Below, piece by piece: positions 1-64,000 of a stretch of 64,000 bases of DNA. Every line of letters begins with the position of its first letter. Position 1 is the first letter of the stretch. Location of the stretch: assembly GCA_024274695.1 (NCBI GenBank), contig JAJSAI010000019.1, positions 23,265-87,264 on the forward strand, written 5' to 3'. Made by a program: the position numbers and the translations under genes. The notes below the pieces were generated by a model. The model worked only from the letters and a program-made list of their open reading frames with translations. It searched no databases and was not told the DNA's origin. The DNA is from an archaeon. Its GTDB lineage: Archaea > B1Sed10-29 > JAJSAI01.

Positions 1-90
1 CTCAAATCACATATAAAAACTTTTTCCTAAAGGAAACAAAAATAGCAAATTTTGTTGCCTTAAGGAAATAAAAAACTAAAAAAAGGGGTT

Positions 91-267
91 TCAGAGGTCG
101 TGAGCTCTCACGGTCTGCCTGCCGTTCTCCTTTGCTCTCCTGGCAGCTTTTTTGACAAGCTCTTCAACCTGCCTGCTGAGAGCATCAGTGAAATCGCTGC
201 TTGTCCTCATGTTGAGCTTCTTAACGAGCTCTTTGATCTTGCTCTGTACCACGAGAGTTTCAGCCAT
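91..267 (-). CDS. Small histone-fold-like DNA-binding protein (58 aa, DUF1931/HMf-like half). It is absent from the ORF track because it is under 60 aa.
   Basis: My own minus-strand translation gives MAETLVVQSKIKELVKKLNMRTSSDFTDALSRQVEELVKKAARRAKENGRQTVRAHDL. The C-terminal AKENGRQTV..DL resembles the archaeal histone AKHAGRKTIKAEDI motif. Stop is TGA at 91-93 and ATG at 265-267. Confidence 0.45.
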   Translation of the reverse strand: MAETLVVQSKIKELVKKLNMRTSSDFTDALSRQVEELVKKAARRAKENGRQTVRAHDL

Positions 268-370
268 ACGCCATTCCTCCTCCTTTTTTCTGGGGACAAA
301 CCAGGAACCAGGGGTATAAAAGGTTTTTCACGGGCAAACAATAAAAAAGTTTTAAAAAGTATTCTCTCGC

Positions 371-1081
371 GTGAGAGCCAAGAGAATGCAGGCTTCCCTG
401 AAGCGCGCTGCCAAGGAAGAGCTTGAGAAAAAGAAGAGGAGGAGAGAATTCCTGCTGGACTGGCTGGGCGTCCTGTCAAGCAGGGCTAGGACAGAGGGAT
501 ACCTGCAGGTGCAGGAAGAGGTTCTTGAGGTCCTGGAAAAGCTGGACGAGGTTACCCGGGAGATAAGAGAGCTTGAGGAAGACCTTGAGAAAGGAGCGCC
601 CGGCCTCGGGCTAAGAGAGTTCCAGGAGCACTTGCAAGGAAAGTACAACATCGTGTTCACTCGGGGAGTGGGGGAGGAAGCCCGCAGAGAAGTTGAAGAA
701 AAAATAAGGAAAAAGAAGCAGAGAATCGAGTCCATTGAGGAAGGCATCCTGCTTGCGACAGACCTTCCCACCCGGAACGTTCTTTCAAGAATTCTTGCCA
801 AGGAGAAAGAAGAGCTGAGCGTGCTGGAGAACGCCATGAACGCGTTCAAGAGAAGAAGAGGTCTCCTGATCCCAGAACTTGAGGAGAGGATAAGAAACCT
901 TGAGAAAGAGCTTGAGGTCGCGAGAAAAGAACGGGAGAAGCTCGTTAACGAGTACAAGAGGACAGGCAGGGAAGAGCTCGCTGACCTGTTCACGAAGCTG
1001 AGGGGCGTTGAACAGTCAATCCAGCACAGGATTAACCTGTTGAAGGAAGAGCTTGCAAGAGAAAAAGAAAAGCAAGGGTAA
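371..1081 (+). CDS. Highly charged coiled-coil protein (KE/R-rich), function unknown. The true start may be the ATG at 386.
   Basis: Long ORF with heptad-like EELxKLxE repeats. A TATA-like tataaaa sits at 316-322 upstream. Confidence 0.45.
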   Translation: MRAKRMQASLKRAAKEELEKKKRRREFLLDWLGVLSSRARTEGYLQVQEEVLEVLEKLDEVTREIRELEEDLEKGAPGLGLREFQEHLQGKYNIVFTRGVGEEARREVEEKIRKKKQRIESIEEGILLATDLPTRNVLSRILAKEKEELSVLENAMNAFKRRRGLLIPELEERIRNLEKELEVARKEREKLVNEYKRTGREELADLFTKLRGVEQSIQHRINLLKEELAREKEKQG

Positions 1082-1114
1082 TCTTTTTATCCGAGCGCCT
1101 TTTGGTACACTAGC

Positions 1115-2230
1115 ATGCACTTCACTCTGCACAGACTGAACATCCTTTTGTCCGGGACAGAGACGAGAAGCATTTACGTTAACGGAATGATAAGATCTCT
1201 TGCCTTCGGAATAGCAGGGGTCTTCATACCCATATTCCTGCTGGAAAACGGCCTGCCCCTGCCAGGAATAGGCCTGTTTTACGTGACCCAGTACCTGTTT
1301 TTCGCGATATTCGCCCTGCAGAACACCTTTTTCGAGGAGCTCTTGGGAGGGATAAAGAAGATGATCATCGCAGGAACAGCGTGTTCCGCGATCTTCCTGG
1401 CCACTCTGGGAAGAGTCCCTGTCTGGATGTCTGCAATGCTCGCAGGAGCAGGGCTGGGGCTCTACTGGGTGTCAGTGAACACGGACTTTTCTCTGCACGT
1501 CCGGAAAGGGAAGGCTGGGAGCACGTTCGGGAAATGGACTTCCCTCGCCTCGGTCCCTGCCCTGTTCGCTCCCCTGCTCGGCGGCTGGCTGCTTGACGTG
1601 ATAGGCTTCAGGCTCGTGCTGTTCATTTCCTCAGGAATCCTCGCGCTGTCCCTCATTCCCTTCGTCCTGTCAGAAGACATTTTTGTGAGGCCCAGGAGGA
1701 AAATCAGAGAGGTCCTGGGAGGAGAGCTCTCGGCAGAGTTCATCCTGCAGGGAGTTGTGTTCATCGCCTTCATCCTCTGGCCGGTGTACATCTTCTCCAC
1801 CGGGAAAGACCTGCTCGTGGTGGGTGGTTTGTCAGTCCTCTCCTCCCTCGCCCTCATCCTCTTCAAGTACTCTTACGGCAGGCTGGCGGACAGGCTGAGC
1901 AGGCTCGCCCTCATGAAAGCAGGGGCTCTTCTTAACGCTGTAGTCTGGGTTCTGGCAATGCTCTCCGAGGACGTGGTGTCCCTTTCTGTGGTGTCCGTGC
2001 TGCTCGGGTTCACAGGGTCTCTTGTGGGCACGCCTTTGTTCGTCTTCTTCTCAGAGTACTCAAAAAAAGACCCTCTCGCCTGGATGTCCCTCAGAGAAGT
2101 CTCCCTGTGCCTGGGGAGGATAACAGCGGCCCTGCTGTTCTTCTGGTTCCCTTCCTTTGATTTCGCGTTCGCCCTGGCGGCCTTAGCCTCCGTGGGGCTT
2201 GCAATGGTAAAGCCAGTGCACTCTGAATAA
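1115..2230 (+). CDS. Polytopic membrane transporter, MFS-like, about 12 TM.
   Basis: 371 aa with repeated hydrophobic helices and a central charged loop. Ends in TAA. Confidence 0.55.
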   Translation: MHFTLHRLNILLSGTETRSIYVNGMIRSLAFGIAGVFIPIFLLENGLPLPGIGLFYVTQYLFFAIFALQNTFFEELLGGIKKMIIAGTACSAIFLATLGRVPVWMSAMLAGAGLGLYWVSVNTDFSLHVRKGKAGSTFGKWTSLASVPALFAPLLGGWLLDVIGFRLVLFISSGILALSLIPFVLSEDIFVRPRRKIREVLGGELSAEFILQGVVFIAFILWPVYIFSTGKDLLVVGGLSVLSSLALILFKYSYGRLADRLSRLALMKAGALLNAVVWVLAMLSEDVVSLSVVSVLLGFTGSLVGTPLFVFFSEYSKKDPLAWMSLREVSLCLGRITAALLFFWFPSFDFAFALAALASVGLAMVKPVHSE

Positions 2231-2260
2231 AATTTAAAGGAGTGTGTGATATAATTCCGC

Positions 2261-3301
2261 ATGGAGCCAATAGTTATAGTTGGTGCAGGCCCTGCTGGCC
2301 TATCCCTTCATGAGAAACTGTGCGAGTCTGGGATCAAAAGTTTGATCATAGAGCGTAAGAAAAGCGTTGGAGAATATGGCAATAGGGTAATAAATCTTGA
2401 TACTTTCAAGTTATTTGGATCTCCTGAAGAAATAATCTCTTATAAAATAGATGAAGTCGTGTTTTCTTCCCCTTCTGGTGAAAAGTTACGCGCCAAAAAA
2501 GAAAGGGGGTACGTTATTAATAAGAGGGATCTAGAATTATGCTTGCTTGATAGGATTTCTGAGCCTAACATAGTATATGGTAAGGCAGTAATAAAATTAA
2601 ATAAGAAAAAGAAAAAACTTCTTACTTCTGATGGGACGATCTTTTCTTATTCTATACTTGTAGGATGCGATGGAGTCCATTCTACAGTACGAAGTTCTGT
2701 GACAGATGAACAGATTAAGACAATAAATTGTTACGCGGAAGAATACGATGGCCAGGAACCCACTACCGTATTCGTAGAACCTGATTTGGCAAAAGGCTTT
2801 TATGGTTGGATAATGCCCCTGTCAGATAAGAGAATTGAGATAGGTATAGGTAGTGTCAACAGAGGAGTTTCCCAAAAAGAACTTTTTCATATCTTGAAAA
2901 AAAAACATGGATTAGATAAATATTCTAGGTCACTTAAGATAACGGGAGGAACACTTCCTGTAGACTTTCTGAAAAGAGAAGTGTATTCTGATATTGTTCT
3001 GATAGGGGATGCTAGTGGAGGAGAACCCGCAATGGGGGGATCACTTCACAAGACTGTTGATGAAGTTAATCTACTTTTCAATATTCTTTCTGAGAAAAAA
3101 AATTTAGAGGAGTATGATATCTTATGGAACGGATTTTTCCTTGAAGAGTTTAAAACTCAAAGAAAACTTAGAAATGCGATTGACTCTGCTACAGAGAAAG
3201 ATATTGACAAAGTGTTCAAAAAGTTACATAAAAAAAGATTACCTGATAAGGGGCTCGTTACCACTATATTTAAAGAGATTGCTCTTAATCTTGAAAAGTA
3301 A
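2261..3301 (+). CDS. FAD-dependent oxidoreductase of the geranylgeranyl reductase family. It is a second paralog and sits in the AT-rich island.
   Basis: N-terminal GAGPAG dinucleotide motif. GCDGVHSTVR, YGWIMP and GDASGG motifs are typical of GGR-family enzymes. Local GC is about 35-40 %. Confidence 0.6.
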   Translation: MEPIVIVGAGPAGLSLHEKLCESGIKSLIIERKKSVGEYGNRVINLDTFKLFGSPEEIISYKIDEVVFSSPSGEKLRAKKERGYVINKRDLELCLLDRISEPNIVYGKAVIKLNKKKKKLLTSDGTIFSYSILVGCDGVHSTVRSSVTDEQIKTINCYAEEYDGQEPTTVFVEPDLAKGFYGWIMPLSDKRIEIGIGSVNRGVSQKELFHILKKKHGLDKYSRSLKITGGTLPVDFLKREVYSDIVLIGDASGGEPAMGGSLHKTVDEVNLLFNILSEKKNLEEYDILWNGFFLEEFKTQRKLRNAIDSATEKDIDKVFKKLHKKRLPDKGLVTTIFKEIALNLEK

Positions 3302-3336
3302 AACTTTTTAATTTCTTTTAATTCTTTTGAAGAGAT

Positions 3337-3987
3337 ATGTTGACATATCCAGAATTAGTAAAGTTAATGCTTTCTGGGAAAATGAAGCTTTCTTTCGGAG
3401 AAATACTATTCCTTGGACATCCTTTTTCTCTGATGCCGATGTACTTTTACGAAGAACTTACTAAGAGACTTATTGAAGATCCTGAAGAAAGAGAAAAGGT
3501 ATATTTTGACGCATGGAAAGCGGGGTTTAAGTTTACCTTAGATATAGTGAACAAGTACTCTCTAGAAAGCTTTGAAGATAGATACAAACTTGCGATGGAC
3601 TTGGTGAGCATGTCTGGTTTTGGGGATTATAGAACGATTGAATTCTTTCCAGGTTACGCTATTTTCAAGATAATAAACAATCCATTTCCAAAATTATTCT
3701 ATCCCTCAAATCTTAAAGTTGATCACATTTTGAGAGGCATTAATGCGGGCGGCGGAACCGTTGTTCATGAAAGAATAATAAATTGTGTTGAATTGGAATG
3801 CGCTGCTGAGAACAGTAAATATTGCTTGCATGTGAACGGGAGTCAAAAATATTTAGAAGAAAGAATAGAAAATGAAAAAATTCTGGAAGAACAACTTGGA
3901 GATATTAAAAATCTTCAAAAGAAACAAGTTTCTTATTTGAAAAGGAATTACAAAAAAATATATAAAAAATATTCTATAGAAAAATAA
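3337..3987 (+). CDS. Hypothetical protein in the AT-rich island. It may be a small-molecule-binding V4R-like fold, but this is very uncertain.
   Basis: 216-aa ORF with a Cys-containing C-terminal segment INCVELECAAENSKYCLH. No confident family match from sequence. Confidence 0.35.
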   Translation: MLTYPELVKLMLSGKMKLSFGEILFLGHPFSLMPMYFYEELTKRLIEDPEEREKVYFDAWKAGFKFTLDIVNKYSLESFEDRYKLAMDLVSMSGFGDYRTIEFFPGYAIFKIINNPFPKLFYPSNLKVDHILRGINAGGGTVVHERIINCVELECAAENSKYCLHVNGSQKYLEERIENEKILEEQLGDIKNLQKKQVSYLKRNYKKIYKKYSIEK

Positions 3988-4819
3988 CAAACAATATTAA
4001 GAATAATAAAATTATTAAAATTCTTTCATAAGCATATACTTTAGTATAATTTTTTTGCCATGTTATTATTAGAGCTAAAATAATAAACAATAAACTAACA
4101 AGGGATATCACATGTTGATTAATGATTAATGTAAATAATCCTAATAAAAATCCTGAAGAAAGTATCCATTTTCGAACTATTCTCATACCCTTTTTTGTAC
4201 CATATTTTGTTGCCAAAGTCTTTTTTCCGTATACTGCATCGTATTTAGCATCTTTGAAGTCTTTAGTTGAGATGAGCGCGGAAATAAATAGCGTTAACAA
4301 AAAGAGGTTAACGATGAACTGAAAGCTAATCTGCTCAGTTAAAATTATTAGTCCCAATACTCCTGTCACAAAAAATGAGCCGTAAGCTAAGGTGATTGGC
4401 CCTACAAAAGGAATTCTCGCAAGCCATAGTGAGTAAGATATCCCTATTATAAGTAGTGAAAGAGCAAGCATTATACCCCAAAATCCTCCCATAACCCCAA
4501 CAACTAATCCAGAACTCCAGAGTATATACATCACTCTTTTAGCTTCGTGTATGCTGATTCTTCCAGAGGTAAGAGGTCTGTAGGGCATGCTTTTTTTATC
4601 TATCTTGTAATCAATTATATCATTTAGGATTGCTCCTGCAGAATACATGGAAAAGATGATTGCTGCAGAAATAGCAATTTTTGACCAATCAAATTCCTGA
4701 GCAAATGCTGCAGCATAGAACAATGCCAAGAAATAAATAAGGCTATTCCAAGGGCGCATAAGGTCTATGAAAGAAAGGATCTTATTTTTGGAGAGTTTTT
4801 CGGAAAAGAATTCTTCCAT
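3974..4819 (-). CDS. UbiA-superfamily prenyltransferase, digeranylgeranylglyceryl-phosphate synthase-like.
   Basis: About 9 TM. First Asp-rich motif NDIIDYKID and second motif KDFKDAKYD. AT-rich. Confidence 0.65.
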   Translation of the reverse strand: MEEFFSEKLSKNKILSFIDLMRPWNSLIYFLALFYAAAFAQEFDWSKIAISAAIIFSMYSAGAILNDIIDYKIDKKSMPYRPLTSGRISIHEAKRVMYILWSSGLVVGVMGGFWGIMLALSLLIIGISYSLWLARIPFVGPITLAYGSFFVTGVLGLIILTEQISFQFIVNLFLLTLFISALISTKDFKDAKYDAVYGKKTLATKYGTKKGMRIVRKWILSSGFLLGLFTLIINQHVISLVSLLFIILALIITWQKNYTKVYAYERILIILLFLILFVIFL

Positions 4820-4823
4820 AATT

Positions 4824-5654
4824 TCACTTTAGTAACAGGCTTCTTCCTTTTTCTGTGTTCACAACAATCCCTTTACCTCTTATTATGTCAAATGAGAAAA
4901 ATGCTTTTTCATGCTGAGTTAGTCTCATCTTTCTGATCTGTAAGTTTCGGGAGGACTCTCCTGCAATTCCAGTAAAGTATAGCAGAATTACTCCATCTAC
5001 CATAAACTCACTGAATGAGTCTCTACTAAGAGACTTAGAGTCTTCTAGCAATTCTGACGTGATCAGAACACTTGCTTTGGTATCTCTCAATGTTTTGAAG
5101 AGTCTCATGAGGATAAATTTGTTTATTAGTTTGTCGTTTAATGGAAGGGGTATTACAGTATCCTCTACAACGGTATAAGGTGTAGAAATAAAATGAGAAA
5201 AAATAGCGTTAAGGTCTCTAATCCCTTTTTGTGAAAGTATTGTTTCATATTTTTTTGGCAGGACCATAGAATAACTGTCTAACAGGGTTGTGACAGAATC
5301 TATCACAACTCTTTTTGGGCCAAACTTTTTACATTCCTCTTTAATTTTGTTGATCATACAACCCTCTTCAGGATTGAGAGAAATAACACGAAGTTTCTTG
5401 GATTTTTCATCTTTTTTCAAGTCTATATTAAACTGTTTGGCTTGTTGAATTATCATTTCTTCGGATTCTTCAGTGGTAAAGAAAAGAGTTTTCTCATTAT
5501 TTTCCGCCCCTGCATGTGCATAATGTATGGCAAATGTTGATTTTCCAGTTCCTGCCCCTCCAGATATGAGAATAATGCTTCCTTGAGGAAACCCTCCTTG
5601 TACAAGTTTGTCAAAGCCTTCGACACCTGTTTTTATTCTTTTCATAAGCACCAC
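4824..5654 (-). CDS. KaiC/RadB-like RecA-superfamily ATPase.
   Basis: GFDKLVQGGFPQGSIILISGGAGTGKST Walker A region typical of archaeal KaiC-like proteins. AT-rich. Confidence 0.65.
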   Translation of the reverse strand: MVLMKRIKTGVEGFDKLVQGGFPQGSIILISGGAGTGKSTFAIHYAHAGAENNEKTLFFTTEESEEMIIQQAKQFNIDLKKDEKSKKLRVISLNPEEGCMINKIKEECKKFGPKRVVIDSVTTLLDSYSMVLPKKYETILSQKGIRDLNAIFSHFISTPYTVVEDTVIPLPLNDKLINKFILMRLFKTLRDTKASVLITSELLEDSKSLSRDSFSEFMVDGVILLYFTGIAGESSRNLQIRKMRLTQHEKAFFSFDIIRGKGIVVNTEKGRSLLLK

Positions 5655-5702
5655 CGCTTATTAACCTCAAAAGATAAATTTATTTAAAACTTTTTTGATT
5701 GC

Positions 5703-7010
5703 TCATATGACGATCTCTTCCCCGGGCTCGGGAATGCTGTTCTGTATTCCCTTCTTTTCCAGGGTCCTGGAAAAGCTCTTCTGTTTCTCTTTCTCCCCGT
5801 GAACCAGGAACACCTGCTCCCGCGGATGGTTCTCTTTTATCCAGTTCAGCAGATCGTTCCTGTCAGCGTGGGCTGAGAGCCTGAGCTGGTGTACCCTGAG
5901 CTTTATTTCCACTTCCTCGTCCCCGATGATCACGTTCCTCGCTCCCTCTGATATCTGTCTTCCGAGAGTGCCTTCGGCCTGGTACCCTACGAGTATGACC
6001 GAGTTGTCCTTGTCTCCCGCCAGTTTTTTCAGGTAGTATACGCTAGGCCCTCCTGTCAGCATCCCGCTCGTGCTGACTATTATCGCCCTCTCTTTCTCCA
6101 GCACGTCCCTCCTGTCCTTGGTTCTCGGGGTCTTCCAGAACCTTGACTTGAATGGATCGTCGTCCGCGAGCAGGATCCTTCTTGGTATTTCCTCTTTTAG
6201 CCAGAGGACGTTGTGCCTGTATATCCTGCTCGCCTTTTTCACCATCCCGTCCGCGTAACCGTGCTCGTTGGAAAGGAATCCTGACCTGACGTAGTTGTCT
6301 ATGATCATCATGACCTCCTGTCCTCTTCCCACCCCGAAAACGGGGATGAGCACTTTCCCAGGAGTGCTCCTGATTATTTCGGCCAGTTCCCTTGAAACTG
6401 TTTTCAGGCTCGGCAGGAGATCGTCAGGACCAGAATAGGTTGACTCTGTTATAAGATAGTCTGTCCTGGGGATCTTTTTCTCCGCCCCGTACAAGAGGTT
6501 GGTTTCCCTCGTGTTCATGTCCCCAGTGTAGTACAGGCTCTTCCGACCCTTTTTCACCCTGAACCCTGCGGCCCCGAGTATGTGTCCTGCGTTGTAAGCG
6601 GTGACCTCGAACCCTGCCACCCTGACAGGCTTCTTGTACTCCAGGAAAGAGAACCTGGACAGGATCTTTTTGACATCGTTCCTGCTGAAGTTAATGTCCT
6701 TTTTCGCCACGCCCAGCCTGTAGTAGTCTGCCAGCAGGACCTGGACGAGGTCAAAGGTCGGCTTGGTGCTGTACACTTTCCCCCTGAACCCGAGCCTTTC
6801 CAGGTCAGGCAGGAACCCTGAGTGGTCAAGGTGGGCGTGGGTCACGAAAACGGCCTTAAGCGACCTCGCAATCCTCTCGTCCAGCAGGGGATACTCTTTA
6901 GGGTCTCCTAGTTTGACCCCGCAGTCCAAGAGAATCCTTTTCCCCTTGTCCTCCAGCATTACCGCCGATCTTCCGACTTCTCCGCAGGCTCCCAGAAAAC
7001 AGACCTTCAT
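5703..7010 (-). CDS. Metallo-beta-lactamase/beta-CASP ribonuclease (aCPSF2 / aRNase J-like) without KH domains.
   Basis: HAHLDHSG motif, beta-CASP region, and a C-terminal His motif LSAHAD. Confidence 0.7.
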   Translation of the reverse strand: MKVCFLGACGEVGRSAVMLEDKGKRILLDCGVKLGDPKEYPLLDERIARSLKAVFVTHAHLDHSGFLPDLERLGFRGKVYSTKPTFDLVQVLLADYYRLGVAKKDINFSRNDVKKILSRFSFLEYKKPVRVAGFEVTAYNAGHILGAAGFRVKKGRKSLYYTGDMNTRETNLLYGAEKKIPRTDYLITESTYSGPDDLLPSLKTVSRELAEIIRSTPGKVLIPVFGVGRGQEVMMIIDNYVRSGFLSNEHGYADGMVKKASRIYRHNVLWLKEEIPRRILLADDDPFKSRFWKTPRTKDRRDVLEKERAIIVSTSGMLTGGPSVYYLKKLAGDKDNSVILVGYQAEGTLGRQISEGARNVIIGDEEVEIKLRVHQLRLSAHADRNDLLNWIKENHPREQVFLVHGEKEKQKSFSRTLEKKGIQNSIPEPGEEIVI

Positions 7011-7066
7011 CAGAACTTAAGTAGGGGGCCAGTGTTTTTAAACTCTCCAGGCTTATTTAGCCTTTA

Positions 7067-8452
7067 ATGGATCCGTTTGTAGTACTCGGGCTTGCCGCGC
7101 TGGCGGCCTTGGGAGCGTTCGTGGCCGCGATAGTTTACAAGGCGAGGAAGACCTCAGGGCCTACTGTTAAGGAGATAGAGTCCTTGTACGCCGAGTTCGA
7201 CAGGCTGATAAAAAGAAAGGCGAAGTACCTGTCAATGCTCGAGGTTCTTGATGACGCGAAGAAGTACGGGAGGATCTCCACGTCCCAGTACGCCGAGCAA
7301 GCGGGCAGGATAAAAAAGAAGGTTCAAGAGACAGACAAGAAAATTGATGAAGTGATCAGCAGGCTGGCGCTACCATACTACAAGAAGATACTGAAGCAAG
7401 AGACTGCTGTTGAAGGAAAGAAACTGAACTATCTGCTCGTGCTGCAGGAGGACAAGAAAAAACTGCAGCAGAAAGTGCTTGAACTAGAAAAGACCCTTGA
7501 CGCCCTCAGGCGGAAGCTCAAGATAACAGAAGAAGCTAGGGACGAGCTTGAAGAAGAGGTTAGGTCCCTGGAGGAAAAGCACAAGAACAGCATGCTCGAG
7601 ATGGAGTCCAGGCTTGATGCGGCAAGCAAGAAGATAGCTGCACTGCAGAACGAGCTTGAGGCCCTGCGCAAGGAAAAGGAAGAGATTGAAAGGAAACTGG
7701 TTGAAGTGTCGGAAAAAGAGAAGGAGTACAAGAAGAGAGCGTGGGCCGCTGAAAAACAGCTTGAGGCAAGGGGGGCTAAAGAGGAGGAAGTTAGCAGGGT
7801 TGTTGAAAAGTACAGCGCGGAGGAAGAGGAGCTGAAGAAGAGTCTTGAGAAGGCCAAGAAGAGGATGGAGGAGTACTATCACAAGATCCTGTTGTTGCAG
7901 ACCATAATAGACAGGTACGCTGACAAGATAGAAACAGAAGAGGCCAGGACCATTCAGCAGGTGAAGGAGAGCGTGCAGCCGAAGAACAAGAAAGTGCTTG
8001 AAGTGTGCGAGATAATAACGTCAGAAATCCCCGAGTACGATCCCAAGAGAGATCTTTTGAAAGCCTGCCAGCTCGCGTACGAGAGGGTTTCGGAAAGAAT
8101 AGCGTCCGTGAAGGGCCCGGGTATAACGTTCTGGATGACAATAGACGAGATCCTTGACAAGAGGATCGCGGACTACGAGGACAAGGCGATCCTCTTGTGC
8201 TCTGTCCTGAGGGCCTTAGGGGCCGACGCGAGCGTTCTCATACTCCAGATGTCGGACGGGGCCAACTTTCCGGTGGTAGAACTCAGGCACGGGGAAAAAG
8301 TTTACTGGCTTGACCCCAACCACCCGCACGAGTTCAACAAGTACTCTGCAGGTTCCCGGGAAGAGGTAATGAAAGAGTTCTCGGCAGAAGGAGCAAAGCC
8401 CGTGAGCGTGTTGTACGAGTTCAACGATCAGGAGTACAAGCAGAAGGAGTGA
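7067..8452 (+). CDS. Membrane-anchored long coiled-coil protein with a C-terminal transglutaminase-like (Cys-His-Asp) domain.
   Basis: N-terminal TM LGLAALAALGAFVAAIV, then about 300 aa of coiled coil. The C-terminus has AILLCSVLRALGADASVL...RHGEKVYWLDPNHPHE, which matches the transglutaminase core pattern G.C...LR..G / H.W.E...W.DP. Confidence 0.5.
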   Translation: MDPFVVLGLAALAALGAFVAAIVYKARKTSGPTVKEIESLYAEFDRLIKRKAKYLSMLEVLDDAKKYGRISTSQYAEQAGRIKKKVQETDKKIDEVISRLALPYYKKILKQETAVEGKKLNYLLVLQEDKKKLQQKVLELEKTLDALRRKLKITEEARDELEEEVRSLEEKHKNSMLEMESRLDAASKKIAALQNELEALRKEKEEIERKLVEVSEKEKEYKKRAWAAEKQLEARGAKEEEVSRVVEKYSAEEEELKKSLEKAKKRMEEYYHKILLLQTIIDRYADKIETEEARTIQQVKESVQPKNKKVLEVCEIITSEIPEYDPKRDLLKACQLAYERVSERIASVKGPGITFWMTIDEILDKRIADYEDKAILLCSVLRALGADASVLILQMSDGANFPVVELRHGEKVYWLDPNHPHEFNKYSAGSREEVMKEFSAEGAKPVSVLYEFNDQEYKQKE

Positions 8453-8458
8453 CCTCTG

Positions 8459-9142
8459 TTGCTGCAGGTGCTGCTCGCCACCCTGGCCGACAGTGTCATT
8501 GCACTTGTAGGAGTAGCAGCCCTCAAGGCCAAGAATCTTGAAAAAACATCCTCTCTTCTGGCTGCTTTTGCCGCAGGCACCCTGCTCGTCGGAGGCCTTG
8601 CCCACCTGTTCGCAGAATCTCTTGATGGGATAGGCGCGGACGCCGCAGTGCTCTTCTTTTTGATAGGGTTCTCCTTCTTCCTGTTGTTAGAGTTCTTCCT
8701 GAAATGGCACAAGTGCGGGTGCAAGGCAGAGCCCTTCACTTACATGATACTCTTGGCCGACGGGGTGCACAACTTTTTTGACGGCGTTATAATCGGGGCC
8801 AGCTTTCTGGTGAACCCCTTGTTCGGCTGGATCACCACCGGGCTCATAATACTGCACGAGGTGCCCCAGGAACTGGGAGACTTTGGGATCCTTGTCCAAG
8901 GAGGGCTCGGGCCGGCCAAGGCCCTGGCATACAATCTCGCTTCCCAGCTCTCGTGCGTTCTCGGAGGGGTCCTGGGATGGTTTGCTGTTGTTGGGGTGGT
9001 CCCGCATGCCCTTGCGTTCTCTGCAGGCGGGTTCGTGTACATAAGCGCGGCTGACCTCGTGCCCAGGATGAGGGACAATGCAGCTGTGATCGCCTTCTTT
9101 TCTGGCCTGATCCTGTTAGAAGCGCTCAAGATAGTTTTATAA
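8459..9142 (+). CDS. zupT: ZIP-family zinc/iron permease (ZupT-like).
   Basis: HNFFDGVIIG and HEVPQELGDFGIL signatures. About 8 TM. Confidence 0.75.
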   Translation: MLQVLLATLADSVIALVGVAALKAKNLEKTSSLLAAFAAGTLLVGGLAHLFAESLDGIGADAAVLFFLIGFSFFLLLEFFLKWHKCGCKAEPFTYMILLADGVHNFFDGVIIGASFLVNPLFGWITTGLIILHEVPQELGDFGILVQGGLGPAKALAYNLASQLSCVLGGVLGWFAVVGVVPHALAFSAGGFVYISAADLVPRMRDNAAVIAFFSGLILLEALKIVL

Positions 9143-9163
9143 ATTAATAAAATTATAAAATTT

Positions 9164-9571
9164 GTGATGGATGTTCTCGCCAATTTTGAGGTCTTGTTCA
9201 AAGCAAGGGGCCTCTCAGCGGTCCACGGCAGAGTGTTCGGCACCCTGCTCTTGTCAGGAGCGCAGATGACGCAAAAGCAGATAGCCAGAGAATCAGGGTA
9301 TTCCGTCCCAGCGGTGAGCATTGCCCTTGACGAGCTCGTCAAGCTTGGGCTGGTAAAAAAGAGGAAAAAACAGAGGACCTTCTACTACTCTGCCGACGCG
9401 GACCTCCCTAAAATAATGCACGACTTCCTTAAAACAATAAAAAAGGACTACGTGGAGCCCTTCCTCCGGGAGATAAAAGAGTACCCGAGGACGGAGCCCG
9501 TGAAAAAGTTTGAGAAGAGCATGAAAAACCTTGACAATTACCTGTCAAGATTACTGGAGGTGCGAGTATGA
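9164..9571 (+). CDS. Winged-helix transcriptional regulator.
   Basis: HTH segment QKQIARESGYSVPAVSIALDELVKLGLV. Co-directional and tightly packed with the ferredoxin/GGR genes. Confidence 0.45.
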   Translation: MMDVLANFEVLFKARGLSAVHGRVFGTLLLSGAQMTQKQIARESGYSVPAVSIALDELVKLGLVKKRKKQRTFYYSADADLPKIMHDFLKTIKKDYVEPFLREIKEYPRTEPVKKFEKSMKNLDNYLSRLLEVRV

Positions 9572-9753
9572 CCAAAGGAGTTTTTATTGACAAGACCAAG
9601 TGCATGTACTGCGGAGGGTGCACAGCAGTATGTCCTGTCAACGCCCTCGAACTTAAGGAGACGTACATAGAGTGGGATCCTGAAAAGTGCATATACTGCG
9701 GGGCGTGCGAGAGGTTCTGCCCCGCTGGAGCAATAAAGGTGGTGAGAGAATGA
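9568..9753 (+). CDS. Small 2x[4Fe-4S] ferredoxin, partner of GGR.
   Basis: Two CxxCxxCxxxCP motifs (CMYCGGCTAVCP, CIYCGACERFCP). The stop overlaps the GGR ATG as ATGA at 9750-9753. Confidence 0.75.
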   Translation: MTKGVFIDKTKCMYCGGCTAVCPVNALELKETYIEWDPEKCIYCGACERFCPAGAIKVVRE

Positions 9754-10958
9754 GACAATGGCTTCAGGAAGAGTATGATGTCATAGTCGTCGGGGCCGGG
9801 CCCGCTGGAAGCACTGCCGCGAGAGAGTGCGCTAAACGGGGCCTGAAAACCCTGGTCCTTGAAAAAAGACAGGAGGTAGGAGTCCCGAAAAGGTGCGGGG
9901 AAGGACTAGGAGAAGGCTGGTGCAGGATAGCAGGAATAACCCCTGACCCGAAGTGGGCGAGGTACGAAATGCACGGGGCAGTGCTCTGGTCCCCCTCCGG
10001 CAAAAAAGTGGTGATACCCACGCCCACGAAAGGCTGGATAATAGAAAGAAGAGTCTTCGACAAGTGGCTGGCCGAGAAAGCGGTCATGGCAGGAGCGAGG
10101 ATGATAACCAAGGCAAGAGTCATAGGAGTCATAAAAGAAGAAGACACAGTAAAGGGTGTGATCGTGGAAACCCCTGACGGGGACTTCGAAGTCATGGCAA
10201 AGATAGTGATAGCCGCTGACGGGGTTGACAGCAAGACCGCAAAGTATGCTGGGCTTAACACAGTAAACCCCGCCACCGAAATAGACTCAGGGTACCAGTA
10301 CGAGATGGTCGGTCTCAAGATCCCAGAGCCCACGGACATGATACACCTGTACTTCGGGTGGGACGTTGCCCCCAGGGGATACGTCTGGATATTCCCGAAA
10401 GGACCTGACCACGCGAACGTGGGAATAGGGATAGGCGGGCACATTGACAAGGGAACCGCAAAAGAATACCTTGACAGGTTCATAGAGTCCCATCCCGAAA
10501 TCTTTGAGAACGCTGGGATAGTAGAAGTGAACGCGGGAGGAATCCCTGTAGGCGCTCCCCTGAAAAAACCGTACGCGAACGGCCTGCTCGTGATAGGAGA
10601 CGCCGCGCACATGGTCAACCCCATACACGGCGGAGGAATAGGCACTGGCATGGAAGCAGGAATACTCGCGGCAGAGATAGCTGAAAAAGCAGTGAGGTCC
10701 GGCAATGTTTCAGAAGACGTCCTGAAAGAGTTCGCGGAAAAGTGGTACGAGAAGAGAGGAAACCAGTTGCTCCAGGTGCTCAAGGTCAGGAAGTTCTTCG
10801 AAGACCTCACGGACCAGGACATGGAAAAACTAGCGGACATACTGGACGACAAACAGCTCCTGCTGGACTTCGCGGACGGCAGGAGGACAGCCGCGTTCCT
10901 GAAGTTCCTGGCCAAAGCGCCCAGGATCGCGCTGAAGGCGGCAAAGCACCTCAAGTGA
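9750..10958 (+). CDS. Digeranylgeranylglycerophospholipid (geranylgeranyl) reductase.
   Basis: DVIVVGAGPAGSTAA FAD motif, plus YVWIFPKG and GDAAHMVNP motifs of archaeal GGR. Confidence 0.8.
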   Translation: MRQWLQEEYDVIVVGAGPAGSTAARECAKRGLKTLVLEKRQEVGVPKRCGEGLGEGWCRIAGITPDPKWARYEMHGAVLWSPSGKKVVIPTPTKGWIIERRVFDKWLAEKAVMAGARMITKARVIGVIKEEDTVKGVIVETPDGDFEVMAKIVIAADGVDSKTAKYAGLNTVNPATEIDSGYQYEMVGLKIPEPTDMIHLYFGWDVAPRGYVWIFPKGPDHANVGIGIGGHIDKGTAKEYLDRFIESHPEIFENAGIVEVNAGGIPVGAPLKKPYANGLLVIGDAAHMVNPIHGGGIGTGMEAGILAAEIAEKAVRSGNVSEDVLKEFAEKWYEKRGNQLLQVLKVRKFFEDLTDQDMEKLADILDDKQLLLDFADGRRTAAFLKFLAKAPRIALKAAKHLK

Positions 10959-11006
10959 AACCCAAAAACCCTCCTTTTATAATCTTCTCCTGAGTCTATT
11001 ACCAGG

Positions 11007-11936
11007 ATGAAGACAAGACCTGTCCTAACGATAGCACTGATCCTTCTCACGCTGGGCACCTACTTCGCCTTCAGTAACGCGTACCTGTACATCCGCCAAG
11101 ACAGGCTGCTTGCTCTGGCGTTCTCCTGGCACAACGTCTTCCCTGGAATAATCACGTACATGTTCGCTCACATAGGACTAAAGCACCTGTTCGGCAACAT
11201 GCTCCTCCTCCTTCTGGTAGGAGCAATCTGCGAGGAAAAACTCAGGAAAAAAGACTATCTTGCGATATACTTTGCCTCGGGGGCGGCGGGAGCTGTGCTG
11301 TTCTCGGCAATAAACCCTAACGTCGCGCTGGCAGGAGCCAGCGCATGCATCGCGGGCCTTATGGTTCCTGCAATGATAATAAACACGCGGCGGTTCGTGC
11401 TGGGAATGATCCTGGTTGCGGTTTTCTCCACGACAGTCATGATGCCGGTCCTGACAGTATTCTCAGAATCCTTGCACCAGAAGACGGTTAAGGAATACAC
11501 TGTCCTGAAACAGGAGTACGAGAACGTAACAAAAGAAAAGCAAGAGCTTCAGACAATAATACTGGAGCTGAACAAGACCGAAGAAAAGGTTAGGGAAAAG
11601 CTTGAGAAGGGAGAGATAACGGAAAGAGAGTATATGATTATAATCCAGAACGTGAGCTTGCAAAGGAACGCCACGCTGGCCAAGCTCGCTGAAAAAGAAC
11701 AGGAAGAGAAAAAGGTCAGTGAAGGGGTGAACAAGACCCTTGAGCTCAAGGAAAACCTTGAGCAGGGGATAGAAAGAGAAAAAAGGATGGTCACCAGCGT
11801 GCTGGTGCACGCTCTCGGGTCGGTGGTTGGTGCAACATACCTGCTGTTGTTCAGGAGGGACATCCTGTACGACGCTGTCTTCGAATGGAAGAACGCTGCA
11901 TGGAGGTTGAAAAAACGCTTAGCACGATCTTCTTGA
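11007..11936 (+). CDS. Rhomboid-family intramembrane serine protease with a roughly 130-aa sequon-rich coiled-coil insertion before the last TM.
   Basis: FAHIGLKHLFGNMLLL signature, GASA(C) active-site region, and HALGSVVG His-helix. The insert carries 5 N-x-S/T sequons. Confidence 0.5.
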   Translation: MKTRPVLTIALILLTLGTYFAFSNAYLYIRQDRLLALAFSWHNVFPGIITYMFAHIGLKHLFGNMLLLLLVGAICEEKLRKKDYLAIYFASGAAGAVLFSAINPNVALAGASACIAGLMVPAMIINTRRFVLGMILVAVFSTTVMMPVLTVFSESLHQKTVKEYTVLKQEYENVTKEKQELQTIILELNKTEEKVREKLEKGEITEREYMIIIQNVSLQRNATLAKLAEKEQEEKKVSEGVNKTLELKENLEQGIEREKRMVTSVLVHALGSVVGATYLLLFRRDILYDAVFEWKNAAWRLKKRLARSS

Positions 11937-12904
11937 GGCACCTGGCAAGAGAACTGGACTCTGAGCTATCAGGAGGGTTCTTCGATAAAGCGCAGCAGAT
12001 AGGGCCCGCGGAGTTCAAGCTCTCATTCCGCACGAAGGCAGGGAAGAAGGATGTTATTGTAAGGCTCCCTGGGCTCGTGAACATCACCTCATACAAGATC
12101 CCTGCCCCGAGAAAGCCGAGCAACTTCGCCATGAAGCTGAGGAAGGAGATCTCAGGCAAGAAAGTTCTGGCAGTGAAGCAGCACGACTTCGACAGGGTCA
12201 TCGTGCTCGACTTCGGCGAAAAAAAGCTCGTGATAGAGCTCTTCTCAAAAGGGAACCTGGTCCTGACAAAGGACGGCAGGATACTCGCCGTTTTCAGGTC
12301 AGAAGAGTGGAGGGACAGAAAACTACGGTTCGGGGAAGAGTATGTCTTCCCGAAGAAAAAAGCAGACCCAGAGTCAGAAGACTTCCGGGAAATGCTCTGC
12401 AGAGAAGGAGAAAGGGCCCTCGCCCTTGCTGTGGGCAAGGAGAACGCGAGGCTCCTGCTGAAATCGCTTGGCATCCCGCAAGGTCAGAAGGAGTACTCTG
12501 AAGAACAGGCCGGCAGAATACTCTCCCGGCTGGAAGAGATTCTAAACTCTGACACCAAGCCAGTGGTGCAAGAGGGCATACTGCTGCCGGTCCCCATCCT
12601 GTCCTCAGAGCCGGAGAAGGAGTACAGGACAGCGAGCCAGGCAGTGGACGAAGAGCACCCTCCTGAACTGAGAAGAGAGGAAGGGAAAGAGTCCAAGCTT
12701 CAGAGGATGCTGGAAATGCAGAAGAAGACCCTGCAAGAGTACCAGAAGAAAGCAGAGGAAGAAAAGCAGATAGGTGACCTGATAATGCAGAACGCTCACG
12801 TGATAGCAGAGGCCATAAGGCTATTCAAAGAAAAGGACGTTAAGGGCCTGGAAAGGCTGGGGGCGAGGATAACCAAGGACGGAAAAATAGAGATAGACCT
12901 CTGA
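11900..12904 (+). CDS. NFACT-N (FbpA/Rqc2-like N-terminal) domain protein with a coiled-coil tail. It is shorter than full-length archaeal NFACT.
   Basis: N-terminal pattern LSTIFLRHLARELDSELSGGFFDKAQQIGPAEFKLSFR resembles NFACT-N. Confidence 0.45.
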   Translation: MEVEKTLSTIFLRHLARELDSELSGGFFDKAQQIGPAEFKLSFRTKAGKKDVIVRLPGLVNITSYKIPAPRKPSNFAMKLRKEISGKKVLAVKQHDFDRVIVLDFGEKKLVIELFSKGNLVLTKDGRILAVFRSEEWRDRKLRFGEEYVFPKKKADPESEDFREMLCREGERALALAVGKENARLLLKSLGIPQGQKEYSEEQAGRILSRLEEILNSDTKPVVQEGILLPVPILSSEPEKEYRTASQAVDEEHPPELRREEGKESKLQRMLEMQKKTLQEYQKKAEEEKQIGDLIMQNAHVIAEAIRLFKEKDVKGLERLGARITKDGKIEIDL

Positions 12905-12949
12905 CCTGCTGACGAAGATTCTGAGAAACGGTTCGGCTGGACGAAAAAA

Positions 12950-13273
12950 TCAGGAGATCAGGCTCTCGTCAACCACTATAACGTCACTGACGGCGAAAAC
13001 AGACTTGTAAGGAACGTGCCCGAGTTTTCCCACTTTCTGGAGTCTGCTGGCAGTCCTTGAGTCGCTGTTCACCTCTATGAGCAGGCCTTCTATCCTCCCT
13101 GTCTCCTCGTCTATGGTCAGGTCCGCGAGCCTGCCCAGTTCCTCACCAGAGTTTGTGATCACCCGTTTTCCCCCGAGCTGCCTGGCTATCACGAACTTCT
13201 TTGAAGCCATTAAACACCACCTTCTGGAATAAAATGCCTGCACTGTATTTAAACATTTCCCCCAAAAAACCAT
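12950..13273 (-). CDS. PRC-barrel domain protein.
   Basis: 107 aa with GKRVITNSGEELGRLADLTIDEETGRIEGLLIE, typical of PRC barrels. Confidence 0.5.
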   Translation of the reverse strand: MVFWGKCLNTVQAFYSRRWCLMASKKFVIARQLGGKRVITNSGEELGRLADLTIDEETGRIEGLLIEVNSDSRTASRLQKVGKLGHVPYKSVFAVSDVIVVDESLIS

Positions 13274-13332
13274 GTTACGTCAAAAGACGAACCCGAATCC
13301 GTTAGTTATTTAAACTTGTTCTTGTCTTATGC

Positions 13333-14376
13333 TTGCTCGTGGCAGGCATTGTTGGTTACGGAGCGTACGTGCCCAGGTACCGGATAAAGGTTGAAGAGAT
13401 CGCGAGAGTGTGGAACAAGGACCCTGAGGCGATCAAAAAGGGATTGAACCTTCTAGAGAAAAGTGTTCCCGGTCTGGACGAGGATTCCGTGACAATCGCT
13501 GTTGAAGCGAGCAGGAACGCGCTTTCCCGCGCTGGAATAAGCCCTGAAAAAATAGGGGCTGTTTTCGTCGGTTCAGAGTCTCCTCCTTATGCTGTCAAGC
13601 CCTCTGCCACCATAGTAGCTGAAGCAATAGGCTCTGTCCCAGTGATGATGGCTGCTGACCTGGAGTTCGCGTGCAAGGCCGGGACCCAGGCGGTTCTGAA
13701 CTGTATCGGGCTCGTGGACTCAGGGATGATAGATTACGGACTGGGAGTAGGATCTGACACGAGCCAGGGCAGGCCTGGAGACGCGCTTGAGTACTCTGCT
13801 TCAGCCGGAGGGGCGGCGTTCATCATAGGGAAGAAGGACGCGCTCGCGGAAGTGGAAGAATTCTACTCCTACACCACGGACACTCCCGACTTCTGGAGGA
13901 AAGAAGGTCAGGAGTACCCGCGGCACGGGGCAAGGTTCACGGGAAGGCCCGCGTACTTCAAGCACGTGCTCAGCGCGAGCAAGGGGGTCATGGAAAAAGG
14001 AGGATACTCTCCCAGCGATTTTGACTACGCTGTCTTCCACCAGCCCAACGGAAAATTTCCCCTGCTCGCGGCAAAACAGTTGGGCATACCAAAAGAAAAA
14101 GTCCTGCCAGGCCTCCTGAGCCCGGTGATAGGGAACACGTACTCAGGAGCGACCCTGTTGGGTCTCGCGGCAGTCCTTGACAGGGCAGGTCCCGGGGACT
14201 TGATCCTCGCAACCTCTTACGGTTCTGGCGCGGGATCAGACGCGATGGTTATCAGGGTCACTGACAGGATAGAAGAAAAAAGGGACAAGGCACCCAAGGT
14301 TGAGGAGTACGTCTCACGCAAGAAGCACGTGACGTACGGGGAGTACGTGAAGCTCAGACGCAAGCTCAAGGTGTGA
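13333..14376 (+). CDS. HMG-CoA synthase (archaeal mevalonate pathway).
   Basis: Start [15 protein letters not shown] and catalytic Cys region [11 protein letters not shown]. Adjacent to thiolase and DUF35, as in the known archaeal thiolase/HMGCS/DUF35 complex. Confidence 0.85.
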
Positions 14377-15560
14377 TGATCATGAGAAGAGTCGCGGTCA
14401 TAGGCGCTGGCATGACCCGGTTCGGGGAAAGATGGGAAGAGGGAATGAGAGAGCTAGCAGTAGAAGCGGGAGTAAGAGCACTAGAGAGTGCTGGGGTGAG
14501 AGGAAGCCAGATACAAGCCCTGTACGTGGGGAACATGAGCGGAGGCAGGTTCATTGGACAAGAGCACATAGGAGCCCTCGCGGCAGACTACCTCGGGCTG
14601 AACCCCATCCCGAGCACAAGAATTGAGGCTGCTTGCGCGAGCGGCGGCCTGGCTTTCAGGCAAGCCTACCTCAGCATCGCGGGCGGAGAGTTCGACCTGG
14701 TGGTCGCGGGAGGAATAGAAAAAATGACGGACGTTCTCACAGGACAGGCCACAACAACCCTGGGAGGCGCTGCTGACCAGGAGTGGGAGACCTTCTTCGG
14801 GGCAACCTTTCCCAGCATATACGCGCTCATGGCAAGAAGGCACATGCACGAGTACGGGACTACAGAAGAACAGCTTGCCATGGTAGCGGTCAAGAACCAT
14901 GACAATGGTCTGAAAAACCCCTACGCCCAGTTCAGGAAAAAGATTACTGTCGAGGACGTGCTAAACTCTTCTCCGGTGGCCACTCCCCTCAAGCTGCTTG
15001 ACTGTTCTCCCATCACTGACGGGGCCGCGGCAGTCGTACTCGCGAGTGAGGAAATGGCCAGGAAGATCACGGATGACCCCGTGTGGATTAACGCTTCAGC
15101 CCAAGCGAGTGACACTCTAGCCCTTCATTCCAGGAGCTCGTTTACTTCAATTCCTGCCACGCGCCTGGCAGCAGAAAAAGCGTACCAGAAAGCAGGAATA
15201 AAACCGAAAGACGTTGACGTTGCCGAGGTGCACGACTGCTTCACCATCGCAGAGATAATGGCTGTTGAAGACCTTGGGTTCGTGCCAAAAGGAGAAGGGG
15301 GGAAAGCGTACGAAGAAGGGATGTTCGAGCTGGGGTCTGACATTTCAGTGAACACGTCAGGAGGACTCAAGGCCTGCGGGCACCCTGTTGGGGCCACGGG
15401 AATAAAACAGGTCGCGGAAGTGTTCTGGCAGCTCAGGGGAGAAGCAGGCGAGCGGCAGATTCCTGACGCAGAGATAGGGCTCACGCACAACGTCGGAGGG
15501 TCTGGAGCCACAGTAGTCGTGCACGTGCTCTCAAGATATCCTGACCTCAGGCAGAGGTGA
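14373..15560 (+). CDS. Acetyl-CoA acetyltransferase (thiolase).
   Basis: Thiolase fold with active-site Cys IEAACASGG and C-terminal [12 protein letters not shown] overlap with HMGCS. Confidence 0.85.
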
Positions 15561-15979
15561 AAAGCATGGCAGAACAGGGGAGCATTCCACTCATTTGGAG
15601 GAGGTATCCTCAGAGGTACAGGCTGGAAGGGAACAAGTGCGAGAACTGCGGGACCTACTTTTTCCCTCCCAGGCTCGTGTGCCCGAATTGCAGGAGGAGA
15701 GGAAGCCTTACCAAGCACGTTTTCTCAGGGAAGGGAGTTGTGGAATCCTACACGGTGGTCCACGTTCCTCCTGACGAGATGGCGGGCCAGGAGCCCTACG
15801 TGCTCGCACTAGTGAGACTGGAAGAAGGTCCTGTAGTTACAGCAGTAGTAACAGACGTTGACCCAGAAGACGTGAAAATCGGGACAAGGGTCAGGCTCGC
15901 GTTCAGGAGAATATCAGAACAAGGAGAGAGCGGTCTGGTGTGCTACGGGTACAAGTTCGCGCCCGAGAAAGGATTTTAA
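15557..15979 (+). CDS. DUF35 Zn-ribbon/OB-fold scaffold protein of the thiolase/HMGCS complex.
   Basis: CENCGTYFFPPRLVCPNCRRRG zinc ribbon followed by an OB-fold. ATGA overlap with thiolase. Confidence 0.8.
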   Translation: MKSMAEQGSIPLIWRRYPQRYRLEGNKCENCGTYFFPPRLVCPNCRRRGSLTKHVFSGKGVVESYTVVHVPPDEMAGQEPYVLALVRLEEGPVVTAVVTDVDPEDVKIGTRVRLAFRRISEQGESGLVCYGYKFAPEKGF

Positions 15980-16005
15980 AAGAGGCCTGCTGAACACCAG
16001 AACGC

Positions 16006-16950
16006 ATGGACAACAAGACCTATCTTGAGGCTCTCAGGAAACAGCACTACGCGATATTCGGGAAGAGAGAGCATTCTGCAGCAAAACTGTGCACCTGGAC
16101 CAAAAAAAGCCTGAGGGGAGAGGGGGTCTGCTACAAGCAGCTCTTTTACGGGGTGCAGTCCCACAGGTGCCTGCAGATGACCCCTAACATTTACTGCAAC
16201 CAGAGGTGCGTGTTCTGCTGGAGGTCCTGGGAGCACGCTCCAACGGTATTCCAGCCGACGGAATGGGACGATCCCGCGGAGATTGTTGAAGAATCAATAC
16301 GCGCCCAAAGGAAACTGCTGTCAGGGTACGGGGGCCTGCCTGGGCTTGACCAGAAAAAGTACCACGAGGCCCTGAACCCGAACCAGGTCGCGATCTCCCT
16401 GGCCGGAGAGCCCACGATATACCCGAGGATCTGGGATCTGGTGCACGAGTACAAGAAAAGGGGTTTCACGACCTTCCTCGTGTCCAACGGGATGCTGCCA
16501 GAACGGTTTGAGAACATGACCGAGAAGCCCACCCAGTGGTACCTTTCCCTGGACGCGCCTGACGAGCAGACTCACAAGAAAGTGAACGTTCCAATGCTGC
16601 CGGACTCCTGGCAGAGGCTCAACCGGAGCCTGGAGATAATGAGCACCCTGCCCGACGTCAGGCGGGTAATAAGAATAACAGTGGTCAAGGGATTGAACGA
16701 CAGGGATCCTGAAGGATATGCCAGGCTCGTGGAAAAGTCAGGAGCTGATTTTCTGGAGGTCAAAGCGTACATGTTCGTGGGAGGGAGCAGGCAAAGGCTG
16801 TCAATAGCCAACATGCCAAGCCACGATTACGTGAAAGAGTTCGCGGGCAAGATAAACGAGGTTCTCGGCTGGGAGTACGGGGGAGAACAGCCGGCCAGCA
16901 GGGTTGTGGTTTACTCCAGGGGAAGCAAAAAGCTTAGAATAAGAGGATGA
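16006..16950 (+). CDS. taw1: Radical-SAM tRNA 4-demethylwyosine synthase (Tyw1/Taw1).
   Basis: CNQRCVFCWR radical-SAM cluster motif and the typical Tyw1 length. Confidence 0.7.
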   Translation: MDNKTYLEALRKQHYAIFGKREHSAAKLCTWTKKSLRGEGVCYKQLFYGVQSHRCLQMTPNIYCNQRCVFCWRSWEHAPTVFQPTEWDDPAEIVEESIRAQRKLLSGYGGLPGLDQKKYHEALNPNQVAISLAGEPTIYPRIWDLVHEYKKRGFTTFLVSNGMLPERFENMTEKPTQWYLSLDAPDEQTHKKVNVPMLPDSWQRLNRSLEIMSTLPDVRRVIRITVVKGLNDRDPEGYARLVEKSGADFLEVKAYMFVGGSRQRLSIANMPSHDYVKEFAGKINEVLGWEYGGEQPASRVVVYSRGSKKLRIRG

Positions 16951-16986
16951 TACCAAGCGGTTTATATTCTCCTGGGCCCCTATTTC

Positions 16987-17493
16987 TTGGTGATGGTCAG
17001 GAAGACAAGGCGGCGGGACCTTGCGGAAGAAATGATGAGAGAGATAAAAAGAAGGCTCTCTTCAAGGGGTTACTCTCCGAGCGTTGAGGAACTGAAGCAG
17101 CGTTTTCCCGGAGTGTCCAAGGGAGAGCTTTACATCGTTTTCAGGAAACTGGTTGAGGAGGGCAGGCTCCCTGAGGCCGTGATCGGGAAAACTCTTGAGA
17201 AGAGAGAAGTCCCTCTCAGTATTAATGATCTTGCTCTTCTCACAGCAGCCCAAGAGTTCAGGGCAAAGTACGGCAGGAAGCCCACGATAGAAGAAGCGGC
17301 CGAAATGGTGGAGCTCCACACCAAAAGAAGCCTGAAAAGGTACAGGCGCGTTCTGGAGGAAAAGCTTGGTAAGGAGACGTTCAGCCAAATCTTTTCCCTT
17401 CAGAAGAAGGGCCGTGTGCCTCCTAAGACAAGGCTTGCTGCCCGGGACGAGGAGCACGAGAAAGAGCTTTTCGAAGAATTATACCGGGACTGA
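16987..17493 (+). CDS. Basic winged-helix-like hypothetical protein.
   Basis: 168-aa ORF, Arg/Lys-rich, no recognisable catalytic motif. Confidence 0.3.
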   Translation: MVMVRKTRRRDLAEEMMREIKRRLSSRGYSPSVEELKQRFPGVSKGELYIVFRKLVEEGRLPEAVIGKTLEKREVPLSINDLALLTAAQEFRAKYGRKPTIEEAAEMVELHTKRSLKRYRRVLEEKLGKETFSQIFSLQKKGRVPPKTRLAARDEEHEKELFEELYRD

Positions 17494-17749
17494 GGCGTGC
17501 TGTCCATGAAACTGTTCGGATTCCTCAAGGGAGGTAAAGAAAAAGTCCTGTCAGAAGAAAAGCAGGAAGAGCCTGTTCCAAAGTACGCGGACAAGGAATG
17601 CGCGTTATGCGGCAAGCCAGAGGCGGACAAGAAGTGAGGAGGCAGTACTGGCACAAGAAGTGTCTCAGGAAAGCCAGGAAAATGGCCAAGAACGCGTTCT
17701 GAACCAGGGCACCAAAAAAATTATATTCGGGCAGTGTTTTAGTGTGCTG

Positions 17750-19090
17750 ATGCCCGTAGTAAAACTGTTTTCTGTGACCGGGCGCGAAGGCCCTGGCCCG
17801 GAAGAAACCTCCGCCTTCGGGGCCCTCGGCTGCTTTGAACAAGACGACTCGTTCTCGTTGTACCAGAAGCTAGCAGGGGACCAGAAGAAGGTAAAAGGGG
17901 TGCTCAAGAATTCTGCGGGCAGGGGCCACGGGTCGGTACAGGACCAGAACCTGTTCATATTCAGCATCCGGGATCTGTCCAGGGCGGCGACACTGCAGTT
18001 GTGCCTGCCCCAGTACCTGATGCACCTGCAACAATCCCTCAGGAGGGCCAACGCGGACAGAGGCTTCCACGTCCCAGAAGGCATGAGCAGGGAGTCCACA
18101 GAACTCATGTCAGACGCCTTCAGGCTCTACGAGAAAATGAAGGAAGAAGGGATCCCGGGAGAAGACGCGAGGTACATACTCCCTTTGTACACTAAGACGA
18201 ACATCCAGACCGCGGGTAACGCCAGAGAACTTTCCCACCTGTTCTGGATGACAGAACACTCTGACGCGCCCTCTGAAGTAAAAGCAGTCGTGAGGAGCAT
18301 GCGCACGTTAGCTGAAGAGATCGCGCCGAACCTTTTCAGGGACTGGGGGTACAACTACGAGGCCCTCGCGTGGTACCCTTCAGCACAGCTCTACTCAGAC
18401 AATCCAGTCATGGACGAGATCGTGCGCAGAAAAGGAGCAGGGGGAGTAAGGCTCGTGGAGTACGATATTCCCGAGGAGCAGGTGAGCAGGGCAGTGCTGG
18501 AAAGGGACGAGGCAATACTCTCTGTCTTAAAGCACTCTCACAACGGGGGCAGCGTGCAAGGGTTTCTGGCCAGGATGTCCCTGGCCGCGTTCCACCAGGC
18601 GATAAGACAGAGGACCTGGGACCAGGCCGTTGAATCGGTCTTCTCTGCAGCAGAGAGAGGAGAGCTGATCATACCCAGGACAGTCCGGGCGAGAGGCTTT
18701 GAGAGGGAGTTCACTGAGCTTGCCAGGAGCATGCTGATAGCATACCGTGAGGAAAAGGAAAGAATAGGAAGGCATGACGCGATAGGAGTGGTGCCGCACG
18801 CGCTCGCCCTGTACGACCTGATACACGTTAACGGATGGAACGCGATACACTCCATAGGAAAGAGAACGTGCATGGAAGCCCAGTGGGAGATAAGAGAAAT
18901 CGCGGCAGGGATTTCCAGGATCATAAAAGAAAAGAACCCTGCGATAGGCAGGTGGTCAGAGCCCCAGGGGGTGGTCTACGGGTACTGCCCTGAAAGAAAC
19001 CCCTGCGGCTACTGCGAGAAAGTGTTGGACAACAGGGGAAAAAAGAGAGGTGGAGGGGAAGAGAGTGAGCCTGAAGGAATTAGACCCTGA
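17750..19090 (+). CDS. thyX: Flavin-dependent thymidylate synthase (ThyX)-like protein with two ThyX domains fused in tandem and a C-terminal Cys cluster.
   Basis: Half 1 has [26 protein letters not shown]...ARELSHLF, where LPQ replaces RHR. Half 2 has [11 protein letters not shown] (an RHRx7S-like motif with H changed to Q) and [12 protein letters not shown]. The tail has [10 protein letters not shown]. The probable start is the Met at 17750 rather than the ORF-track start at 17660. Confidence 0.55.
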
Positions 19091-20312
19091 ACTCGCAGGA
19101 GTGCTTCAAAAAGAGCTCGAGAGGCAGAGGAACACCGTGGAGCTAATAGCATCTGAAAACTTTGTCCCTGAAGAGATCCTACTCGTGATGGGCTCGGTCC
19201 CGACAAACAAGTACGCGGAAGGATACCCCGGCAGAAGATACTACGGGGGAAACCAGTACATTGACGAGATAGAGCGGCTCGCGATAGAACGGGCGAAACA
19301 GTTGTTCGGGGCAGAGCACGCTAACGTGCAGCCCCTCTCAGGATGCCCGGCAAACCTGGCCGCGTACGCTGCTTTCCTGGAGCCGGGAGACAAGATACTT
19401 GGAATGAGCCTCGCGTCAGGAGGTCACCTGAGCCACGGCTACAAGATGAGCATCACCGGAAAATACTACAGGGGGATCGCGTACGACGTTGATCCTGAAA
19501 CAGAAACTCTTGACTATGACGCAATACTAGAACAGGCCAGGAGAGAAAAGCCGAGGATGATAGTGTGCGGGGCCAGCGCTTATCCCAGGATAATAGACTT
19601 CAAGGCATTCAAGGAAATCGCTGATGACGTGGGCGCGTACCTGATGGCTGACATCGCGCACATCGCTGGCCTTGTAGCCGCAGGCTTGCACCCCAGCCCG
19701 GTCCCCTACTGTGACGTGGTCACCACGACCACTCACAAGACTCTCAAGGGCCCGAGAAGCGGTCTTATAATGTGCAAGCAAGAGCACGCCAAGAAAATAG
19801 ACAGGGCCGTTTTCCCAATGCTGCAAGGAGGACCTCACGAGCACACGATAGCCGCGAAAGCCCTTTGCTTCAAGCTCGCCATGCGGCCGGAGTTCAAAGA
19901 ATACCAAGCACAGGTTGTGAAGAATGCTAAGGCGATGGCAGAAGTGTTCCTGGACCACGGTTACCGGCTGGTCACAGGAGGCACGGACAACCACCTGCTG
20001 CTCGTGGACGTGGCCCAAAAAGGAATAGGGGGAAAACAAGCGCAGGACGCTCTTGAAGAGGTTGGAATAACAGTGAACAAGAACATGATCCCCTTTGACA
20101 AGCGAAAACCAGTGGACCCGAGTGGGATAAGAATCGGGACGCCCGCGATAACAACAAGAGGCATGAAAGAAGACGCGGCAGCCAGGATTGCAGAACTGGT
20201 GGTAAAGGTCTTGGAGAACGTTGATGACGCGAGCGTGAAAGAAAGGGTCGCGGGGGAAGTTAGAGAACTGCTAGAGGAATACCCCCTGTACCCTGGCTTG
20301 TCCTACGCGTGA
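19050..20312 (+). CDS. glyA: Serine hydroxymethyltransferase.
   Basis: [12 protein letters not shown]-lysine region [14 protein letters not shown], full length. Confidence 0.9.
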
Positions 20313-20324
20313 ACAGCGGAAGCA

Positions 20325-21560
20325 CTATTCCCAGAACCCCTTCACTTTTTCCAGAACCTCCTGCTCGTCCACTCCAAGAACCCTCTCACCATCGTACGCT
20401 ATTCTCCCGTTGACCATGGTCATGACAACGTCAGACCCTGACCCAGAGTACACGAGGTTCGAGAGCGCATCGTGCACCGGCTGCATGTGCGGTTTCTTCA
20501 AACTAACCAGAACAAGGTCGGCCAGAGCCCCTTCAAAAATTCCTGCATCCAGGCCCAGGGTCCTGTACGCGTTCTCAGTAGCCATCTTGAAAACCTGCTC
20601 TGCCTTAAGGCAGGAGGGGTCCTTGTGAAGCGCCTTTTGCAGGAAAAGGGCTGTTCTCATCTCCTGCACCATGTCAAGGTTATTGTTGCTGGCGCACCCG
20701 TCAGTCCCGAGGGTCACGTTCACTCCTTCCCTCAGGTACTCCACCACGGGCGCGACCCCGCTCCCGAGCTTGGCATTGCTCTCGGGATTGTGCGAGACAC
20801 TAGCCCCAGCCTCTTTCAATAGCCCGATCTCCTGGTCAGTCACCCAGACCCCGTGGGCGATCATGGTCCTGTTGTCCAGGACTCCTATCGCGTGCAGGTA
20901 CTCCACGGGCCTCATGCCCGTCTTCTCCATGAACTCCTTGACCTCTGTCATGTTCTCCGCCGCGTGTATCTGCAGGAGAAGACCGCGCTCCTCAGCAAAC
21001 TCCTTCGCTCTAACGAGTTCTTCTTCGCTACACCCGTAAACCGAGTGAGGCGTGACGATCACCCTCGCGAGTTCCGTAGCGTTATCCAGGAGGCTCTTCA
21101 CCCTGTCAAGAGTCCTGTCCACAGGCTCCATGACCCCAAGGATCCCTTCTCCTGCCCATACCCTGATCCCTGTTTTTTCGCTGGCCTGCATGACCTTATC
21201 CTCATGAAAGTACATGTCAACAAATCCAGTGGTCCCGCTCCTGAGCATTTCAACGCAGGCGAGCAGGGTGTTCCAGTAAACGAATTCAGGATTAACCTTT
21301 TCTTTTTCAGCGGGCCATATGTGGCCTTCAAGCCACTCCTGCAGGGGCAGGTCGTCGGCTATTCCCCTGAACCCTGTCATGGCCGCGTGAGTGTGAGTGT
21401 TCACGAGCCCTGGGATGAGCAGGCAGCCTCTCCCGTCAACCACGTGCTCGTGTTCTCCGCTTATCCTCCTGCCGATCTCAGCAATCCTGTTCCCTATCAC
21501 GCTCACGTCCGCCTTTTCTCCCCACGGGAGCGCAACATCCTTTATGAGAACGCTCGTCAT
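20325..21560 (-). CDS. Amidohydrolase of the 5-methylthioadenosine / S-adenosylhomocysteine deaminase family.
   Basis: PGLVNTHTHAAMT metal-binding HxH motif, HAAE, GTDG. Confidence 0.7.
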   Translation of the reverse strand: MTSVLIKDVALPWGEKADVSVIGNRIAEIGRRISGEHEHVVDGRGCLLIPGLVNTHTHAAMTGFRGIADDLPLQEWLEGHIWPAEKEKVNPEFVYWNTLLACVEMLRSGTTGFVDMYFHEDKVMQASEKTGIRVWAGEGILGVMEPVDRTLDRVKSLLDNATELARVIVTPHSVYGCSEEELVRAKEFAEERGLLLQIHAAENMTEVKEFMEKTGMRPVEYLHAIGVLDNRTMIAHGVWVTDQEIGLLKEAGASVSHNPESNAKLGSGVAPVVEYLREGVNVTLGTDGCASNNNLDMVQEMRTALFLQKALHKDPSCLKAEQVFKMATENAYRTLGLDAGIFEGALADLVLVSLKKPHMQPVHDALSNLVYSGSGSDVVMTMVNGRIAYDGERVLGVDEQEVLEKVKGFWE

Positions 21561-22135
21561 CCTACCTCCTCCTCAACTACTTTCCCCCCAGGCTCCTCTT
21601 CTGAGAACACCTGGGCAGTGAAAAGGTAGACCATCGTGTCAAAGTCCTTCCACGCGCTCGCCTCAATCCCTGCCTTCAGGCATGCGTCCGACAAGAACTC
21701 CTCAGGACCGAGATCGTACTCCACCGCTACTTGGGGGAGGAGCAGTCCAGAATATTGGCCCTTCCTGATTATTATCCCATGCTTTCCTATGACAACATGC
21801 TCCGGCCTTTCCTCTGGCCTGCAGTCAAGCCGCTTTGGTTCTGAGAGCACGCTTACTTCTACCACTATCTTGTCCAGCTCGTCAGGGGATACTGGGAAGA
21901 ACCGGGGGTCTTCAAAAGCCGCTGCCCGCGCGGCCTCTCTGACCGCTTCCCCCAAGGGCTTCACAGGGTAAGGGAATCCTATGCACCCCCTCAGGGTTTT
22001 GTCAGGGAAAGAGTAGAGTGTCACGAACACCCCCTTCTTCTCCTTCAAGAACTCGTCACGATGTTCTCTTTCTTCTCCTTTTATGGCTTCTCTGGCCATT
22101 CTGACCAGCAGAGCTCCCTGCTCCAGTGACAGCAT
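21557..22135 (-). CDS. AMMECR1-domain protein.
   Basis: CIGFPYP / LRGCIG motif characteristic of AMMECR1. Confidence 0.7.
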   Translation of the reverse strand: MLSLEQGALLVRMAREAIKGEEREHRDEFLKEKKGVFVTLYSFPDKTLRGCIGFPYPVKPLGEAVREAARAAAFEDPRFFPVSPDELDKIVVEVSVLSEPKRLDCRPEERPEHVVIGKHGIIIRKGQYSGLLLPQVAVEYDLGPEEFLSDACLKAGIEASAWKDFDTMVYLFTAQVFSEEEPGGKVVEEEVG

Positions 22136-22230
22136 GAATACACTACCCCCGACTGTTTTAAAAGGTTAACCAGGTCAAACCCTCACCGTTTTGCGAAAGA
22201 TTATATCAGCACCAGGCAAGACAGGGTATC

Positions 22231-24516
22231 ATGAGCGCTCTCGCCTACACGGTCCTCGCGCTACTGGCTGTTAACAGCCTGTTCTCTGTTTCGGACTACT
22301 ACGCGCGGGTCACGACCCTGAAGACTCCTGAAAACATTCCTGCTGCTGTCATGCAGTACTCCATGCCCGGGAAAGAGTACTACCTCTCCTCCCTTAGGAC
22401 CGCGTGGGAGAAGGCAGCTGACGCCAAGAGAGAAGCGGGAAACATGTTAGAAGTGTACATAAAGGAATCTCTTTCTAACCTCGCCTTTTCCAGCTACTGC
22501 CGGTCCAAGCTCTCCGAGGTATACGGTTATGCCGGGTCAGCGTTCTACGCGACGGTCTCGCTCTTGGAAAGGGACGCCGCGGTCCTGAGGGACGCGGGCG
22601 TGGAAAACCCCAAGTACTCGGGCAGGGCCAGGCCAGTGTATCTCAGCCTGCTCCAGGCGGTCAGCGCGGTAGAGCATCCTGACAACCTCTCCTCGTCAGA
22701 ATCGTCCCGCAGGATAAGGGAAGGGCTGAAGGCAGGAAACTCAGACTACTTCAACGCGCTCGTAGGATACCCTGACGGTCTCTTCAGGGTAATGCTTGAC
22801 GAGCACAGGATGTTCCTGCTGGCCCTTGACTACCTTGACGCTGAGTACAAACAAGCGCTAGCAGAAGTGGAGTACAGGAACAGGCTACTGTCCTACAGGG
22901 CGAGAGAGTACGAGGCCAACAGGCTGGACGAGGTGGCGTGGAACAGGATCAGGCTAAGGGGAGGGATACTGTCCGGGGAAAGCTCTCCGGAGAACCCTGC
23001 CAGAGCATACCAGACCGCTAGGGAGTGGTCCCTGAAAACAACCGCTGTCACTGGCTCTGCTAGGGCGCTGTACTCAGCCGGAAGAAAGGCTGACGCCATA
23101 GTCCTGCTGCACGATCACTGCCTGGAAACAGAAAAGGTGATACGCGCTCTTGAGGGCGCGGTGGAAGCGGCCCGCGCGGTTGAAGAACAACTGCACCGCA
23201 GAGCGGTTAAGGCGTTTTCAAGCGCTTCAAGAGAGAGCGCGGGGTACTCGCTGGCGGAAAAAGCCTGTTCAGAGCAGAGTCCTCTTCTGGGAGAAAGCAT
23301 CCTCCTCTTACAGAAGTGCATCCGCTTGTCCGAGAAGACAAGAGAACCTGACCCTTCCTCGCTTGAGGGGGAAGAACTGGCGGATAACCTTTCAAGACTT
23401 GCCTGGGACAAGTACTACCAGCTGGAACAGTACCTTGACGATCCTGTCTTCCTGGACAGGATCAGGACAAGCCTTCAGCTGTTGGACGCGTCGTCGGACG
23501 ATCCGCTGCAGGCCGCTGCAGGATACCAGAAGCTCGTGCTGGAAATGGATGAGAAGCGCGCGGGGCTTGAGTCAGAGTATTCCGTGGTGCTGGAGAGCAG
23601 GGTGCTGGATTGCGGGAAGGAACAGGAAGTGAACGCCACAGTGTACTTCTCAGGCCCGCGCACCAGCGTTTACAGGGCAAGGGTCTTTCTCCCTGAACGA
23701 GTAGCGTTCCCTGACGGGTCAAAAAGCAAGATACTGTCTTCAGAAAACCAGTCCCTGAAGATCCCTGTGCACGTGTCCCCTGAATGCGTCAAGGTTTCTG
23801 AAGAACAGGTGAAGGCTGACGATACAAGGGTGTACTACGAGGAAGAGTGGAAGGTGAGATCCCCTCTGCCCGTGAGGCTTGCTGACGGGACGGTGACAGC
23901 GTCCCTCGCGAAGGTGCTCGTGTCACGCCCCTCGTGGCTGGTGGTGGGCAGGAAAGAACAGGGCAGCATGCTCGTGCTCACAGTCTTCAACCCAGGAGAC
24001 ACTCTGAAGAACGTGGTCCTGTCAGCAGACACTACCCGGGAAGTGGAGGAGTGCAGCTCCTGCATACTCAGGCAGGGGAAAGTTCTTTTCTTCATTCCAT
24101 TAGTCCGCGGAGGAGAGAAAAAAGTGCTGGAGGCCAGGCTCTCGGGGAACAGGACAAACGCCCTTTCCGAAAGTGTTCCCGAAGAACAGGAGGACTACAA
24201 GAACACTCTGCTGCTAGGACCCTTGAACACGAGCGGTTACAACGCCTTCATAGAGTCACGCGTGTTCGCTCCAGCGGCAGACGCTGGGAGCGAGGGCACG
24301 AACATCACTCTACAGGGTGAGGGCAAGAAAGACATTGTCCAGAGAAGAAACGTGTTGAAACCAGTCTCCCTGGAGGCACGTGAGGCCAGAGAACCTGACG
24401 AGCGTTCTAGCGGCAACTCCTACAAGTACTACGTGATACCCCTTGGTTTTGCTGTGCTTTCGTTCATGCTCCTGAAGAGGAAGCCCGCGAGGAAGAAGAT
24501 TGGGAGGGTCATATGA
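22231..24516 (+). CDS. Large secreted/surface protein (761 aa) with an N-terminal signal peptide and a C-terminal PGF-CTERM-like TM plus basic tail.
   Basis: N-terminal MSALAYTVLALLAVNSLFS. C-terminal YYVIPLGFAVLSFMLLKRKPARKK. Confidence 0.5.
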   Translation: MSALAYTVLALLAVNSLFSVSDYYARVTTLKTPENIPAAVMQYSMPGKEYYLSSLRTAWEKAADAKREAGNMLEVYIKESLSNLAFSSYCRSKLSEVYGYAGSAFYATVSLLERDAAVLRDAGVENPKYSGRARPVYLSLLQAVSAVEHPDNLSSSESSRRIREGLKAGNSDYFNALVGYPDGLFRVMLDEHRMFLLALDYLDAEYKQALAEVEYRNRLLSYRAREYEANRLDEVAWNRIRLRGGILSGESSPENPARAYQTAREWSLKTTAVTGSARALYSAGRKADAIVLLHDHCLETEKVIRALEGAVEAARAVEEQLHRRAVKAFSSASRESAGYSLAEKACSEQSPLLGESILLLQKCIRLSEKTREPDPSSLEGEELADNLSRLAWDKYYQLEQYLDDPVFLDRIRTSLQLLDASSDDPLQAAAGYQKLVLEMDEKRAGLESEYSVVLESRVLDCGKEQEVNATVYFSGPRTSVYRARVFLPERVAFPDGSKSKILSSENQSLKIPVHVSPECVKVSEEQVKADDTRVYYEEEWKVRSPLPVRLADGTVTASLAKVLVSRPSWLVVGRKEQGSMLVLTVFNPGDTLKNVVLSADTTREVEECSSCILRQGKVLFFIPLVRGGEKKVLEARLSGNRTNALSESVPEEQEDYKNTLLLGPLNTSGYNAFIESRVFAPAADAGSEGTNITLQGEGKKDIVQRRNVLKPVSLEAREAREPDERSSGNSYKYYVIPLGFAVLSFMLLKRKPARKKIGRVI

Positions 24517-24716
24517 ACACCATAGTGCAAGTGCTCGGGGAGAACGTGCTGACTGTTCTCTGGGACGAGGAAAGAAAAGAGTACGCCCCTATTTCTAACG
24601 GCAGGAGAAGAGTTTTTATGGACAAGCAGGAGCTCCAGAGAACGCTTGCAGAGTCATGTGGTGAGGAGGCGGCGGAGATTGTTTTACATTATCTTGAAGA
24701 CAGTGGTGTACTTTAG
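24513..24716 (+). CDS. Small 67-aa protein translationally coupled to the surface protein by an ATGA overlap.
   Basis: The upstream stop TGA overlaps this ORF's ATG. Ends in TAG. Confidence 0.3.
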   Translation: MNTIVQVLGENVLTVLWDEERKEYAPISNGRRRVFMDKQELQRTLAESCGEEAAEIVLHYLEDSGVL

Positions 24717-24790
24717 GGTGATGGGCCTCAGTCCTCCTGTCAGGCTGGTGAGAATTAATCTCTTAAACCTGCCTCTCCTTTAGAGTAGAT

Positions 24791-25168
24791 ATGAAAGGTC
24801 TTACTCCCGTGGTCTCGGTTGTTCTCATAATAGGGATGATGGTCGTCGCCTCCGTGGCGTTCTACTACTGGATAATGCCGTACACCGGAAAAAAGGCGAC
24901 CCCTGAAACAACGTACTACTCCATGCATGTTGAATCGTGCAACCGGAGCCACATAACAGTCCGGAACACAGGGCTCCCGAGGTTCCATGACGCGAACGTT
25001 TCAGTCTATGATTCAACAGGGTCCAAGGTCGCCTGGTTTTATATTGACAGCCTGAACACGAGCGAGTCAAAATCCTTCCAGCTGAACCAGTCGCTCGAGC
25101 TCGGGCAAGAGTACACCCTCAGGTACGAGAAGATCCCGGGAGTCACGTTCGTGTGCAACGAGTACTAG
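24791..25168 (+). CDS. Archaeal type IV pilin-like protein with a class III signal peptide.
   Basis: MKG|LTPVVSVVLIIGMMVVASVAFYYWI fits the [KR]G-hydrophobic prepilin peptidase cleavage pattern. Several sequons follow. Confidence 0.45.
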   Translation: MKGLTPVVSVVLIIGMMVVASVAFYYWIMPYTGKKATPETTYYSMHVESCNRSHITVRNTGLPRFHDANVSVYDSTGSKVAWFYIDSLNTSESKSFQLNQSLELGQEYTLRYEKIPGVTFVCNEY

Positions 25169-25689
25169 GCTCTTTCAAGAATCCAGTCAGAAAAATCAAC
25201 ACGCTCTTTCTTCCTTTTCTTCCCTTCTGCTATTCTGGCGCATTCCTCCACCACTTCCTCCACTGTTTTTCCTGTGGTGTCCACCTGGAAGACCCTCTTG
25301 CTCCCGTACTCCTCAATCGCTCTGATGGTGCAGTAGTCCAGGGCTTCTGCCTCCGCGTTCTCAAGAACCTTTTTCTTGCTGTACCCTCTTCCAGAAATCC
25401 TCTTCATGAGCTCCTCAGGATGGGCTCTCAGCACGATAACGATAGAATCAGGCAGTCTCACCTCGCACGCTATGTGCCCTTCTATTATCACGTCCTCCTC
25501 TTTTGACAGTTCTTTCCTAAGCCTTTTCAGGTCTACCACGAGCTCTCCTTCATGCGTTCCTGTGTAAAGCTTTTTTTTCTTGATGTACTCTGTAAGGTGG
25601 ATTACTGGTTTTTTCAGACGCTTCCCAAGCTCTTCAGCGACAGTCGTTTTCCCGGTCCCAGGGGATCCTGTGATCACAAGCCTTTTCAT
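25165..25689 (-). CDS. Putative adenylate kinase / NTPase of the archaeal Fap7 (AK6) type.
   Basis: MKRLVITGSPGTGKTT P-loop, about 174 aa. Stop is TAG. Confidence 0.65.
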   Translation of the reverse strand: MKRLVITGSPGTGKTTVAEELGKRLKKPVIHLTEYIKKKKLYTGTHEGELVVDLKRLRKELSKEEDVIIEGHIACEVRLPDSIVIVLRAHPEELMKRISGRGYSKKKVLENAEAEALDYCTIRAIEEYGSKRVFQVDTTGKTVEEVVEECARIAEGKKRKKERVDFSDWILERA

Positions 25690-25746
25690 CCAGTATGCTA
25701 CTCTCTTCTCATTATTTAAAACGGTTCCCAGGAGAATCAGGTTTTG

Positions 25747-25775
25747 GGAGGATCCTTCTTGTGAAAGGATCCTCC
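25747..25775. promoter_or_regulatory. Perfect 11-bp inverted repeat (GGAGGATCCTT-N7-AAGGATCCTCC) upstream of the adenylate-kinase gene. Candidate regulator binding site.
   Basis: Read directly from the sequence. The centre is about 68 bp upstream of the adk ATG. A TTTAAATA TATA-like element lies between it and the ATG on the minus strand. Confidence 0.4.
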
Positions 25776-25912
25776 AGGGTTAGGTGAGCCTCTCCTCTTT
25801 TTTGGCAGCATATACTGACGCTGATCTGGTATAAAAATTTTACTATCCACAAAACACGATAATGAAAAAATGTTTACTTTTTGACGCTTAATTTTTAATC
25901 CTGTTCATTTTG

Positions 25913-25934
25913 AGGGTGTTTTTTTGTTCAAAAG
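25913..25934 (+). repeat. 22-bp T-rich element AGGGTGTTTTTTTGTTCAAAAG, copy A. Direct repeat flanking nucS.
   Basis: Matches copy B at 26742-26766 with a single 1-nt indel and one mismatch. Confidence 0.4.
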
Positions 25935-26665
25935 TATTTTTCGAGTTTCGCCTGTTTCTGGCGGGAGTTGGCGACCTTGGTGGTACTGCCCACCTCGTAC
26001 TCTATCTTCTTGTACTCCATGCCTTCCTTTTCCAGGAACCTTTTCGCGTGGGCTGTAATGTCAGGAGCGCACAGGATACCCCTTACCCTGGAGCCCTTTC
26101 TCTTCCTGACCTCTTCCACGTACCTCTTCAGTTGTGAGACCGCGTTAAGCCCTGCCTTTCTTCTCTTGACCTCTATCAGCACGGTGTTGCCCTGCGCGTC
26201 CTCCGCCCAAATATCCACCATGCCCTTCGGGAGGATCCCCTCTCTTTTTACTGGCCTGAGCCCCTCTTCTATCACGCTCAGGTCCTGGGCGAGGGCGTCA
26301 GAAAGATGGGACTCTACCCCCACGACACAGGACCTCTGACGGTCCCTCAGGTCAAGAACGTGTAGTGCTATTATCCTGGAAAATGATACTGAGAGGACCT
26401 CCCCCTTGTTCCTCCCTGTTATTGTGATCTTCTCCCCGTCATAGTCCGTTGTGAACACTGTCCCTGTCTTCTGATAATTCACTGGAGGGGTCTTGAACGG
26501 CTGATGCACCAGGAACGTCCCGTCAGGCTTTATTATCACGATCCTCTCTCCAGGACCGAGCTTTGAAGCAGCCCTCCCGGCGTACGAGACCGTGCACTCT
26601 CCCACTATTATTATCGTCTTCTTCTGCTCCAGCCCCCTGTCTATGTCCCTCTTGCTTGAAAGCAT
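25928..26665 (-). CDS. nucS: NucS/EndoMS mismatch-specific endonuclease.
   Basis: Two-domain architecture with a C-terminal RecB-like nuclease region GMVDIWAEDAQGNTVLIEVKRRKAGLNAVSQLKRYV. Confidence 0.75.
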   Translation of the reverse strand: MLSSKRDIDRGLEQKKTIIIVGECTVSYAGRAASKLGPGERIVIIKPDGTFLVHQPFKTPPVNYQKTGTVFTTDYDGEKITITGRNKGEVLSVSFSRIIALHVLDLRDRQRSCVVGVESHLSDALAQDLSVIEEGLRPVKREGILPKGMVDIWAEDAQGNTVLIEVKRRKAGLNAVSQLKRYVEEVRKRKGSRVRGILCAPDITAHAKRFLEKEGMEYKKIEYEVGSTTKVANSRQKQAKLEKYF

Positions 26666-26741
26666 TAGACTCTTCTTCCTCTCGGGTGGTATAAAAAAGC
26701 AGGGGCGAAAAGGTTAAAAAACACCCGGCCGGAATTCTTCA

Positions 26742-26766
26742 AGGGTGTTGTTTTTTGTTCAAGAAG
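26742..26766 (+). repeat. AGGGTGTTGTTTTTTGTTCAAGAAG, copy B of the nucS-flanking repeat.
   Basis: See copy A. Confidence 0.4.
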
Positions 26767-26769
26767 AGC

Positions 26770-27225
26770 ATGTCCTTTCCGGAGAAAGAGCTTTTCATCC
26801 GAATGTGTCTGCCCGCGTATTCTCTCACCGAGGACGTCAGGGGAAGGCTCCTCTACTACCTGAAGAAAAGAAGCGTCCCGGACAATCTCCTGCGCGAGGC
26901 GTTCCCTGAGGACTATGACAGGATAATGTCGACAGTGATGCTGGAGAAGGGCTTCTTTTCCCTTAAGCCAAGGCTTGACCTGGTGATCAAGTACTTTCTG
27001 GAATACCACAACAGGGAAACGCCTTGCAAGGTTGAGGAAGGAAGGGTTGTTGGGTTCAGAGCGGAAAGAAAGGGAGGAGAGAACACCCTCATCGCAAGAG
27101 TCGCCCTTAAGTCAGGTCGCACGGTTAACGCGTCAACCAAGCTGGCTCCCGGGCTTGTTGTTAGAATAAACTTGAACGACAGGGTTTTCGTGCATAACAA
27201 GAAGGTCTGCCACGTGTTAGAATGA
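26770..27225 (+). CDS. Hypothetical protein translationally coupled to hycI (ATGA overlap). Candidate hydrogenase accessory factor.
   Basis: The ORF is listed from a TTG at 26755, but the first ATG is at 26770. No similarity to HycH or HypC is visible from sequence. Confidence 0.4.
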   Translation: MSFPEKELFIRMCLPAYSLTEDVRGRLLYYLKKRSVPDNLLREAFPEDYDRIMSTVMLEKGFFSLKPRLDLVIKYFLEYHNRETPCKVEEGRVVGFRAERKGGENTLIARVALKSGRTVNASTKLAPGLVVRINLNDRVFVHNKKVCHVLE

Positions 27226-27653
27226 ACAGGATAGCCGTCGCGTCCCTCGGCAACCCCCTGAGAAGGGATGATGGGATTACAGAGGTTGCCTGCAGGATGA
27301 TGGAAGAGAGAAACCGTTTTAAGGCAGACTACTACTACGGGGATCCCTTGAACTACCTGGGCAGGCTCGTTTCTTACGATCTCGTGTTCCTTGTGGACGC
27401 CGTGCTCTCAGAGGACCCTCCTGGGAGGGTCAAGCTCCTGGACATTGACTCTGTTTCAGGCCCTGGCCTTTCAACACACTCAGCGTCACTGGACCTCGTT
27501 AGAAGAATGCTTTCGGGAAAAAAAGTTTTCCTGATAGGCGTGACAGTCAGGGACACGGGATACGGGACCGGCCTGAGCCCGGGTGTGGATCCTCAGAGGA
27601 TCGCTGAAGAAATAGAGAGGATCATACTCGCCCGCGCTTCCGTCAGGCATTGA
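27222..27653 (+). CDS. hycI: [NiFe]-hydrogenase maturation endopeptidase (HycI-like).
   Basis: ASLGNPLRRDDGIT, VFLVDAV, PG, and STHSASLD match the GN/DDG/DAV/H pattern of HycI/HybD proteases. Confidence 0.75.
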   Translation: MNRIAVASLGNPLRRDDGITEVACRMMEERNRFKADYYYGDPLNYLGRLVSYDLVFLVDAVLSEDPPGRVKLLDIDSVSGPGLSTHSASLDLVRRMLSGKKVFLIGVTVRDTGYGTGLSPGVDPQRIAEEIERIILARASVRH

Positions 27654-27663
27654 TCTCATTTCT

Positions 27664-28062
27664 TCATTTTACCAGGTTCTTCAAATCCTCTTTCCTGGTG
27701 CTGGAGTAGTCGTACTCTGTGGAGAACGCTATCGCCTTAGGTCTCGCGGGGCACACGTCCCGGCACAGCCCGCACAGTATGCACTTTCCCATGTCAAAGT
27801 CTATCCTCCCCTTCTCGTGGAAGACTATCGCGTTAACAGGACAGTTCCTCTCGCACAGCCTGCATCCTATGCACCGTTTGGAATAGTATACTATTCTTCC
27901 CCTAAACCTCTGGTAGGGTTTCTTCTTCTGCTCGGGATAGTTCTCTGTCACCGGCCTCCTGAAAAGCCACGCGAGCACCTCTGTTTTCAAGCCCATGAGC
28001 CCACCCACAGTACCCTCATCAAGTCTATTACCGCGACAAAGAACGCTGCCAGCACGTACCAC
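27664..28062 (-). CDS. Group-4 hydrogenase 2x[4Fe-4S] ferredoxin subunit (NuoI/EchF-like).
   Basis: CIGCRLCERNCP and CILCGLCRDVCP. Overlaps the upstream membrane subunit. Confidence 0.75.
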   Translation of the reverse strand: MVRAGSVLCRGNRLDEGTVGGLMGLKTEVLAWLFRRPVTENYPEQKKKPYQRFRGRIVYYSKRCIGCRLCERNCPVNAIVFHEKGRIDFDMGKCILCGLCRDVCPARPKAIAFSTEYDYSSTRKEDLKNLVK

Positions 28063-28844
28063 ACGGTGGTGTGCAGCGTAAACCTTGGAGTGGTCGCGTC
28101 TGAATACGCCATCGCCATGAACAGGATCACGAAACTCACTATCCAGAAGAGCAAGTTTCCTCCTGCGAACAGGCTTGACAGCAGGCTTATGAAAAAGAAC
28201 CTTTTCAGCATCTCCCCGAGGTCCAGGAAGAACAGGGACCTTCCGGAGTACTCCGTGCTAACCCCTGGAAGGATCTCGCTTTCCGCGGCCCCGGTGTCGA
28301 ACTGGGTTACCTTGCTTTCCACGAGGGCCACGGCTATCAGGGCAACGGCTGACGGGACCAGTCCCAGAATGCTCAGGTCCTTTATTCCTGCAAGCGTGAT
28401 CGTGCTAGAGTACACGACGAACGAGATGATCGCGGCGGCGAGGGCCGTCTCGTATATTATCATGAGCCTCATTTCCCTCATGCTGGCGAGCATGCCGTAG
28501 GGGGAGTCAGAGCTTATTCCCGCGAGCACGTAAAAAGCGCTTGAGAGCACGGTCACGTACAATAGGAAAATGAAGTCGTACGGGAAAGAAATCACCTGGA
28601 ACGGGACCAGCATCAGTCCCACGAAAAGGGTGGTGCAGTACATGAATGGCGAGATCATGAAGAACCAGTCGTTCTTGGTCGGGATCCTCTTCTTTGCCCA
28701 GAGTTTCCTGAGATCGTAAAAAGGTTGTACTACGGGAGGGCCTCTCCTGCTCTGCATTCTCGCGATCACCTTGCGGTACACCCCGTCAGCGAGGACCGCG
28801 AGGAAAGGGGATGCAACCCAGAGCACCAGGTTCAGCCAGGGCAC
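27987..28844 (-). CDS. Group-4 hydrogenase membrane subunit (NuoH/EchB-like).
   Basis: 285 aa with about 8 TM and a NuoH-like profile. 13-nt overlap with the large subunit. Confidence 0.7.
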   Translation of the reverse strand: MPWLNLVLWVASPFLAVLADGVYRKVIARMQSRRGPPVVQPFYDLRKLWAKKRIPTKNDWFFMISPFMYCTTLFVGLMLVPFQVISFPYDFIFLLYVTVLSSAFYVLAGISSDSPYGMLASMREMRLMIIYETALAAAIISFVVYSSTITLAGIKDLSILGLVPSAVALIAVALVESKVTQFDTGAAESEILPGVSTEYSGRSLFFLDLGEMLKRFFFISLLSSLFAGGNLLFWIVSFVILFMAMAYSDATTPRFTLHTTVWYVLAAFFVAVIDLMRVLWVGSWA

Positions 28845-29989
28845 GAGTACTTCCTCCTGAACTCTTTTTCCCTGAGCTCTTCAACCCTGCCGTTCTTTTC
28901 TACAAGGACTCTTTCAAGGCAGGAGAAGCAGGGGTCAAGGGACGCTACTATGACGGGCACGTCTCCTACGACCATGCCTGGAAGCAGTTCTTCAAGGATC
29001 TTCATGTAAGAAAAGCTGGGTGTTCTTATCTTCGCTCTCTCCACCCTGTTGTTCTTGAACCTTAGGTAGTAGAAGAGCTCTCCTCTCGGCGCTTCCACCC
29101 GGGCGTGACCCTCTCCCTCAACCCTGGAAAGAGAGTGGGGAGGGATCTTCTCGTCCGGGAGTCCTGAGAGCACGCGTTCTACTATCCTCGCGGATTCCAT
29201 GACCTCCGTGAGCCTGACCTTCAGCCTTTCCAGCGCGTCCCCCCTCTTCCCGGCCGCCATTTCAAAGTCTATCCTGGAGTACCAGTCGTACGGGTCTATC
29301 TTACGGGTGTCTATCCTCACTCCTGACGCCCGGGCTATGGGGCCTGTCAGCCCCCATTCCAAGGCCATGCTCTTCGGGATCGTTCCAACGTTCTTGAGCC
29401 TTGACACGACAACTTCTTCCTTCATGCAGTCGTTGTAGTAATCTCTGGTTTTCCTTGCCACGCTCCGAACCTGCTGTAGTATGAACTCGGGATCCTCTTC
29501 TTCCATGTCGTACCGCAGTGTTCTTATCTTGTTAATGTTATGATGGACCCTGCCCCCGGTTATTTTTTCAAAGCAGTCAAGCACCTTTTCTCTTTCCCTC
29601 CAGAAGTAGTTGAAAAGGGTTTCAAGGCCTATCTCGTGCATCATGAACCCTGCCCAGAGAAGGTGGCTCTGCATCCTCTCAAGCTCGAACAGCACTGTCC
29701 GGATGGCCTTCACTCTTTCAGGAGCATCGTACCCGAGAATGTTTTCCACCGTGCGCACGTACGCCCTCTCGTGAGTAATACTGCATATACCGCATACCCT
29801 TGAAGCAACGTACAGGGCCTGGTCAGGGTTTTTCCCCTCCAGCAGGTACTCTATCCCCCTGTGAGTGTACCCCGTTACCATCCTGACCTTCTGGACCTCC
29901 TCTCCCTCAAGGCAGACCTTGAGGAGTATGGGCTCTTTTATCGCAGGGCTCTGTGGCCCGACGGGCATTACGAAGTCATGCACTCTCAT
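28832..29989 (-). CDS. [NiFe]-hydrogenase large (catalytic) subunit, group 4.
   Basis: N-terminal Ni-binding RVCGICSITHE and C-terminal DPCFSCLER. As in E. coli HycE, the maturation protease would cleave after the Arg, removing about a 25-aa tail. The Cys pairs are present, so this is a true hydrogenase rather than NuoD or Ehr. Confidence 0.85.
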   Translation of the reverse strand: MRVHDFVMPVGPQSPAIKEPILLKVCLEGEEVQKVRMVTGYTHRGIEYLLEGKNPDQALYVASRVCGICSITHERAYVRTVENILGYDAPERVKAIRTVLFELERMQSHLLWAGFMMHEIGLETLFNYFWREREKVLDCFEKITGGRVHHNINKIRTLRYDMEEEDPEFILQQVRSVARKTRDYYNDCMKEEVVVSRLKNVGTIPKSMALEWGLTGPIARASGVRIDTRKIDPYDWYSRIDFEMAAGKRGDALERLKVRLTEVMESARIVERVLSGLPDEKIPPHSLSRVEGEGHARVEAPRGELFYYLRFKNNRVERAKIRTPSFSYMKILEELLPGMVVGDVPVIVASLDPCFSCLERVLVEKNGRVEELREKEFRRKYSCPG

Positions 29990-30293
29990 CCCTCCTCATG
30001 GGCGGCTTGCCCTTCCAGTCCTCGGGCAGGAAGAGTTTCAGGTGCAGGTTCTTGTTGCCCTCGAACTCAACCCCGTAAAAGTCGTGGATCTCCCTCTCAT
30101 AGAAGTCCGCGGGAGGAAACTCTTCCGCCAGGCTTTCCACGACCGGGGACTCTTTAGGCACCCTCAGTTCCTTGAAGAAAATGTTGTGATCCTTCCCGTC
30201 AAAGTAGTACCTCAGCCTGAACTCCTCCCCCATGTCGTCGCACACTATCGCGATAAGCCTGTTATCCTTTAGAAGCTCTTTCAAGAACCTCAA
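29976..30293 (-). CDS. NuoC/EchD-like subunit.
   Basis: FPPADFYEREIHDFYGVEFEGN matches the NuoC 30-kDa subunit signature. Confidence 0.7.
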   Translation of the reverse strand: MRFLKELLKDNRLIAIVCDDMGEEFRLRYYFDGKDHNIFFKELRVPKESPVVESLAEEFPPADFYEREIHDFYGVEFEGNKNLHLKLFLPEDWKGKPPMRRDESA

Positions 30294-30678
30294 CCCCCTT
30301 TAGTATGCCGTCTATTACAGCTTCCGGTCGCGGCGGGCATCCTGGGACGTACACGTCCACGGGTATTATCCTGTCCAATGGCCCCGCGTGATTGTACGAT
30401 TCCGCGAAAGGCCCGCCTGACACCGCGCACGCTCCCACAGCCACCACCACCTTCGGGCTTGCCATCTGGTCGTACACCGTTCTTATCCTGTCAGCGTTTT
30501 TCTTGTTTACCATCCCCTCCACCACGAGGATGTCAGCATTCCTCGGGCTGTGCTTTATCACTATCCCGAGCCTTTCCACGTCGTACCTGGGCGTGGCCAC
30601 GGCGAGCACTTCAAGATTGCACCCGTTACAGCCAGCCCCGTGGAACACGAACACCCACGGAGATTTTTTGAAAGTCAT
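30262..30678 (-). CDS. [NiFe]-hydrogenase small subunit (NuoB/EchC-like, proximal 4Fe-4S cluster).
   Basis: GCNGC, GACAVSGGP and CPPRPE cluster ligands. The true start is MTFKK at 30676-30678, and it overlaps the upstream microprotein stop as ATGA. Confidence 0.85.
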   Translation of the reverse strand: MTFKKSPWVFVFHGAGCNGCNLEVLAVATPRYDVERLGIVIKHSPRNADILVVEGMVNKKNADRIRTVYDQMASPKVVVAVGACAVSGGPFAESYNHAGPLDRIIPVDVYVPGCPPRPEAVIDGILKGVEVLERASKG

Positions 30679-30830
30679 ACGAGCATCACCGAGATGGAGA
30701 GTACTGCCAGCGAGATGAGCACTGCCGCGAGCTCCCATGGCTCGAAGAACGCTTCATAGCTCTCCGGAAGCACTCTGCCAACATCCCTCTCCCCTCCGAG
30801 GTATACTGTGACCTTCTCTTTTCCGTTCAT
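30675..30830 (-). CDS. 51-aa single-TM microprotein inside the hydrogenase operon. It is not in the ORF track as a separate gene.
   Basis: My own translation gives MNGKEKVTVYLGGERDVGRVLPESYEAFFEPWELAAVLISLAVLSISVMLV. Its ATG overlaps the upstream gene's TGA, and its TGA overlaps the small-subunit ATG (ATGA at both ends). Confidence 0.45.
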   Translation of the reverse strand: MNGKEKVTVYLGGERDVGRVLPESYEAFFEPWELAAVLISLAVLSISVMLV

Positions 30831-31693
30831 GTCATCAGCCCCAGGATGGTCTCCTGCAGCCAGGGGAACACGCCTAAGAGTATGACTGCTGCCGCCAGCG
30901 CGCCCGCGAACGCGAGGCGCGCTCTGTCTTCCTTTTTCCGTCTCCCCGGGCCTGCCAGCAGGTAGTACGCCACCTTGTAGTACATTATGAACAGCATCAT
31001 GGCAAGGAATATTCCAAGAAGTGTTATAAGCGGGTCCATCGCGAACCCTTTCGTGAAAAGAATCCACTCAGAGACGAAGATGTTGAACCCGGGAAGTCCT
31101 GCCAGGGAAAGGCAGGCTATTACAGTGAACAGGTCCGCCCACCTGCTCACGAACCAGCTTCCCATAAGGTCGCTCAGCCTCTCCTTCCTACGCGCGACCA
31201 TTCCAATTCCCAGGAACAAGAGGGATCCTGCGATCGTGTAGTCGAACACTTGTATCGTCTTCAAGAGGCCAGGGTCTGCTGACGCGAACGCAACACTCAG
31301 ATCAAGGGCCACGAAACCTATCTGCGCGAGGCTGCTTGCCGCCAGGAACCTGTACATCCGCGGCTCAAGGATACCGTACACCGCAAGCCCTCCTATGCCG
31401 AGAGCGAACAGTATCGCGAGCTGCTTTGACCCTGGGAGCAGCCCGTGCTCGTAGTACCAGAGGAGAGAGCTTGACACCAGTACAGCGGAGAGCATGTTAG
31501 CGTGCGCGAAAACAGAATAAGATCTTATTCTCGGGGACGCTATCACGATCCCCAGCGCCAGGACTCCTGCAGGAGAGTCCATCAGGAGCAGGGCCGCAGC
31601 AGAAGAGGCGAGTATCACTACTGCCTCCTTTTTCCCGCGCGCCAGCAGGAGGCTTGCGACCGTGACCAGTCCTGTGAGGAACGTCCAGAGCAT
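30827..31693 (-). CDS. Truncated NuoN/MrpD-like antiporter-type membrane subunit (C-terminal half only).
   Basis: SLAQIGFVALDLS resembles the SIAHMG..LLG signature. LSLAGLPGFNIFVSEW resembles the LSLAGIPPLAGF motif of NuoL/M/N. At 288 aa it is about half of a normal antiporter subunit. Confidence 0.55.
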   Translation of the reverse strand: MLWTFLTGLVTVASLLLARGKKEAVVILASSAAALLLMDSPAGVLALGIVIASPRIRSYSVFAHANMLSAVLVSSSLLWYYEHGLLPGSKQLAILFALGIGGLAVYGILEPRMYRFLAASSLAQIGFVALDLSVAFASADPGLLKTIQVFDYTIAGSLLFLGIGMVARRKERLSDLMGSWFVSRWADLFTVIACLSLAGLPGFNIFVSEWILFTKGFAMDPLITLLGIFLAMMLFIMYYKVAYYLLAGPGRRKKEDRARLAFAGALAAAVILLGVFPWLQETILGLMT

Positions 31694-31745
31694 GCTATAA
31701 GAGGAAGGGCAGGCTGGTTAATAATGCTTTAGGGTTTTTCTGGTC

Positions 31746-33029
31746 TCACGGGTAGTACCTGTTCACGGTCCTTGGGAAGGGCACTACGTCACGAATGTGG
31801 GGCAGGTCCAGAATCCACTTCAGTGTTCTCTCGGTCCCTAGCCCGAAGCCAGAGTGGGGCACTGACCCGTACCTCCTGAGGTCAACGTACCACTCGTACG
31901 CTTTCGGGTCAAGCCCGAACTCTTTTATCTTTTTCTCCAAAAGGTCCTTATCCCATATCCTCTCACTGCCTCCTATTATCTCCCCGTGCCCCTTCGGGGC
32001 CAGCATGTCCGCTGCCTTTACCTTGCCAGGATTCTTCTCGTCAGGCTGCATGTAGAATGCCTTCATGTCCTCTGGGAACGAGTGAATGAACAGGGGCTTG
32101 TCCAGGTCTTTGGTCAAGGCTTCTTCGTGTGGTGCTCCGGGGTCGTCCCCGTACTCTATGTCAAACCCTTTCTTCTGAAGCTCTTCTATGGCCTCGTCGT
32201 AGGACATTCTCGGGAAGGGAGGCTCGACCTTCTTTAGATCAGCAGGATCCCTGCCGAAGTACTCGAGCAGCGCTTTCTCGTTCTCCGCCATCTTCTGGCA
32301 AACGTAGGAGATCATTCTCTCCTGGAAGTCCATGTTCTTCTCCTGGTCCCACCACGCCATTTCAGCCTCAAGATGCCAGTACTCTGTCAGGTGTTTGGAA
32401 GTGTGGCTCTTTTCTGCCCTGAAGCTGGGCGTCAGGGAGTACACTTTTTCCAGGGAGAATATGAGCGCTTCCAGGTAAAGCTGGGCGCTCTGTGACAAGT
32501 AAACCTTTTTCCCGAAGTAGGGGACTTCGAAAAGGGTAGCACCTCCTTCCGCTCCCGCGACAGTGAATATGGGTGGGAACACCTCATGGAACCCTTCCTT
32601 TTCGAAGAACTCCCTGAAGTACTTCATCATCTTCTCCCTGGCTATCATCGCCCTTGTGATCTTCTGGGCCCTCACGCTCAAGTGCCGCACGTCCATCAAG
32701 AACTCGGTGGACTGGTCCTTTGTTATCACGAAAGGCTCTCTGTTGCACACTACCTCAAGCTTCTCTGCTTTCAGCTCCGCGCCCCCAGGAGCCCTCTCGT
32801 CAGGCCTGACCTCTCCTTCTATTATCACGCTCGATTCTATGTACAGGTCAGACGCCTTCTGGAAGTCCGGGTTATCAGGCTTGAAAACGCACTGTATCAC
32901 TCCTGTGGAGTCCCTTAGCAGCACGAACACCGCGTTCTTGGTGACCCTGTGCCTGTACACCCATCCCCTTAGCCTGAACCCGCCCTGCTTTTTTTCAAGG
33001 GCCTCCTGGACGCTGGCGAAGGATTCCAT
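31746..33029 (-). CDS. asnS: Asparaginyl-tRNA synthetase (class IIb; AspRS not fully excluded).
   Basis: FRAEKSHTSKHLTEYWHLEAEMAW class-II motif 2 region, GGSER..., GFGLGTERTLKWI motif 3. Confidence 0.75.
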   Translation of the reverse strand: MESFASVQEALEKKQGGFRLRGWVYRHRVTKNAVFVLLRDSTGVIQCVFKPDNPDFQKASDLYIESSVIIEGEVRPDERAPGGAELKAEKLEVVCNREPFVITKDQSTEFLMDVRHLSVRAQKITRAMIAREKMMKYFREFFEKEGFHEVFPPIFTVAGAEGGATLFEVPYFGKKVYLSQSAQLYLEALIFSLEKVYSLTPSFRAEKSHTSKHLTEYWHLEAEMAWWDQEKNMDFQERMISYVCQKMAENEKALLEYFGRDPADLKKVEPPFPRMSYDEAIEELQKKGFDIEYGDDPGAPHEEALTKDLDKPLFIHSFPEDMKAFYMQPDEKNPGKVKAADMLAPKGHGEIIGGSERIWDKDLLEKKIKEFGLDPKAYEWYVDLRRYGSVPHSGFGLGTERTLKWILDLPHIRDVVPFPRTVNRYYP

Positions 33030-33071
33030 GGATCATTATACCCTGTCACGTTTTAAAACACTTGCCTGTTC

Positions 33072-33353
33072 CTACCACACCTGCGCGCTCGGGGGGAACA
33101 CGAGGCCAGCCAGAACGCTCGCCAGCACAATAACCCTGAGAACCAGCCTAAGCTTTTTACCTATTCTCGCAGGACTCTCTTGGGTTCTTGCGCTCAAGAG
33201 TTCGTCGAACTCTATGACTGCTATCATGACCGGGTACACTATCCTCTGGAACCCGAGAATCCAGTCCCCCACGGTCCTCGTCCCGAGCAGCATGCTCCCG
33301 AGGATAACGCTTGGGATGACTGAGAACAGGAGAACAAGCACCCCGGTTACCAC
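33072..33353 (-). CDS. Small membrane protein (93 aa). Could be the frameshifted tail of the upstream ORF.
   Basis: Hydrophobic ORF with a GTG start, offset by 1 nt from the preceding ORF's frame. Confidence 0.3.
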   Translation of the reverse strand: MVTGVLVLLFSVIPSVILGSMLLGTRTVGDWILGFQRIVYPVMIAVIEFDELLSARTQESPARIGKKLRLVLRVIVLASVLAGLVFPPSAQVW

Positions 33354-33754
33354 CAGGCTCTTAAGGTCCCTCGCCAGGGTTTCACGTTCTTCTCGGCCAG
33401 CACGCTGGCCTGGTCCACAGCCAGGTACACGATCCCCAGGGAAGTGCCGATGCTAAACCCCAGCGTTCTCGGGACGAAGGTAAAGAAAAGCTCGGGCCCG
33501 AAGAGGAAAAGGGTGAACACCGTGTTAAGGTAGGAGAAGATCTTCAAAAGGCCCGCTGGATCAGGCCTGCTGCCGTTAGCGTACCAGTCCAGGGCCTTCA
33601 GCCCTGCCGCGATAACACCGCAAGCCATGAGGCCCGTGTAGTAGAATCCTGTGATCCAGTAGACGCGCGATGAATGCTTTACTAGTTCGGCCAGCCCGAC
33701 GAGAAGGGTGTTCCAAGCCAGTAACAGCAGAACCCTTTCAGCCCTCGTGTTCAT
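33347..33754 (-). CDS. Small 4-TM membrane protein.
   Basis: 135-aa hydrophobic ORF. The GTG start of the next ORF abuts its TAA. Confidence 0.35.
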   Translation of the reverse strand: MNTRAERVLLLLAWNTLLVGLAELVKHSSRVYWITGFYYTGLMACGVIAAGLKALDWYANGSRPDPAGLLKIFSYLNTVFTLFLFGPELFFTFVPRTLGFSIGTSLGIVYLAVDQASVLAEKNVKPWRGTLRAWW

Positions 33755-33760
33755 CCAGCA

Positions 33761-35653
33761 TTACCTTAGCCTGATGCTGTCAAGGTTCCTCGGGCTCATG
33801 GTTTCTACCCTGAACTTGTACCCGATGCTCCTCGCGAGGTTAAGGCACTTTGATTCTTCCCCGTGGACGGTCAGGACCCTTTCAGGCTTGGGGGTGAGTT
33901 TCTTGTAGAACCCGAGCAGCTGGTTATAGTCCGCGTGGCCTGAGAGCCCGTCTATTGTTTCTATCCTCATGTTTATCTTGTACTGTTTCAGCCTGCCGTT
34001 GTCCTCCAGCGCGACTTCTCTCGCTCCCCTTTGGATTTTCCTTCCAAGGCTTCCTTCCGCCTGGTATCCTGCGAACATGAGCGTGTTCCTCTCGTCCTCG
34101 GCAAGGTGCTTGAAGTATTCTATCACCGGGCCTCCTGACATCATTCCAGCAGGAGAGAGTATGATCGCTCTTCCCTCGTCTATTATGCTCTGTCTCTTCT
34201 TGGGGTCAACGTTCTGGAATACCGGAGAATCGAAAGGAGAGTCATCGTGCAGTATCCTCCTCTTGACGCTCTTTTTCAGGTACTCCGGGTACGCTGAGTG
34301 TATGGCGCTGGCTTCTTTTATCATCCCGTCAAGGTATACTGGGATGTCCCAGTCGTTCTCCCGGGATGCCTTTTCTATTATCAGCATTATCTCCTGCGCT
34401 CTTTCCACGGCAAAGCTGGGTATGAGGACGATGCCGTTCTTTTCTATTGTTTCCTTTACTATGTCAAGCATTTTCTTTTCTGCCACGTACCTTGGAGGGT
34501 GAACGTCCTTGTTACCCCCTCCGTACGTTGATTCTATTATCAGGGTTTCTATCCTCGGGTAGCTTACGTCAGCAGGGTCAAGGAGTTCGGTGTACCCGAA
34601 CTTCATGTCACCAGTGTACACGAGGTTGTGTGCGCCTTCTCCGACGTGCAGGTGGATTATGCTTGACCCGAGTATGTGTCCTGCGTTGTGCAGGGTGAGC
34701 CTTATGTCAGGGGCGATGTCCGTGACCTCCCCGTACTCTCTCGGGATGCAGTATTTTATCTCTTTTTTTATCTCCTTCTGCGAGTACGGAGCCTCTTCAG
34801 CGTTCCGGTACGCTATGTTAACGTAGTCTTTCTGGAGCAGGGCCATCACGTCCCTAGTTGCTGGAGTGCAGTACACTGGTCCCTTGTACCCGTACTGGAA
34901 CAAGTAGGGCAGGAACCCTGAGTGGTCAAGGTGGCCGTGAGAGATTATCACGGCGTCAAGCTCGTCCAGGGAAAAGTCTACGGAGCTCATGTAAGGGAAT
35001 GCTCTCTTGGGGTCGCTGGTGGCCACGTTCACGCCGCAGTCCAGCAGGACCTTGCTCTCAGGAGTTTCCAGCAAGAAGCAGCTTCTCCCAACTTCTCTTG
35101 CTCCTCCCAGTGCCGTGAGCCTTATCCACTCTGTCTTCTTCCCCTCGCGGTAGATGTTCTTCCCAACATTCTTCAGGAACTTTTTGATGTCCTTGCTCTC
35201 CTTGATGAGCGTGTTCCTTATTCCTTCCATCATGTCTGACTTTGCGGTGGGCACTCTCCAGAGTCTCGGGCTCCAGCCTGTTTCCTTTGTTATCTGCTTG
35301 AGCGTGGACCCTCTGGGGCCTATAACGAGCCCAAGCTTTTTGGCTTCTATCACGACCTCGTGGAACTCTGGCCTGAAGCTGATCCTGGTTATCTCTGCTT
35401 CGGGGGGAACGATTTCTCTTATCTTCTTTTCAGCCTTTTCAGGGTCTGCCAGAAGGCCTGCTGACGCCCTTAGTATAAAGTGCTTTTTGAGCTTGCTCGC
35501 AAGGCCCCTTATTATGCTCTCGTCGTTCATGAACTCTTCTATCTTGCTCGTATAGAGCACTATCTCCGGGCCTTCCACTTCTACCTTGTCCACCAGGCTC
35601 TTGTCAGGCAGACTTTCAAGTACCCTTTTCTCTATTTCCTTCGCAAAATCCAC
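33761..35653 (-). CDS. aCPSF1 (KH-domain beta-CASP ribonuclease / archaeal transcription termination factor FttA).
   Basis: N-terminal KH domains (VIGPRGSTLKQI), HGHLDHSG, beta-CASP, 630 aa. Confidence 0.85.
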   Translation of the reverse strand: MDFAKEIEKRVLESLPDKSLVDKVEVEGPEIVLYTSKIEEFMNDESIIRGLASKLKKHFILRASAGLLADPEKAEKKIREIVPPEAEITRISFRPEFHEVVIEAKKLGLVIGPRGSTLKQITKETGWSPRLWRVPTAKSDMMEGIRNTLIKESKDIKKFLKNVGKNIYREGKKTEWIRLTALGGAREVGRSCFLLETPESKVLLDCGVNVATSDPKRAFPYMSSVDFSLDELDAVIISHGHLDHSGFLPYLFQYGYKGPVYCTPATRDVMALLQKDYVNIAYRNAEEAPYSQKEIKKEIKYCIPREYGEVTDIAPDIRLTLHNAGHILGSSIIHLHVGEGAHNLVYTGDMKFGYTELLDPADVSYPRIETLIIESTYGGGNKDVHPPRYVAEKKMLDIVKETIEKNGIVLIPSFAVERAQEIMLIIEKASRENDWDIPVYLDGMIKEASAIHSAYPEYLKKSVKRRILHDDSPFDSPVFQNVDPKKRQSIIDEGRAIILSPAGMMSGGPVIEYFKHLAEDERNTLMFAGYQAEGSLGRKIQRGAREVALEDNGRLKQYKINMRIETIDGLSGHADYNQLLGFYKKLTPKPERVLTVHGEESKCLNLARSIGYKFRVETMSPRNLDSIRLR

Positions 35654-35663
35654 GGTTTCCTCC

Positions 35664-36293
35664 TCACAAGAGTTTTTCTATCTCGTGCTTTGTGAGCTTC
35701 CTGAACCCTTTCTCGTCTATCACGGCAATGTTTATTCCTTCTCCTGAAGCTGAGTCCCTTTGCATGGCAGCCCAGACAGCCTTGGCTGCTACTGGAAGAG
35801 CTTCCTTCACGGTGTACGTTTTCTTGTCCCTCAGCTTTTCTTCCAGCACACCGTAGGCCACAGGAGAACCTGAGCCGGTGCTCATGAAGCCTGCGGACAT
35901 TTTCCCGCCCGCAGCATCAATCTCGTACAAGGCGGGCCCGTTGTCATCATATCCGCCCATTAGTATCTCTACCCAGTAAGGGAAGTACTTTGACTCCTGC
36001 AGTATGTTCGCGAGAAGCGTTGACGCTGCCTCCACGGAGATCCTTTTTCTCTTCTGCTTCTCGTAGAGAGAGCAGTTAACTGACATTATCCTTGCGAGAC
36101 TCTGGTTGTCTCCCACAAGCCCTGCTGTTGTTATCGCGATGTGGGGCTGGATGGGCAGGATCTTTTCAACTTCCTTGTTTGCTATGAAGTGTCCCATGGT
36201 TGCTCTCATGTCAGCGGCGAGTATAACCCCGTCACTGCACTTTATTCCAACTGTAGTAGTACCAGTCTTGATTGAATCGCGCATGAAATCCAC
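35664..36293 (-). CDS. psmB: Proteasome beta subunit.
   Basis: Propeptide then TTTVGIKCSDGVILAADMRAT, with the catalytic Thr. Confidence 0.85.
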   Translation of the reverse strand: MDFMRDSIKTGTTTVGIKCSDGVILAADMRATMGHFIANKEVEKILPIQPHIAITTAGLVGDNQSLARIMSVNCSLYEKQKRKRISVEAASTLLANILQESKYFPYWVEILMGGYDDNGPALYEIDAAGGKMSAGFMSTGSGSPVAYGVLEEKLRDKKTYTVKEALPVAAKAVWAAMQRDSASGEGINIAVIDEKGFRKLTKHEIEKLL

Positions 36294-36409
36294 CTAAAAA
36301 TTTGGTGTTGTCTCTTGGGTGAGCTCTAACAGTTTTCCTGCAGTGAGTATTTAAAGGTTATGGTTTTGAGGGGTTTACGGTTATTGCCGTGGTCCTGTTC
36401 CCGCGCGCT

Positions 36410-37057
36410 TTAGTACTCTTCCACTATCCTGACCTTCTTTTTCTTCAAGTGCTTTTTGACGAGCTCCGCGAACAGCGCCTTTCTCACGTCAAGACTTCCA
36501 AGCTTTCTTGCTTCTTCTGGAAGGGTTATCTCCAGCACATCTCCCTCAATCTTCCAGCTTGGCTTGACTCCCGGAAACGCGAGCTCTGCCATTATCTTGA
36601 CCTTATCGTCGTCGGTCTCAGCCTTTTCAACCACCTTGACCCAGTACTCAACCTCTTTTCCAGCCAGCTCGTGGTTGAAGTCTATCTGGACCCTACCGCT
36701 TGACACGCTGAGCACTCTCGCCCTTCTTCCCTCTACTTCCACAGGCATTCCTGGGACGGGAGTGATATTGTTCTTTTTGAAAACACTCTCCGGCACGACT
36801 GTTATCAGGCTAGGATCTCTCTTGCCGAACGCTTTCTCAGGAGGAATCTTAACAGTCTTCTCCTCTCCCTTTTTCATTCCCTTCAAAGCCTCTTCAAGCC
36901 CAGGGATAACCTGCCCGTCGCCGACGATTACAGGGAGAGGCTCGTACTTTATCTTGTCAGAGTAGATGTTCTCCTTTTTCGCGACCTCTGCTATTGTCGT
37001 GTCGAACACTTTTCCATCCGCTTTTGCGGTAAAGTCTATTTTTACAAATTCTGCCAT
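36410..37057 (-). CDS. FKBP-type peptidyl-prolyl cis-trans isomerase (long archaeal type with IF domain).
   Basis: KVFDTT..., GDGQVIPGLEEALKGMKKGE FKBP core. Confidence 0.8.
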   Translation of the reverse strand: MAEFVKIDFTAKADGKVFDTTIAEVAKKENIYSDKIKYEPLPVIVGDGQVIPGLEEALKGMKKGEEKTVKIPPEKAFGKRDPSLITVVPESVFKKNNITPVPGMPVEVEGRRARVLSVSSGRVQIDFNHELAGKEVEYWVKVVEKAETDDDKVKIMAELAFPGVKPSWKIEGDVLEITLPEEARKLGSLDVRKALFAELVKKHLKKKKVRIVEEY

Positions 37058-37132
37058 GCTTGCAACCTCCGAAACGAATTTAATAAGCTTTCTTGTATAA
37101 CCTTCCTATCCTCACGTTTAAAAGGGTGTTGT

Positions 37133-38260
37133 TTGATGAAGACGGAGACAAAAATTCTGATACTCGCGCTCGTGCTCACCCTCTCAGCGGGTCCTCTTGC
37201 CTGGGTGTTCAGCTCGCCCGCAGTGAAGCAGCTTCCTCCAGTAAGCCCTGAGAAGGAGCACGGGGTGTCCAGTCTTGTGTCCTCGGTGAGCTTTGTTGTT
37301 CCCGCGAACATAACCCGTGCCGGGGACACTCTCGTGGTCTCGGGAAAATCACTGTTCGCCATGAAGGACACGGCAGAAGAGCTCGCCTGCGGTGTTGCTA
37401 AAGAGTACAACATCTCACAGGACAACTGCGAGGTGCTGATGGCCTTGAACCCTGACGGGCCGGGATACGTGTACACGGTCCAGGTTTCAGGGGTTAATGA
37501 CAGCATAAGAAAAGAGCTCGGTTTCAGGATAGTTTACAGGCTCAGGAGAGCGGGAGTTTTCGGCTCGGCGGTCGTGCCCCCCGTGTTCTCGGCGGTAGTC
37601 AGCCTGCCTGACACGATAGTCCTTCCTGATAACACCACGCTGAACAACTCAAAGCACATGGCCCTGTCAGGAGTGCCTGTGGTGTACTCTAGCAGGACCA
37701 ACGAGACAGTGCTACTGAACTGCACCGCGGCGGTTATAAGGAACAAGATACTCTCCCTCTCCGCGTGCAGGGACGTGAGAGCAGTTCCGGACGACAGGTT
37801 CATGGGACTGTCCCCCTTTGACCTCATGATAACCCCCCTGAAGTACTCTGAAGAGAACATTACCGTCGTGGCACAGAACGAGACCAGGATCACAGCATCC
37901 TTTGACCCGTCACTTAACATAACAGAGGAACAGGTGAAAAGCGCGCTGAACTGGACGAACGTTTACTCCGTGGCTATAGGGAACGGGTCCATGTCACTGC
38001 TCATAGCGCCTCTTGCCAATGTCTCCAGGGCAAGATCATCCCTGCAGGCCCTCGGTGCGTCGGTTGACTCGGTGGAGTGGAACACCAAGTTCCTGCTGGA
38101 CAAGCCCAAGATTACTTTGGACGGGAAGGAGTACCTGCTCCTGATAAACTTTTTCCAGGAATGGGTTAACGAGTCCCTTTCTCCTGGAACCGTCCTAGAA
38201 AAAAGGCTGGAGTTCAGCACCAAGTACGGGGAGATAATAGGCGTTGGGCTCGCTAGCTAA
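37133..38260 (+). CDS. Secreted protein with a signal peptide and 14 N-x-S/T sequons. Candidate surface glycoprotein.
   Basis: N-terminal ILILALVLTLSAGPLA. Sequons NIT, NIS, NDS, NTT, NNS, NET, NCT and others are read directly from the translation. Confidence 0.45.
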   Translation: MMKTETKILILALVLTLSAGPLAWVFSSPAVKQLPPVSPEKEHGVSSLVSSVSFVVPANITRAGDTLVVSGKSLFAMKDTAEELACGVAKEYNISQDNCEVLMALNPDGPGYVYTVQVSGVNDSIRKELGFRIVYRLRRAGVFGSAVVPPVFSAVVSLPDTIVLPDNTTLNNSKHMALSGVPVVYSSRTNETVLLNCTAAVIRNKILSLSACRDVRAVPDDRFMGLSPFDLMITPLKYSEENITVVAQNETRITASFDPSLNITEEQVKSALNWTNVYSVAIGNGSMSLLIAPLANVSRARSSLQALGASVDSVEWNTKFLLDKPKITLDGKEYLLLINFFQEWVNESLSPGTVLEKRLEFSTKYGEIIGVGLAS

Positions 38261-38576
38261 GCCGGAGTATCGCCTCTGCAATGTCCCCTCCGGTTTCACG
38301 CAGCGCTTTTTCAGCCTCTTCTGCTGTTCTCCCTGTCTTTTCTGCCACGAGCTTCACGTCATCCTCAGAGAACGGTTTAAGCTCCTCCTCAACCGCGTTA
38401 CCCATAACCTGCCAGGTCTTCTGGCCCTGCGCCTCGATAAGAAGCACCTGAGGATTCGTTATCCTGATTATCTTGTCTGATGACTTGATTATCACCTCGT
38501 CCGCCGGGACGGGAGACTGTTTTATTCCAAGCTGCTTCATCATCTTTTCCATCATCTTCGGATTCATTCCCATCAT
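38253..38576 (-). CDS. nac: Nascent polypeptide-associated complex alpha subunit.
   Basis: NAC domain VIIKSSDKIIRITNPQV plus a C-terminal UBA-like AEEAEKALRETGGDIAEAI. Stop is TAG. Confidence 0.8.
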   Translation of the reverse strand: MMGMNPKMMEKMMKQLGIKQSPVPADEVIIKSSDKIIRITNPQVLLIEAQGQKTWQVMGNAVEEELKPFSEDDVKLVAEKTGRTAEEAEKALRETGGDIAEAILRLS

Positions 38577-38650
38577 GAACCTTCTTCTAAACGTTCTGTT
38601 TTAAAGCACTTGTCGTTACTTTTTTAACCGCCTGCTGCCTAACCTTCCAC

Positions 38651-39280
38651 ATGATAGTTATCGGTAACCTGAAGGCTTACGAGAAGGTGTTTCAAGGGAC
38701 TGACGTTGACAGCGCTGTGCTTGAGGCAATAAGGGAATACGTTTCCTCAGGAGGTGTGATCAAGCTTGAGAGTGTTACCCCCATGAAAATCGCGTACCCC
38801 AGCAGGAACAGGCTCAAGGCCCAGCTTGACGAGGTCAGGGCAAAAAAGAGGAAGATCACAGAGGAAATGAGGAACCTGCGCAGAAAACAGGAGAAAGGAA
38901 AGAAAGCCCTCCGGAAAATAAAGGTTATCGCAGACCCCTTGTATTGGAAGCACAGGATAAAACTGCTCGCCGATCCAGGATACCGGAAAGCGTACGAGAC
39001 CGTTGAAATGCCGGTAGCGGCCATGACAGACCCTAAGCACAGGAAAATGGTGGAGATGTTTGTCACGAACCCAGAGTACCGCGAGAGGCTGGTGGAGGCC
39101 AGGACATCTGTCATAGGAAGGTCCAGGGGTTCCATAAGAGAGAGTGTGGAAAAGTCGGACAAGTTCAAGGAAGAAGTGATAAGCGAGAGGCTCGGCAAGC
39201 TAGAGAAGGAACTTGAAAAGTACGAGCGGAGGGAGAAGGCCCTCAACACACTGCTACAGTTTTCAAGCAAGGTTTTCTAA
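38651..39280 (+). CDS. Basic coiled-coil hypothetical protein.
   Basis: 209-aa ORF, K/R/E-rich. Confidence 0.35.
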   Translation: MIVIGNLKAYEKVFQGTDVDSAVLEAIREYVSSGGVIKLESVTPMKIAYPSRNRLKAQLDEVRAKKRKITEEMRNLRRKQEKGKKALRKIKVIADPLYWKHRIKLLADPGYRKAYETVEMPVAAMTDPKHRKMVEMFVTNPEYRERLVEARTSVIGRSRGSIRESVEKSDKFKEEVISERLGKLEKELEKYERREKALNTLLQFSSKVF

Positions 39281-39459
39281 AACCAGAGTGGTCTTCCTTT
39301 TGCGATGAATGCGATTACTTCCAGGATCGTGGGAAGCGCGAACAGTATCACGGCTCCCTTTGCCTGATTCTTTTCCAGCACGTTTCCCCTGTCAGCAGCG
39401 CCCACGAGCACCGCGAGCAAGAGCATGCTAAAGAGCCAGCTGAACACCCACTCTATCAT
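39277..39459 (-). CDS. Small 2-TM membrane protein.
   Basis: 60-aa hydrophobic ORF. Confidence 0.25.
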   Translation of the reverse strand: MIEWVFSWLFSMLLLAVLVGAADRGNVLEKNQAKGAVILFALPTILEVIAFIAKGRPLWF

Positions 39460-39512
39460 AGGATACGAAAGGAAGCGATCGTTTTTATTGTTTTCCAGCG
39501 GAGAATACTCTC

Positions 39513-41585
39513 GTGGACAAGGAGGAGATAATAAGAAGAGTGCTGGAAGCGCACGGGATACAAAGGCTGAACCCTGTCCAGGAAGAGGCCGTGACCAAGG
39601 GCCTTTTCAAGCACAGGAACATGGTCATCTCAGCCCCGACAGGATCAGGGAAAACGCTGTGCGCTGAAATGGCTGCCCTGCACACAGCCTACTCAGGAGG
39701 GAAAACGGTCATCCTTTCTCCCCTTCGCGCTCTTGCTTCAGAGCACTACGAGACATTTTCAGAAATCCACCCCAGCACAGCCCTCAGCATAGGAGACTAT
39801 GACAGCCAGGACGCCTACCTGAAAAAGTACGACATCATCAGCTGCTCGTACGAAAAGTTCGACTCTCTCCTCAGGCACAGGAGCCCGTGGATAAGGGACG
39901 TGAGGCTTCTTGTTGTCGACGAGGTCCACGAGATAGACTCTGACAGGGGGCCGGTGCTCGAGACTGTCATGTCAAGAATAATGCACATGGTTCCCGAAGC
40001 GAGGATACTCGCGCTCAGCGCCACGATCCCTAACGCGTTCGAGATCGCGGAATGGCTTGACGCCGCGCTAGTGATATCTGAGTACAGGGCAGTGCCCCTG
40101 AAGGAGGGAGTTTACTTTGAGAGGGTGATAGACTACGGTGACCACGCAGAGAAAGTGGAGTCAAGCAGGTCCGAGGACATCCTCTCGATCCTGGAGCACG
40201 CGGTGCGCAAGGGACAGCAGGCCCTCGTGTTCGCCAACACCCGGAGGAACGCAGAATCCCTCGCCAAAAAGGCAGCGGCCATAACAGCCGGGCACGCTCC
40301 TCCTGAGGCCGGCGAGGCCGCAGAAAAGGTTCTGAGCGTGCTCGATCCGCCCACAGAACAGTGCGCTAAGCTCGCAGGCCTTGTGAAAAAGGGTGTGGCG
40401 TTCCACCACGCAGGGCTCGTGCAGAAGCAGAGGAAGATAATAGAGGACGCCTTCAGGGAAGGTGTGATAAGAGTGCTCTGCTCAACTCCCACCGTGGCCG
40501 CGGGCGTGAACCTTCCAGCGCACTACGTGATAATCCCCTCCGTGCACGTTTACAGGGACGGCCCCACCCTCATGAGCGTGAGGGAATACAAGCAAAAGGT
40601 GGGAAGGGCTGGGCGCATAAAGTACGATTCTCTTGGAGAAGCGATAACAATAGCCAGGTCAGAACCCGAAAAAAAGATGATCTTCGACAAGTACATCAAC
40701 GGGGTGCCCGAGAGAGTGGACTCCAGGCTCGGGAGCCAGTCTGTTCTGAGAACGCACGCTCTCGCGTGCGCGTGCAGCATGATAACCACACTGGACGGGC
40801 TCGTGGAGTTCTTCTCCAGGACATTCTACGCGTACCAGAACGGCCCCACGGTCCTAAGACCACTGCTGGAAAACATTGTTGAAGAACTCGCGTCCTACGG
40901 TTTTCTTGACAAGAAAGAAGAACACTACCTGCCGACCAGGATAGGGTTCAGGGTAAACGAATTGTACATAGACCCGCTGTCCGCGAAGAGCATGTTGGAC
41001 TGTCTGCTCTCGGAAAAGCACGCCAGCGACCTTGGCTACCTGCTCATGATCGCGGACACGACCGAGATGAGCCCCTGGCTTTCTGTTTCCAGAAAAGACG
41101 AGCCTGTCCTGTTCGAGAGGGCAGCGGCAGAATCCCAGGGTCTTTTCAAGACAGTGGACGGGTTCCATTTTGACTACTTTTACCTGAACAAGTTCAAGCT
41201 CGCGCTAATGCTGCACGACTGGATTAGCGAGAGGACTGAGCAGGAAATCCTAAGAGAATATAATATCCCTCCAGGGATATTGTACTCTTTCTTGTCCAAC
41301 GCGGACTGGCTGCTGTACTCAGCGGCAGAGCTCGCCCGGATATCAGGAAGAAAAGACCGGGCCAAGGGCCTTTCACTGCTCAGGGAGAGGGTCAAGCACG
41401 GGGTCAGAAAAGAGCTCCTTCCGCTCGTCATGCTCAAACACGTCGGGAGGGTCAGGGCCAGGATCTTGTGGAACGCGGGCGTCAGAAAACCCTCTGACCT
41501 GAAAAAGATTCCAGTACCAGAACTTGAAAGACTGCTCGGGAAAAAGACCGCGCGCAAGGTGCTCGAGCAAGTGGGTGAAGCATGA
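39513..41585 (+). CDS. hel308: Hel308/Hjm Ski2-like DNA helicase.
   Basis: APTGSGKT, DEVH, SAT, HHAGL, GVNLPA, and the C-terminal winged-helix/HhH of Hel308. Confidence 0.85.
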   Translation: MDKEEIIRRVLEAHGIQRLNPVQEEAVTKGLFKHRNMVISAPTGSGKTLCAEMAALHTAYSGGKTVILSPLRALASEHYETFSEIHPSTALSIGDYDSQDAYLKKYDIISCSYEKFDSLLRHRSPWIRDVRLLVVDEVHEIDSDRGPVLETVMSRIMHMVPEARILALSATIPNAFEIAEWLDAALVISEYRAVPLKEGVYFERVIDYGDHAEKVESSRSEDILSILEHAVRKGQQALVFANTRRNAESLAKKAAAITAGHAPPEAGEAAEKVLSVLDPPTEQCAKLAGLVKKGVAFHHAGLVQKQRKIIEDAFREGVIRVLCSTPTVAAGVNLPAHYVIIPSVHVYRDGPTLMSVREYKQKVGRAGRIKYDSLGEAITIARSEPEKKMIFDKYINGVPERVDSRLGSQSVLRTHALACACSMITTLDGLVEFFSRTFYAYQNGPTVLRPLLENIVEELASYGFLDKKEEHYLPTRIGFRVNELYIDPLSAKSMLDCLLSEKHASDLGYLLMIADTTEMSPWLSVSRKDEPVLFERAAAESQGLFKTVDGFHFDYFYLNKFKLALMLHDWISERTEQEILREYNIPPGILYSFLSNADWLLYSAAELARISGRKDRAKGLSLLRERVKHGVRKELLPLVMLKHVGRVRARILWNAGVRKPSDLKKIPVPELERLLGKKTARKVLEQVGEA

Positions 41586-41683
41586 TGGCAGACGCCCTCA
41601 GGAAGAGCGGGTTTCCTCACTCACGCGCTCCCGTGGGGGCGCGGGTTGGGTGACCCTCTTATCTTCATAGGGCGAGCGTGAAA

Positions 41684-42895
41684 CTATTCCCCGAACTGTT
41701 TTTTCATGAGGTCAATAATGTTCTGGGCAGGGTACGCGAGTCTTATGAGGGTAGTGTTCCCCCTGACTCCTTTTCCTGAGAGGGTTGTGGTGATGAGCCC
41801 GAGCATTTCCAGTTCGTTCATGTACTCCTTGCACCATCTTGCGGTCCTAGGCTCTCTTCCCAGCACCCTGCATATCCTGTTGTACCTGTCGTATACTTCT
41901 CCTGTGAACAGCACGTTCTCGGCCACTGTTCCATCAAGCCTCGCGTAGTGCCCTCCTTCTTTCGAGAGCTGGGCTATCGCGTACAAGAGGATCTTCTGGT
42001 GCTCTGGCAGGGTCTTTATCACGTTGTACACGATCTCGTTCTCGACCCCTTTCCTGGCGAGGTTCACGTGCTTGTCCGTGACCTTCTGGTCTCCCATCTC
42101 GTCAGCTATTTCCCCTGCTTTGAACAACAGCCGGAGCGCGTACCTCGCATCTCCTGACTCGTTCGCGGCCAGGGCGCTGGCGAGGTTTATCGCGCTCTCG
42201 TCAACAGCCCCTGGCTTGAACCCAAGCTTTACCCTCTGTTCCAGGATATCTTTTAGTTCCTCAGCATTGTAGGGAGGGAACACGAGCTCGTCCTCGAACA
42301 ACGCGCTCTTGCTCCTTGGGTCGAGGGAGTCCTTGAAGTTTATGTTGTTGGAAATGCCGATCATGCTTATCCTTCCGGCGGCCAGCTCGTCGTTCGCCCT
42401 GGTTATGGTGTAAATAAGATCGTCCAGGTTCTTGACCTTATCAACCTCGTCCAGCACGAGTATCATGCTCAGGTTGTTGGACTGCACGTAGTCCACGACC
42501 TTCTGGAACAAGTGCGAGAAGGGAAACCCTAGGAAAGACTCTTCAGGGTAGCAGTACTCCGCGACCTTTAGCATGACCTGGTACTTCGTGTTTAGTATCC
42601 TGCAGTTAGTGTAAACACATTCAACGCTCGCCCCGTACTTTTTCTTGACCGCCATGAGTTTGTCAATAACATGCTTGGTTGACACCGTTTTTCCCGTGCC
42701 AGTCTTCCCGTACAAGAACATGTTGTTTATTGTTTTTCCGGACAGGGAAGGAGCGAGCTTTTGCATGAGCGCCTGGATTTGAGCCTCCCTGTGGGGAAGT
42801 GTTTCCGGGACAAAATGAGGGCTGAGCACGTTCCTGTCAACAAAAACAGTTGACTTCCTGAGCTCTTTTTCGAAGATATCATCCATCATCATCAC
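41684..42895 (-). CDS. cdc6: Orc1/Cdc6 replication initiator (paralog 1).
   Basis: PHREAQIQAL, LYGKTGTGKT Walker A, ILVLDEVD Walker B, and a C-terminal winged helix. Stop is TAG. Confidence 0.9.
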   Translation of the reverse strand: MMMMDDIFEKELRKSTVFVDRNVLSPHFVPETLPHREAQIQALMQKLAPSLSGKTINNMFLYGKTGTGKTVSTKHVIDKLMAVKKKYGASVECVYTNCRILNTKYQVMLKVAEYCYPEESFLGFPFSHLFQKVVDYVQSNNLSMILVLDEVDKVKNLDDLIYTITRANDELAAGRISMIGISNNINFKDSLDPRSKSALFEDELVFPPYNAEELKDILEQRVKLGFKPGAVDESAINLASALAANESGDARYALRLLFKAGEIADEMGDQKVTDKHVNLARKGVENEIVYNVIKTLPEHQKILLYAIAQLSKEGGHYARLDGTVAENVLFTGEVYDRYNRICRVLGREPRTARWCKEYMNELEMLGLITTTLSGKGVRGNTTLIRLAYPAQNIIDLMKKQFGE

Positions 42896-43034
42896 TGTCC
42901 CCCGGACCGCGAGCGCCTCCTAGAAAGGGGTTACTTGAATTATGAGACTACCAGTATAAAAACGTTTTTAGGGTAAGTGTTTTAAACAACGTGAGCCAAA
43001 ATACTAACAAAAACAAAAGACTGGAGGTAGTATC

Positions 43035-43385
43035 ATGCCTGCGCTGTTGGGAAAACTGAAGACGTCAAAAAATGTTGACATCGAAGAGTACCTGGACAAT
43101 CTTGCTCTTGAGGAAGAGGATCTTCTGGAAGAACATGCTGACATGTGGGTCAAGCCTCTTTCCCTGGAGTCTGTCGGGGATGTTGAGGACGTTGTTTCAG
43201 AGTTGAGGAAGGGGAACATAATCCTGTTGAACATTTCTCCGCTGTACAAGAAAAACACCATAAAACTGAAGCAGGCCATCTCAGAACTGAAGGGACAGGT
43301 TTCAGAGCTTGACGGCGACATCGCCAGGATAACCGAGGAGAAAGTGCTGGTGACTCCTAGCAGGGTGAAAATAGCCAAAAAGTGA
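43035..43385 (+). CDS. sepF: SepF-like cell-division protein (FtsZ anchor).
   Basis: VKPLSLESVGDVEDVVSELRKGNIILLNISPL...GQVSELDGDIARITEEKVLVTP matches the SepF/DUF552 core pattern. Confidence 0.6.
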   Translation: MPALLGKLKTSKNVDIEEYLDNLALEEEDLLEEHADMWVKPLSLESVGDVEDVVSELRKGNIILLNISPLYKKNTIKLKQAISELKGQVSELDGDIARITEEKVLVTPSRVKIAKK

Positions 43386-43391
43386 GACGGT

Positions 43392-44138
43392 TTGATCCTG
43401 GACAAGCCGGCCCTGGTGCTCAGGTACACTGTCGACGACGTGGTCGAGGCAGTTGACAGGAGTCTGAGGCGCAGGGGCTGGAAAGAGTTTGAGATAAGCA
43501 GTCTCAAACTCTACTACCTTCCCTTCTACATTTTCAATTACGATGTCCTGGTGGAACAGAGCGTCCAGGGACAGACTTTTTCTCAAGGGTTCTCGGGGAC
43601 AATGGCCATGGACGCGGTCTCGGGAAAACTGCAGCCCCTGATAACCGAGCTACTGGACAGCCAGCCCGTTTCCTTTGAAAAGAAGGTCTCGCACGACATA
43701 CAGTTCACTCCCGTGACCCCTGCTCTGAAGCCGGATGAGGCGAAAAGGACTGCCGCCAGGCAACTCGCGGGAAAGTTCGGGATAGGCGCGGAGTCAGTGG
43801 AAACGGCGGGGTTCAGGATAATATACTGGCCCGTGTGGAGGGTTTTCGTTTCCATGCCCGCCGGGTTCTACAAGCTTGATGTTGACGGGTTCAGTGGGGT
43901 TATCCTGAACGAAGGAGAGATTCCGGTGAGGGAGAAAACGTGGAAGGACGTGATGGCGGAGACCATTGACCTGATGAAGACCCCGAAGGGCTGGGCAGTC
44001 CTCCTGAAGAAAACCTTCAGCGTGATCAGCAAAACAGGAAAAGGAGGAAGCGTGTTCTCAAAGCCCTGGTTCAAGTGGGCTGTCACGTTCTTACTGCTTG
44101 TCGTGCTCTTGTACCTACTCTTCAGCGGCGGGTTCTGA
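43392..44138 (+). CDS. Hypothetical protein with a C-terminal TM anchor, co-transcribed with sepF.
   Basis: Starts 7 nt after the sepF stop. C-terminal WAVTFLLLVVLLYLLF. Confidence 0.4.
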   Translation: MILDKPALVLRYTVDDVVEAVDRSLRRRGWKEFEISSLKLYYLPFYIFNYDVLVEQSVQGQTFSQGFSGTMAMDAVSGKLQPLITELLDSQPVSFEKKVSHDIQFTPVTPALKPDEAKRTAARQLAGKFGIGAESVETAGFRIIYWPVWRVFVSMPAGFYKLDVDGFSGVILNEGEIPVREKTWKDVMAETIDLMKTPKGWAVLLKKTFSVISKTGKGGSVFSKPWFKWAVTFLLLVVLLYLLFSGGF

Positions 44139-44147
44139 AACTTCTTC

Positions 44148-46748
44148 TTAAACAAAGTCTGCAAGGCTCTTCTGCTTCTGTGCTTCCGCCCTCTTCTCCA
44201 TTTCCTCGAGCTCGAAGAAGCTTTTCACGTCATTCTCTATCAGAATGAGCCTTTGCTTCAGGTACTCTGAGAGGTGATACTTGTTCGCGATGTTCTTTGA
44301 CACGTCAAGGTACTTTACTATGCCTCCCTTGCTCACGGTCAGCACGAGCTTGCCCCCGCATTTGTAACACTTGCCGGACAAGGGCGCTCTCCTGTAGACC
44401 GTGTTGCAGTCAACGCACCTGAGGCCCTGCTGTCCAAAGGCCCTAAGGTTTCCCATCATGTCCCGCATGAAATGGAAGTTTATTACCCTGCTCGCAAGGT
44501 CCCTTTCGTCCACCGCGAGAATCTTTTCCCCGAGGTCAAGCTGTTTTTCAACTTTTTCCGCCATTGTCTTGAGGGTTGTGTACGCTGACCTCACGGGCCC
44601 CTCGTCTATCCTGTGGGTCTCGTGAGTGTACCCGAACCCGTGATACTGTTCCGGCGTTTCAAGCCTGTCCTTTACGGTTTCTATTTTCACGTCCGACGGG
44701 TTCAGGTTGTTGCACGCTGCCTCGTAGTACTCCAGGGGGTATTCTGAGACCACGTCCATCTCGTGGACCTGGTCGTCCACTTCCCGAGGGTCTATTTTTG
44801 TTGTGAGCACCATGGCCGCGTCCATGGTGCCCCCTCTCGAGCTCGGGAGGTACTTCTTGCTGAAGTTCAGCAGTGCATCCAGCAAGAGCATGAACGCGTC
44901 CTCGTCGCCGTCACAGTCCCTCCTGCACGCGGCGTGCATGTACGGGTGCGCGTAGGTTCCCCTGGCCCTGTGGAACCCGATGATCCTGCCGAGAACTCCA
45001 ACAGAAATGTGCGGCGCGAGGCAGATGACCAGATGTCCCACGAGATCTTCTGGTTTTTCCGCGTTGTAGTATCTTGGCAGTCCGTAGAATTTTTCCAGCA
45101 GATCGTCAATGAACTTTGCTGTGGCCAGCACGTACTCTGCCGAGTCTTCTGGTATTACAATGTCCTGTACGAACAGCTCGCACACCTGTTCCGGGTCTGT
45201 GAGTGGGTTGCCGTCTTTGTCGTACAAGTACCCGAGCTCTCTTGCTTTTTCAACACTCAATCCTATCTCTCTTGGCTTGAAGTGGGTTAACGGCAGGTTC
45301 GTCGCGTCGAACCGTACCGTCCCGTCCCTGAACACGGTGACTCCGTGCTTTGCTCTAAGCATTCCCTTTTCCACGGGCTCGAAGAACTTGCCAGAGTTTA
45401 TCAGGCCTTCTACGGCCTTTGTTTTTTCAGGGGTTTTCTCGCCAAGCGTTTCCTCCGCTTTCTTGAGAAGGGTTTTCAGGTCTAGCGCTATGTGGGCGTA
45501 GGGCAGCGCTCTTCCTCCGCAGTGCTTGCACACCTCTGTTTTTCCTTTTTTTCCGCACTTGGTGCACGTGTAAACCACTTCTGTGCGTGCCCCGCAGTCG
45601 TGGCAGTAGTAGCTTAGCGTTTCCTTGTCGCACTTGGGGCACTTGAGCCGCACGGCTTCCACTGATACGACTCCCTTTTCAGCGGCCTTTTTCAGGAGCC
45701 TTGTTTTTCCTCCGCTGTACTTTATTGGGAACAGCAGGTGTGGCGGCGGGCTCATTTTCCTGGGTTTTGCTTTTTCAGGCCTGCCCATCCTGGCTCCGAC
45801 GAACGTTCCTCCTTTGTCCATGACCCTGAAACCGCACGCCTTGCTGATGGCTTCCAGGACATCATCTTCTTCCTCAAGAGCCCTTTCAAGGTCTTCCACG
45901 TGCTCAAGGCACAGTGTTTCTATCAGAGGGCCTGCTTCTTCTATTATTACCTTCCCTTCCCTGAGCTTGTGAGGAACCCCTATCCTTTCAAGGATCCTTT
46001 TTTCTTCTGAGACCCTCACCTCGAGCACCCTGCTATCTTCTCCTGCTATTCCTTTCACCGTGCTAGTGCTTCCGGTGGCAAGCCATCTCGCGAGCTTCGC
46101 GAGCTCCTGTTTTTCAAGCAGGTTATAGTAGTACAAGTACCTGGGATGCATTGGAAGCCCTTTCCACGCGAGCTCTACTGCCTGTTCAGAGCTCACGTTC
46201 CACGGGTCCATCCTCGCTCCATTTTCCTCGCATATCTTCTGCCACCATTCCTCACAGAATCCTGGCTTCACGAGAGGGTGGTTAGCTTTCAGGAAGTCCC
46301 CGTGGCTCACGAGAAGATCGCCCAAGAAGAGTATTTCAACTATGTCGTCCTTTACCTCCATCGCCCTCGGCACGCTGTCAACTCTTATGACGTCACCGTT
46401 CCTCAGGAGGACGGTCGGCCCTTCTATGGTGCTGACCGGGACCGTCACGCACCCTTTCCCAGGCCTTTCGAGCTTGAGCTGGGTTCCTATGGCCATGAAC
46501 TCGTTCACGAGGTACATGGTCGCAGGGTCCACTCCCTTCGCGTTCAGGCCCGTGTTCCTGCTCCTGCCGTACCTTAGTCTGAACCCTCCTGGCCTGCTCG
46601 GGTAAGCGAATATGGGCCTGCCGCCCACTATGTCCGAGAGGTACTTGGTCACGGGCTTTATTTCCTTTTTCTCTCCTGTTTTTTTGGTTATCCTGACTAT
46701 AGCCTCTATCCAGTCCCACCCGAGGTCATGTTTCTTGGAGTACTTCAA
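44148..46748 (-). CDS. DNA polymerase D large subunit (DP2), C-terminal 866-aa portion downstream of an in-frame TAG.
   Basis: Cys-rich zinc-finger cluster CPKCDKE...CHDCG...CTKCGKKG...CKHCG, typical of DP2. Reading across the TAG gives GGMALVIA*GIAQKAAKLLKY, which is consistent with the conserved motif spanning this junction in other DP2 proteins as recalled from memory. Confidence 0.8.
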   Translation of the reverse strand: MKYSKKHDLGWDWIEAIVRITKKTGEKKEIKPVTKYLSDIVGGRPIFAYPSRPGGFRLRYGRSRNTGLNAKGVDPATMYLVNEFMAIGTQLKLERPGKGCVTVPVSTIEGPTVLLRNGDVIRVDSVPRAMEVKDDIVEILFLGDLLVSHGDFLKANHPLVKPGFCEEWWQKICEENGARMDPWNVSSEQAVELAWKGLPMHPRYLYYYNLLEKQELAKLARWLATGSTSTVKGIAGEDSRVLEVRVSEEKRILERIGVPHKLREGKVIIEEAGPLIETLCLEHVEDLERALEEEDDVLEAISKACGFRVMDKGGTFVGARMGRPEKAKPRKMSPPPHLLFPIKYSGGKTRLLKKAAEKGVVSVEAVRLKCPKCDKETLSYYCHDCGARTEVVYTCTKCGKKGKTEVCKHCGGRALPYAHIALDLKTLLKKAEETLGEKTPEKTKAVEGLINSGKFFEPVEKGMLRAKHGVTVFRDGTVRFDATNLPLTHFKPREIGLSVEKARELGYLYDKDGNPLTDPEQVCELFVQDIVIPEDSAEYVLATAKFIDDLLEKFYGLPRYYNAEKPEDLVGHLVICLAPHISVGVLGRIIGFHRARGTYAHPYMHAACRRDCDGDEDAFMLLLDALLNFSKKYLPSSRGGTMDAAMVLTTKIDPREVDDQVHEMDVVSEYPLEYYEAACNNLNPSDVKIETVKDRLETPEQYHGFGYTHETHRIDEGPVRSAYTTLKTMAEKVEKQLDLGEKILAVDERDLASRVINFHFMRDMMGNLRAFGQQGLRCVDCNTVYRRAPLSGKCYKCGGKLVLTVSKGGIVKYLDVSKNIANKYHLSEYLKQRLILIENDVKSFFELEEMEKRAEAQKQKSLADFV

Positions 46749-46775
46749 GAGCTTGGCCGCTTTCTGGGCTATCCC

Positions 46776-47528
46776 CTATGCGATGACGAGAGCCATCCCT
46801 CCCCTGATCCGGTTCGTTTCTATCCTCGGAAGGTTCTTGTATATGCTGACCTCCAGTTCTGAGGTGGGAGTGCCGCTCACGCACACCGGACAGTTCCTCA
46901 CGATGTGCCTGACATCATCCTCTGGGGGATGGTACTGCAGTCTAGAAACGAGGTTGTGGTATATTTCTATCTCTTCAACGTACCTTTCAACCTCTTCTTT
47001 TGAGGGCCTGTACTCCTGCAGCCCCATCTTCTTCCTCGTGTAGTCGGCCAGGATGACCGAGAGCGCGGCGGCTGTTCCTCCAGCGGACCGGATCGGTCCC
47101 GCGTAGTACACTTCCAGGCACTGGGTCCCGTCAGGATTGTCCAGGATCCTTGTTCCCGCGATCCCTTCTGTTGCGGCGGCTGGGACAGCTTCAGTGATTA
47201 TCGCCACCCCTGTTCTTATGCACTGTTCTGCCAGCTCCTCCCTGGAGCTGAACTCTCCGAACTTCCCCTCAACTATCTCTTCTATTATCTTGAACGTCAT
47301 CTTTTCTCTGTCCATTTCCTTGAGGAGTTCTCTTATCCTCTCTGCAACTCCCTTTGGCCCCACCAGCCCTTCCACTCTTGCGGCGAGGTCCGCGGCGGGA
47401 GGGATCTCAACCTCTGTTGTCACGTCCTTCCCTTTGGACCTGGCTAGCTTTGCCAGAGAGTAGCATTCTTCTGTCCTTTCACGCATGTGCTGCCAGTACC
47501 ACTCTGTTCTCTCGCGCTTTAGGCTCAT
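46776..47528 (-). CDS. DNA polymerase D large subunit (DP2), N-terminal 250-aa portion ending at an in-frame TAG.
   Basis: EVEIPPAADLAARVEGLVGPKGVAERIRELL and YYAGPIRSAGGTAAALSVILADY match the known DP2 N-terminus. Its ATG directly abuts the DP1 stop. Confidence 0.8.
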   Translation of the reverse strand: MSLKRERTEWYWQHMRERTEECYSLAKLARSKGKDVTTEVEIPPAADLAARVEGLVGPKGVAERIRELLKEMDREKMTFKIIEEIVEGKFGEFSSREELAEQCIRTGVAIITEAVPAAATEGIAGTRILDNPDGTQCLEVYYAGPIRSAGGTAAALSVILADYTRKKMGLQEYRPSKEEVERYVEEIEIYHNLVSRLQYHPPEDDVRHIVRNCPVCVSGTPTSELEVSIYKNLPRIETNRIRGGMALVIA

Positions 47529-49106
47529 TCAACTCCCCTTGTCAAAGCGGACTACTTTTATGTTCATCCTGTTCAGGTCTATCACGGGAAGCTGGCAGGG
47601 GGTTGGCTTGTGCCCTTGTTTCTGCTGGTATGGTGTTATCTGCTGCCACGTGCCCCCGTTCACTGACACGACACCGTTCTGGTTTAGGTACGCGTTCTTG
47701 TGAATGTGCCCTGTCAGGATCATGTCCGGAAGCTCGTCTATCGTCATTGGGTCATCTTCTGTTGGTATGAGCGGCTTCCCGCCGTAGAACGGGTGCAGGT
47801 GTCTTGTCATGAGCACCTTCCTCAGGATCTTCTCAGGCTCGTTGTACGTGACAGTGTTCACGTTTGCCACGATGTCGTCAAAGCTGGTTCCGTGGTACAA
47901 GAGCGTTTTTATACCGTGGACATTCCACCAGCTCGGGCTGGTCCCGAAGTGAACGTTCCCGAGTCCCTTCAGTTCTGGCACGAGCTCTGGAGGGATGCTG
48001 GGCTGAGGGTCAGCGGTCCTGACCCCGTCATGGTTTCCTGGTATTATTATCACGTGTACGTACTCTGGGATCTGGAGTATGTACTCCGAAAACTTCTTGT
48101 ACTGTTCGAACAGGTCCTCGTACTCGAGTTCTTCCTCTTGTCCGGGGTATATCCCGATACCGTCTACAAGGTCGCCGGTTATTATCACGTACTTTACTTT
48201 TTCCGCGATCCGCAGGTACTTTTCGTTGTCCGTGTCCCCGTTGAGCCAGGCGATCATCTTCTCAAAGTTTTTCTTCATGAAAAGCTTGCTTCCAACGTGA
48301 GGGTCGGAGATGACTGCTGCCATCACCTCTTCTCCTGCCGATGCAGGGTCCTTCTTAGGCACTCCCGGTTCTATTATTGACTTTGCTATGAGCAGGCTCC
48401 CGTTGCCTTTACGCACGTCCACGGCGACGACCGTGTCGAGCAGAAGATCTTCTGCCAGCGCCATGAGCTGGTTATCGCTTTTCGGCACGAGCACGTTCGC
48501 CCGCCCGGTATCGTCCTCTAGGGTTATCATCAGGTGCCCGTTCTTCGTTCTCCTCTTCTCGTAGACGAGTCCTGCTATTCTGAGTTCTCTTTCTTTTCTT
48601 TTCCTCACATCGGTTATTTTCGTGATGCTCCCTCTTCTCCTGAGGATCTTGACCGTTTTCTCGTACCTGCTCCTGAAGTACGCCACGAAGTCTTCAACAT
48701 TCCCTCTGCTCAGGACTTCAGCGTCCCTTATCTTTTCCACCCTCGCCTCAACTTCTCTGGCGAGTGGCCTGAAAGAAGAAGGTCTTCTGACAACCACCTT
48801 CTTTTCTTCTTGGACGATCTTGGTCTTCTCCTTTTCCTGCAGGTCCTCGGGGGTCACGAAAAGTTTTCCGGAGCACTTCTCGGTTATCCTGTTGACGAGT
48901 TCTTCGGGGTTTTCAGATGATAGAACGAGCTTGACTGTTTCAGGAGCGAGGAGGAATCCTTTTTCTTCCAGGATCCTTATTGCCTCGCTTCCGTCCATAC
49001 TACACACTGTCCAATGTCTTTTTGGGATAGGGCCCGGGAGGAGAGGGGCTCCCAGGCCCAAAATCAGCTGGAACTGGGTGTAACCTCTGAACAAAAAGTT
49101 TCTCAC
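47529..49106 (-). CDS. DNA polymerase D small subunit (DP1, Mre11-like phosphoesterase).
   Basis: Metallophosphatase motifs GDLVDG and IIPGNHDGV, plus an N-terminal OB domain. Confidence 0.9.
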   Translation of the reverse strand: MRNFLFRGYTQFQLILGLGAPLLPGPIPKRHWTVCSMDGSEAIRILEEKGFLLAPETVKLVLSSENPEELVNRITEKCSGKLFVTPEDLQEKEKTKIVQEEKKVVVRRPSSFRPLAREVEARVEKIRDAEVLSRGNVEDFVAYFRSRYEKTVKILRRRGSITKITDVRKRKERELRIAGLVYEKRRTKNGHLMITLEDDTGRANVLVPKSDNQLMALAEDLLLDTVVAVDVRKGNGSLLIAKSIIEPGVPKKDPASAGEEVMAAVISDPHVGSKLFMKKNFEKMIAWLNGDTDNEKYLRIAEKVKYVIITGDLVDGIGIYPGQEEELEYEDLFEQYKKFSEYILQIPEYVHVIIIPGNHDGVRTADPQPSIPPELVPELKGLGNVHFGTSPSWWNVHGIKTLLYHGTSFDDIVANVNTVTYNEPEKILRKVLMTRHLHPFYGGKPLIPTEDDPMTIDELPDMILTGHIHKNAYLNQNGVVSVNGGTWQQITPYQQKQGHKPTPCQLPVIDLNRMNIKVVRFDKGS

Positions 49107-49153
49107 AGGTTGTATATTAACTTTTCCTCCGCGCCGGGCCTCTTGTCCTGTTT

Positions 49154-50287
49154 TTACCTGGTCGTCTTGAGCTCCATGAGCTCTTCCAGCATCTTCCTGG
49201 GTCCTGGCTTTTCAAAGTGTTTCCTGACCGGCTCGAGCATTTTTATTATCTCCCTGGCGACAGCGCTCTTCAGGTCAGCTGGGTGGAGCTCTTTCTTGGC
49301 GAACGCCTGCTCCAGCTCTTGGAACGTTTCAAAGGTAACATCCCCTCCGAACTTGGCCGGCCTCTCGACGTGCAGCGCGAACCCTGGCCTGGAGAAGAGT
49401 ATTTTTTCAGCCCAGTCCAGCACCGGGTTAAAGTCTGTTTCTCCCGGCAGGCAGAATGCCTTGTTTATCTTCCTCTCTATTTCCTCCGGAGGATCGTGCA
49501 CGAACACGCACGTGTCTGGTTTGCTCTTGCTCATTTTCATGGCCGCGATCACTTCTTTGAGGTTCTCCTGGCTCACTGGCCATACTGGTGGTTTCCCGAG
49601 CCCCAGGAGGAGGGGGTGGTGTACTGCGACAGGCTTTATCCTTTCTCCTTTAGCGTTCTTGAGCGTGCTGAACCTCAGCTTTAGCCCAACGTCCCTTGCT
49701 ATCACGTGCGCTTTCCTCTGGTCAGCCCCGGAGTGTGATATGTTCACGCCCTGAACGAAAATGTCTGCCACCTGCATCGCGGGGTATATTAGTTTCGCGA
49801 AGTCAACCTCTTCCCCTTCTTTTCTCCCTAGTATCGTTATGCTCCGCCTCATTCTCCCGAGGGTGGTGTGCTTGCTCACGTCTATTACAGTCCTCCAGTA
49901 CTCGTCGTTATTGTGGTACAGGTCACTTCCGAGCACGAACTTTACCTTGTCAGGGTCTCCCCCAACAGCCTTCAGGCTTGCTTTCAGGCCCTCCTTGAAG
50001 TATCCTCCGGCCACCCTCTTTATCGTCTCAAGGTCTCCTCCAAGCTTGTCGTTGATCCAGCTGTGCCAGTCCGCGAGGAATATTGAACAGTCCACTCCAG
50101 CCTGCTGGAAGTCCCTGACCTTGCCCATGCACATTATTCCCGTCCCGAGGTGGATCATTCCAGAAATCTCAAACCCTATGTAGTGCTTTAGAGGGGTGCC
50201 TGTTTCTATCAGGCTCATGAGGTCCTCTGGAGTGAGCACTTCTTCAGTGTTCCTGGTTATCAGTTCAAACCTCTCTTGAGCGTCCAT
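49154..50287 (-). CDS. trpS: Tryptophanyl-tRNA synthetase.
   Basis: Class-I HIGH-like GMIHLGT and KMSKS (KMSKSKP). Confidence 0.9.
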   Translation of the reverse strand: MDAQERFELITRNTEEVLTPEDLMSLIETGTPLKHYIGFEISGMIHLGTGIMCMGKVRDFQQAGVDCSIFLADWHSWINDKLGGDLETIKRVAGGYFKEGLKASLKAVGGDPDKVKFVLGSDLYHNNDEYWRTVIDVSKHTTLGRMRRSITILGRKEGEEVDFAKLIYPAMQVADIFVQGVNISHSGADQRKAHVIARDVGLKLRFSTLKNAKGERIKPVAVHHPLLLGLGKPPVWPVSQENLKEVIAAMKMSKSKPDTCVFVHDPPEEIERKINKAFCLPGETDFNPVLDWAEKILFSRPGFALHVERPAKFGGDVTFETFQELEQAFAKKELHPADLKSAVAREIIKMLEPVRKHFEKPGPRKMLEELMELKTTR

Positions 50288-50482
50288 TCAATCATCCTCC
50301 TCAAAAACGTTCCTGGATACGGGCCGCAGGACCTTATCCTGCGCACTCTTTGTTAGCACGATATGGTTTTTATTATCTTGCACTATCAGAAGGTCTCCGG
50401 GAGAAACGCCAACGCTTCTCCGAACCTTTTCCGGGATCACGATTCTTCCTCTTTCGTCCCTCCTGACTATAAAGACGTTCAC
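50288..50482 (-). CDS. AbrB/SpoVT (MazE-like) swapped-hairpin DNA-binding protein.
   Basis: RRDERGRIVIPEKVRRSVGVSPGDLLIV motif. Its stop abuts the trpS ATG. Confidence 0.5.
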   Translation of the reverse strand: MNVFIVRRDERGRIVIPEKVRRSVGVSPGDLLIVQDNKNHIVLTKSAQDKVLRPVSRNVFEEDD

Positions 50483-50649
50483 CCATCCTCTCTCACTCTC
50501 CTGAGTTCTGCCGGAGGCGTTCAGAGAAAAAGCTGGGGAAAACGTTTACCCTGTTTTCAGGAATAAAGGCACTCGCCCCTCATCAAATGCACCTGGTTTT
50601 TACTAAGTCTTTTTCCCCGTATAAAAAGGTAGGGGGTTTTCACGGTTTC

Positions 50650-50940
50650 TTATTTCAGTTCTTCTTTGAGCTTTTCCAGTTCAGAGATTATGTTCCATAT
50701 CTCCGTCCTTGTGTGGAAGGGCATGTTGATGTCGTTGGAGATCTCCTCGAGCGCGTATATCGCGCTCGCGATCCTCATCTCTATCTCTTCTTTCCCCTTC
50801 TCGCACGCCTTGATCAGGTTTTCTTTGTTCTCCCTGACCACGTTTTTTATGTTCCTCGGGACTTCGTTGTCCTCCAGTATTGGATCCATGATGAGTACAA
50901 TTTGGTCTATTCTTCCTTTCACGTCCTCCATTCTCAACAC
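50650..50940 (-). CDS. Small conserved archaeal helical protein (UPF0147-like).
   Basis: 96-aa helical ORF. The family assignment is tentative. Confidence 0.35.
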   Translation of the reverse strand: MLRMEDVKGRIDQIVLIMDPILEDNEVPRNIKNVVRENKENLIKACEKGKEEIEMRIASAIYALEEISNDINMPFHTRTEIWNIISELEKLKEELK

Positions 50941-51012
50941 CTCTTTTCTTTAGAAGAAGGTTTTTTCCTCTCTTCCTTCTGCCCGCTGGTTAAGAGAATA
51001 AGAGCAGGTCAT

Positions 51013-51930
51013 TTAAAAGTTTTGCCCAAAAAACTCTCTCACTATCTTTTCGGCGGTTTCTTTTACCTGTTTTTCGTCCCTAGCGTCTATTATTGTCATG
51101 GCATCCTCGGGCTTTTCTTTTGTGACGTCACCGTGGGTCGCCAGTATTATCATTTTACAGGGTTTCATTTCCTCTTTTATCTTCTTCGCAAGGGAGAGCT
51201 GTCTTTCAAGGCTCATGCCGCAGTATTCGCTGGGGTCTACTAGGAACAGGATGTTTTTTGACACGTGCTTCAACGCGGCGACCGCCCTCTTTTCTATCTT
51301 GTTCCTTTTCTCAGCAGGCCTGTCAAGAAGCCCGGGAGTGTCAATCCACTGCACCGTCAGCAGGCCGTGCTTGGACGTGCCTATGAGGATGTTCTTGGTC
51401 GTGAACGGGTATGGCCTGACCTCTACCTTTCTTCCTGAAACGTTCTTCAAGAACTCTGATTTTCCCACGTTCGGCGGGCCCGCTATTATCACGGTAGGCC
51501 TTTCTTTCACCTTAGGGATCTTGGGCAGCACCGCGTGAAACTTTTCCATCTCCCTGAAGTCCAGCTTCTTCACCACGCTCTTTACCCTGCCGTAGTACTC
51601 CCTGCGGTAGTCCCCAGACTCCCTGTAGTTCCTTGAGTACTTCACCTTCAGCTTGTACTCGTCCCTCAGCCTCCTTATTATCTTCATGGACTCTTTTGTC
51701 TGCCTCCTGTCGTTCCTCAGTTTCCTGAGGTCAACGAACGTTGACATGATCTCCTTTTCAAAGGGAGAAAGGCTTGTTCTGCTGTTCTTCAGAAGCCGGT
51801 TCAGCTTGTCGAGTATGACGTTCGTGAAGACAGTAACCCTTACCACATCTGCTTTTACCTTGTCCTTTTCTTTTCCCGCCTCTTTCCTGGCGGAGGCCAT
51901 CGCCTTTTCCAGGAGCTCTTTTGGGGTCAT
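51013..51930 (-). CDS. Nog1-family GTP-binding protein.
   Basis: N-terminal helical domain, then GPPNVGKS (G1), DTPG (G3), THGD. Confidence 0.75.
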   Translation of the reverse strand: MTPKELLEKAMASARKEAGKEKDKVKADVVRVTVFTNVILDKLNRLLKNSRTSLSPFEKEIMSTFVDLRKLRNDRRQTKESMKIIRRLRDEYKLKVKYSRNYRESGDYRREYYGRVKSVVKKLDFREMEKFHAVLPKIPKVKERPTVIIAGPPNVGKSEFLKNVSGRKVEVRPYPFTTKNILIGTSKHGLLTVQWIDTPGLLDRPAEKRNKIEKRAVAALKHVSKNILFLVDPSEYCGMSLERQLSLAKKIKEEMKPCKMIILATHGDVTKEKPEDAMTIIDARDEKQVKETAEKIVREFFGQNF

Positions 51931-51990
51931 CCGAATCAGGTATATTGGGGCTGGGAAGTAATAAATACTTCTTCTTCCTCTCCTTCAAGC

Positions 51991-52737
51991 ATGAGAGCCT
52001 TCCTGTTGGTCCTGCTGCTGACCGTCACAGCAGGCCTTGCACAGTGCTCGGACTATTCTCAGAAGGCAGATTCTCTCGCCAGCTCGTGCGACTTTCACAG
52101 CATCCTTTCAGGACAGCCTAACGTATACCACTGTTTTGAGGCTGGAAAGAGTTACATTGACGCTGCAGAATGCGTTTCCTTGTACGGAGGAGACCCTTCA
52201 CAGTACTACGAGAAAGCGTTGTACTATCTTGAAAACTCTATCCCGAAACTTTCCGAGGAAGGAGACCATCCTGCTAAAGCAAGGGCTTACGAGAACATCG
52301 CGAGAGTGTACGCGGATAAGGGAGACCTTTCCTCTGCAGAGGAGAACTACCAGCTGGCGGTCAGGGAGTACTCCCTTGCCAGAGAATACTCTGAAGCGGA
52401 CAGGGTGAGGCAGCTGATAGCATCTCTTGGCCTGGAGCAGGAGAGCCCTGAAGAACAGGGGGTTGTGAACCCCGAGCTGGGCGAGAGCATGCTCTCGTAC
52501 TACTTCATGATAGCGGTCAGCGCCACGGTTCTCGCACTCTTTTTCCTGATAGCGTTCAGGGTGAAGAGGAGAAGGAAGTCTCCTGAGCTAGTGGTCAGAC
52601 ACGCTTCCTCCGCAAGGCGGGAGGAAAAGCCCTCAGAACCGGAAAAAACGGTTGAAGAAGAGAAGGAGGCCCGGGCCAAGAGCGCGAAGGAGAGGGTGAA
52701 AGAAAAGCTCAGGAGAAAGTACGCTCCCAGAAAGTGA
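51991..52737 (+). CDS. Secreted TPR-like helical protein with a single TM and a basic cytoplasmic tail.
   Basis: Signal peptide MRAFLLVLLLTVTAGLAQC, TM MIAVSATVLALFFLIAF, K/R/E tail. Confidence 0.35.
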   Translation: MRAFLLVLLLTVTAGLAQCSDYSQKADSLASSCDFHSILSGQPNVYHCFEAGKSYIDAAECVSLYGGDPSQYYEKALYYLENSIPKLSEEGDHPAKARAYENIARVYADKGDLSSAEENYQLAVREYSLAREYSEADRVRQLIASLGLEQESPEEQGVVNPELGESMLSYYFMIAVSATVLALFFLIAFRVKRRRKSPELVVRHASSARREEKPSEPEKTVEEEKEARAKSAKERVKEKLRRKYAPRK

Positions 52738-52761
52738 TACATTTTTTTATGCTGTTTCCCT

Positions 52762-54477
52762 ATGTATGCGGGCATGTTCGAACTGAAAGACAGGGACCTG
52801 GGAGCGAGAATCGGTGTTCTGAGCACTAGCCATGGGAAGATAACCACTCCTGCAGTGCTCCCAGTAATAAACCCCGTTTCCCAGGCTGTTCCAGCAGAAG
52901 AGCTTTCTGAGATGGGTGCCCAGGCTGTTATCACAAACGCGTACCTCATCTGGAAAAATAAAAGAGAGGAAGCGCTTTCTCAAGGGGTCCATGGCCTGAT
53001 CGGATTCCACGGGCCCGTGATGACAGACTCTGGGGCGTACCAGATGATGGAGTACGGGGAAGTCTCCGTGTCAAACCAGGACATCATAGACTTCCAGCGT
53101 GACATCGGCGTGGACATCGGAGTGATCCTGGACCACCCCACCGCGAGCAGGGACAGGAAGGATGTGGAACAAGCGGTTGAAGACACTCTCCTCGCGGCAG
53201 AAGAAGCCGTCCTTCCGGAAGGAGTGCTCTGGGCAGGGCCAGTGCAGGGGACGGGCTTCCCTGACCTGCAGCAGGAGTGCGCTAGAAGACTTTCCGAAAT
53301 GCCCTTCGCAGTCCACCCCGTAGGATCCATAGTTCCCCGGATGATAGAGTACGACTTCAAGACGGTCGTGGAGGCAGTGGTCACCGTAAGGGAGAATGTT
53401 CCTGCTGACAGGCCCGTGCATGCCTTCGGAGCAGGCCATCCCATGTTTTTTGCTCTTCTCGTGGCAGCGGGAGCAGATCTTTTCGACTCCGCCGCCTACG
53501 CGCTGTACGCTAAGGACAAGAGATACCTGACGGAGCACGGCACGCTGAGAGCAGACGAGCTCTCTGAGCTACCCTGCTCCTGCCCGGTTTGCTCCTCGTT
53601 CACGCCAAAAGAAATCGCGGAGGACGAGGGACTGCTCTCCAGGCACAACCTCTACGTTACCTTTGAAGAAATGAGGAGGATAAGGCAGGCCATCCGGGAC
53701 AAGACTCTTTTCGAGCTACTTGAAGAAAGGGTAAGAGCCCATCCCAAGCTCGTGCCCGCCTTCAGGCAGCTGCTCAGGCACAAGAAGTACCTGGAAGAAC
53801 TTGACTGGTTCCCTAAAAAGAGGGTGATGGAACTAAGCGAGCTGACCAAGAGCAGGCCTGACGTGAGAAGAGCGAAGAGCATGGTGGAAAGGACGAGGAA
53901 GCTGCTGAAGCAGAGGACAGTTGAGCTCCCGTTGTACGGGCAGGTCCCCTACCCCGTCCTGGACTGCTATCCCTTTTCTCAGACGGTGTTCCAGAAAGAC
54001 CTTGAACTGTCATGCCCCGAATGGGTTGGAATGGAGGAAAAGGTGCGGGCTGCGAGCGTGTACTGGTTCGGGTTGGACATTTTCCCGCGGGACATCAGAG
54101 TAGACTATTCTCCCAAGACGAGAAGGGTGAGGGCCGTGTACCATAACCGAGAACTCCTTGCAACGTTCAGGGCAAGCGACTTTTACATAATCCTTCACGG
54201 GGGAGCGCGTTTCTTGCACGGGAAAACAAGGCCTCCTGCTTTTAGAGTGGTGGTGTCAGATCCTGAAGCGGTCAAGTACGCAAGAGAAGGGAGGACTGTC
54301 TTTGCCAAGTTCGTGGCCGACGCGGACCCCGGAATAGTACCGGGACAGCAGGTCCTGGTGACAGACCCTGAGGACAACCTTCTGGGAGCGGGAACAGCCC
54401 TGTTGAACGCGAGGGAAATGAAGGAGTTCTCAAGGGGGCCTGCTGTGATCACGCGCTGGAGCGTTTCAAGATCCTGA
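52762..54477 (+). CDS. tgtA: Archaeosine tRNA-guanine transglycosylase (with C-terminal PUA-like region).
   Basis: TGT catalytic-domain motifs DSGAYQ and the zinc site CSCPVCSSF, 571 aa. Confidence 0.85.
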   Translation: MYAGMFELKDRDLGARIGVLSTSHGKITTPAVLPVINPVSQAVPAEELSEMGAQAVITNAYLIWKNKREEALSQGVHGLIGFHGPVMTDSGAYQMMEYGEVSVSNQDIIDFQRDIGVDIGVILDHPTASRDRKDVEQAVEDTLLAAEEAVLPEGVLWAGPVQGTGFPDLQQECARRLSEMPFAVHPVGSIVPRMIEYDFKTVVEAVVTVRENVPADRPVHAFGAGHPMFFALLVAAGADLFDSAAYALYAKDKRYLTEHGTLRADELSELPCSCPVCSSFTPKEIAEDEGLLSRHNLYVTFEEMRRIRQAIRDKTLFELLEERVRAHPKLVPAFRQLLRHKKYLEELDWFPKKRVMELSELTKSRPDVRRAKSMVERTRKLLKQRTVELPLYGQVPYPVLDCYPFSQTVFQKDLELSCPEWVGMEEKVRAASVYWFGLDIFPRDIRVDYSPKTRRVRAVYHNRELLATFRASDFYIILHGGARFLHGKTRPPAFRVVVSDPEAVKYAREGRTVFAKFVADADPGIVPGQQVLVTDPEDNLLGAGTALLNAREMKEFSRGPAVITRWSVSRS

Positions 54478-55168
54478 AACCCTCTGCCTTTCTTCCCCAC
54501 ACGAAAAACCCTGGGAATCCCAGGCTCTCTGGTTCTATGCCTACTTTTTTCTTGAGCCTAAGCTTCTGGTGGTCCAGGACTATCCCCTGAACGTTGATGA
54601 AACCTTCTTCTTCCATGATCTTGTGAACGTTCTCGTTCACCACTGGCGAAAAGTATCCGAGAAGCCCCCCGTTCTTCAAGCACTTCTTAACATGAGGGAT
54701 AACCCTTTCAGGCTCTCCGAGGTCCAGGAAGACCGCGTCGTACGCTTCTTCTTCGCTGCATTCGGTCACGTCCGTGTTCACGAGCCTGACGCTGGTCCCG
54801 GAGAGGTTTTCTTTGGCTATCTCGTAGAACCTTTTTTCTTTCTCGTAGGAGACCACGTCAGCACCCCAGTTCCAGGCAAGGAAAGCGACTGCTCCTGACC
54901 CTGTTCCCGCGTCAAGAAGCCTTGTCCCTCTTCTGACCCCGAGCATGGCGAGCATTATCCCTGCGTCATAAGGGTAGACGGGCCTTCCTCCCATCCTGAA
55001 CATTTCAACATCTTCCTGCAGGCTGGCCCTGCAGGCGAAGAACGTCTTCCCGTCACAGGTTATGATCCCTTCCCTGTCAACTTTCACCTTGCCGAACCTT
55101 GTTTTCGCGGTCCCGTTCTTGACAGGATACTTCCTGCCCCTCTGATCGTACACTACCAGGCCCATCAT
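54449..55168 (-). CDS. trmI: tRNA (adenine57/58-N1)-methyltransferase TrmI.
   Basis: SAM-MTase LDAGTGSGAV motif and DVFLDLGEP. The assignment follows the Gcd14/TrmI architecture. Confidence 0.7.
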   Translation of the reverse strand: MMGLVVYDQRGRKYPVKNGTAKTRFGKVKVDREGIITCDGKTFFACRASLQEDVEMFRMGGRPVYPYDAGIMLAMLGVRRGTRLLDAGTGSGAVAFLAWNWGADVVSYEKEKRFYEIAKENLSGTSVRLVNTDVTECSEEEAYDAVFLDLGEPERVIPHVKKCLKNGGLLGYFSPVVNENVHKIMEEEGFINVQGIVLDHQKLRLKKKVGIEPESLGFPGFFVWGRKAEGFRILKRSSA

Positions 55169-55213
55169 TTACCTCCTCCCAAACAAAACTTATTTAACAC
55201 TACTCTTTTTATA

Positions 55214-56245
55214 TTGTTGGAGCATAGTACCCAGAAGAATAGCGGGCGAGAGGCGTTTGACTTGGACCTGACGGTAATGTATTCTGGAAACAACTACAAG
55301 AAGCTTCTTGTGATACCCCTCGTGCTTGCCGTGGTGTTCGCGTACTTCGCCATGCACGTCAAGCCGGGGATAGAGTTCGCTGGAGGCACGATGATCTCTT
55401 TTCCCACGAACTCGAGCCCTGAAGAGATTGAAAAGGGCTTGGCATCACACTTTTCTTTAGAGGAGCTTAAAGTGAGAAGAGCCTCTGGCGCCATTTCAGG
55501 AGTCATAGTAGAATTCAAGGGAGAATCTTCCCTTGAAAAAGCCCGGGAAGCCTACGCCTCAGGTGACTACGAGGAAGTGTTCAAGGCCCTCGGAGAACCT
55601 GTTCCCGCGGACGGGAACATCACAGACCAGGCGTTTAAACTGTACAATTCCAGGAAGACCGAGTTCACGTCAAAACTATCCCAGTTCATCTCTTCAGAAT
55701 ACGGTGTGAACCCGAAGGACATCTCAGTAAGAGAGGTGGGCCCTTCCCTGGGAACCGTTTTCCTGTCCCAGATGGAGAGCGCGCTGGCGTTCGCCTTCGT
55801 GCTCATGAGCATGCTCGTGTTCTTCTTCTTCCGGAAGGTCCTTGTCTCGCTTGCGGTCATACAAGCGGCCTTGTTTGACGTGCTCGTGGGCCTCGGATTC
55901 ATAGGTTTGGCGGGAATACCCCTGAGCCTGGCGAGCGTGGCCCCCCTGCTAATGCTCATAGGGTATTCTGTGGACACTGACATAATGCTGAGCGATAGGG
56001 TGCTAGGAAGAAAGGAGGGCACTCCCGAACAGAGACTATTCTCTGCCATGAAGACAGGATTGACCATGACAGGAACAACCATCGCCGCTCTCGCGGCCCT
56101 TTACGTTGTGGCTGCAATAGGAGGGGTGGAAACACTTTCCATGATAGCCCTCATCCTACTGGTGGGCTTGTTAGGAGACCTGGTCTCCACGTGGTGCACT
56201 AACGCTTCAATACTACTCTGGATAAGCAGGAGGAGTAAAAAGTGA
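55214..56245 (+). CDS. secF: Protein-export membrane protein SecF.
   Basis: GIEFAGGT motif and C-terminal 6 TM. ATGA-type overlap with secD. Confidence 0.65.
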   Translation: MLEHSTQKNSGREAFDLDLTVMYSGNNYKKLLVIPLVLAVVFAYFAMHVKPGIEFAGGTMISFPTNSSPEEIEKGLASHFSLEELKVRRASGAISGVIVEFKGESSLEKAREAYASGDYEEVFKALGEPVPADGNITDQAFKLYNSRKTEFTSKLSQFISSEYGVNPKDISVREVGPSLGTVFLSQMESALAFAFVLMSMLVFFFFRKVLVSLAVIQAALFDVLVGLGFIGLAGIPLSLASVAPLLMLIGYSVDTDIMLSDRVLGRKEGTPEQRLFSAMKTGLTMTGTTIAALAALYVVAAIGGVETLSMIALILLVGLLGDLVSTWCTNASILLWISRRSKK

Positions 56246-57786
56246 AGAACGCTAGGCTAAAGCTTTACGTGATATCATTCATTGTCATAGGGCTGGTCCC
56301 ATTCGCATTCAAGCCCCTTCAGTTCGGCATGGACTTCACGGGCGGGACCATAATAAACATCCAGTTGTCCGAGCCCGTGGAAGGTCCTGAAAAAGAGGCT
56401 CTCGTGAGAGTGCTCCAGGACAGGCTTAACAAGTACGGGCTGAAGGACATGAAGGTCAGGCCAGGGGGCCCTGACTTTGTGATGGTTGAAGTGGCTGAAA
56501 CAGACCCTAAGACCATAGCATCAATACAAGAGATCATAAGCGAGCAGGGAAGATTCGAGGCCATGTTCGAGGGCAAGCCGATCCTGGAATCGGACGACAT
56601 TGTTGGAGTGGTCTCCGACCCTGCCCAGGGGTACAAGGTATACCGCACGGGAAACGGGTACGGCTGGAGCGTGCCCTTCCTCGTCAGCCCAGAGGGTGCG
56701 GAAAAGTTTTTCAGCGCGGTGGCCGGAAGGTGCACTCTGGATCCTAAGGACCCGAGCGGGCAGCAGTGTCTTGAAAAAGTTTACATGTTCATAGACAGGC
56801 CGCAGAACGCGGTCCTCCTCATGACCCCTGAAGAGTACGCGAAAGAAAAGAGCATACCCGAGCAGTTCGACCAGCCGAGGGAAGGGCCTAGTGTCAGCAC
56901 TGTCCCGCTGGACGAGCTCTTGAGCCAGTCAGGAATAGGTCTGATCGTCACAGACTCTGTTGACAGCACGGTCCTGGAAAAGGTGGCGAACAAGACTGTG
57001 ATAATCCAGAAGGGAAGCCCTCTTGAGAAGTACACCGACTACCTTAACAAAACAGCCGCGAGGGTGGTGGTGAAGGCAAAACCCGAGGGCGTTAAGTACT
57101 TTGTCCCGTACGCTATTAACCTGCAGAGCATTGTGAGGCTAACGGAGGGCGTGACAGTAAGGGAGATATACAACCCGTCCATCACAGGATACGCTCCCAC
57201 GCTTGAGGACGCCATTGCGCAGAGGGACAGGATCAGGATAATCCTGGAGTCAGGCAAGCTCCCTGTGACAGTACAAGTTTCAGGAGTGTCCACGATATCC
57301 GCGTCCCTCGGCAGACAGTTCCTATACTACTCGGGCGTGGCGGGACTGTTCGCGATACTCACAGTATCCGGAGTAGTGTTCTTGAGGTACAGGAAGCCAA
57401 AGCTCTCCGCGGCCATGGTGATGATAAGCATGACTGAAGCGATCATGATCCTTGGGATGGCTGCGTGGATAGGCTGGCAGCTTGACCTTCCAGCGGTGGC
57501 AGGAGTGATCGCGGCAGTGGGTACTGGAGTGGACCACCTCATAATAATCACTGACGAGGCCATGAGAGGAGTTTCAGAAAAGAGGGTGGGTCTGGCGGCG
57601 AAAATACGCAGGGCAGTGAACATAATAATGATGGCTGCTTTCACGACGATAATAGCCATGTTCCCCCTGTTCACCCTCGGGCTTGGCGCGCTGAAAGGAT
57701 TCGCTCTCACGACCATACTCGGTTCTCTCATGGGAGTCTTTATAGCCAGGCCCGCTTACGCCGAGCTTGTAGGGAGGCTGGTTTGA
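56242..57786 (+). CDS. secD: Protein-export membrane protein SecD.
   Basis: GMDFTGGTIINIQL, a large periplasmic domain, and C-terminal TMs. Confidence 0.7.
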   Translation: MKNARLKLYVISFIVIGLVPFAFKPLQFGMDFTGGTIINIQLSEPVEGPEKEALVRVLQDRLNKYGLKDMKVRPGGPDFVMVEVAETDPKTIASIQEIISEQGRFEAMFEGKPILESDDIVGVVSDPAQGYKVYRTGNGYGWSVPFLVSPEGAEKFFSAVAGRCTLDPKDPSGQQCLEKVYMFIDRPQNAVLLMTPEEYAKEKSIPEQFDQPREGPSVSTVPLDELLSQSGIGLIVTDSVDSTVLEKVANKTVIIQKGSPLEKYTDYLNKTAARVVVKAKPEGVKYFVPYAINLQSIVRLTEGVTVREIYNPSITGYAPTLEDAIAQRDRIRIILESGKLPVTVQVSGVSTISASLGRQFLYYSGVAGLFAILTVSGVVFLRYRKPKLSAAMVMISMTEAIMILGMAAWIGWQLDLPAVAGVIAAVGTGVDHLIIITDEAMRGVSEKRVGLAAKIRRAVNIIMMAAFTTIIAMFPLFTLGLGALKGFALTTILGSLMGVFIARPAYAELVGRLV

Positions 57787-58479
57787 TTGGAGAGGATCCC
57801 CACAGGCATAAGCGGTCTTGACGAGTTCATAGGAGGAGGCCTGATAAGGGGCAGCACTAACCTGCTGAAAGGCCCTTCAGGAGTGGGGAAGAGCGTGATG
57901 GGCCTCCAGTTCTTGTACGCGGGCGCGGTAGACTACGGGGAAAACGGACTGATGATCCAGGTTCACGGTTACCCTACTGACATAGAATGGTACCAGTCAG
58001 CATTTGGGTGGGACTTTTCAAAACTCTCGGAAGAAGGCAAGGTTATCTTCACCGCGTTCTCTCCCTCTGACCTCTCAAAATTTGAGCTCAGGACCCTCCA
58101 CTCTGACGTGATCCTGCAGCTCTACAAGATAATAGGTGAAGTGAAGGCGAAGAGAATAGTCTTTGACTCTATAACCCCTGTCGGGTTCAGTTTTTCTGAG
58201 AGAAGAGAATACCGGAACGTGATCTACCTTCTCTCTAAGGCCCTGAAAGAAAAGGGGTGCACGAGCATATTCATATCAGAATGCGATCCTGACGGGAAGT
58301 CCTTCTTCCCTGAAGAGGACTTCGTGTTTGACAGCGTGTTCCGGCTTTCCAGGACCCGGGAAAAAGGCCAGGTCATAACACAGCTTCACGTTGACAAGAT
58401 GGTGGCCTCCGATCCTGTGAAACAACCTCTCCCAGTAGACATCACCGATTCCGGGATGATAGTCATACCTCCGTTCTGA
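57787..58479 (+). CDS. KaiC/RadB-like RecA-superfamily ATPase (second copy, native GC).
   Basis: GISGLDEFIGGGLIRGSTNLLKGPSGVGKS Walker A. TTG start directly after the secD stop. Confidence 0.6.
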   Translation: MERIPTGISGLDEFIGGGLIRGSTNLLKGPSGVGKSVMGLQFLYAGAVDYGENGLMIQVHGYPTDIEWYQSAFGWDFSKLSEEGKVIFTAFSPSDLSKFELRTLHSDVILQLYKIIGEVKAKRIVFDSITPVGFSFSERREYRNVIYLLSKALKEKGCTSIFISECDPDGKSFFPEEDFVFDSVFRLSRTREKGQVITQLHVDKMVASDPVKQPLPVDITDSGMIVIPPF

Positions 58480-58514
58480 AACTTTTTTATACCCCCGCAA
58501 TCCTTTTCATTCTC

Positions 58515-58925
58515 ATGAAGTTTGTGATAGTGGTCACGCTTTTGGTCGTGCTGTTCATAGCCAGCATGCTCTTGTTCCCGTACGCTGGAGAAATAGCATC
58601 CTCCCTTACCCCCAAGCCAACACCGAAGCTGAAGGTCTGGGTGGATAAAGAACCAGCGCCAGTGTACGATCCTGAAAACTGCACGATACAAGCCCAGTGG
58701 ACGATAGCCAATGACGGGGATCCTGCCTCCGACATTCTGGTAGAGCTGGCGGTCCTTGACAAAAGCACGGGAGAAACCGTGGCAAAGAAAATAGAAACGG
58801 TGGGCAGGATAGAAAAAGGACAGGAAAACAGCAGGCTCGTGAAGATGGTTGTAGGCTGCGTTAACGTGAGCCAGGGCAGCGTGTTGTACGAGGTGACCGC
58901 GAGAATAGTCAACTACTCTGTCTGA
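58515..58925 (+). CDS. Small secreted or membrane-anchored protein.
   Basis: N-terminal TM VIVVTLLVVLFIASMLLF, 136 aa. Confidence 0.3.
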   Translation: MKFVIVVTLLVVLFIASMLLFPYAGEIASSLTPKPTPKLKVWVDKEPAPVYDPENCTIQAQWTIANDGDPASDILVELAVLDKSTGETVAKKIETVGRIEKGQENSRLVKMVVGCVNVSQGSVLYEVTARIVNYSV

Positions 58926-59616
58926 ACACTTCTCCTGAGAACACAGCATGCTCTTCTCCTGGCACAGCATCCTGCACGAACCCGAGCCAGTACACTATCC
59001 CCCCCGGGCCGAACGCGCGCCTGTACTTTTCCAGCTGGCCTTTCCAGTCCCTCCTCATGTCCTCTGGAGAGCCGAAGTAGTACTTGCATTCAAGCCAGTT
59101 CAGCACGCTACCGTGAATCCGGACAGGCTCGGGGAACAGGAAATCAGGCCTAAGTTTTCCCTCCAGCTCATCCCCGCGCAGGAACCTCACCCCCCTGCGC
59201 GAAAGCCAGTCCGCCACAGCGTTTTCCACCATCCTGCCGTTTGACCTTGCTCTCCTGACAGCAGAAGAGGAGTAAAACAAGTCCCTCTCTTCAGCCTCCT
59301 GCATTTCTTTTTCCAGCCTTGGGCTTGAGCCTATTTTCTTGCGTATCATTTTGCCCAGGAGAACTGGTGGAATACCATGCCTCCTGGAAAGCAGGAGAAT
59401 GCTTTCTCCCGAGAGCCATTCCCTCTCTATCCCCGAGTTCAACACCCTGTGGTAACTCCTCTTAACGTTCCTGACAACCTTTTTCTCTAGTATGTTCAGG
59501 AGCAGAGGATTATTACCAACATTGTCTTCAGAAACCTCTTGGAAGACTTTCCAGTACTCTGATTCTTTCATGTTACTACTTTCAGGAAGAACACTTTTAT
59601 AATACATTACAGCCAA
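58909..59616 (-). CDS. Hypothetical protein whose C-terminal half has a PD-(D/E)xK-like nuclease motif.
   Basis: ENAVADWL...RPDFLFPEP...VLNWLECKYY fits E / PD / ExK spacing. Divergent from bud32. Motif-level only. Confidence 0.3.
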   Translation of the reverse strand: MAVMYYKSVLPESSNMKESEYWKVFQEVSEDNVGNNPLLLNILEKKVVRNVKRSYHRVLNSGIEREWLSGESILLLSRRHGIPPVLLGKMIRKKIGSSPRLEKEMQEAEERDLFYSSSAVRRARSNGRMVENAVADWLSRRGVRFLRGDELEGKLRPDFLFPEPVRIHGSVLNWLECKYYFGSPEDMRRDWKGQLEKYRRAFGPGGIVYWLGFVQDAVPGEEHAVFSGEVFRQSS

Positions 59617-59627
59617 AAGGATTTAAC

Positions 59628-60221
59628 ATGCGGCTCTTGTACAAGGGTGCAGAGGCGGAGCTCTGGCGCACGGAATACCTCGGCATCCCCGCGGTAATGA
59701 AAAAAAGGTTCAGGAAGAAGTTCATCCTCCCTGAACTGGACGAGAGGATAAGGTTCCAGAGGATCAGGAGAGAATGCCTGATGCTCTCCCAGGCCAGGCG
59801 GGCTGTCAGAACTCCGTTCGTGCTAGCAGTGGACAAAAGAGACTGCTCTTTTCTCATGGAGTTCATCCCAGGAGAGAAGGTCCGGGACCTGTTTTACAAG
59901 GGAGAAAAACTAGGACTGTCAGAGGAGATCGGGAAAAAAATCAGGGGACTGCACGAGCTTGACATAATACACGGCGACCTTACGACCTCAAACATGATCC
60001 TGGAGGAAAAGGGAGAACTCTGCTTTATAGACTTTGGCCTGGCGTTCAAGAGCGCAAAAGAAGAGGATAAGGCCACTGACCTGCTCGTCTTCAAGAGAAT
60101 GATATACTCCACCCACCCTGAGCACGCTGACACCATCTGGTCTGGTGTGTGCAAGGGCTACTCTGACGAGAAAGTCCTCGCGAAAGTGGAGGAAATAGAG
60201 TCACGGGCAAGATACCTGTGA
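59628..60221 (+). CDS. bud32: Bud32/PRPK atypical protein kinase (KEOPS subunit).
   Basis: IIHGDLTTSNMIL catalytic loop and FIDFGLA, 197 aa. Confidence 0.8.
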   Translation: MRLLYKGAEAELWRTEYLGIPAVMKKRFRKKFILPELDERIRFQRIRRECLMLSQARRAVRTPFVLAVDKRDCSFLMEFIPGEKVRDLFYKGEKLGLSEEIGKKIRGLHELDIIHGDLTTSNMILEEKGELCFIDFGLAFKSAKEEDKATDLLVFKRMIYSTHPEHADTIWSGVCKGYSDEKVLAKVEEIESRARYL

Positions 60222-60349
60222 AGGGAAACTTTTTTAAATGCCTTCACAGGAAATTCTTGTAGTGTTCGCACTAGTTTGCGAGCAGGTCCTGCAATCGAGG
60301 GCCCCGGATGAACACGGGGGCGCCTGTCGCAGGGCAAGGGTGATGTAAG

Positions 60350-60811
60350 ATGGCTAGAATGCATGCTAGGAGAAGAGGGAAGAGCGGGTCAGTGCACCCG
60401 CCGATAAAAACCAGCCCCAAGTGGGTTGAGCTGTTCAAGGATGACATTGAGAAGGTCATCTGTGATCTCGCTAAACAGGACAAGACCATGAGCGAGATAG
60501 GGATGATCCTCAGGGACCAGTACGGCGTGCCCAGTGTGAAGGCGGTTCTCGGAAAATCAATAAAACAGGTGCTGGAGGAGAACAAGCTCGCTCCAGAGTA
60601 TCCTGAGGACCTAATGAACTTGATGAGGAAAGCGGTCAAGCTGAGGAAACACCTCTCGGTCCACAAGAAGGATATTCACAACACGCGAGCCCTACAGCTT
60701 GTGGAGTCCAAGATAAGAAGGCTCGCAAAGTACTACACGAGAGTAGGCCAGCTCCCGCAGGGCTGGAGGTACACGCCTGAAAAGGCGGCATTGATAGTCA
60801 AGGAAAGGTGA
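60350..60811 (+). CDS. rps15: Ribosomal protein uS15 (S15p/S13e).
   Basis: 153 aa. N-terminal ARMHARRRGKSGS and the C-terminal S15 fold. Confidence 0.85.
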   Translation: MARMHARRRGKSGSVHPPIKTSPKWVELFKDDIEKVICDLAKQDKTMSEIGMILRDQYGVPSVKAVLGKSIKQVLEENKLAPEYPEDLMNLMRKAVKLRKHLSVHKKDIHNTRALQLVESKIRRLAKYYTRVGQLPQGWRYTPEKAALIVKER

Positions 60812-60817
60812 TAAGGA

Positions 60818-61414
60818 ATGGCTGCGCAGAAAAGAGGGGTAAAGAAGGAGAGGAAGGCCACCGACACTTGGAAGAAGAAAGTGTGGTACACGGTAATCTC
60901 TCCCAAGGAGTTCGAGTCCAAGGAAGTCGGCACAACGCCAGCCCTGAAGCCTGAACAGGTTCTGAACAGGATAATAAGAGTGTCCCTCAGAGACGTTACG
61001 GGGAACATCGCTCACCAGGCGTACACCATGCTGTTCAAGGTAAAGGAAGTGAAGGGCACGACCGCGCACACCGAGACAGCAGGGTTTGAGATGGTCAGAG
61101 AACACTTCAGAAGGAATGTGAGAAGAGGAAGGAGCATGATAACAGCAATACACGATCTAAAAACAAAGGACGGGAGAAAAGCGCAGATGACCCTGCATGT
61201 TTTCACACTTGGAAGGATAAACACGGAGAAGAAGGATCAGATACGGAAGATAGCCGTTCAGACCATTGACGAGATAGCTGGAGAGGAGACCCTGCACGGT
61301 CTCGTGAAAAAAGCGCTGTATGGAGAGCTCGGCGCAGAAGTTAAGAAGAGGGCAAAGGCGCTCTGTCCTATAAGGACAGCCATAGTGAGCAAGCTAGAAA
61401 TCCAGGGCGTCTGA
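60818..61414 (+). CDS. rps3ae: Ribosomal protein eS1 (S3Ae).
   Basis: KKKVWYTVISPKEF, typical of S3Ae, 198 aa. Confidence 0.85.
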   Translation: MAAQKRGVKKERKATDTWKKKVWYTVISPKEFESKEVGTTPALKPEQVLNRIIRVSLRDVTGNIAHQAYTMLFKVKEVKGTTAHTETAGFEMVREHFRRNVRRGRSMITAIHDLKTKDGRKAQMTLHVFTLGRINTEKKDQIRKIAVQTIDEIAGEETLHGLVKKALYGELGAEVKKRAKALCPIRTAIVSKLEIQGV

Positions 61415-61416
61415 AG

Positions 61417-61995
61417 ATGATTCAGACCATGCTCCTCCCCCTTGCCATAGGCCTGCTGGCCATGGCCGGGGGGACAATAAGCCTTTCAGGAGGAGTATCA
61501 GGAATTCTCCTGGGGTACATTATAGTATTATCCCAGGGGATAGAATGGTTCTACCTCCTTCTACTATTTTTCGTTATAGGAGAGGCTGCCACAAAGTACA
61601 AGCACAGGCTTAAGTGCCTGAAGAAAGTTCACCAGAAGAAGAGAACCTCAAAGCACGTTGTCGCTAACGGCGGTATCGCGGCCCTAATGTCCATGCTGGG
61701 AGGCCCTGCGGGAATGTACGGTTTTCTTGGAGCGCTTTCAGCAGCAGTGAATGACACTGTCTCATCCGAGATAGGCGTGCTGTCAAAAAGGGATCCTGTC
61801 ATGATAACGACTTTCGAGAAGGTCCCTCCTGGAACGAATGGGGGAGTAAGTGTTCTCGGGACTGTCATGGGGCTCGCAGCGTCAGCAGTGTTTGCCGCCG
61901 CGGCCTGGGCTCTGCTGGGAGCATCCCCCGCTCCTGTAATCCTGGCAGGAGTTATGGGATGCTTTGCGGACTCTCTGTTCGGGGCACTGGTTTAA
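61417..61995 (+). CDS. DUF92 (TMEM19-like) integral membrane protein, interrupted by an in-frame TAA. The reading frame continues for 29 more codons to 62084.
   Basis: ...CFADSLFGALV*NRGIVGNSSTNIIATLSGALGGMILCLIL. The stop falls where the conserved DUF92 motif DSLLGATLQ, as recalled from memory, would have Gln. Confidence 0.5.
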   Translation: MIQTMLLPLAIGLLAMAGGTISLSGGVSGILLGYIIVLSQGIEWFYLLLLFFVIGEAATKYKHRLKCLKKVHQKKRTSKHVVANGGIAALMSMLGGPAGMYGFLGALSAAVNDTVSSEIGVLSKRDPVMITTFEKVPPGTNGGVSVLGTVMGLAASAVFAAAAWALLGASPAPVILAGVMGCFADSLFGALV

Positions 61996-62069
61996 AACCG
62001 CGGAATCGTGGGCAACAGTTCTACCAACATAATCGCAACCCTCTCAGGAGCTCTTGGCGGGATGATACT

Positions 62070-62591
62070 ATGCTTGATCCTCTAGGCCTTGACCCGTTGC
62101 TGTCAGCCCTGCTCATGTTCTTTCCAGCGTACGTGGCAAACTTCTCTCCCGCGTTCATGTCAGGCCTTCTCAGATGGAAGTGGCATCCCATCGACAGGGG
62201 CAGAAAATGGTCTGACGGCAGGAGAGTTCTTGGGGACGGGAAGACCCTTGAAGGGGTTATACTAGGAATCGTGACAGGAACACTTGCAGGAGCAGCACTG
62301 TCTTTATTCTTCGGACAAGACCTCCTGCTTCCAGCATTCCTCGCTTCCGCGGGAGCCATGCTCGGGGATGCTGTCGGCAGTTTTTTCAAGAGAAGAGCAG
62401 GAGTGCCACGGGGAGGAATGTGGTTCCCTGTGGACCAGCTTGATTTCCTCGCGGGGGCCGTGGCCCTCATGAGCCCGGTTTACCTGCCTGGAGCGGGCGC
62501 GCTTTTGTTCGTCGCGCTCGTGACCATCGCGTTCCACTTGTCACTGAACCTCGCAGGATGGGCTTTGGGGTTAAAGAATGTTCCGTGGTAA
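62070..62591 (+). CDS. carS: CDP-archaeol synthase (CarS).
   Basis: PAYVANFSP, PIDRGRKWSDGRRVLGDGKTLEG, GDAVGSFFKRRAG, VDQLDF, and the C-terminal KNVPW all match the CarS pattern. Confidence 0.75.
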   Translation: MLDPLGLDPLLSALLMFFPAYVANFSPAFMSGLLRWKWHPIDRGRKWSDGRRVLGDGKTLEGVILGIVTGTLAGAALSLFFGQDLLLPAFLASAGAMLGDAVGSFFKRRAGVPRGGMWFPVDQLDFLAGAVALMSPVYLPGAGALLFVALVTIAFHLSLNLAGWALGLKNVPW

Positions 62592-63024
62592 AATCAGAAC
62601 CGTGCTGTTGTTCGCTGCAGTGTTTTCAGCATCTTTTGCGCTATTCCACGCCCTGCCCCTTGACTGGCTTGAGCACGCGACAGCACAAGGATCTGCCGCG
62701 GTCCTGCGGGCCGCGGGCATTGATTCTTCAGCTGACGGGAAGACTATCCTCCTGCAGGGCGAGCCGGCCGCTGTGATAATACCCTCCTGCACGGGGGTAG
62801 ACTCGCTCAGCATCCTGTTCGCTCTCGCGGCCGCAGATCCCCTGATGACAAGAAAAAGAAAGGCCGTGATGCTGTGCGCTGGAGTCCCCTTGCTGCTGTC
62901 GTTTAACTTTGTCAGGATAGCCCTCACGGTGATCAGCCCGGAATGGTTTCCCATGCACTTCCTGACCTGGATGGCCAGCGCGGGGCTGATCTTCGTCTTG
63001 TGGACGCTGTTTTCTAAGACTTAG
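62578..63024 (+). CDS. Short exosortase/archaeosortase-family protein (ArtE/ArtF-like).
   Basis: Candidate catalytic Cys in IIPSCTGVDS and Arg/Asn in SFNFVRIAL. About 4-5 TM in 148 aa. Confidence 0.4.
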   Translation: MFRGKIRTVLLFAAVFSASFALFHALPLDWLEHATAQGSAAVLRAAGIDSSADGKTILLQGEPAAVIIPSCTGVDSLSILFALAAADPLMTRKRKAVMLCAGVPLLLSFNFVRIALTVISPEWFPMHFLTWMASAGLIFVLWTLFSKT

Positions 63025-63211
63025 GCTTGGCCTCTTTTATTTCCTTCTTAAGCTTTTCTACGGTCACGTCCTCTTCTATTCCCTCGAGCATTTCCTCTAT
63101 CTCGTCCTCGTTCATGTCAAGAGCGCTCTTCGTGGCAAGCTTGTCCTCCAGCGCGGCTTCTCCCAGCAGAGGGGATCCAGGGTGTTTGAACAACGTTTTC
63201 TTCTCAGTCAT
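63014..63211 (-). CDS. Small acidic hypothetical protein.
   Basis: 65-aa ORF, E/D-rich. Confidence 0.25.
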   Translation of the reverse strand: MTEKKTLFKHPGSPLLGEAALEDKLATKSALDMNEDEIEEMLEGIEEDVTVEKLKKEIKEAKPKS

Positions 63212-63265
63212 GAAGATAAGTAAGGTGGTAAGGTAATAAATACTTTATCTGAGAGAATATTTCAC

Positions 63266-64000
63266 ATGAGCCTGCTGATGCAGGGAGAAACCCTGTTCTC
63301 GTTCATAGACTCTCTTGATCCTGACTTTGTCCCAAGGGTTCTCCCTCACAGGGAGGGCCAGCAGGAGGCCATAGCAGACTGCATAAGGCCCCTGATAAAC
63401 GGTTACAGGGGAAGGCATGTTCTGGTTACCGGGAAGGCGGGCATAGGAAAAACCGCGACAGTGCAAAGGATGCTCGCAGACCTTAGAGAAGAGTCCGCGG
63501 TGGCCAGCGTTTTCGTGAACTGCTGGAAGAAGAACTCCAGTTTCAGGATACTGTCTGAAGCATGCCACCAGTTAGGGTACCAGTTCACTCACAATCTTGG
63601 GACGGATGAGGTGCTGTACAAGATAAAAAAACTGGTTGGAGACAAGGGGATCGTGTTCGCCCTTGACGAGGTTGACAAGGCCCAGGACGATGACTTCCTG
63701 TACTACCTGGCAGAGGAGATCCCCCGGCTCGTGCTCGTGATGATCACCAACGACCGAACCTGGTTCTCAAGAGTGGACCAGAGGATCAGGTCCAGAATAA
63801 TCCCTGAAGAGATAGAGTTCCCTCCGTACTCGCTGGAGGAGATGAGGGACATTCTTGCTCTCAGGAGGGATTACGCGTTCTACGATGGCACCTGGTCAGA
63901 AGACGCGTTCGAGATGGTTGTTAAGAAAGCGCACGCCGCCAAGGACGTTCGGCTTGGCATCCTCCTGCTCAGGGAGAGCGGTCTTGAGGCAGAAAAAGAC
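63266..64000 (+). CDS. cdc6: Orc1/Cdc6 replication initiator (paralog 2). Partial, runs off the window end.
   Basis: My own translation from the ATG at 63266 gives PHREGQQEAIADCI...LVTGKAGIGKTAT (Walker A) and FALDEVD (Walker B). Confidence 0.8.
   Translation, partial: MSLLMQGETLFSFIDSLDPDFVPRVLPHREGQQEAIADCIRPLINGYRGRHVLVTGKAGIGKTATVQRMLADLREESAVASVFVNCWKKNSSFRILSEACHQLGYQFTHNLGTDEVLYKIKKLVGDKGIVFALDEVDKAQDDDFLYYLAEEIPRLVLVMITNDRTWFSRVDQRIRSRIIPEEIEFPPYSLEEMRDILALRRDYAFYDGTWSEDAFEMVVKKAHAAKDVRLGILLLRESGLEAEKD

Follow-up and report, generated by a model that had tools for sequence, protein, structure and literature searches.

Introduction

Family D DNA polymerase (PolD) is essential in every archaeon in which this has been tested, namely Thermococcus, Methanococcus, Halobacterium and Haloferax (PMC7776575). 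Canonical versions of its large subunit, DP2, are represented by the structures from Pyrococcus abyssi (PDB 5IJL/6HMS) and by the N-domain from P. horikoshii (3O59). In the 64-kb stretch of DNA analysed here (the window), we found a DP2 gene with the same domain order, CDGDED motif, zinc finger and DP1-DP2 operon as these canonical proteins, but with a TAG codon in place of the universal Glu at codon 251.

In-frame TAG codons with homologous protein sequence on both sides have been described as the 'Category 1' genes of archaea that decode TAG as pyrrolysine (Pyl) under Genetic Code 34 (Kivenson et al., bioRxiv 10.1101/2024.09.30.615893), and the window DP2 is alike in this respect. It differs from that class in being the sole such gene in 64 kb, within a region where TAG terminates conserved genes, and in having its TAG at an invariant Glu; moreover, no Pyl machinery or tRNA was seen in the window or in its closest relative, and its lineage lies outside the known Pyl groups. 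The phyla reported to carry Pyl machinery are Halobacteriota, Thermoplasmatota, Asgard, Thermoproteota, Hydrothermarchaeota and Hadarchaeota (MSBL1), with DPANN not among them (10.1101/2024.09.30.615893).

Uncurated metagenome-assembled genomes (MAGs) are documented to carry local errors that yield wrong protein sequences (Chen et al. 2020, PMC7111523). The window gene resembles the errors documented in such metagenomic and single-cell assemblies as an isolated defect that gives a wrong protein-coding sequence in a draft assembly while the neighbouring genes are normal, although its fit to this class comes by exclusion and not by direct observation.

Results

A DP2 reading frame interrupted by a single TAG

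The DP2 gene lies on the minus strand (47528..44148) and translates as 1126 codons with a single internal stop and no frameshift. The stop, at codon 251 (46778..46776), is embedded in the minus-strand reading ...CTC GTC ATC GCA TAG GGG ATA GCC CAG..., and the junction peptide is GGMALVIA*GIAQKAAKLLKY. Translation confirmed the first-pass annotation of this DNA in that a 250-aa ORF starting with ATG (46776..47528) and an 866-aa ORF starting with TTG (44148..46748) lie in a common frame and are parted only by this TAG. Both products are NCBI singleton proteins encoded on one 93,345-bp contig, and the TAG is thus present in the deposited record.

The assignment of the broken gene to DP2, also made at first pass, was borne out by the Pfam matches of both pieces and by the PDB DP2 chains, which match the window protein at E about 1e-141. 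The 250-aa piece matches PolC_DP2_N (PF03833; E=6e-99, profile positions 2-240 of 271), and the 866-aa piece matches PF24844, PF24846 and PF22912, representing the central and catalytic domains and the C-terminal zinc finger. All four matches are far over their cut-offs, the PolC_DP2_N, central and catalytic domains follow one another in the order of a PolD large subunit, and the CDGDED catalytic acidic motif is present. DP1, encoding the small subunit, lies directly upstream, with its TGA abutting the DP2 ATG and a GGGGAG sequence 4 nt ahead of that ATG. DP1 is intact, whereas the DP2 frame adjoining it is broken by the TAG at codon 251. Coordinates of these features, and of the TAG-ending genes used as controls below, are given in Table 1.

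Table 1. Coordinates of the DP2 locus and of TAG-ending control genes in the window. L001 is the closest relative found (see text).
Feature	Position	Strand	Basis
In-frame TAG, codon 251 of DP2, at the invariant-Glu position	46776..46778	-	Sequence; Glu in 119/119 and 28/28 homologues; GAA in L001
DP2 codons 1-250, N-terminal part, PolC_DP2_N cut at profile 240/271	46779..47528	-	PF03833; 80.8% identity to L001; 51/52 highly conserved columns kept
DP2 codons 252-1126 and TAA stop: remaining N domain, central domain, catalytic domain with CDGDED, C-terminal zinc finger	44148..46775	-	PF24844, PF24846, PF22912; 80.3% identity to L001; 170/172 conserved columns kept
TTG codon 261, sole nearby in-frame start candidate for reinitiation, judged non-functional	46746..46748	-	No SD-like motif in 25 nt upstream; codons 252-260 conserved as protein
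DP1 (PolD small subunit), intact	47529..49106	-	Metallophos, DNA_pol_E_B and OB domains; 74.7% identity end to end with L001 orthologue
Cdc6/Orc1, TAG-ending control gene	41684..42895	-	Cdc6_C complete; 403-aa L001 orthologue also ends in TAG; conservation ends at TAG in both
NAC, TAG-ending control gene (TGA in L001)	38253..38576	-	Complete Pfam C-terminus; conservation stops at stop codon
Adenylate-kinase-like AAA_18 protein, ends in TAG	25165..25689		Complete Pfam C-terminus

The stop occupies an invariant glutamate position

The TAG had been proposed to sit where other DP2 proteins have a conserved Glu, and the alignments agree without exception. In the alignment of database homologues, the stop column is Glu in all 119 sequences and is followed by Gly in all 119, within a strongly conserved motif, R-G-G-x-x-L-x-x-x-E-G-x-x-x-K-x-x-K. 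A second alignment of 28 longer sequences likewise has Glu at this column in every case (28/28), and the corresponding residue of P. abyssi DP2 is about E256 (LVLAEGVLQK).

A scan of GTDB species representatives recovered the closest relative found, a MAG labelled Candidatus Micrarchaeota (contig CAZVAJ010000001.1; hereafter L001). Its DP2 is a single uninterrupted ORF of 1599 aa that shares 80.4% identity with the window protein once a 473-aa intein in its catalytic motif is set aside; the window DP2 has no intein. L001 reads GAA (Glu) at the site of the stop, and the two proteins agree at all 29 of the flanking residues compared, although many of the codons for these residues differ synonymously. 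A JGI metagenome contig (L015) matches L001 exactly over the junction DNA and DP1, the regions that were read, and also has GAA at the site. The relatives thus retain Glu at the position that the first-pass annotation had suggested checking for GAG, but encode it as GAA. The comparison set amounts to this one related population (L001/L015), and the absence of further relatives is weak evidence, since the protein database search, in which the nearest match had about 51% identity, missed L001.

We also scanned JGI metagenomes with the junction peptide, leaving the middle codon free, and found no second stop at the codon-251 position of DP2; the sole match was the L001 population itself (L015), with GAA.

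The gene is conserved on both sides of the stop

Gene order is shared between window positions of about 35 to 58 kb and the 24.8 kb of L001. Each of the 19 syntenic orthologues aligns over its full length with its counterpart, DP2 alone being interrupted, and no other broken gene was found in the roughly 23 kb compared around it. Within DP2, identity to L001 is equal on the two sides of the stop (Table 1), and 221 of the 224 columns that are at least 95% conserved are kept in the window protein; one of the three that are not kept, Ala-119, is visibly common to L001. We used identity and the retention of conserved columns in place of a formal dN/dS, as about half of the codons for identical residues differ synonymously and dS is probably near saturation.

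A decaying pseudogene is ruled out by the single stop, the lack of any frameshift, the 221/224 columns kept and the equal identity on either side. To judge from these comparisons, selection has maintained DP2 as an ordinary gene for one polypeptide, which departs from this state by an isolated base difference at an invariant Glu codon.

The break lies within a domain and lacks a plausible restart

Split genes occur in small archaeal genomes. By analogy, DP2 might be naturally split into residues 1-250 and about 261-1126, which would reassemble, with the second part reinitiated at the TTG at 46748. Both ORFs are long and database gene calling has two separate proteins, as such a split would predict, but several features of the locus make it barely credible. 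Read through the stop, the PolC_DP2_N model reaches residue 278 (profile 269/271) and gains 30 bits over the 250-aa fragment alone. Because the model runs across the stop, which falls at its position 240 of 271, the break is placed within a domain and not between domains. It also falls within the KH-like globular domain, which in P. abyssi DP2 spans residues 85-283. Nor is the break conserved in relatives: DP2 is uninterrupted in both L001 and L015, and all 119 homologues continue with Glu-Gly at this point.

The first in-frame starts after the stop are TTG-261, GTG-293 and GTG-301. A clear GGAGG or GGAGGT stands 1-9 nt ahead of many genes in the window, whereas no SD-like motif occurs at a useful spacing before any in-frame start within 50 codons past the stop. 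The sole candidate for a start of its own is the TTG nine codons downstream, without an SD. Inspection of these upstream motifs upheld the earlier claim that reinitiation would need this non-ATG codon and that no well-spaced Shine-Dalgarno accompanies it. Starting at the TTG would furthermore drop EGIAQKAAK, including four invariant residues. The codons between the TAG and the TTG (252-260) are identical in protein to L001 at 9/9 positions, with 5 synonymous differences and 0 amino-acid changes, indicating that translation of these codons has continued through essentially the whole period since the lineages separated.

TAG terminates conserved genes in this lineage

Stop codon usage among the other genes of the window is TAG in about 9 of 68, TGA in 39 and TAA in 20. 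TAG is thus in regular use as a true terminator, and those TAG-ending genes that have Pfam matches show complete C-terminal domains (amidohydrolase 344/345, Cdc6_C 94/96, NAC plus UBA 40/41). This supports the first-pass view of TAG as a normal stop elsewhere in the window, for which cdc6, nac and adk had been named. Cdc6 is 403 aa long in both the window and L001 and ends in TAG in each, and three TAG-ending genes of L001 have window orthologues that stop at the same residue with TAA or TGA. At four aligned gene ends (Cdc6, NAC, a 252-aa membrane protein and a class I aaRS), protein conservation collapses right after the stop.

Among about 68 window genes, DP2 alone has an internal TAG flanked on either side by coding sequence, and only in DP2 does read-through past the TAG continue into homologous sequence. 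The other TAG-ended genes meet a stop after 8-55 codons, and for Cdc6 and NAC, the two with L001 orthologues, the read-through extension is unconserved. TAG works as a translation terminator in this lineage. A side search for origin repeats near cdc6 showed nothing convincing in the window.

These observations bear on the possibility that the amber codon of DP2 is decoded, through pyrrolysine machinery or a suppressor tRNA(CUA), to give full-length DP2. DP2 does fit the published Category 1 class, with homology on both sides of its TAG, and Pyl insertion requires no specific mRNA element (PMC12626013). However, decoding would have to operate where TAG is a conserved terminator, shared by Cdc6 in both genomes and interchanging with TGA and TAA at orthologous ends, where the other genes ended by it have complete domains, and where no second internal TAG occurs in the window. 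The site itself, an invariant Glu, is ill suited to a bulky lysine derivative, and the nearest relative has GAA there.

The machinery is likewise missing from the regions searched. ARAGORN found no tRNA in the 64-kb window or in L001, there was no Rfam match to any ncRNA in either, and no pylS, pylT, pylBCD or tRNA(CUA) was seen in either. A PYLIS-like stem-loop is absent: shuffled controls fold more stably than the 150-nt segment around and following the TAG (z=+1.65), although a PYLIS-like element is not strictly needed for Pyl insertion (PMC12626013). The listed Pyl-encoding phyla also exclude DPANN and Micrarchaeota, and on the whole of this evidence we consider decoding of this codon highly improbable. 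Its stricter form, in which a genuine, fixed TAG is decoded by a DPANN-type archaeon at an invariant Glu of its essential replicase, is harder still to credit. Such decoding would call for efficient read-through, a suppressor tRNA or a Pyl system gained by lateral transfer; if true, it would give a first indication of amber suppression both in the lineage and in a core replication gene, and stop-codon recoding would then reach a lineage and a class of gene without a known case. The lone TAG is most probably neither an evolved split nor a recoding signal.

A general recoding of TGA, suggested by the many adjacent in-frame genes parted by TGA, was considered separately and rejected. About 11 of about 45 same-strand pairs are in frame, no more than the one in three expected by chance, and the paired genes belong to unrelated families.

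A proposed isolated lesion at codon 251

We propose that the window carries an ordinary single-polypeptide DP2 gene with a one-base lesion at the invariant Glu-251, and that the functional DP2 of the population would have Glu at this codon. The simplest lesion would be GAG to TAG, a C to A change on the plus strand at 46778; GAG accounts for 45 of the 110 Glu codons in the gene. A single GAG to TAG step, as put forward at first pass, stands as plausible, whereas the path itself is inferred, the nearest relative having GAA and not GAG. The lesion may have arisen by a base-calling, consensus or local assembly error, or it may represent an unrepresentative allele in the consensus of a metagenome or single-cell assembly.

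Since PolD is essential wherever tested, a majority null allele is unlikely a priori. An error or unrepresentative allele is favoured because a null allele of such a replicase should not persist and because uncurated MAGs do carry local errors. We therefore lean, if modestly, towards the TAG being an isolated lesion of this kind in an uncurated assembly, and not the working gene of the living population; we infer that the base is wrong or unrepresentative and is not the true majority allele.

The same interruption would result if the sequenced cell or population had very recently acquired a genuine nonsense mutation. The newly inactivated DP2 allele might be tolerated briefly, be carried on one of several chromosome copies, or be rescued by rare near-cognate read-through or by another polymerase. 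A single substitution with no further decay and with equal conservation on both sides is what a very young event would leave, and the lack of other defects in the surrounding assembly speaks somewhat against a sloppy consensus. This reading keeps some weight because the neighbouring 23 kb is defect-free, so that the assembly is not generally poor. It has to contend, however, with the essentiality of PolD in all archaea tested (PMC7776575), with the intact DP1 and remaining replication gene neighbourhood, with the rapid purging expected of a majority null replicase allele, and with a truncated product that would be devoid of any catalytic domain. Taken as a whole, we regard a recent mutation as unlikely, though by no means far-fetched.

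Of the four explanations listed at first pass, sequencing or assembly error and a population variant or mutation thus remain, while a natural split and suppression or Pyl readthrough are disfavoured by the unsplit L001 gene, the position of the stop inside a domain and the conserved TAG terminators. A real mutation would give a sequence picture identical to that of an artefact. The compared region is otherwise clean and the assembly is not error-ridden in general, an observation that runs against an artefact.

For an isolated lesion of the favoured kind, the consequence lies mainly in annotation. In the record, the essential polymerase appears as two spurious products, 250 and 866 aa long, and the locus merits annotation as one DP2 gene with a suspect base. 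The case also serves as a caution that reads should be inspected before a solitary internal stop in a draft archaeal genome is given a meaning.

Homologue searches and an intein in the relative's DP2

Searching 5.8 billion proteins with the window DP2, the large subunit of PolD, returned no match above about 51% identity. An 80%-identical DP2 is nevertheless present in a GTDB representative (L001, the window's nearest relative, a metagenome-assembled genome labelled Candidatus Micrarchaeota) and in a JGI metagenome contig (L015), so the protein search is not a reliable basis for concluding that this DP2 lacks a close relative.

In L001 (9998-14797), as well as in L015, DP2 contains a 473-aa intein, itself carrying an insert of homing-endonuclease size. 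The intein falls exactly within the catalytic motif (CRRDC / intein / DGDED), a site that is occupied in L001 but free of an intein in the window.

Other features of the window

Two large ORFs had no match in Pfam (Table). For the shorter one, the L001 orthologue is 41% identical, far below the 62-90% found for neighbouring genes.

Features of the window, with coordinates
Feature	Window position	Strand	Remarks
MFS transporter, FAD oxidoreductase, UbiA, KaiC-like ATPase, beta-CASP nuclease	within 1-8000		among the genes of the segment
NFACT_N protein	11885-12904	+	339 aa only; profile positions 2-351 of 456 matched
ThyX ORF	17510-19090	+	of unusual length, 476 aa with a GTG start; the frame stays open over as many as 526 codons
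761-aa ORF	22231-24516	+	no Pfam match
NucS/EndoMS mismatch endonuclease	25928-26665	-	intact
Membrane-bound energy-converting [NiFe] hydrogenase-like module	27222-31693		
375-aa ORF	37133-38260	+	no Pfam match

The NFACT_N protein lacks the NFACT-R domain, with the next gene only about 400 nt away; it is possibly truncated, or else short by nature. In the ThyX ORF, two stretches match Thy1, and the N-terminal extension is very basic and rich in Lys, Arg and Ser. Roughly 18 kb separate the NucS/EndoMS gene from the PolD operon.

At the left end of the window, G+C is 0.44 over positions 1-8000, clearly below the 0.50-0.56 of the remainder, and this segment could be an acquired one or mark a compositional boundary.

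The hydrogenase-like module comprises NADHdh, Complex1_49kDa/NiFeSe large subunit, Oxidored_q6 and an antiporter-like subunit, accompanied by a HycI-like maturation protease. Micrarchaeota are usually described as a metabolically reduced group, and the module occurs here in a genome whose closest relative bears that label.
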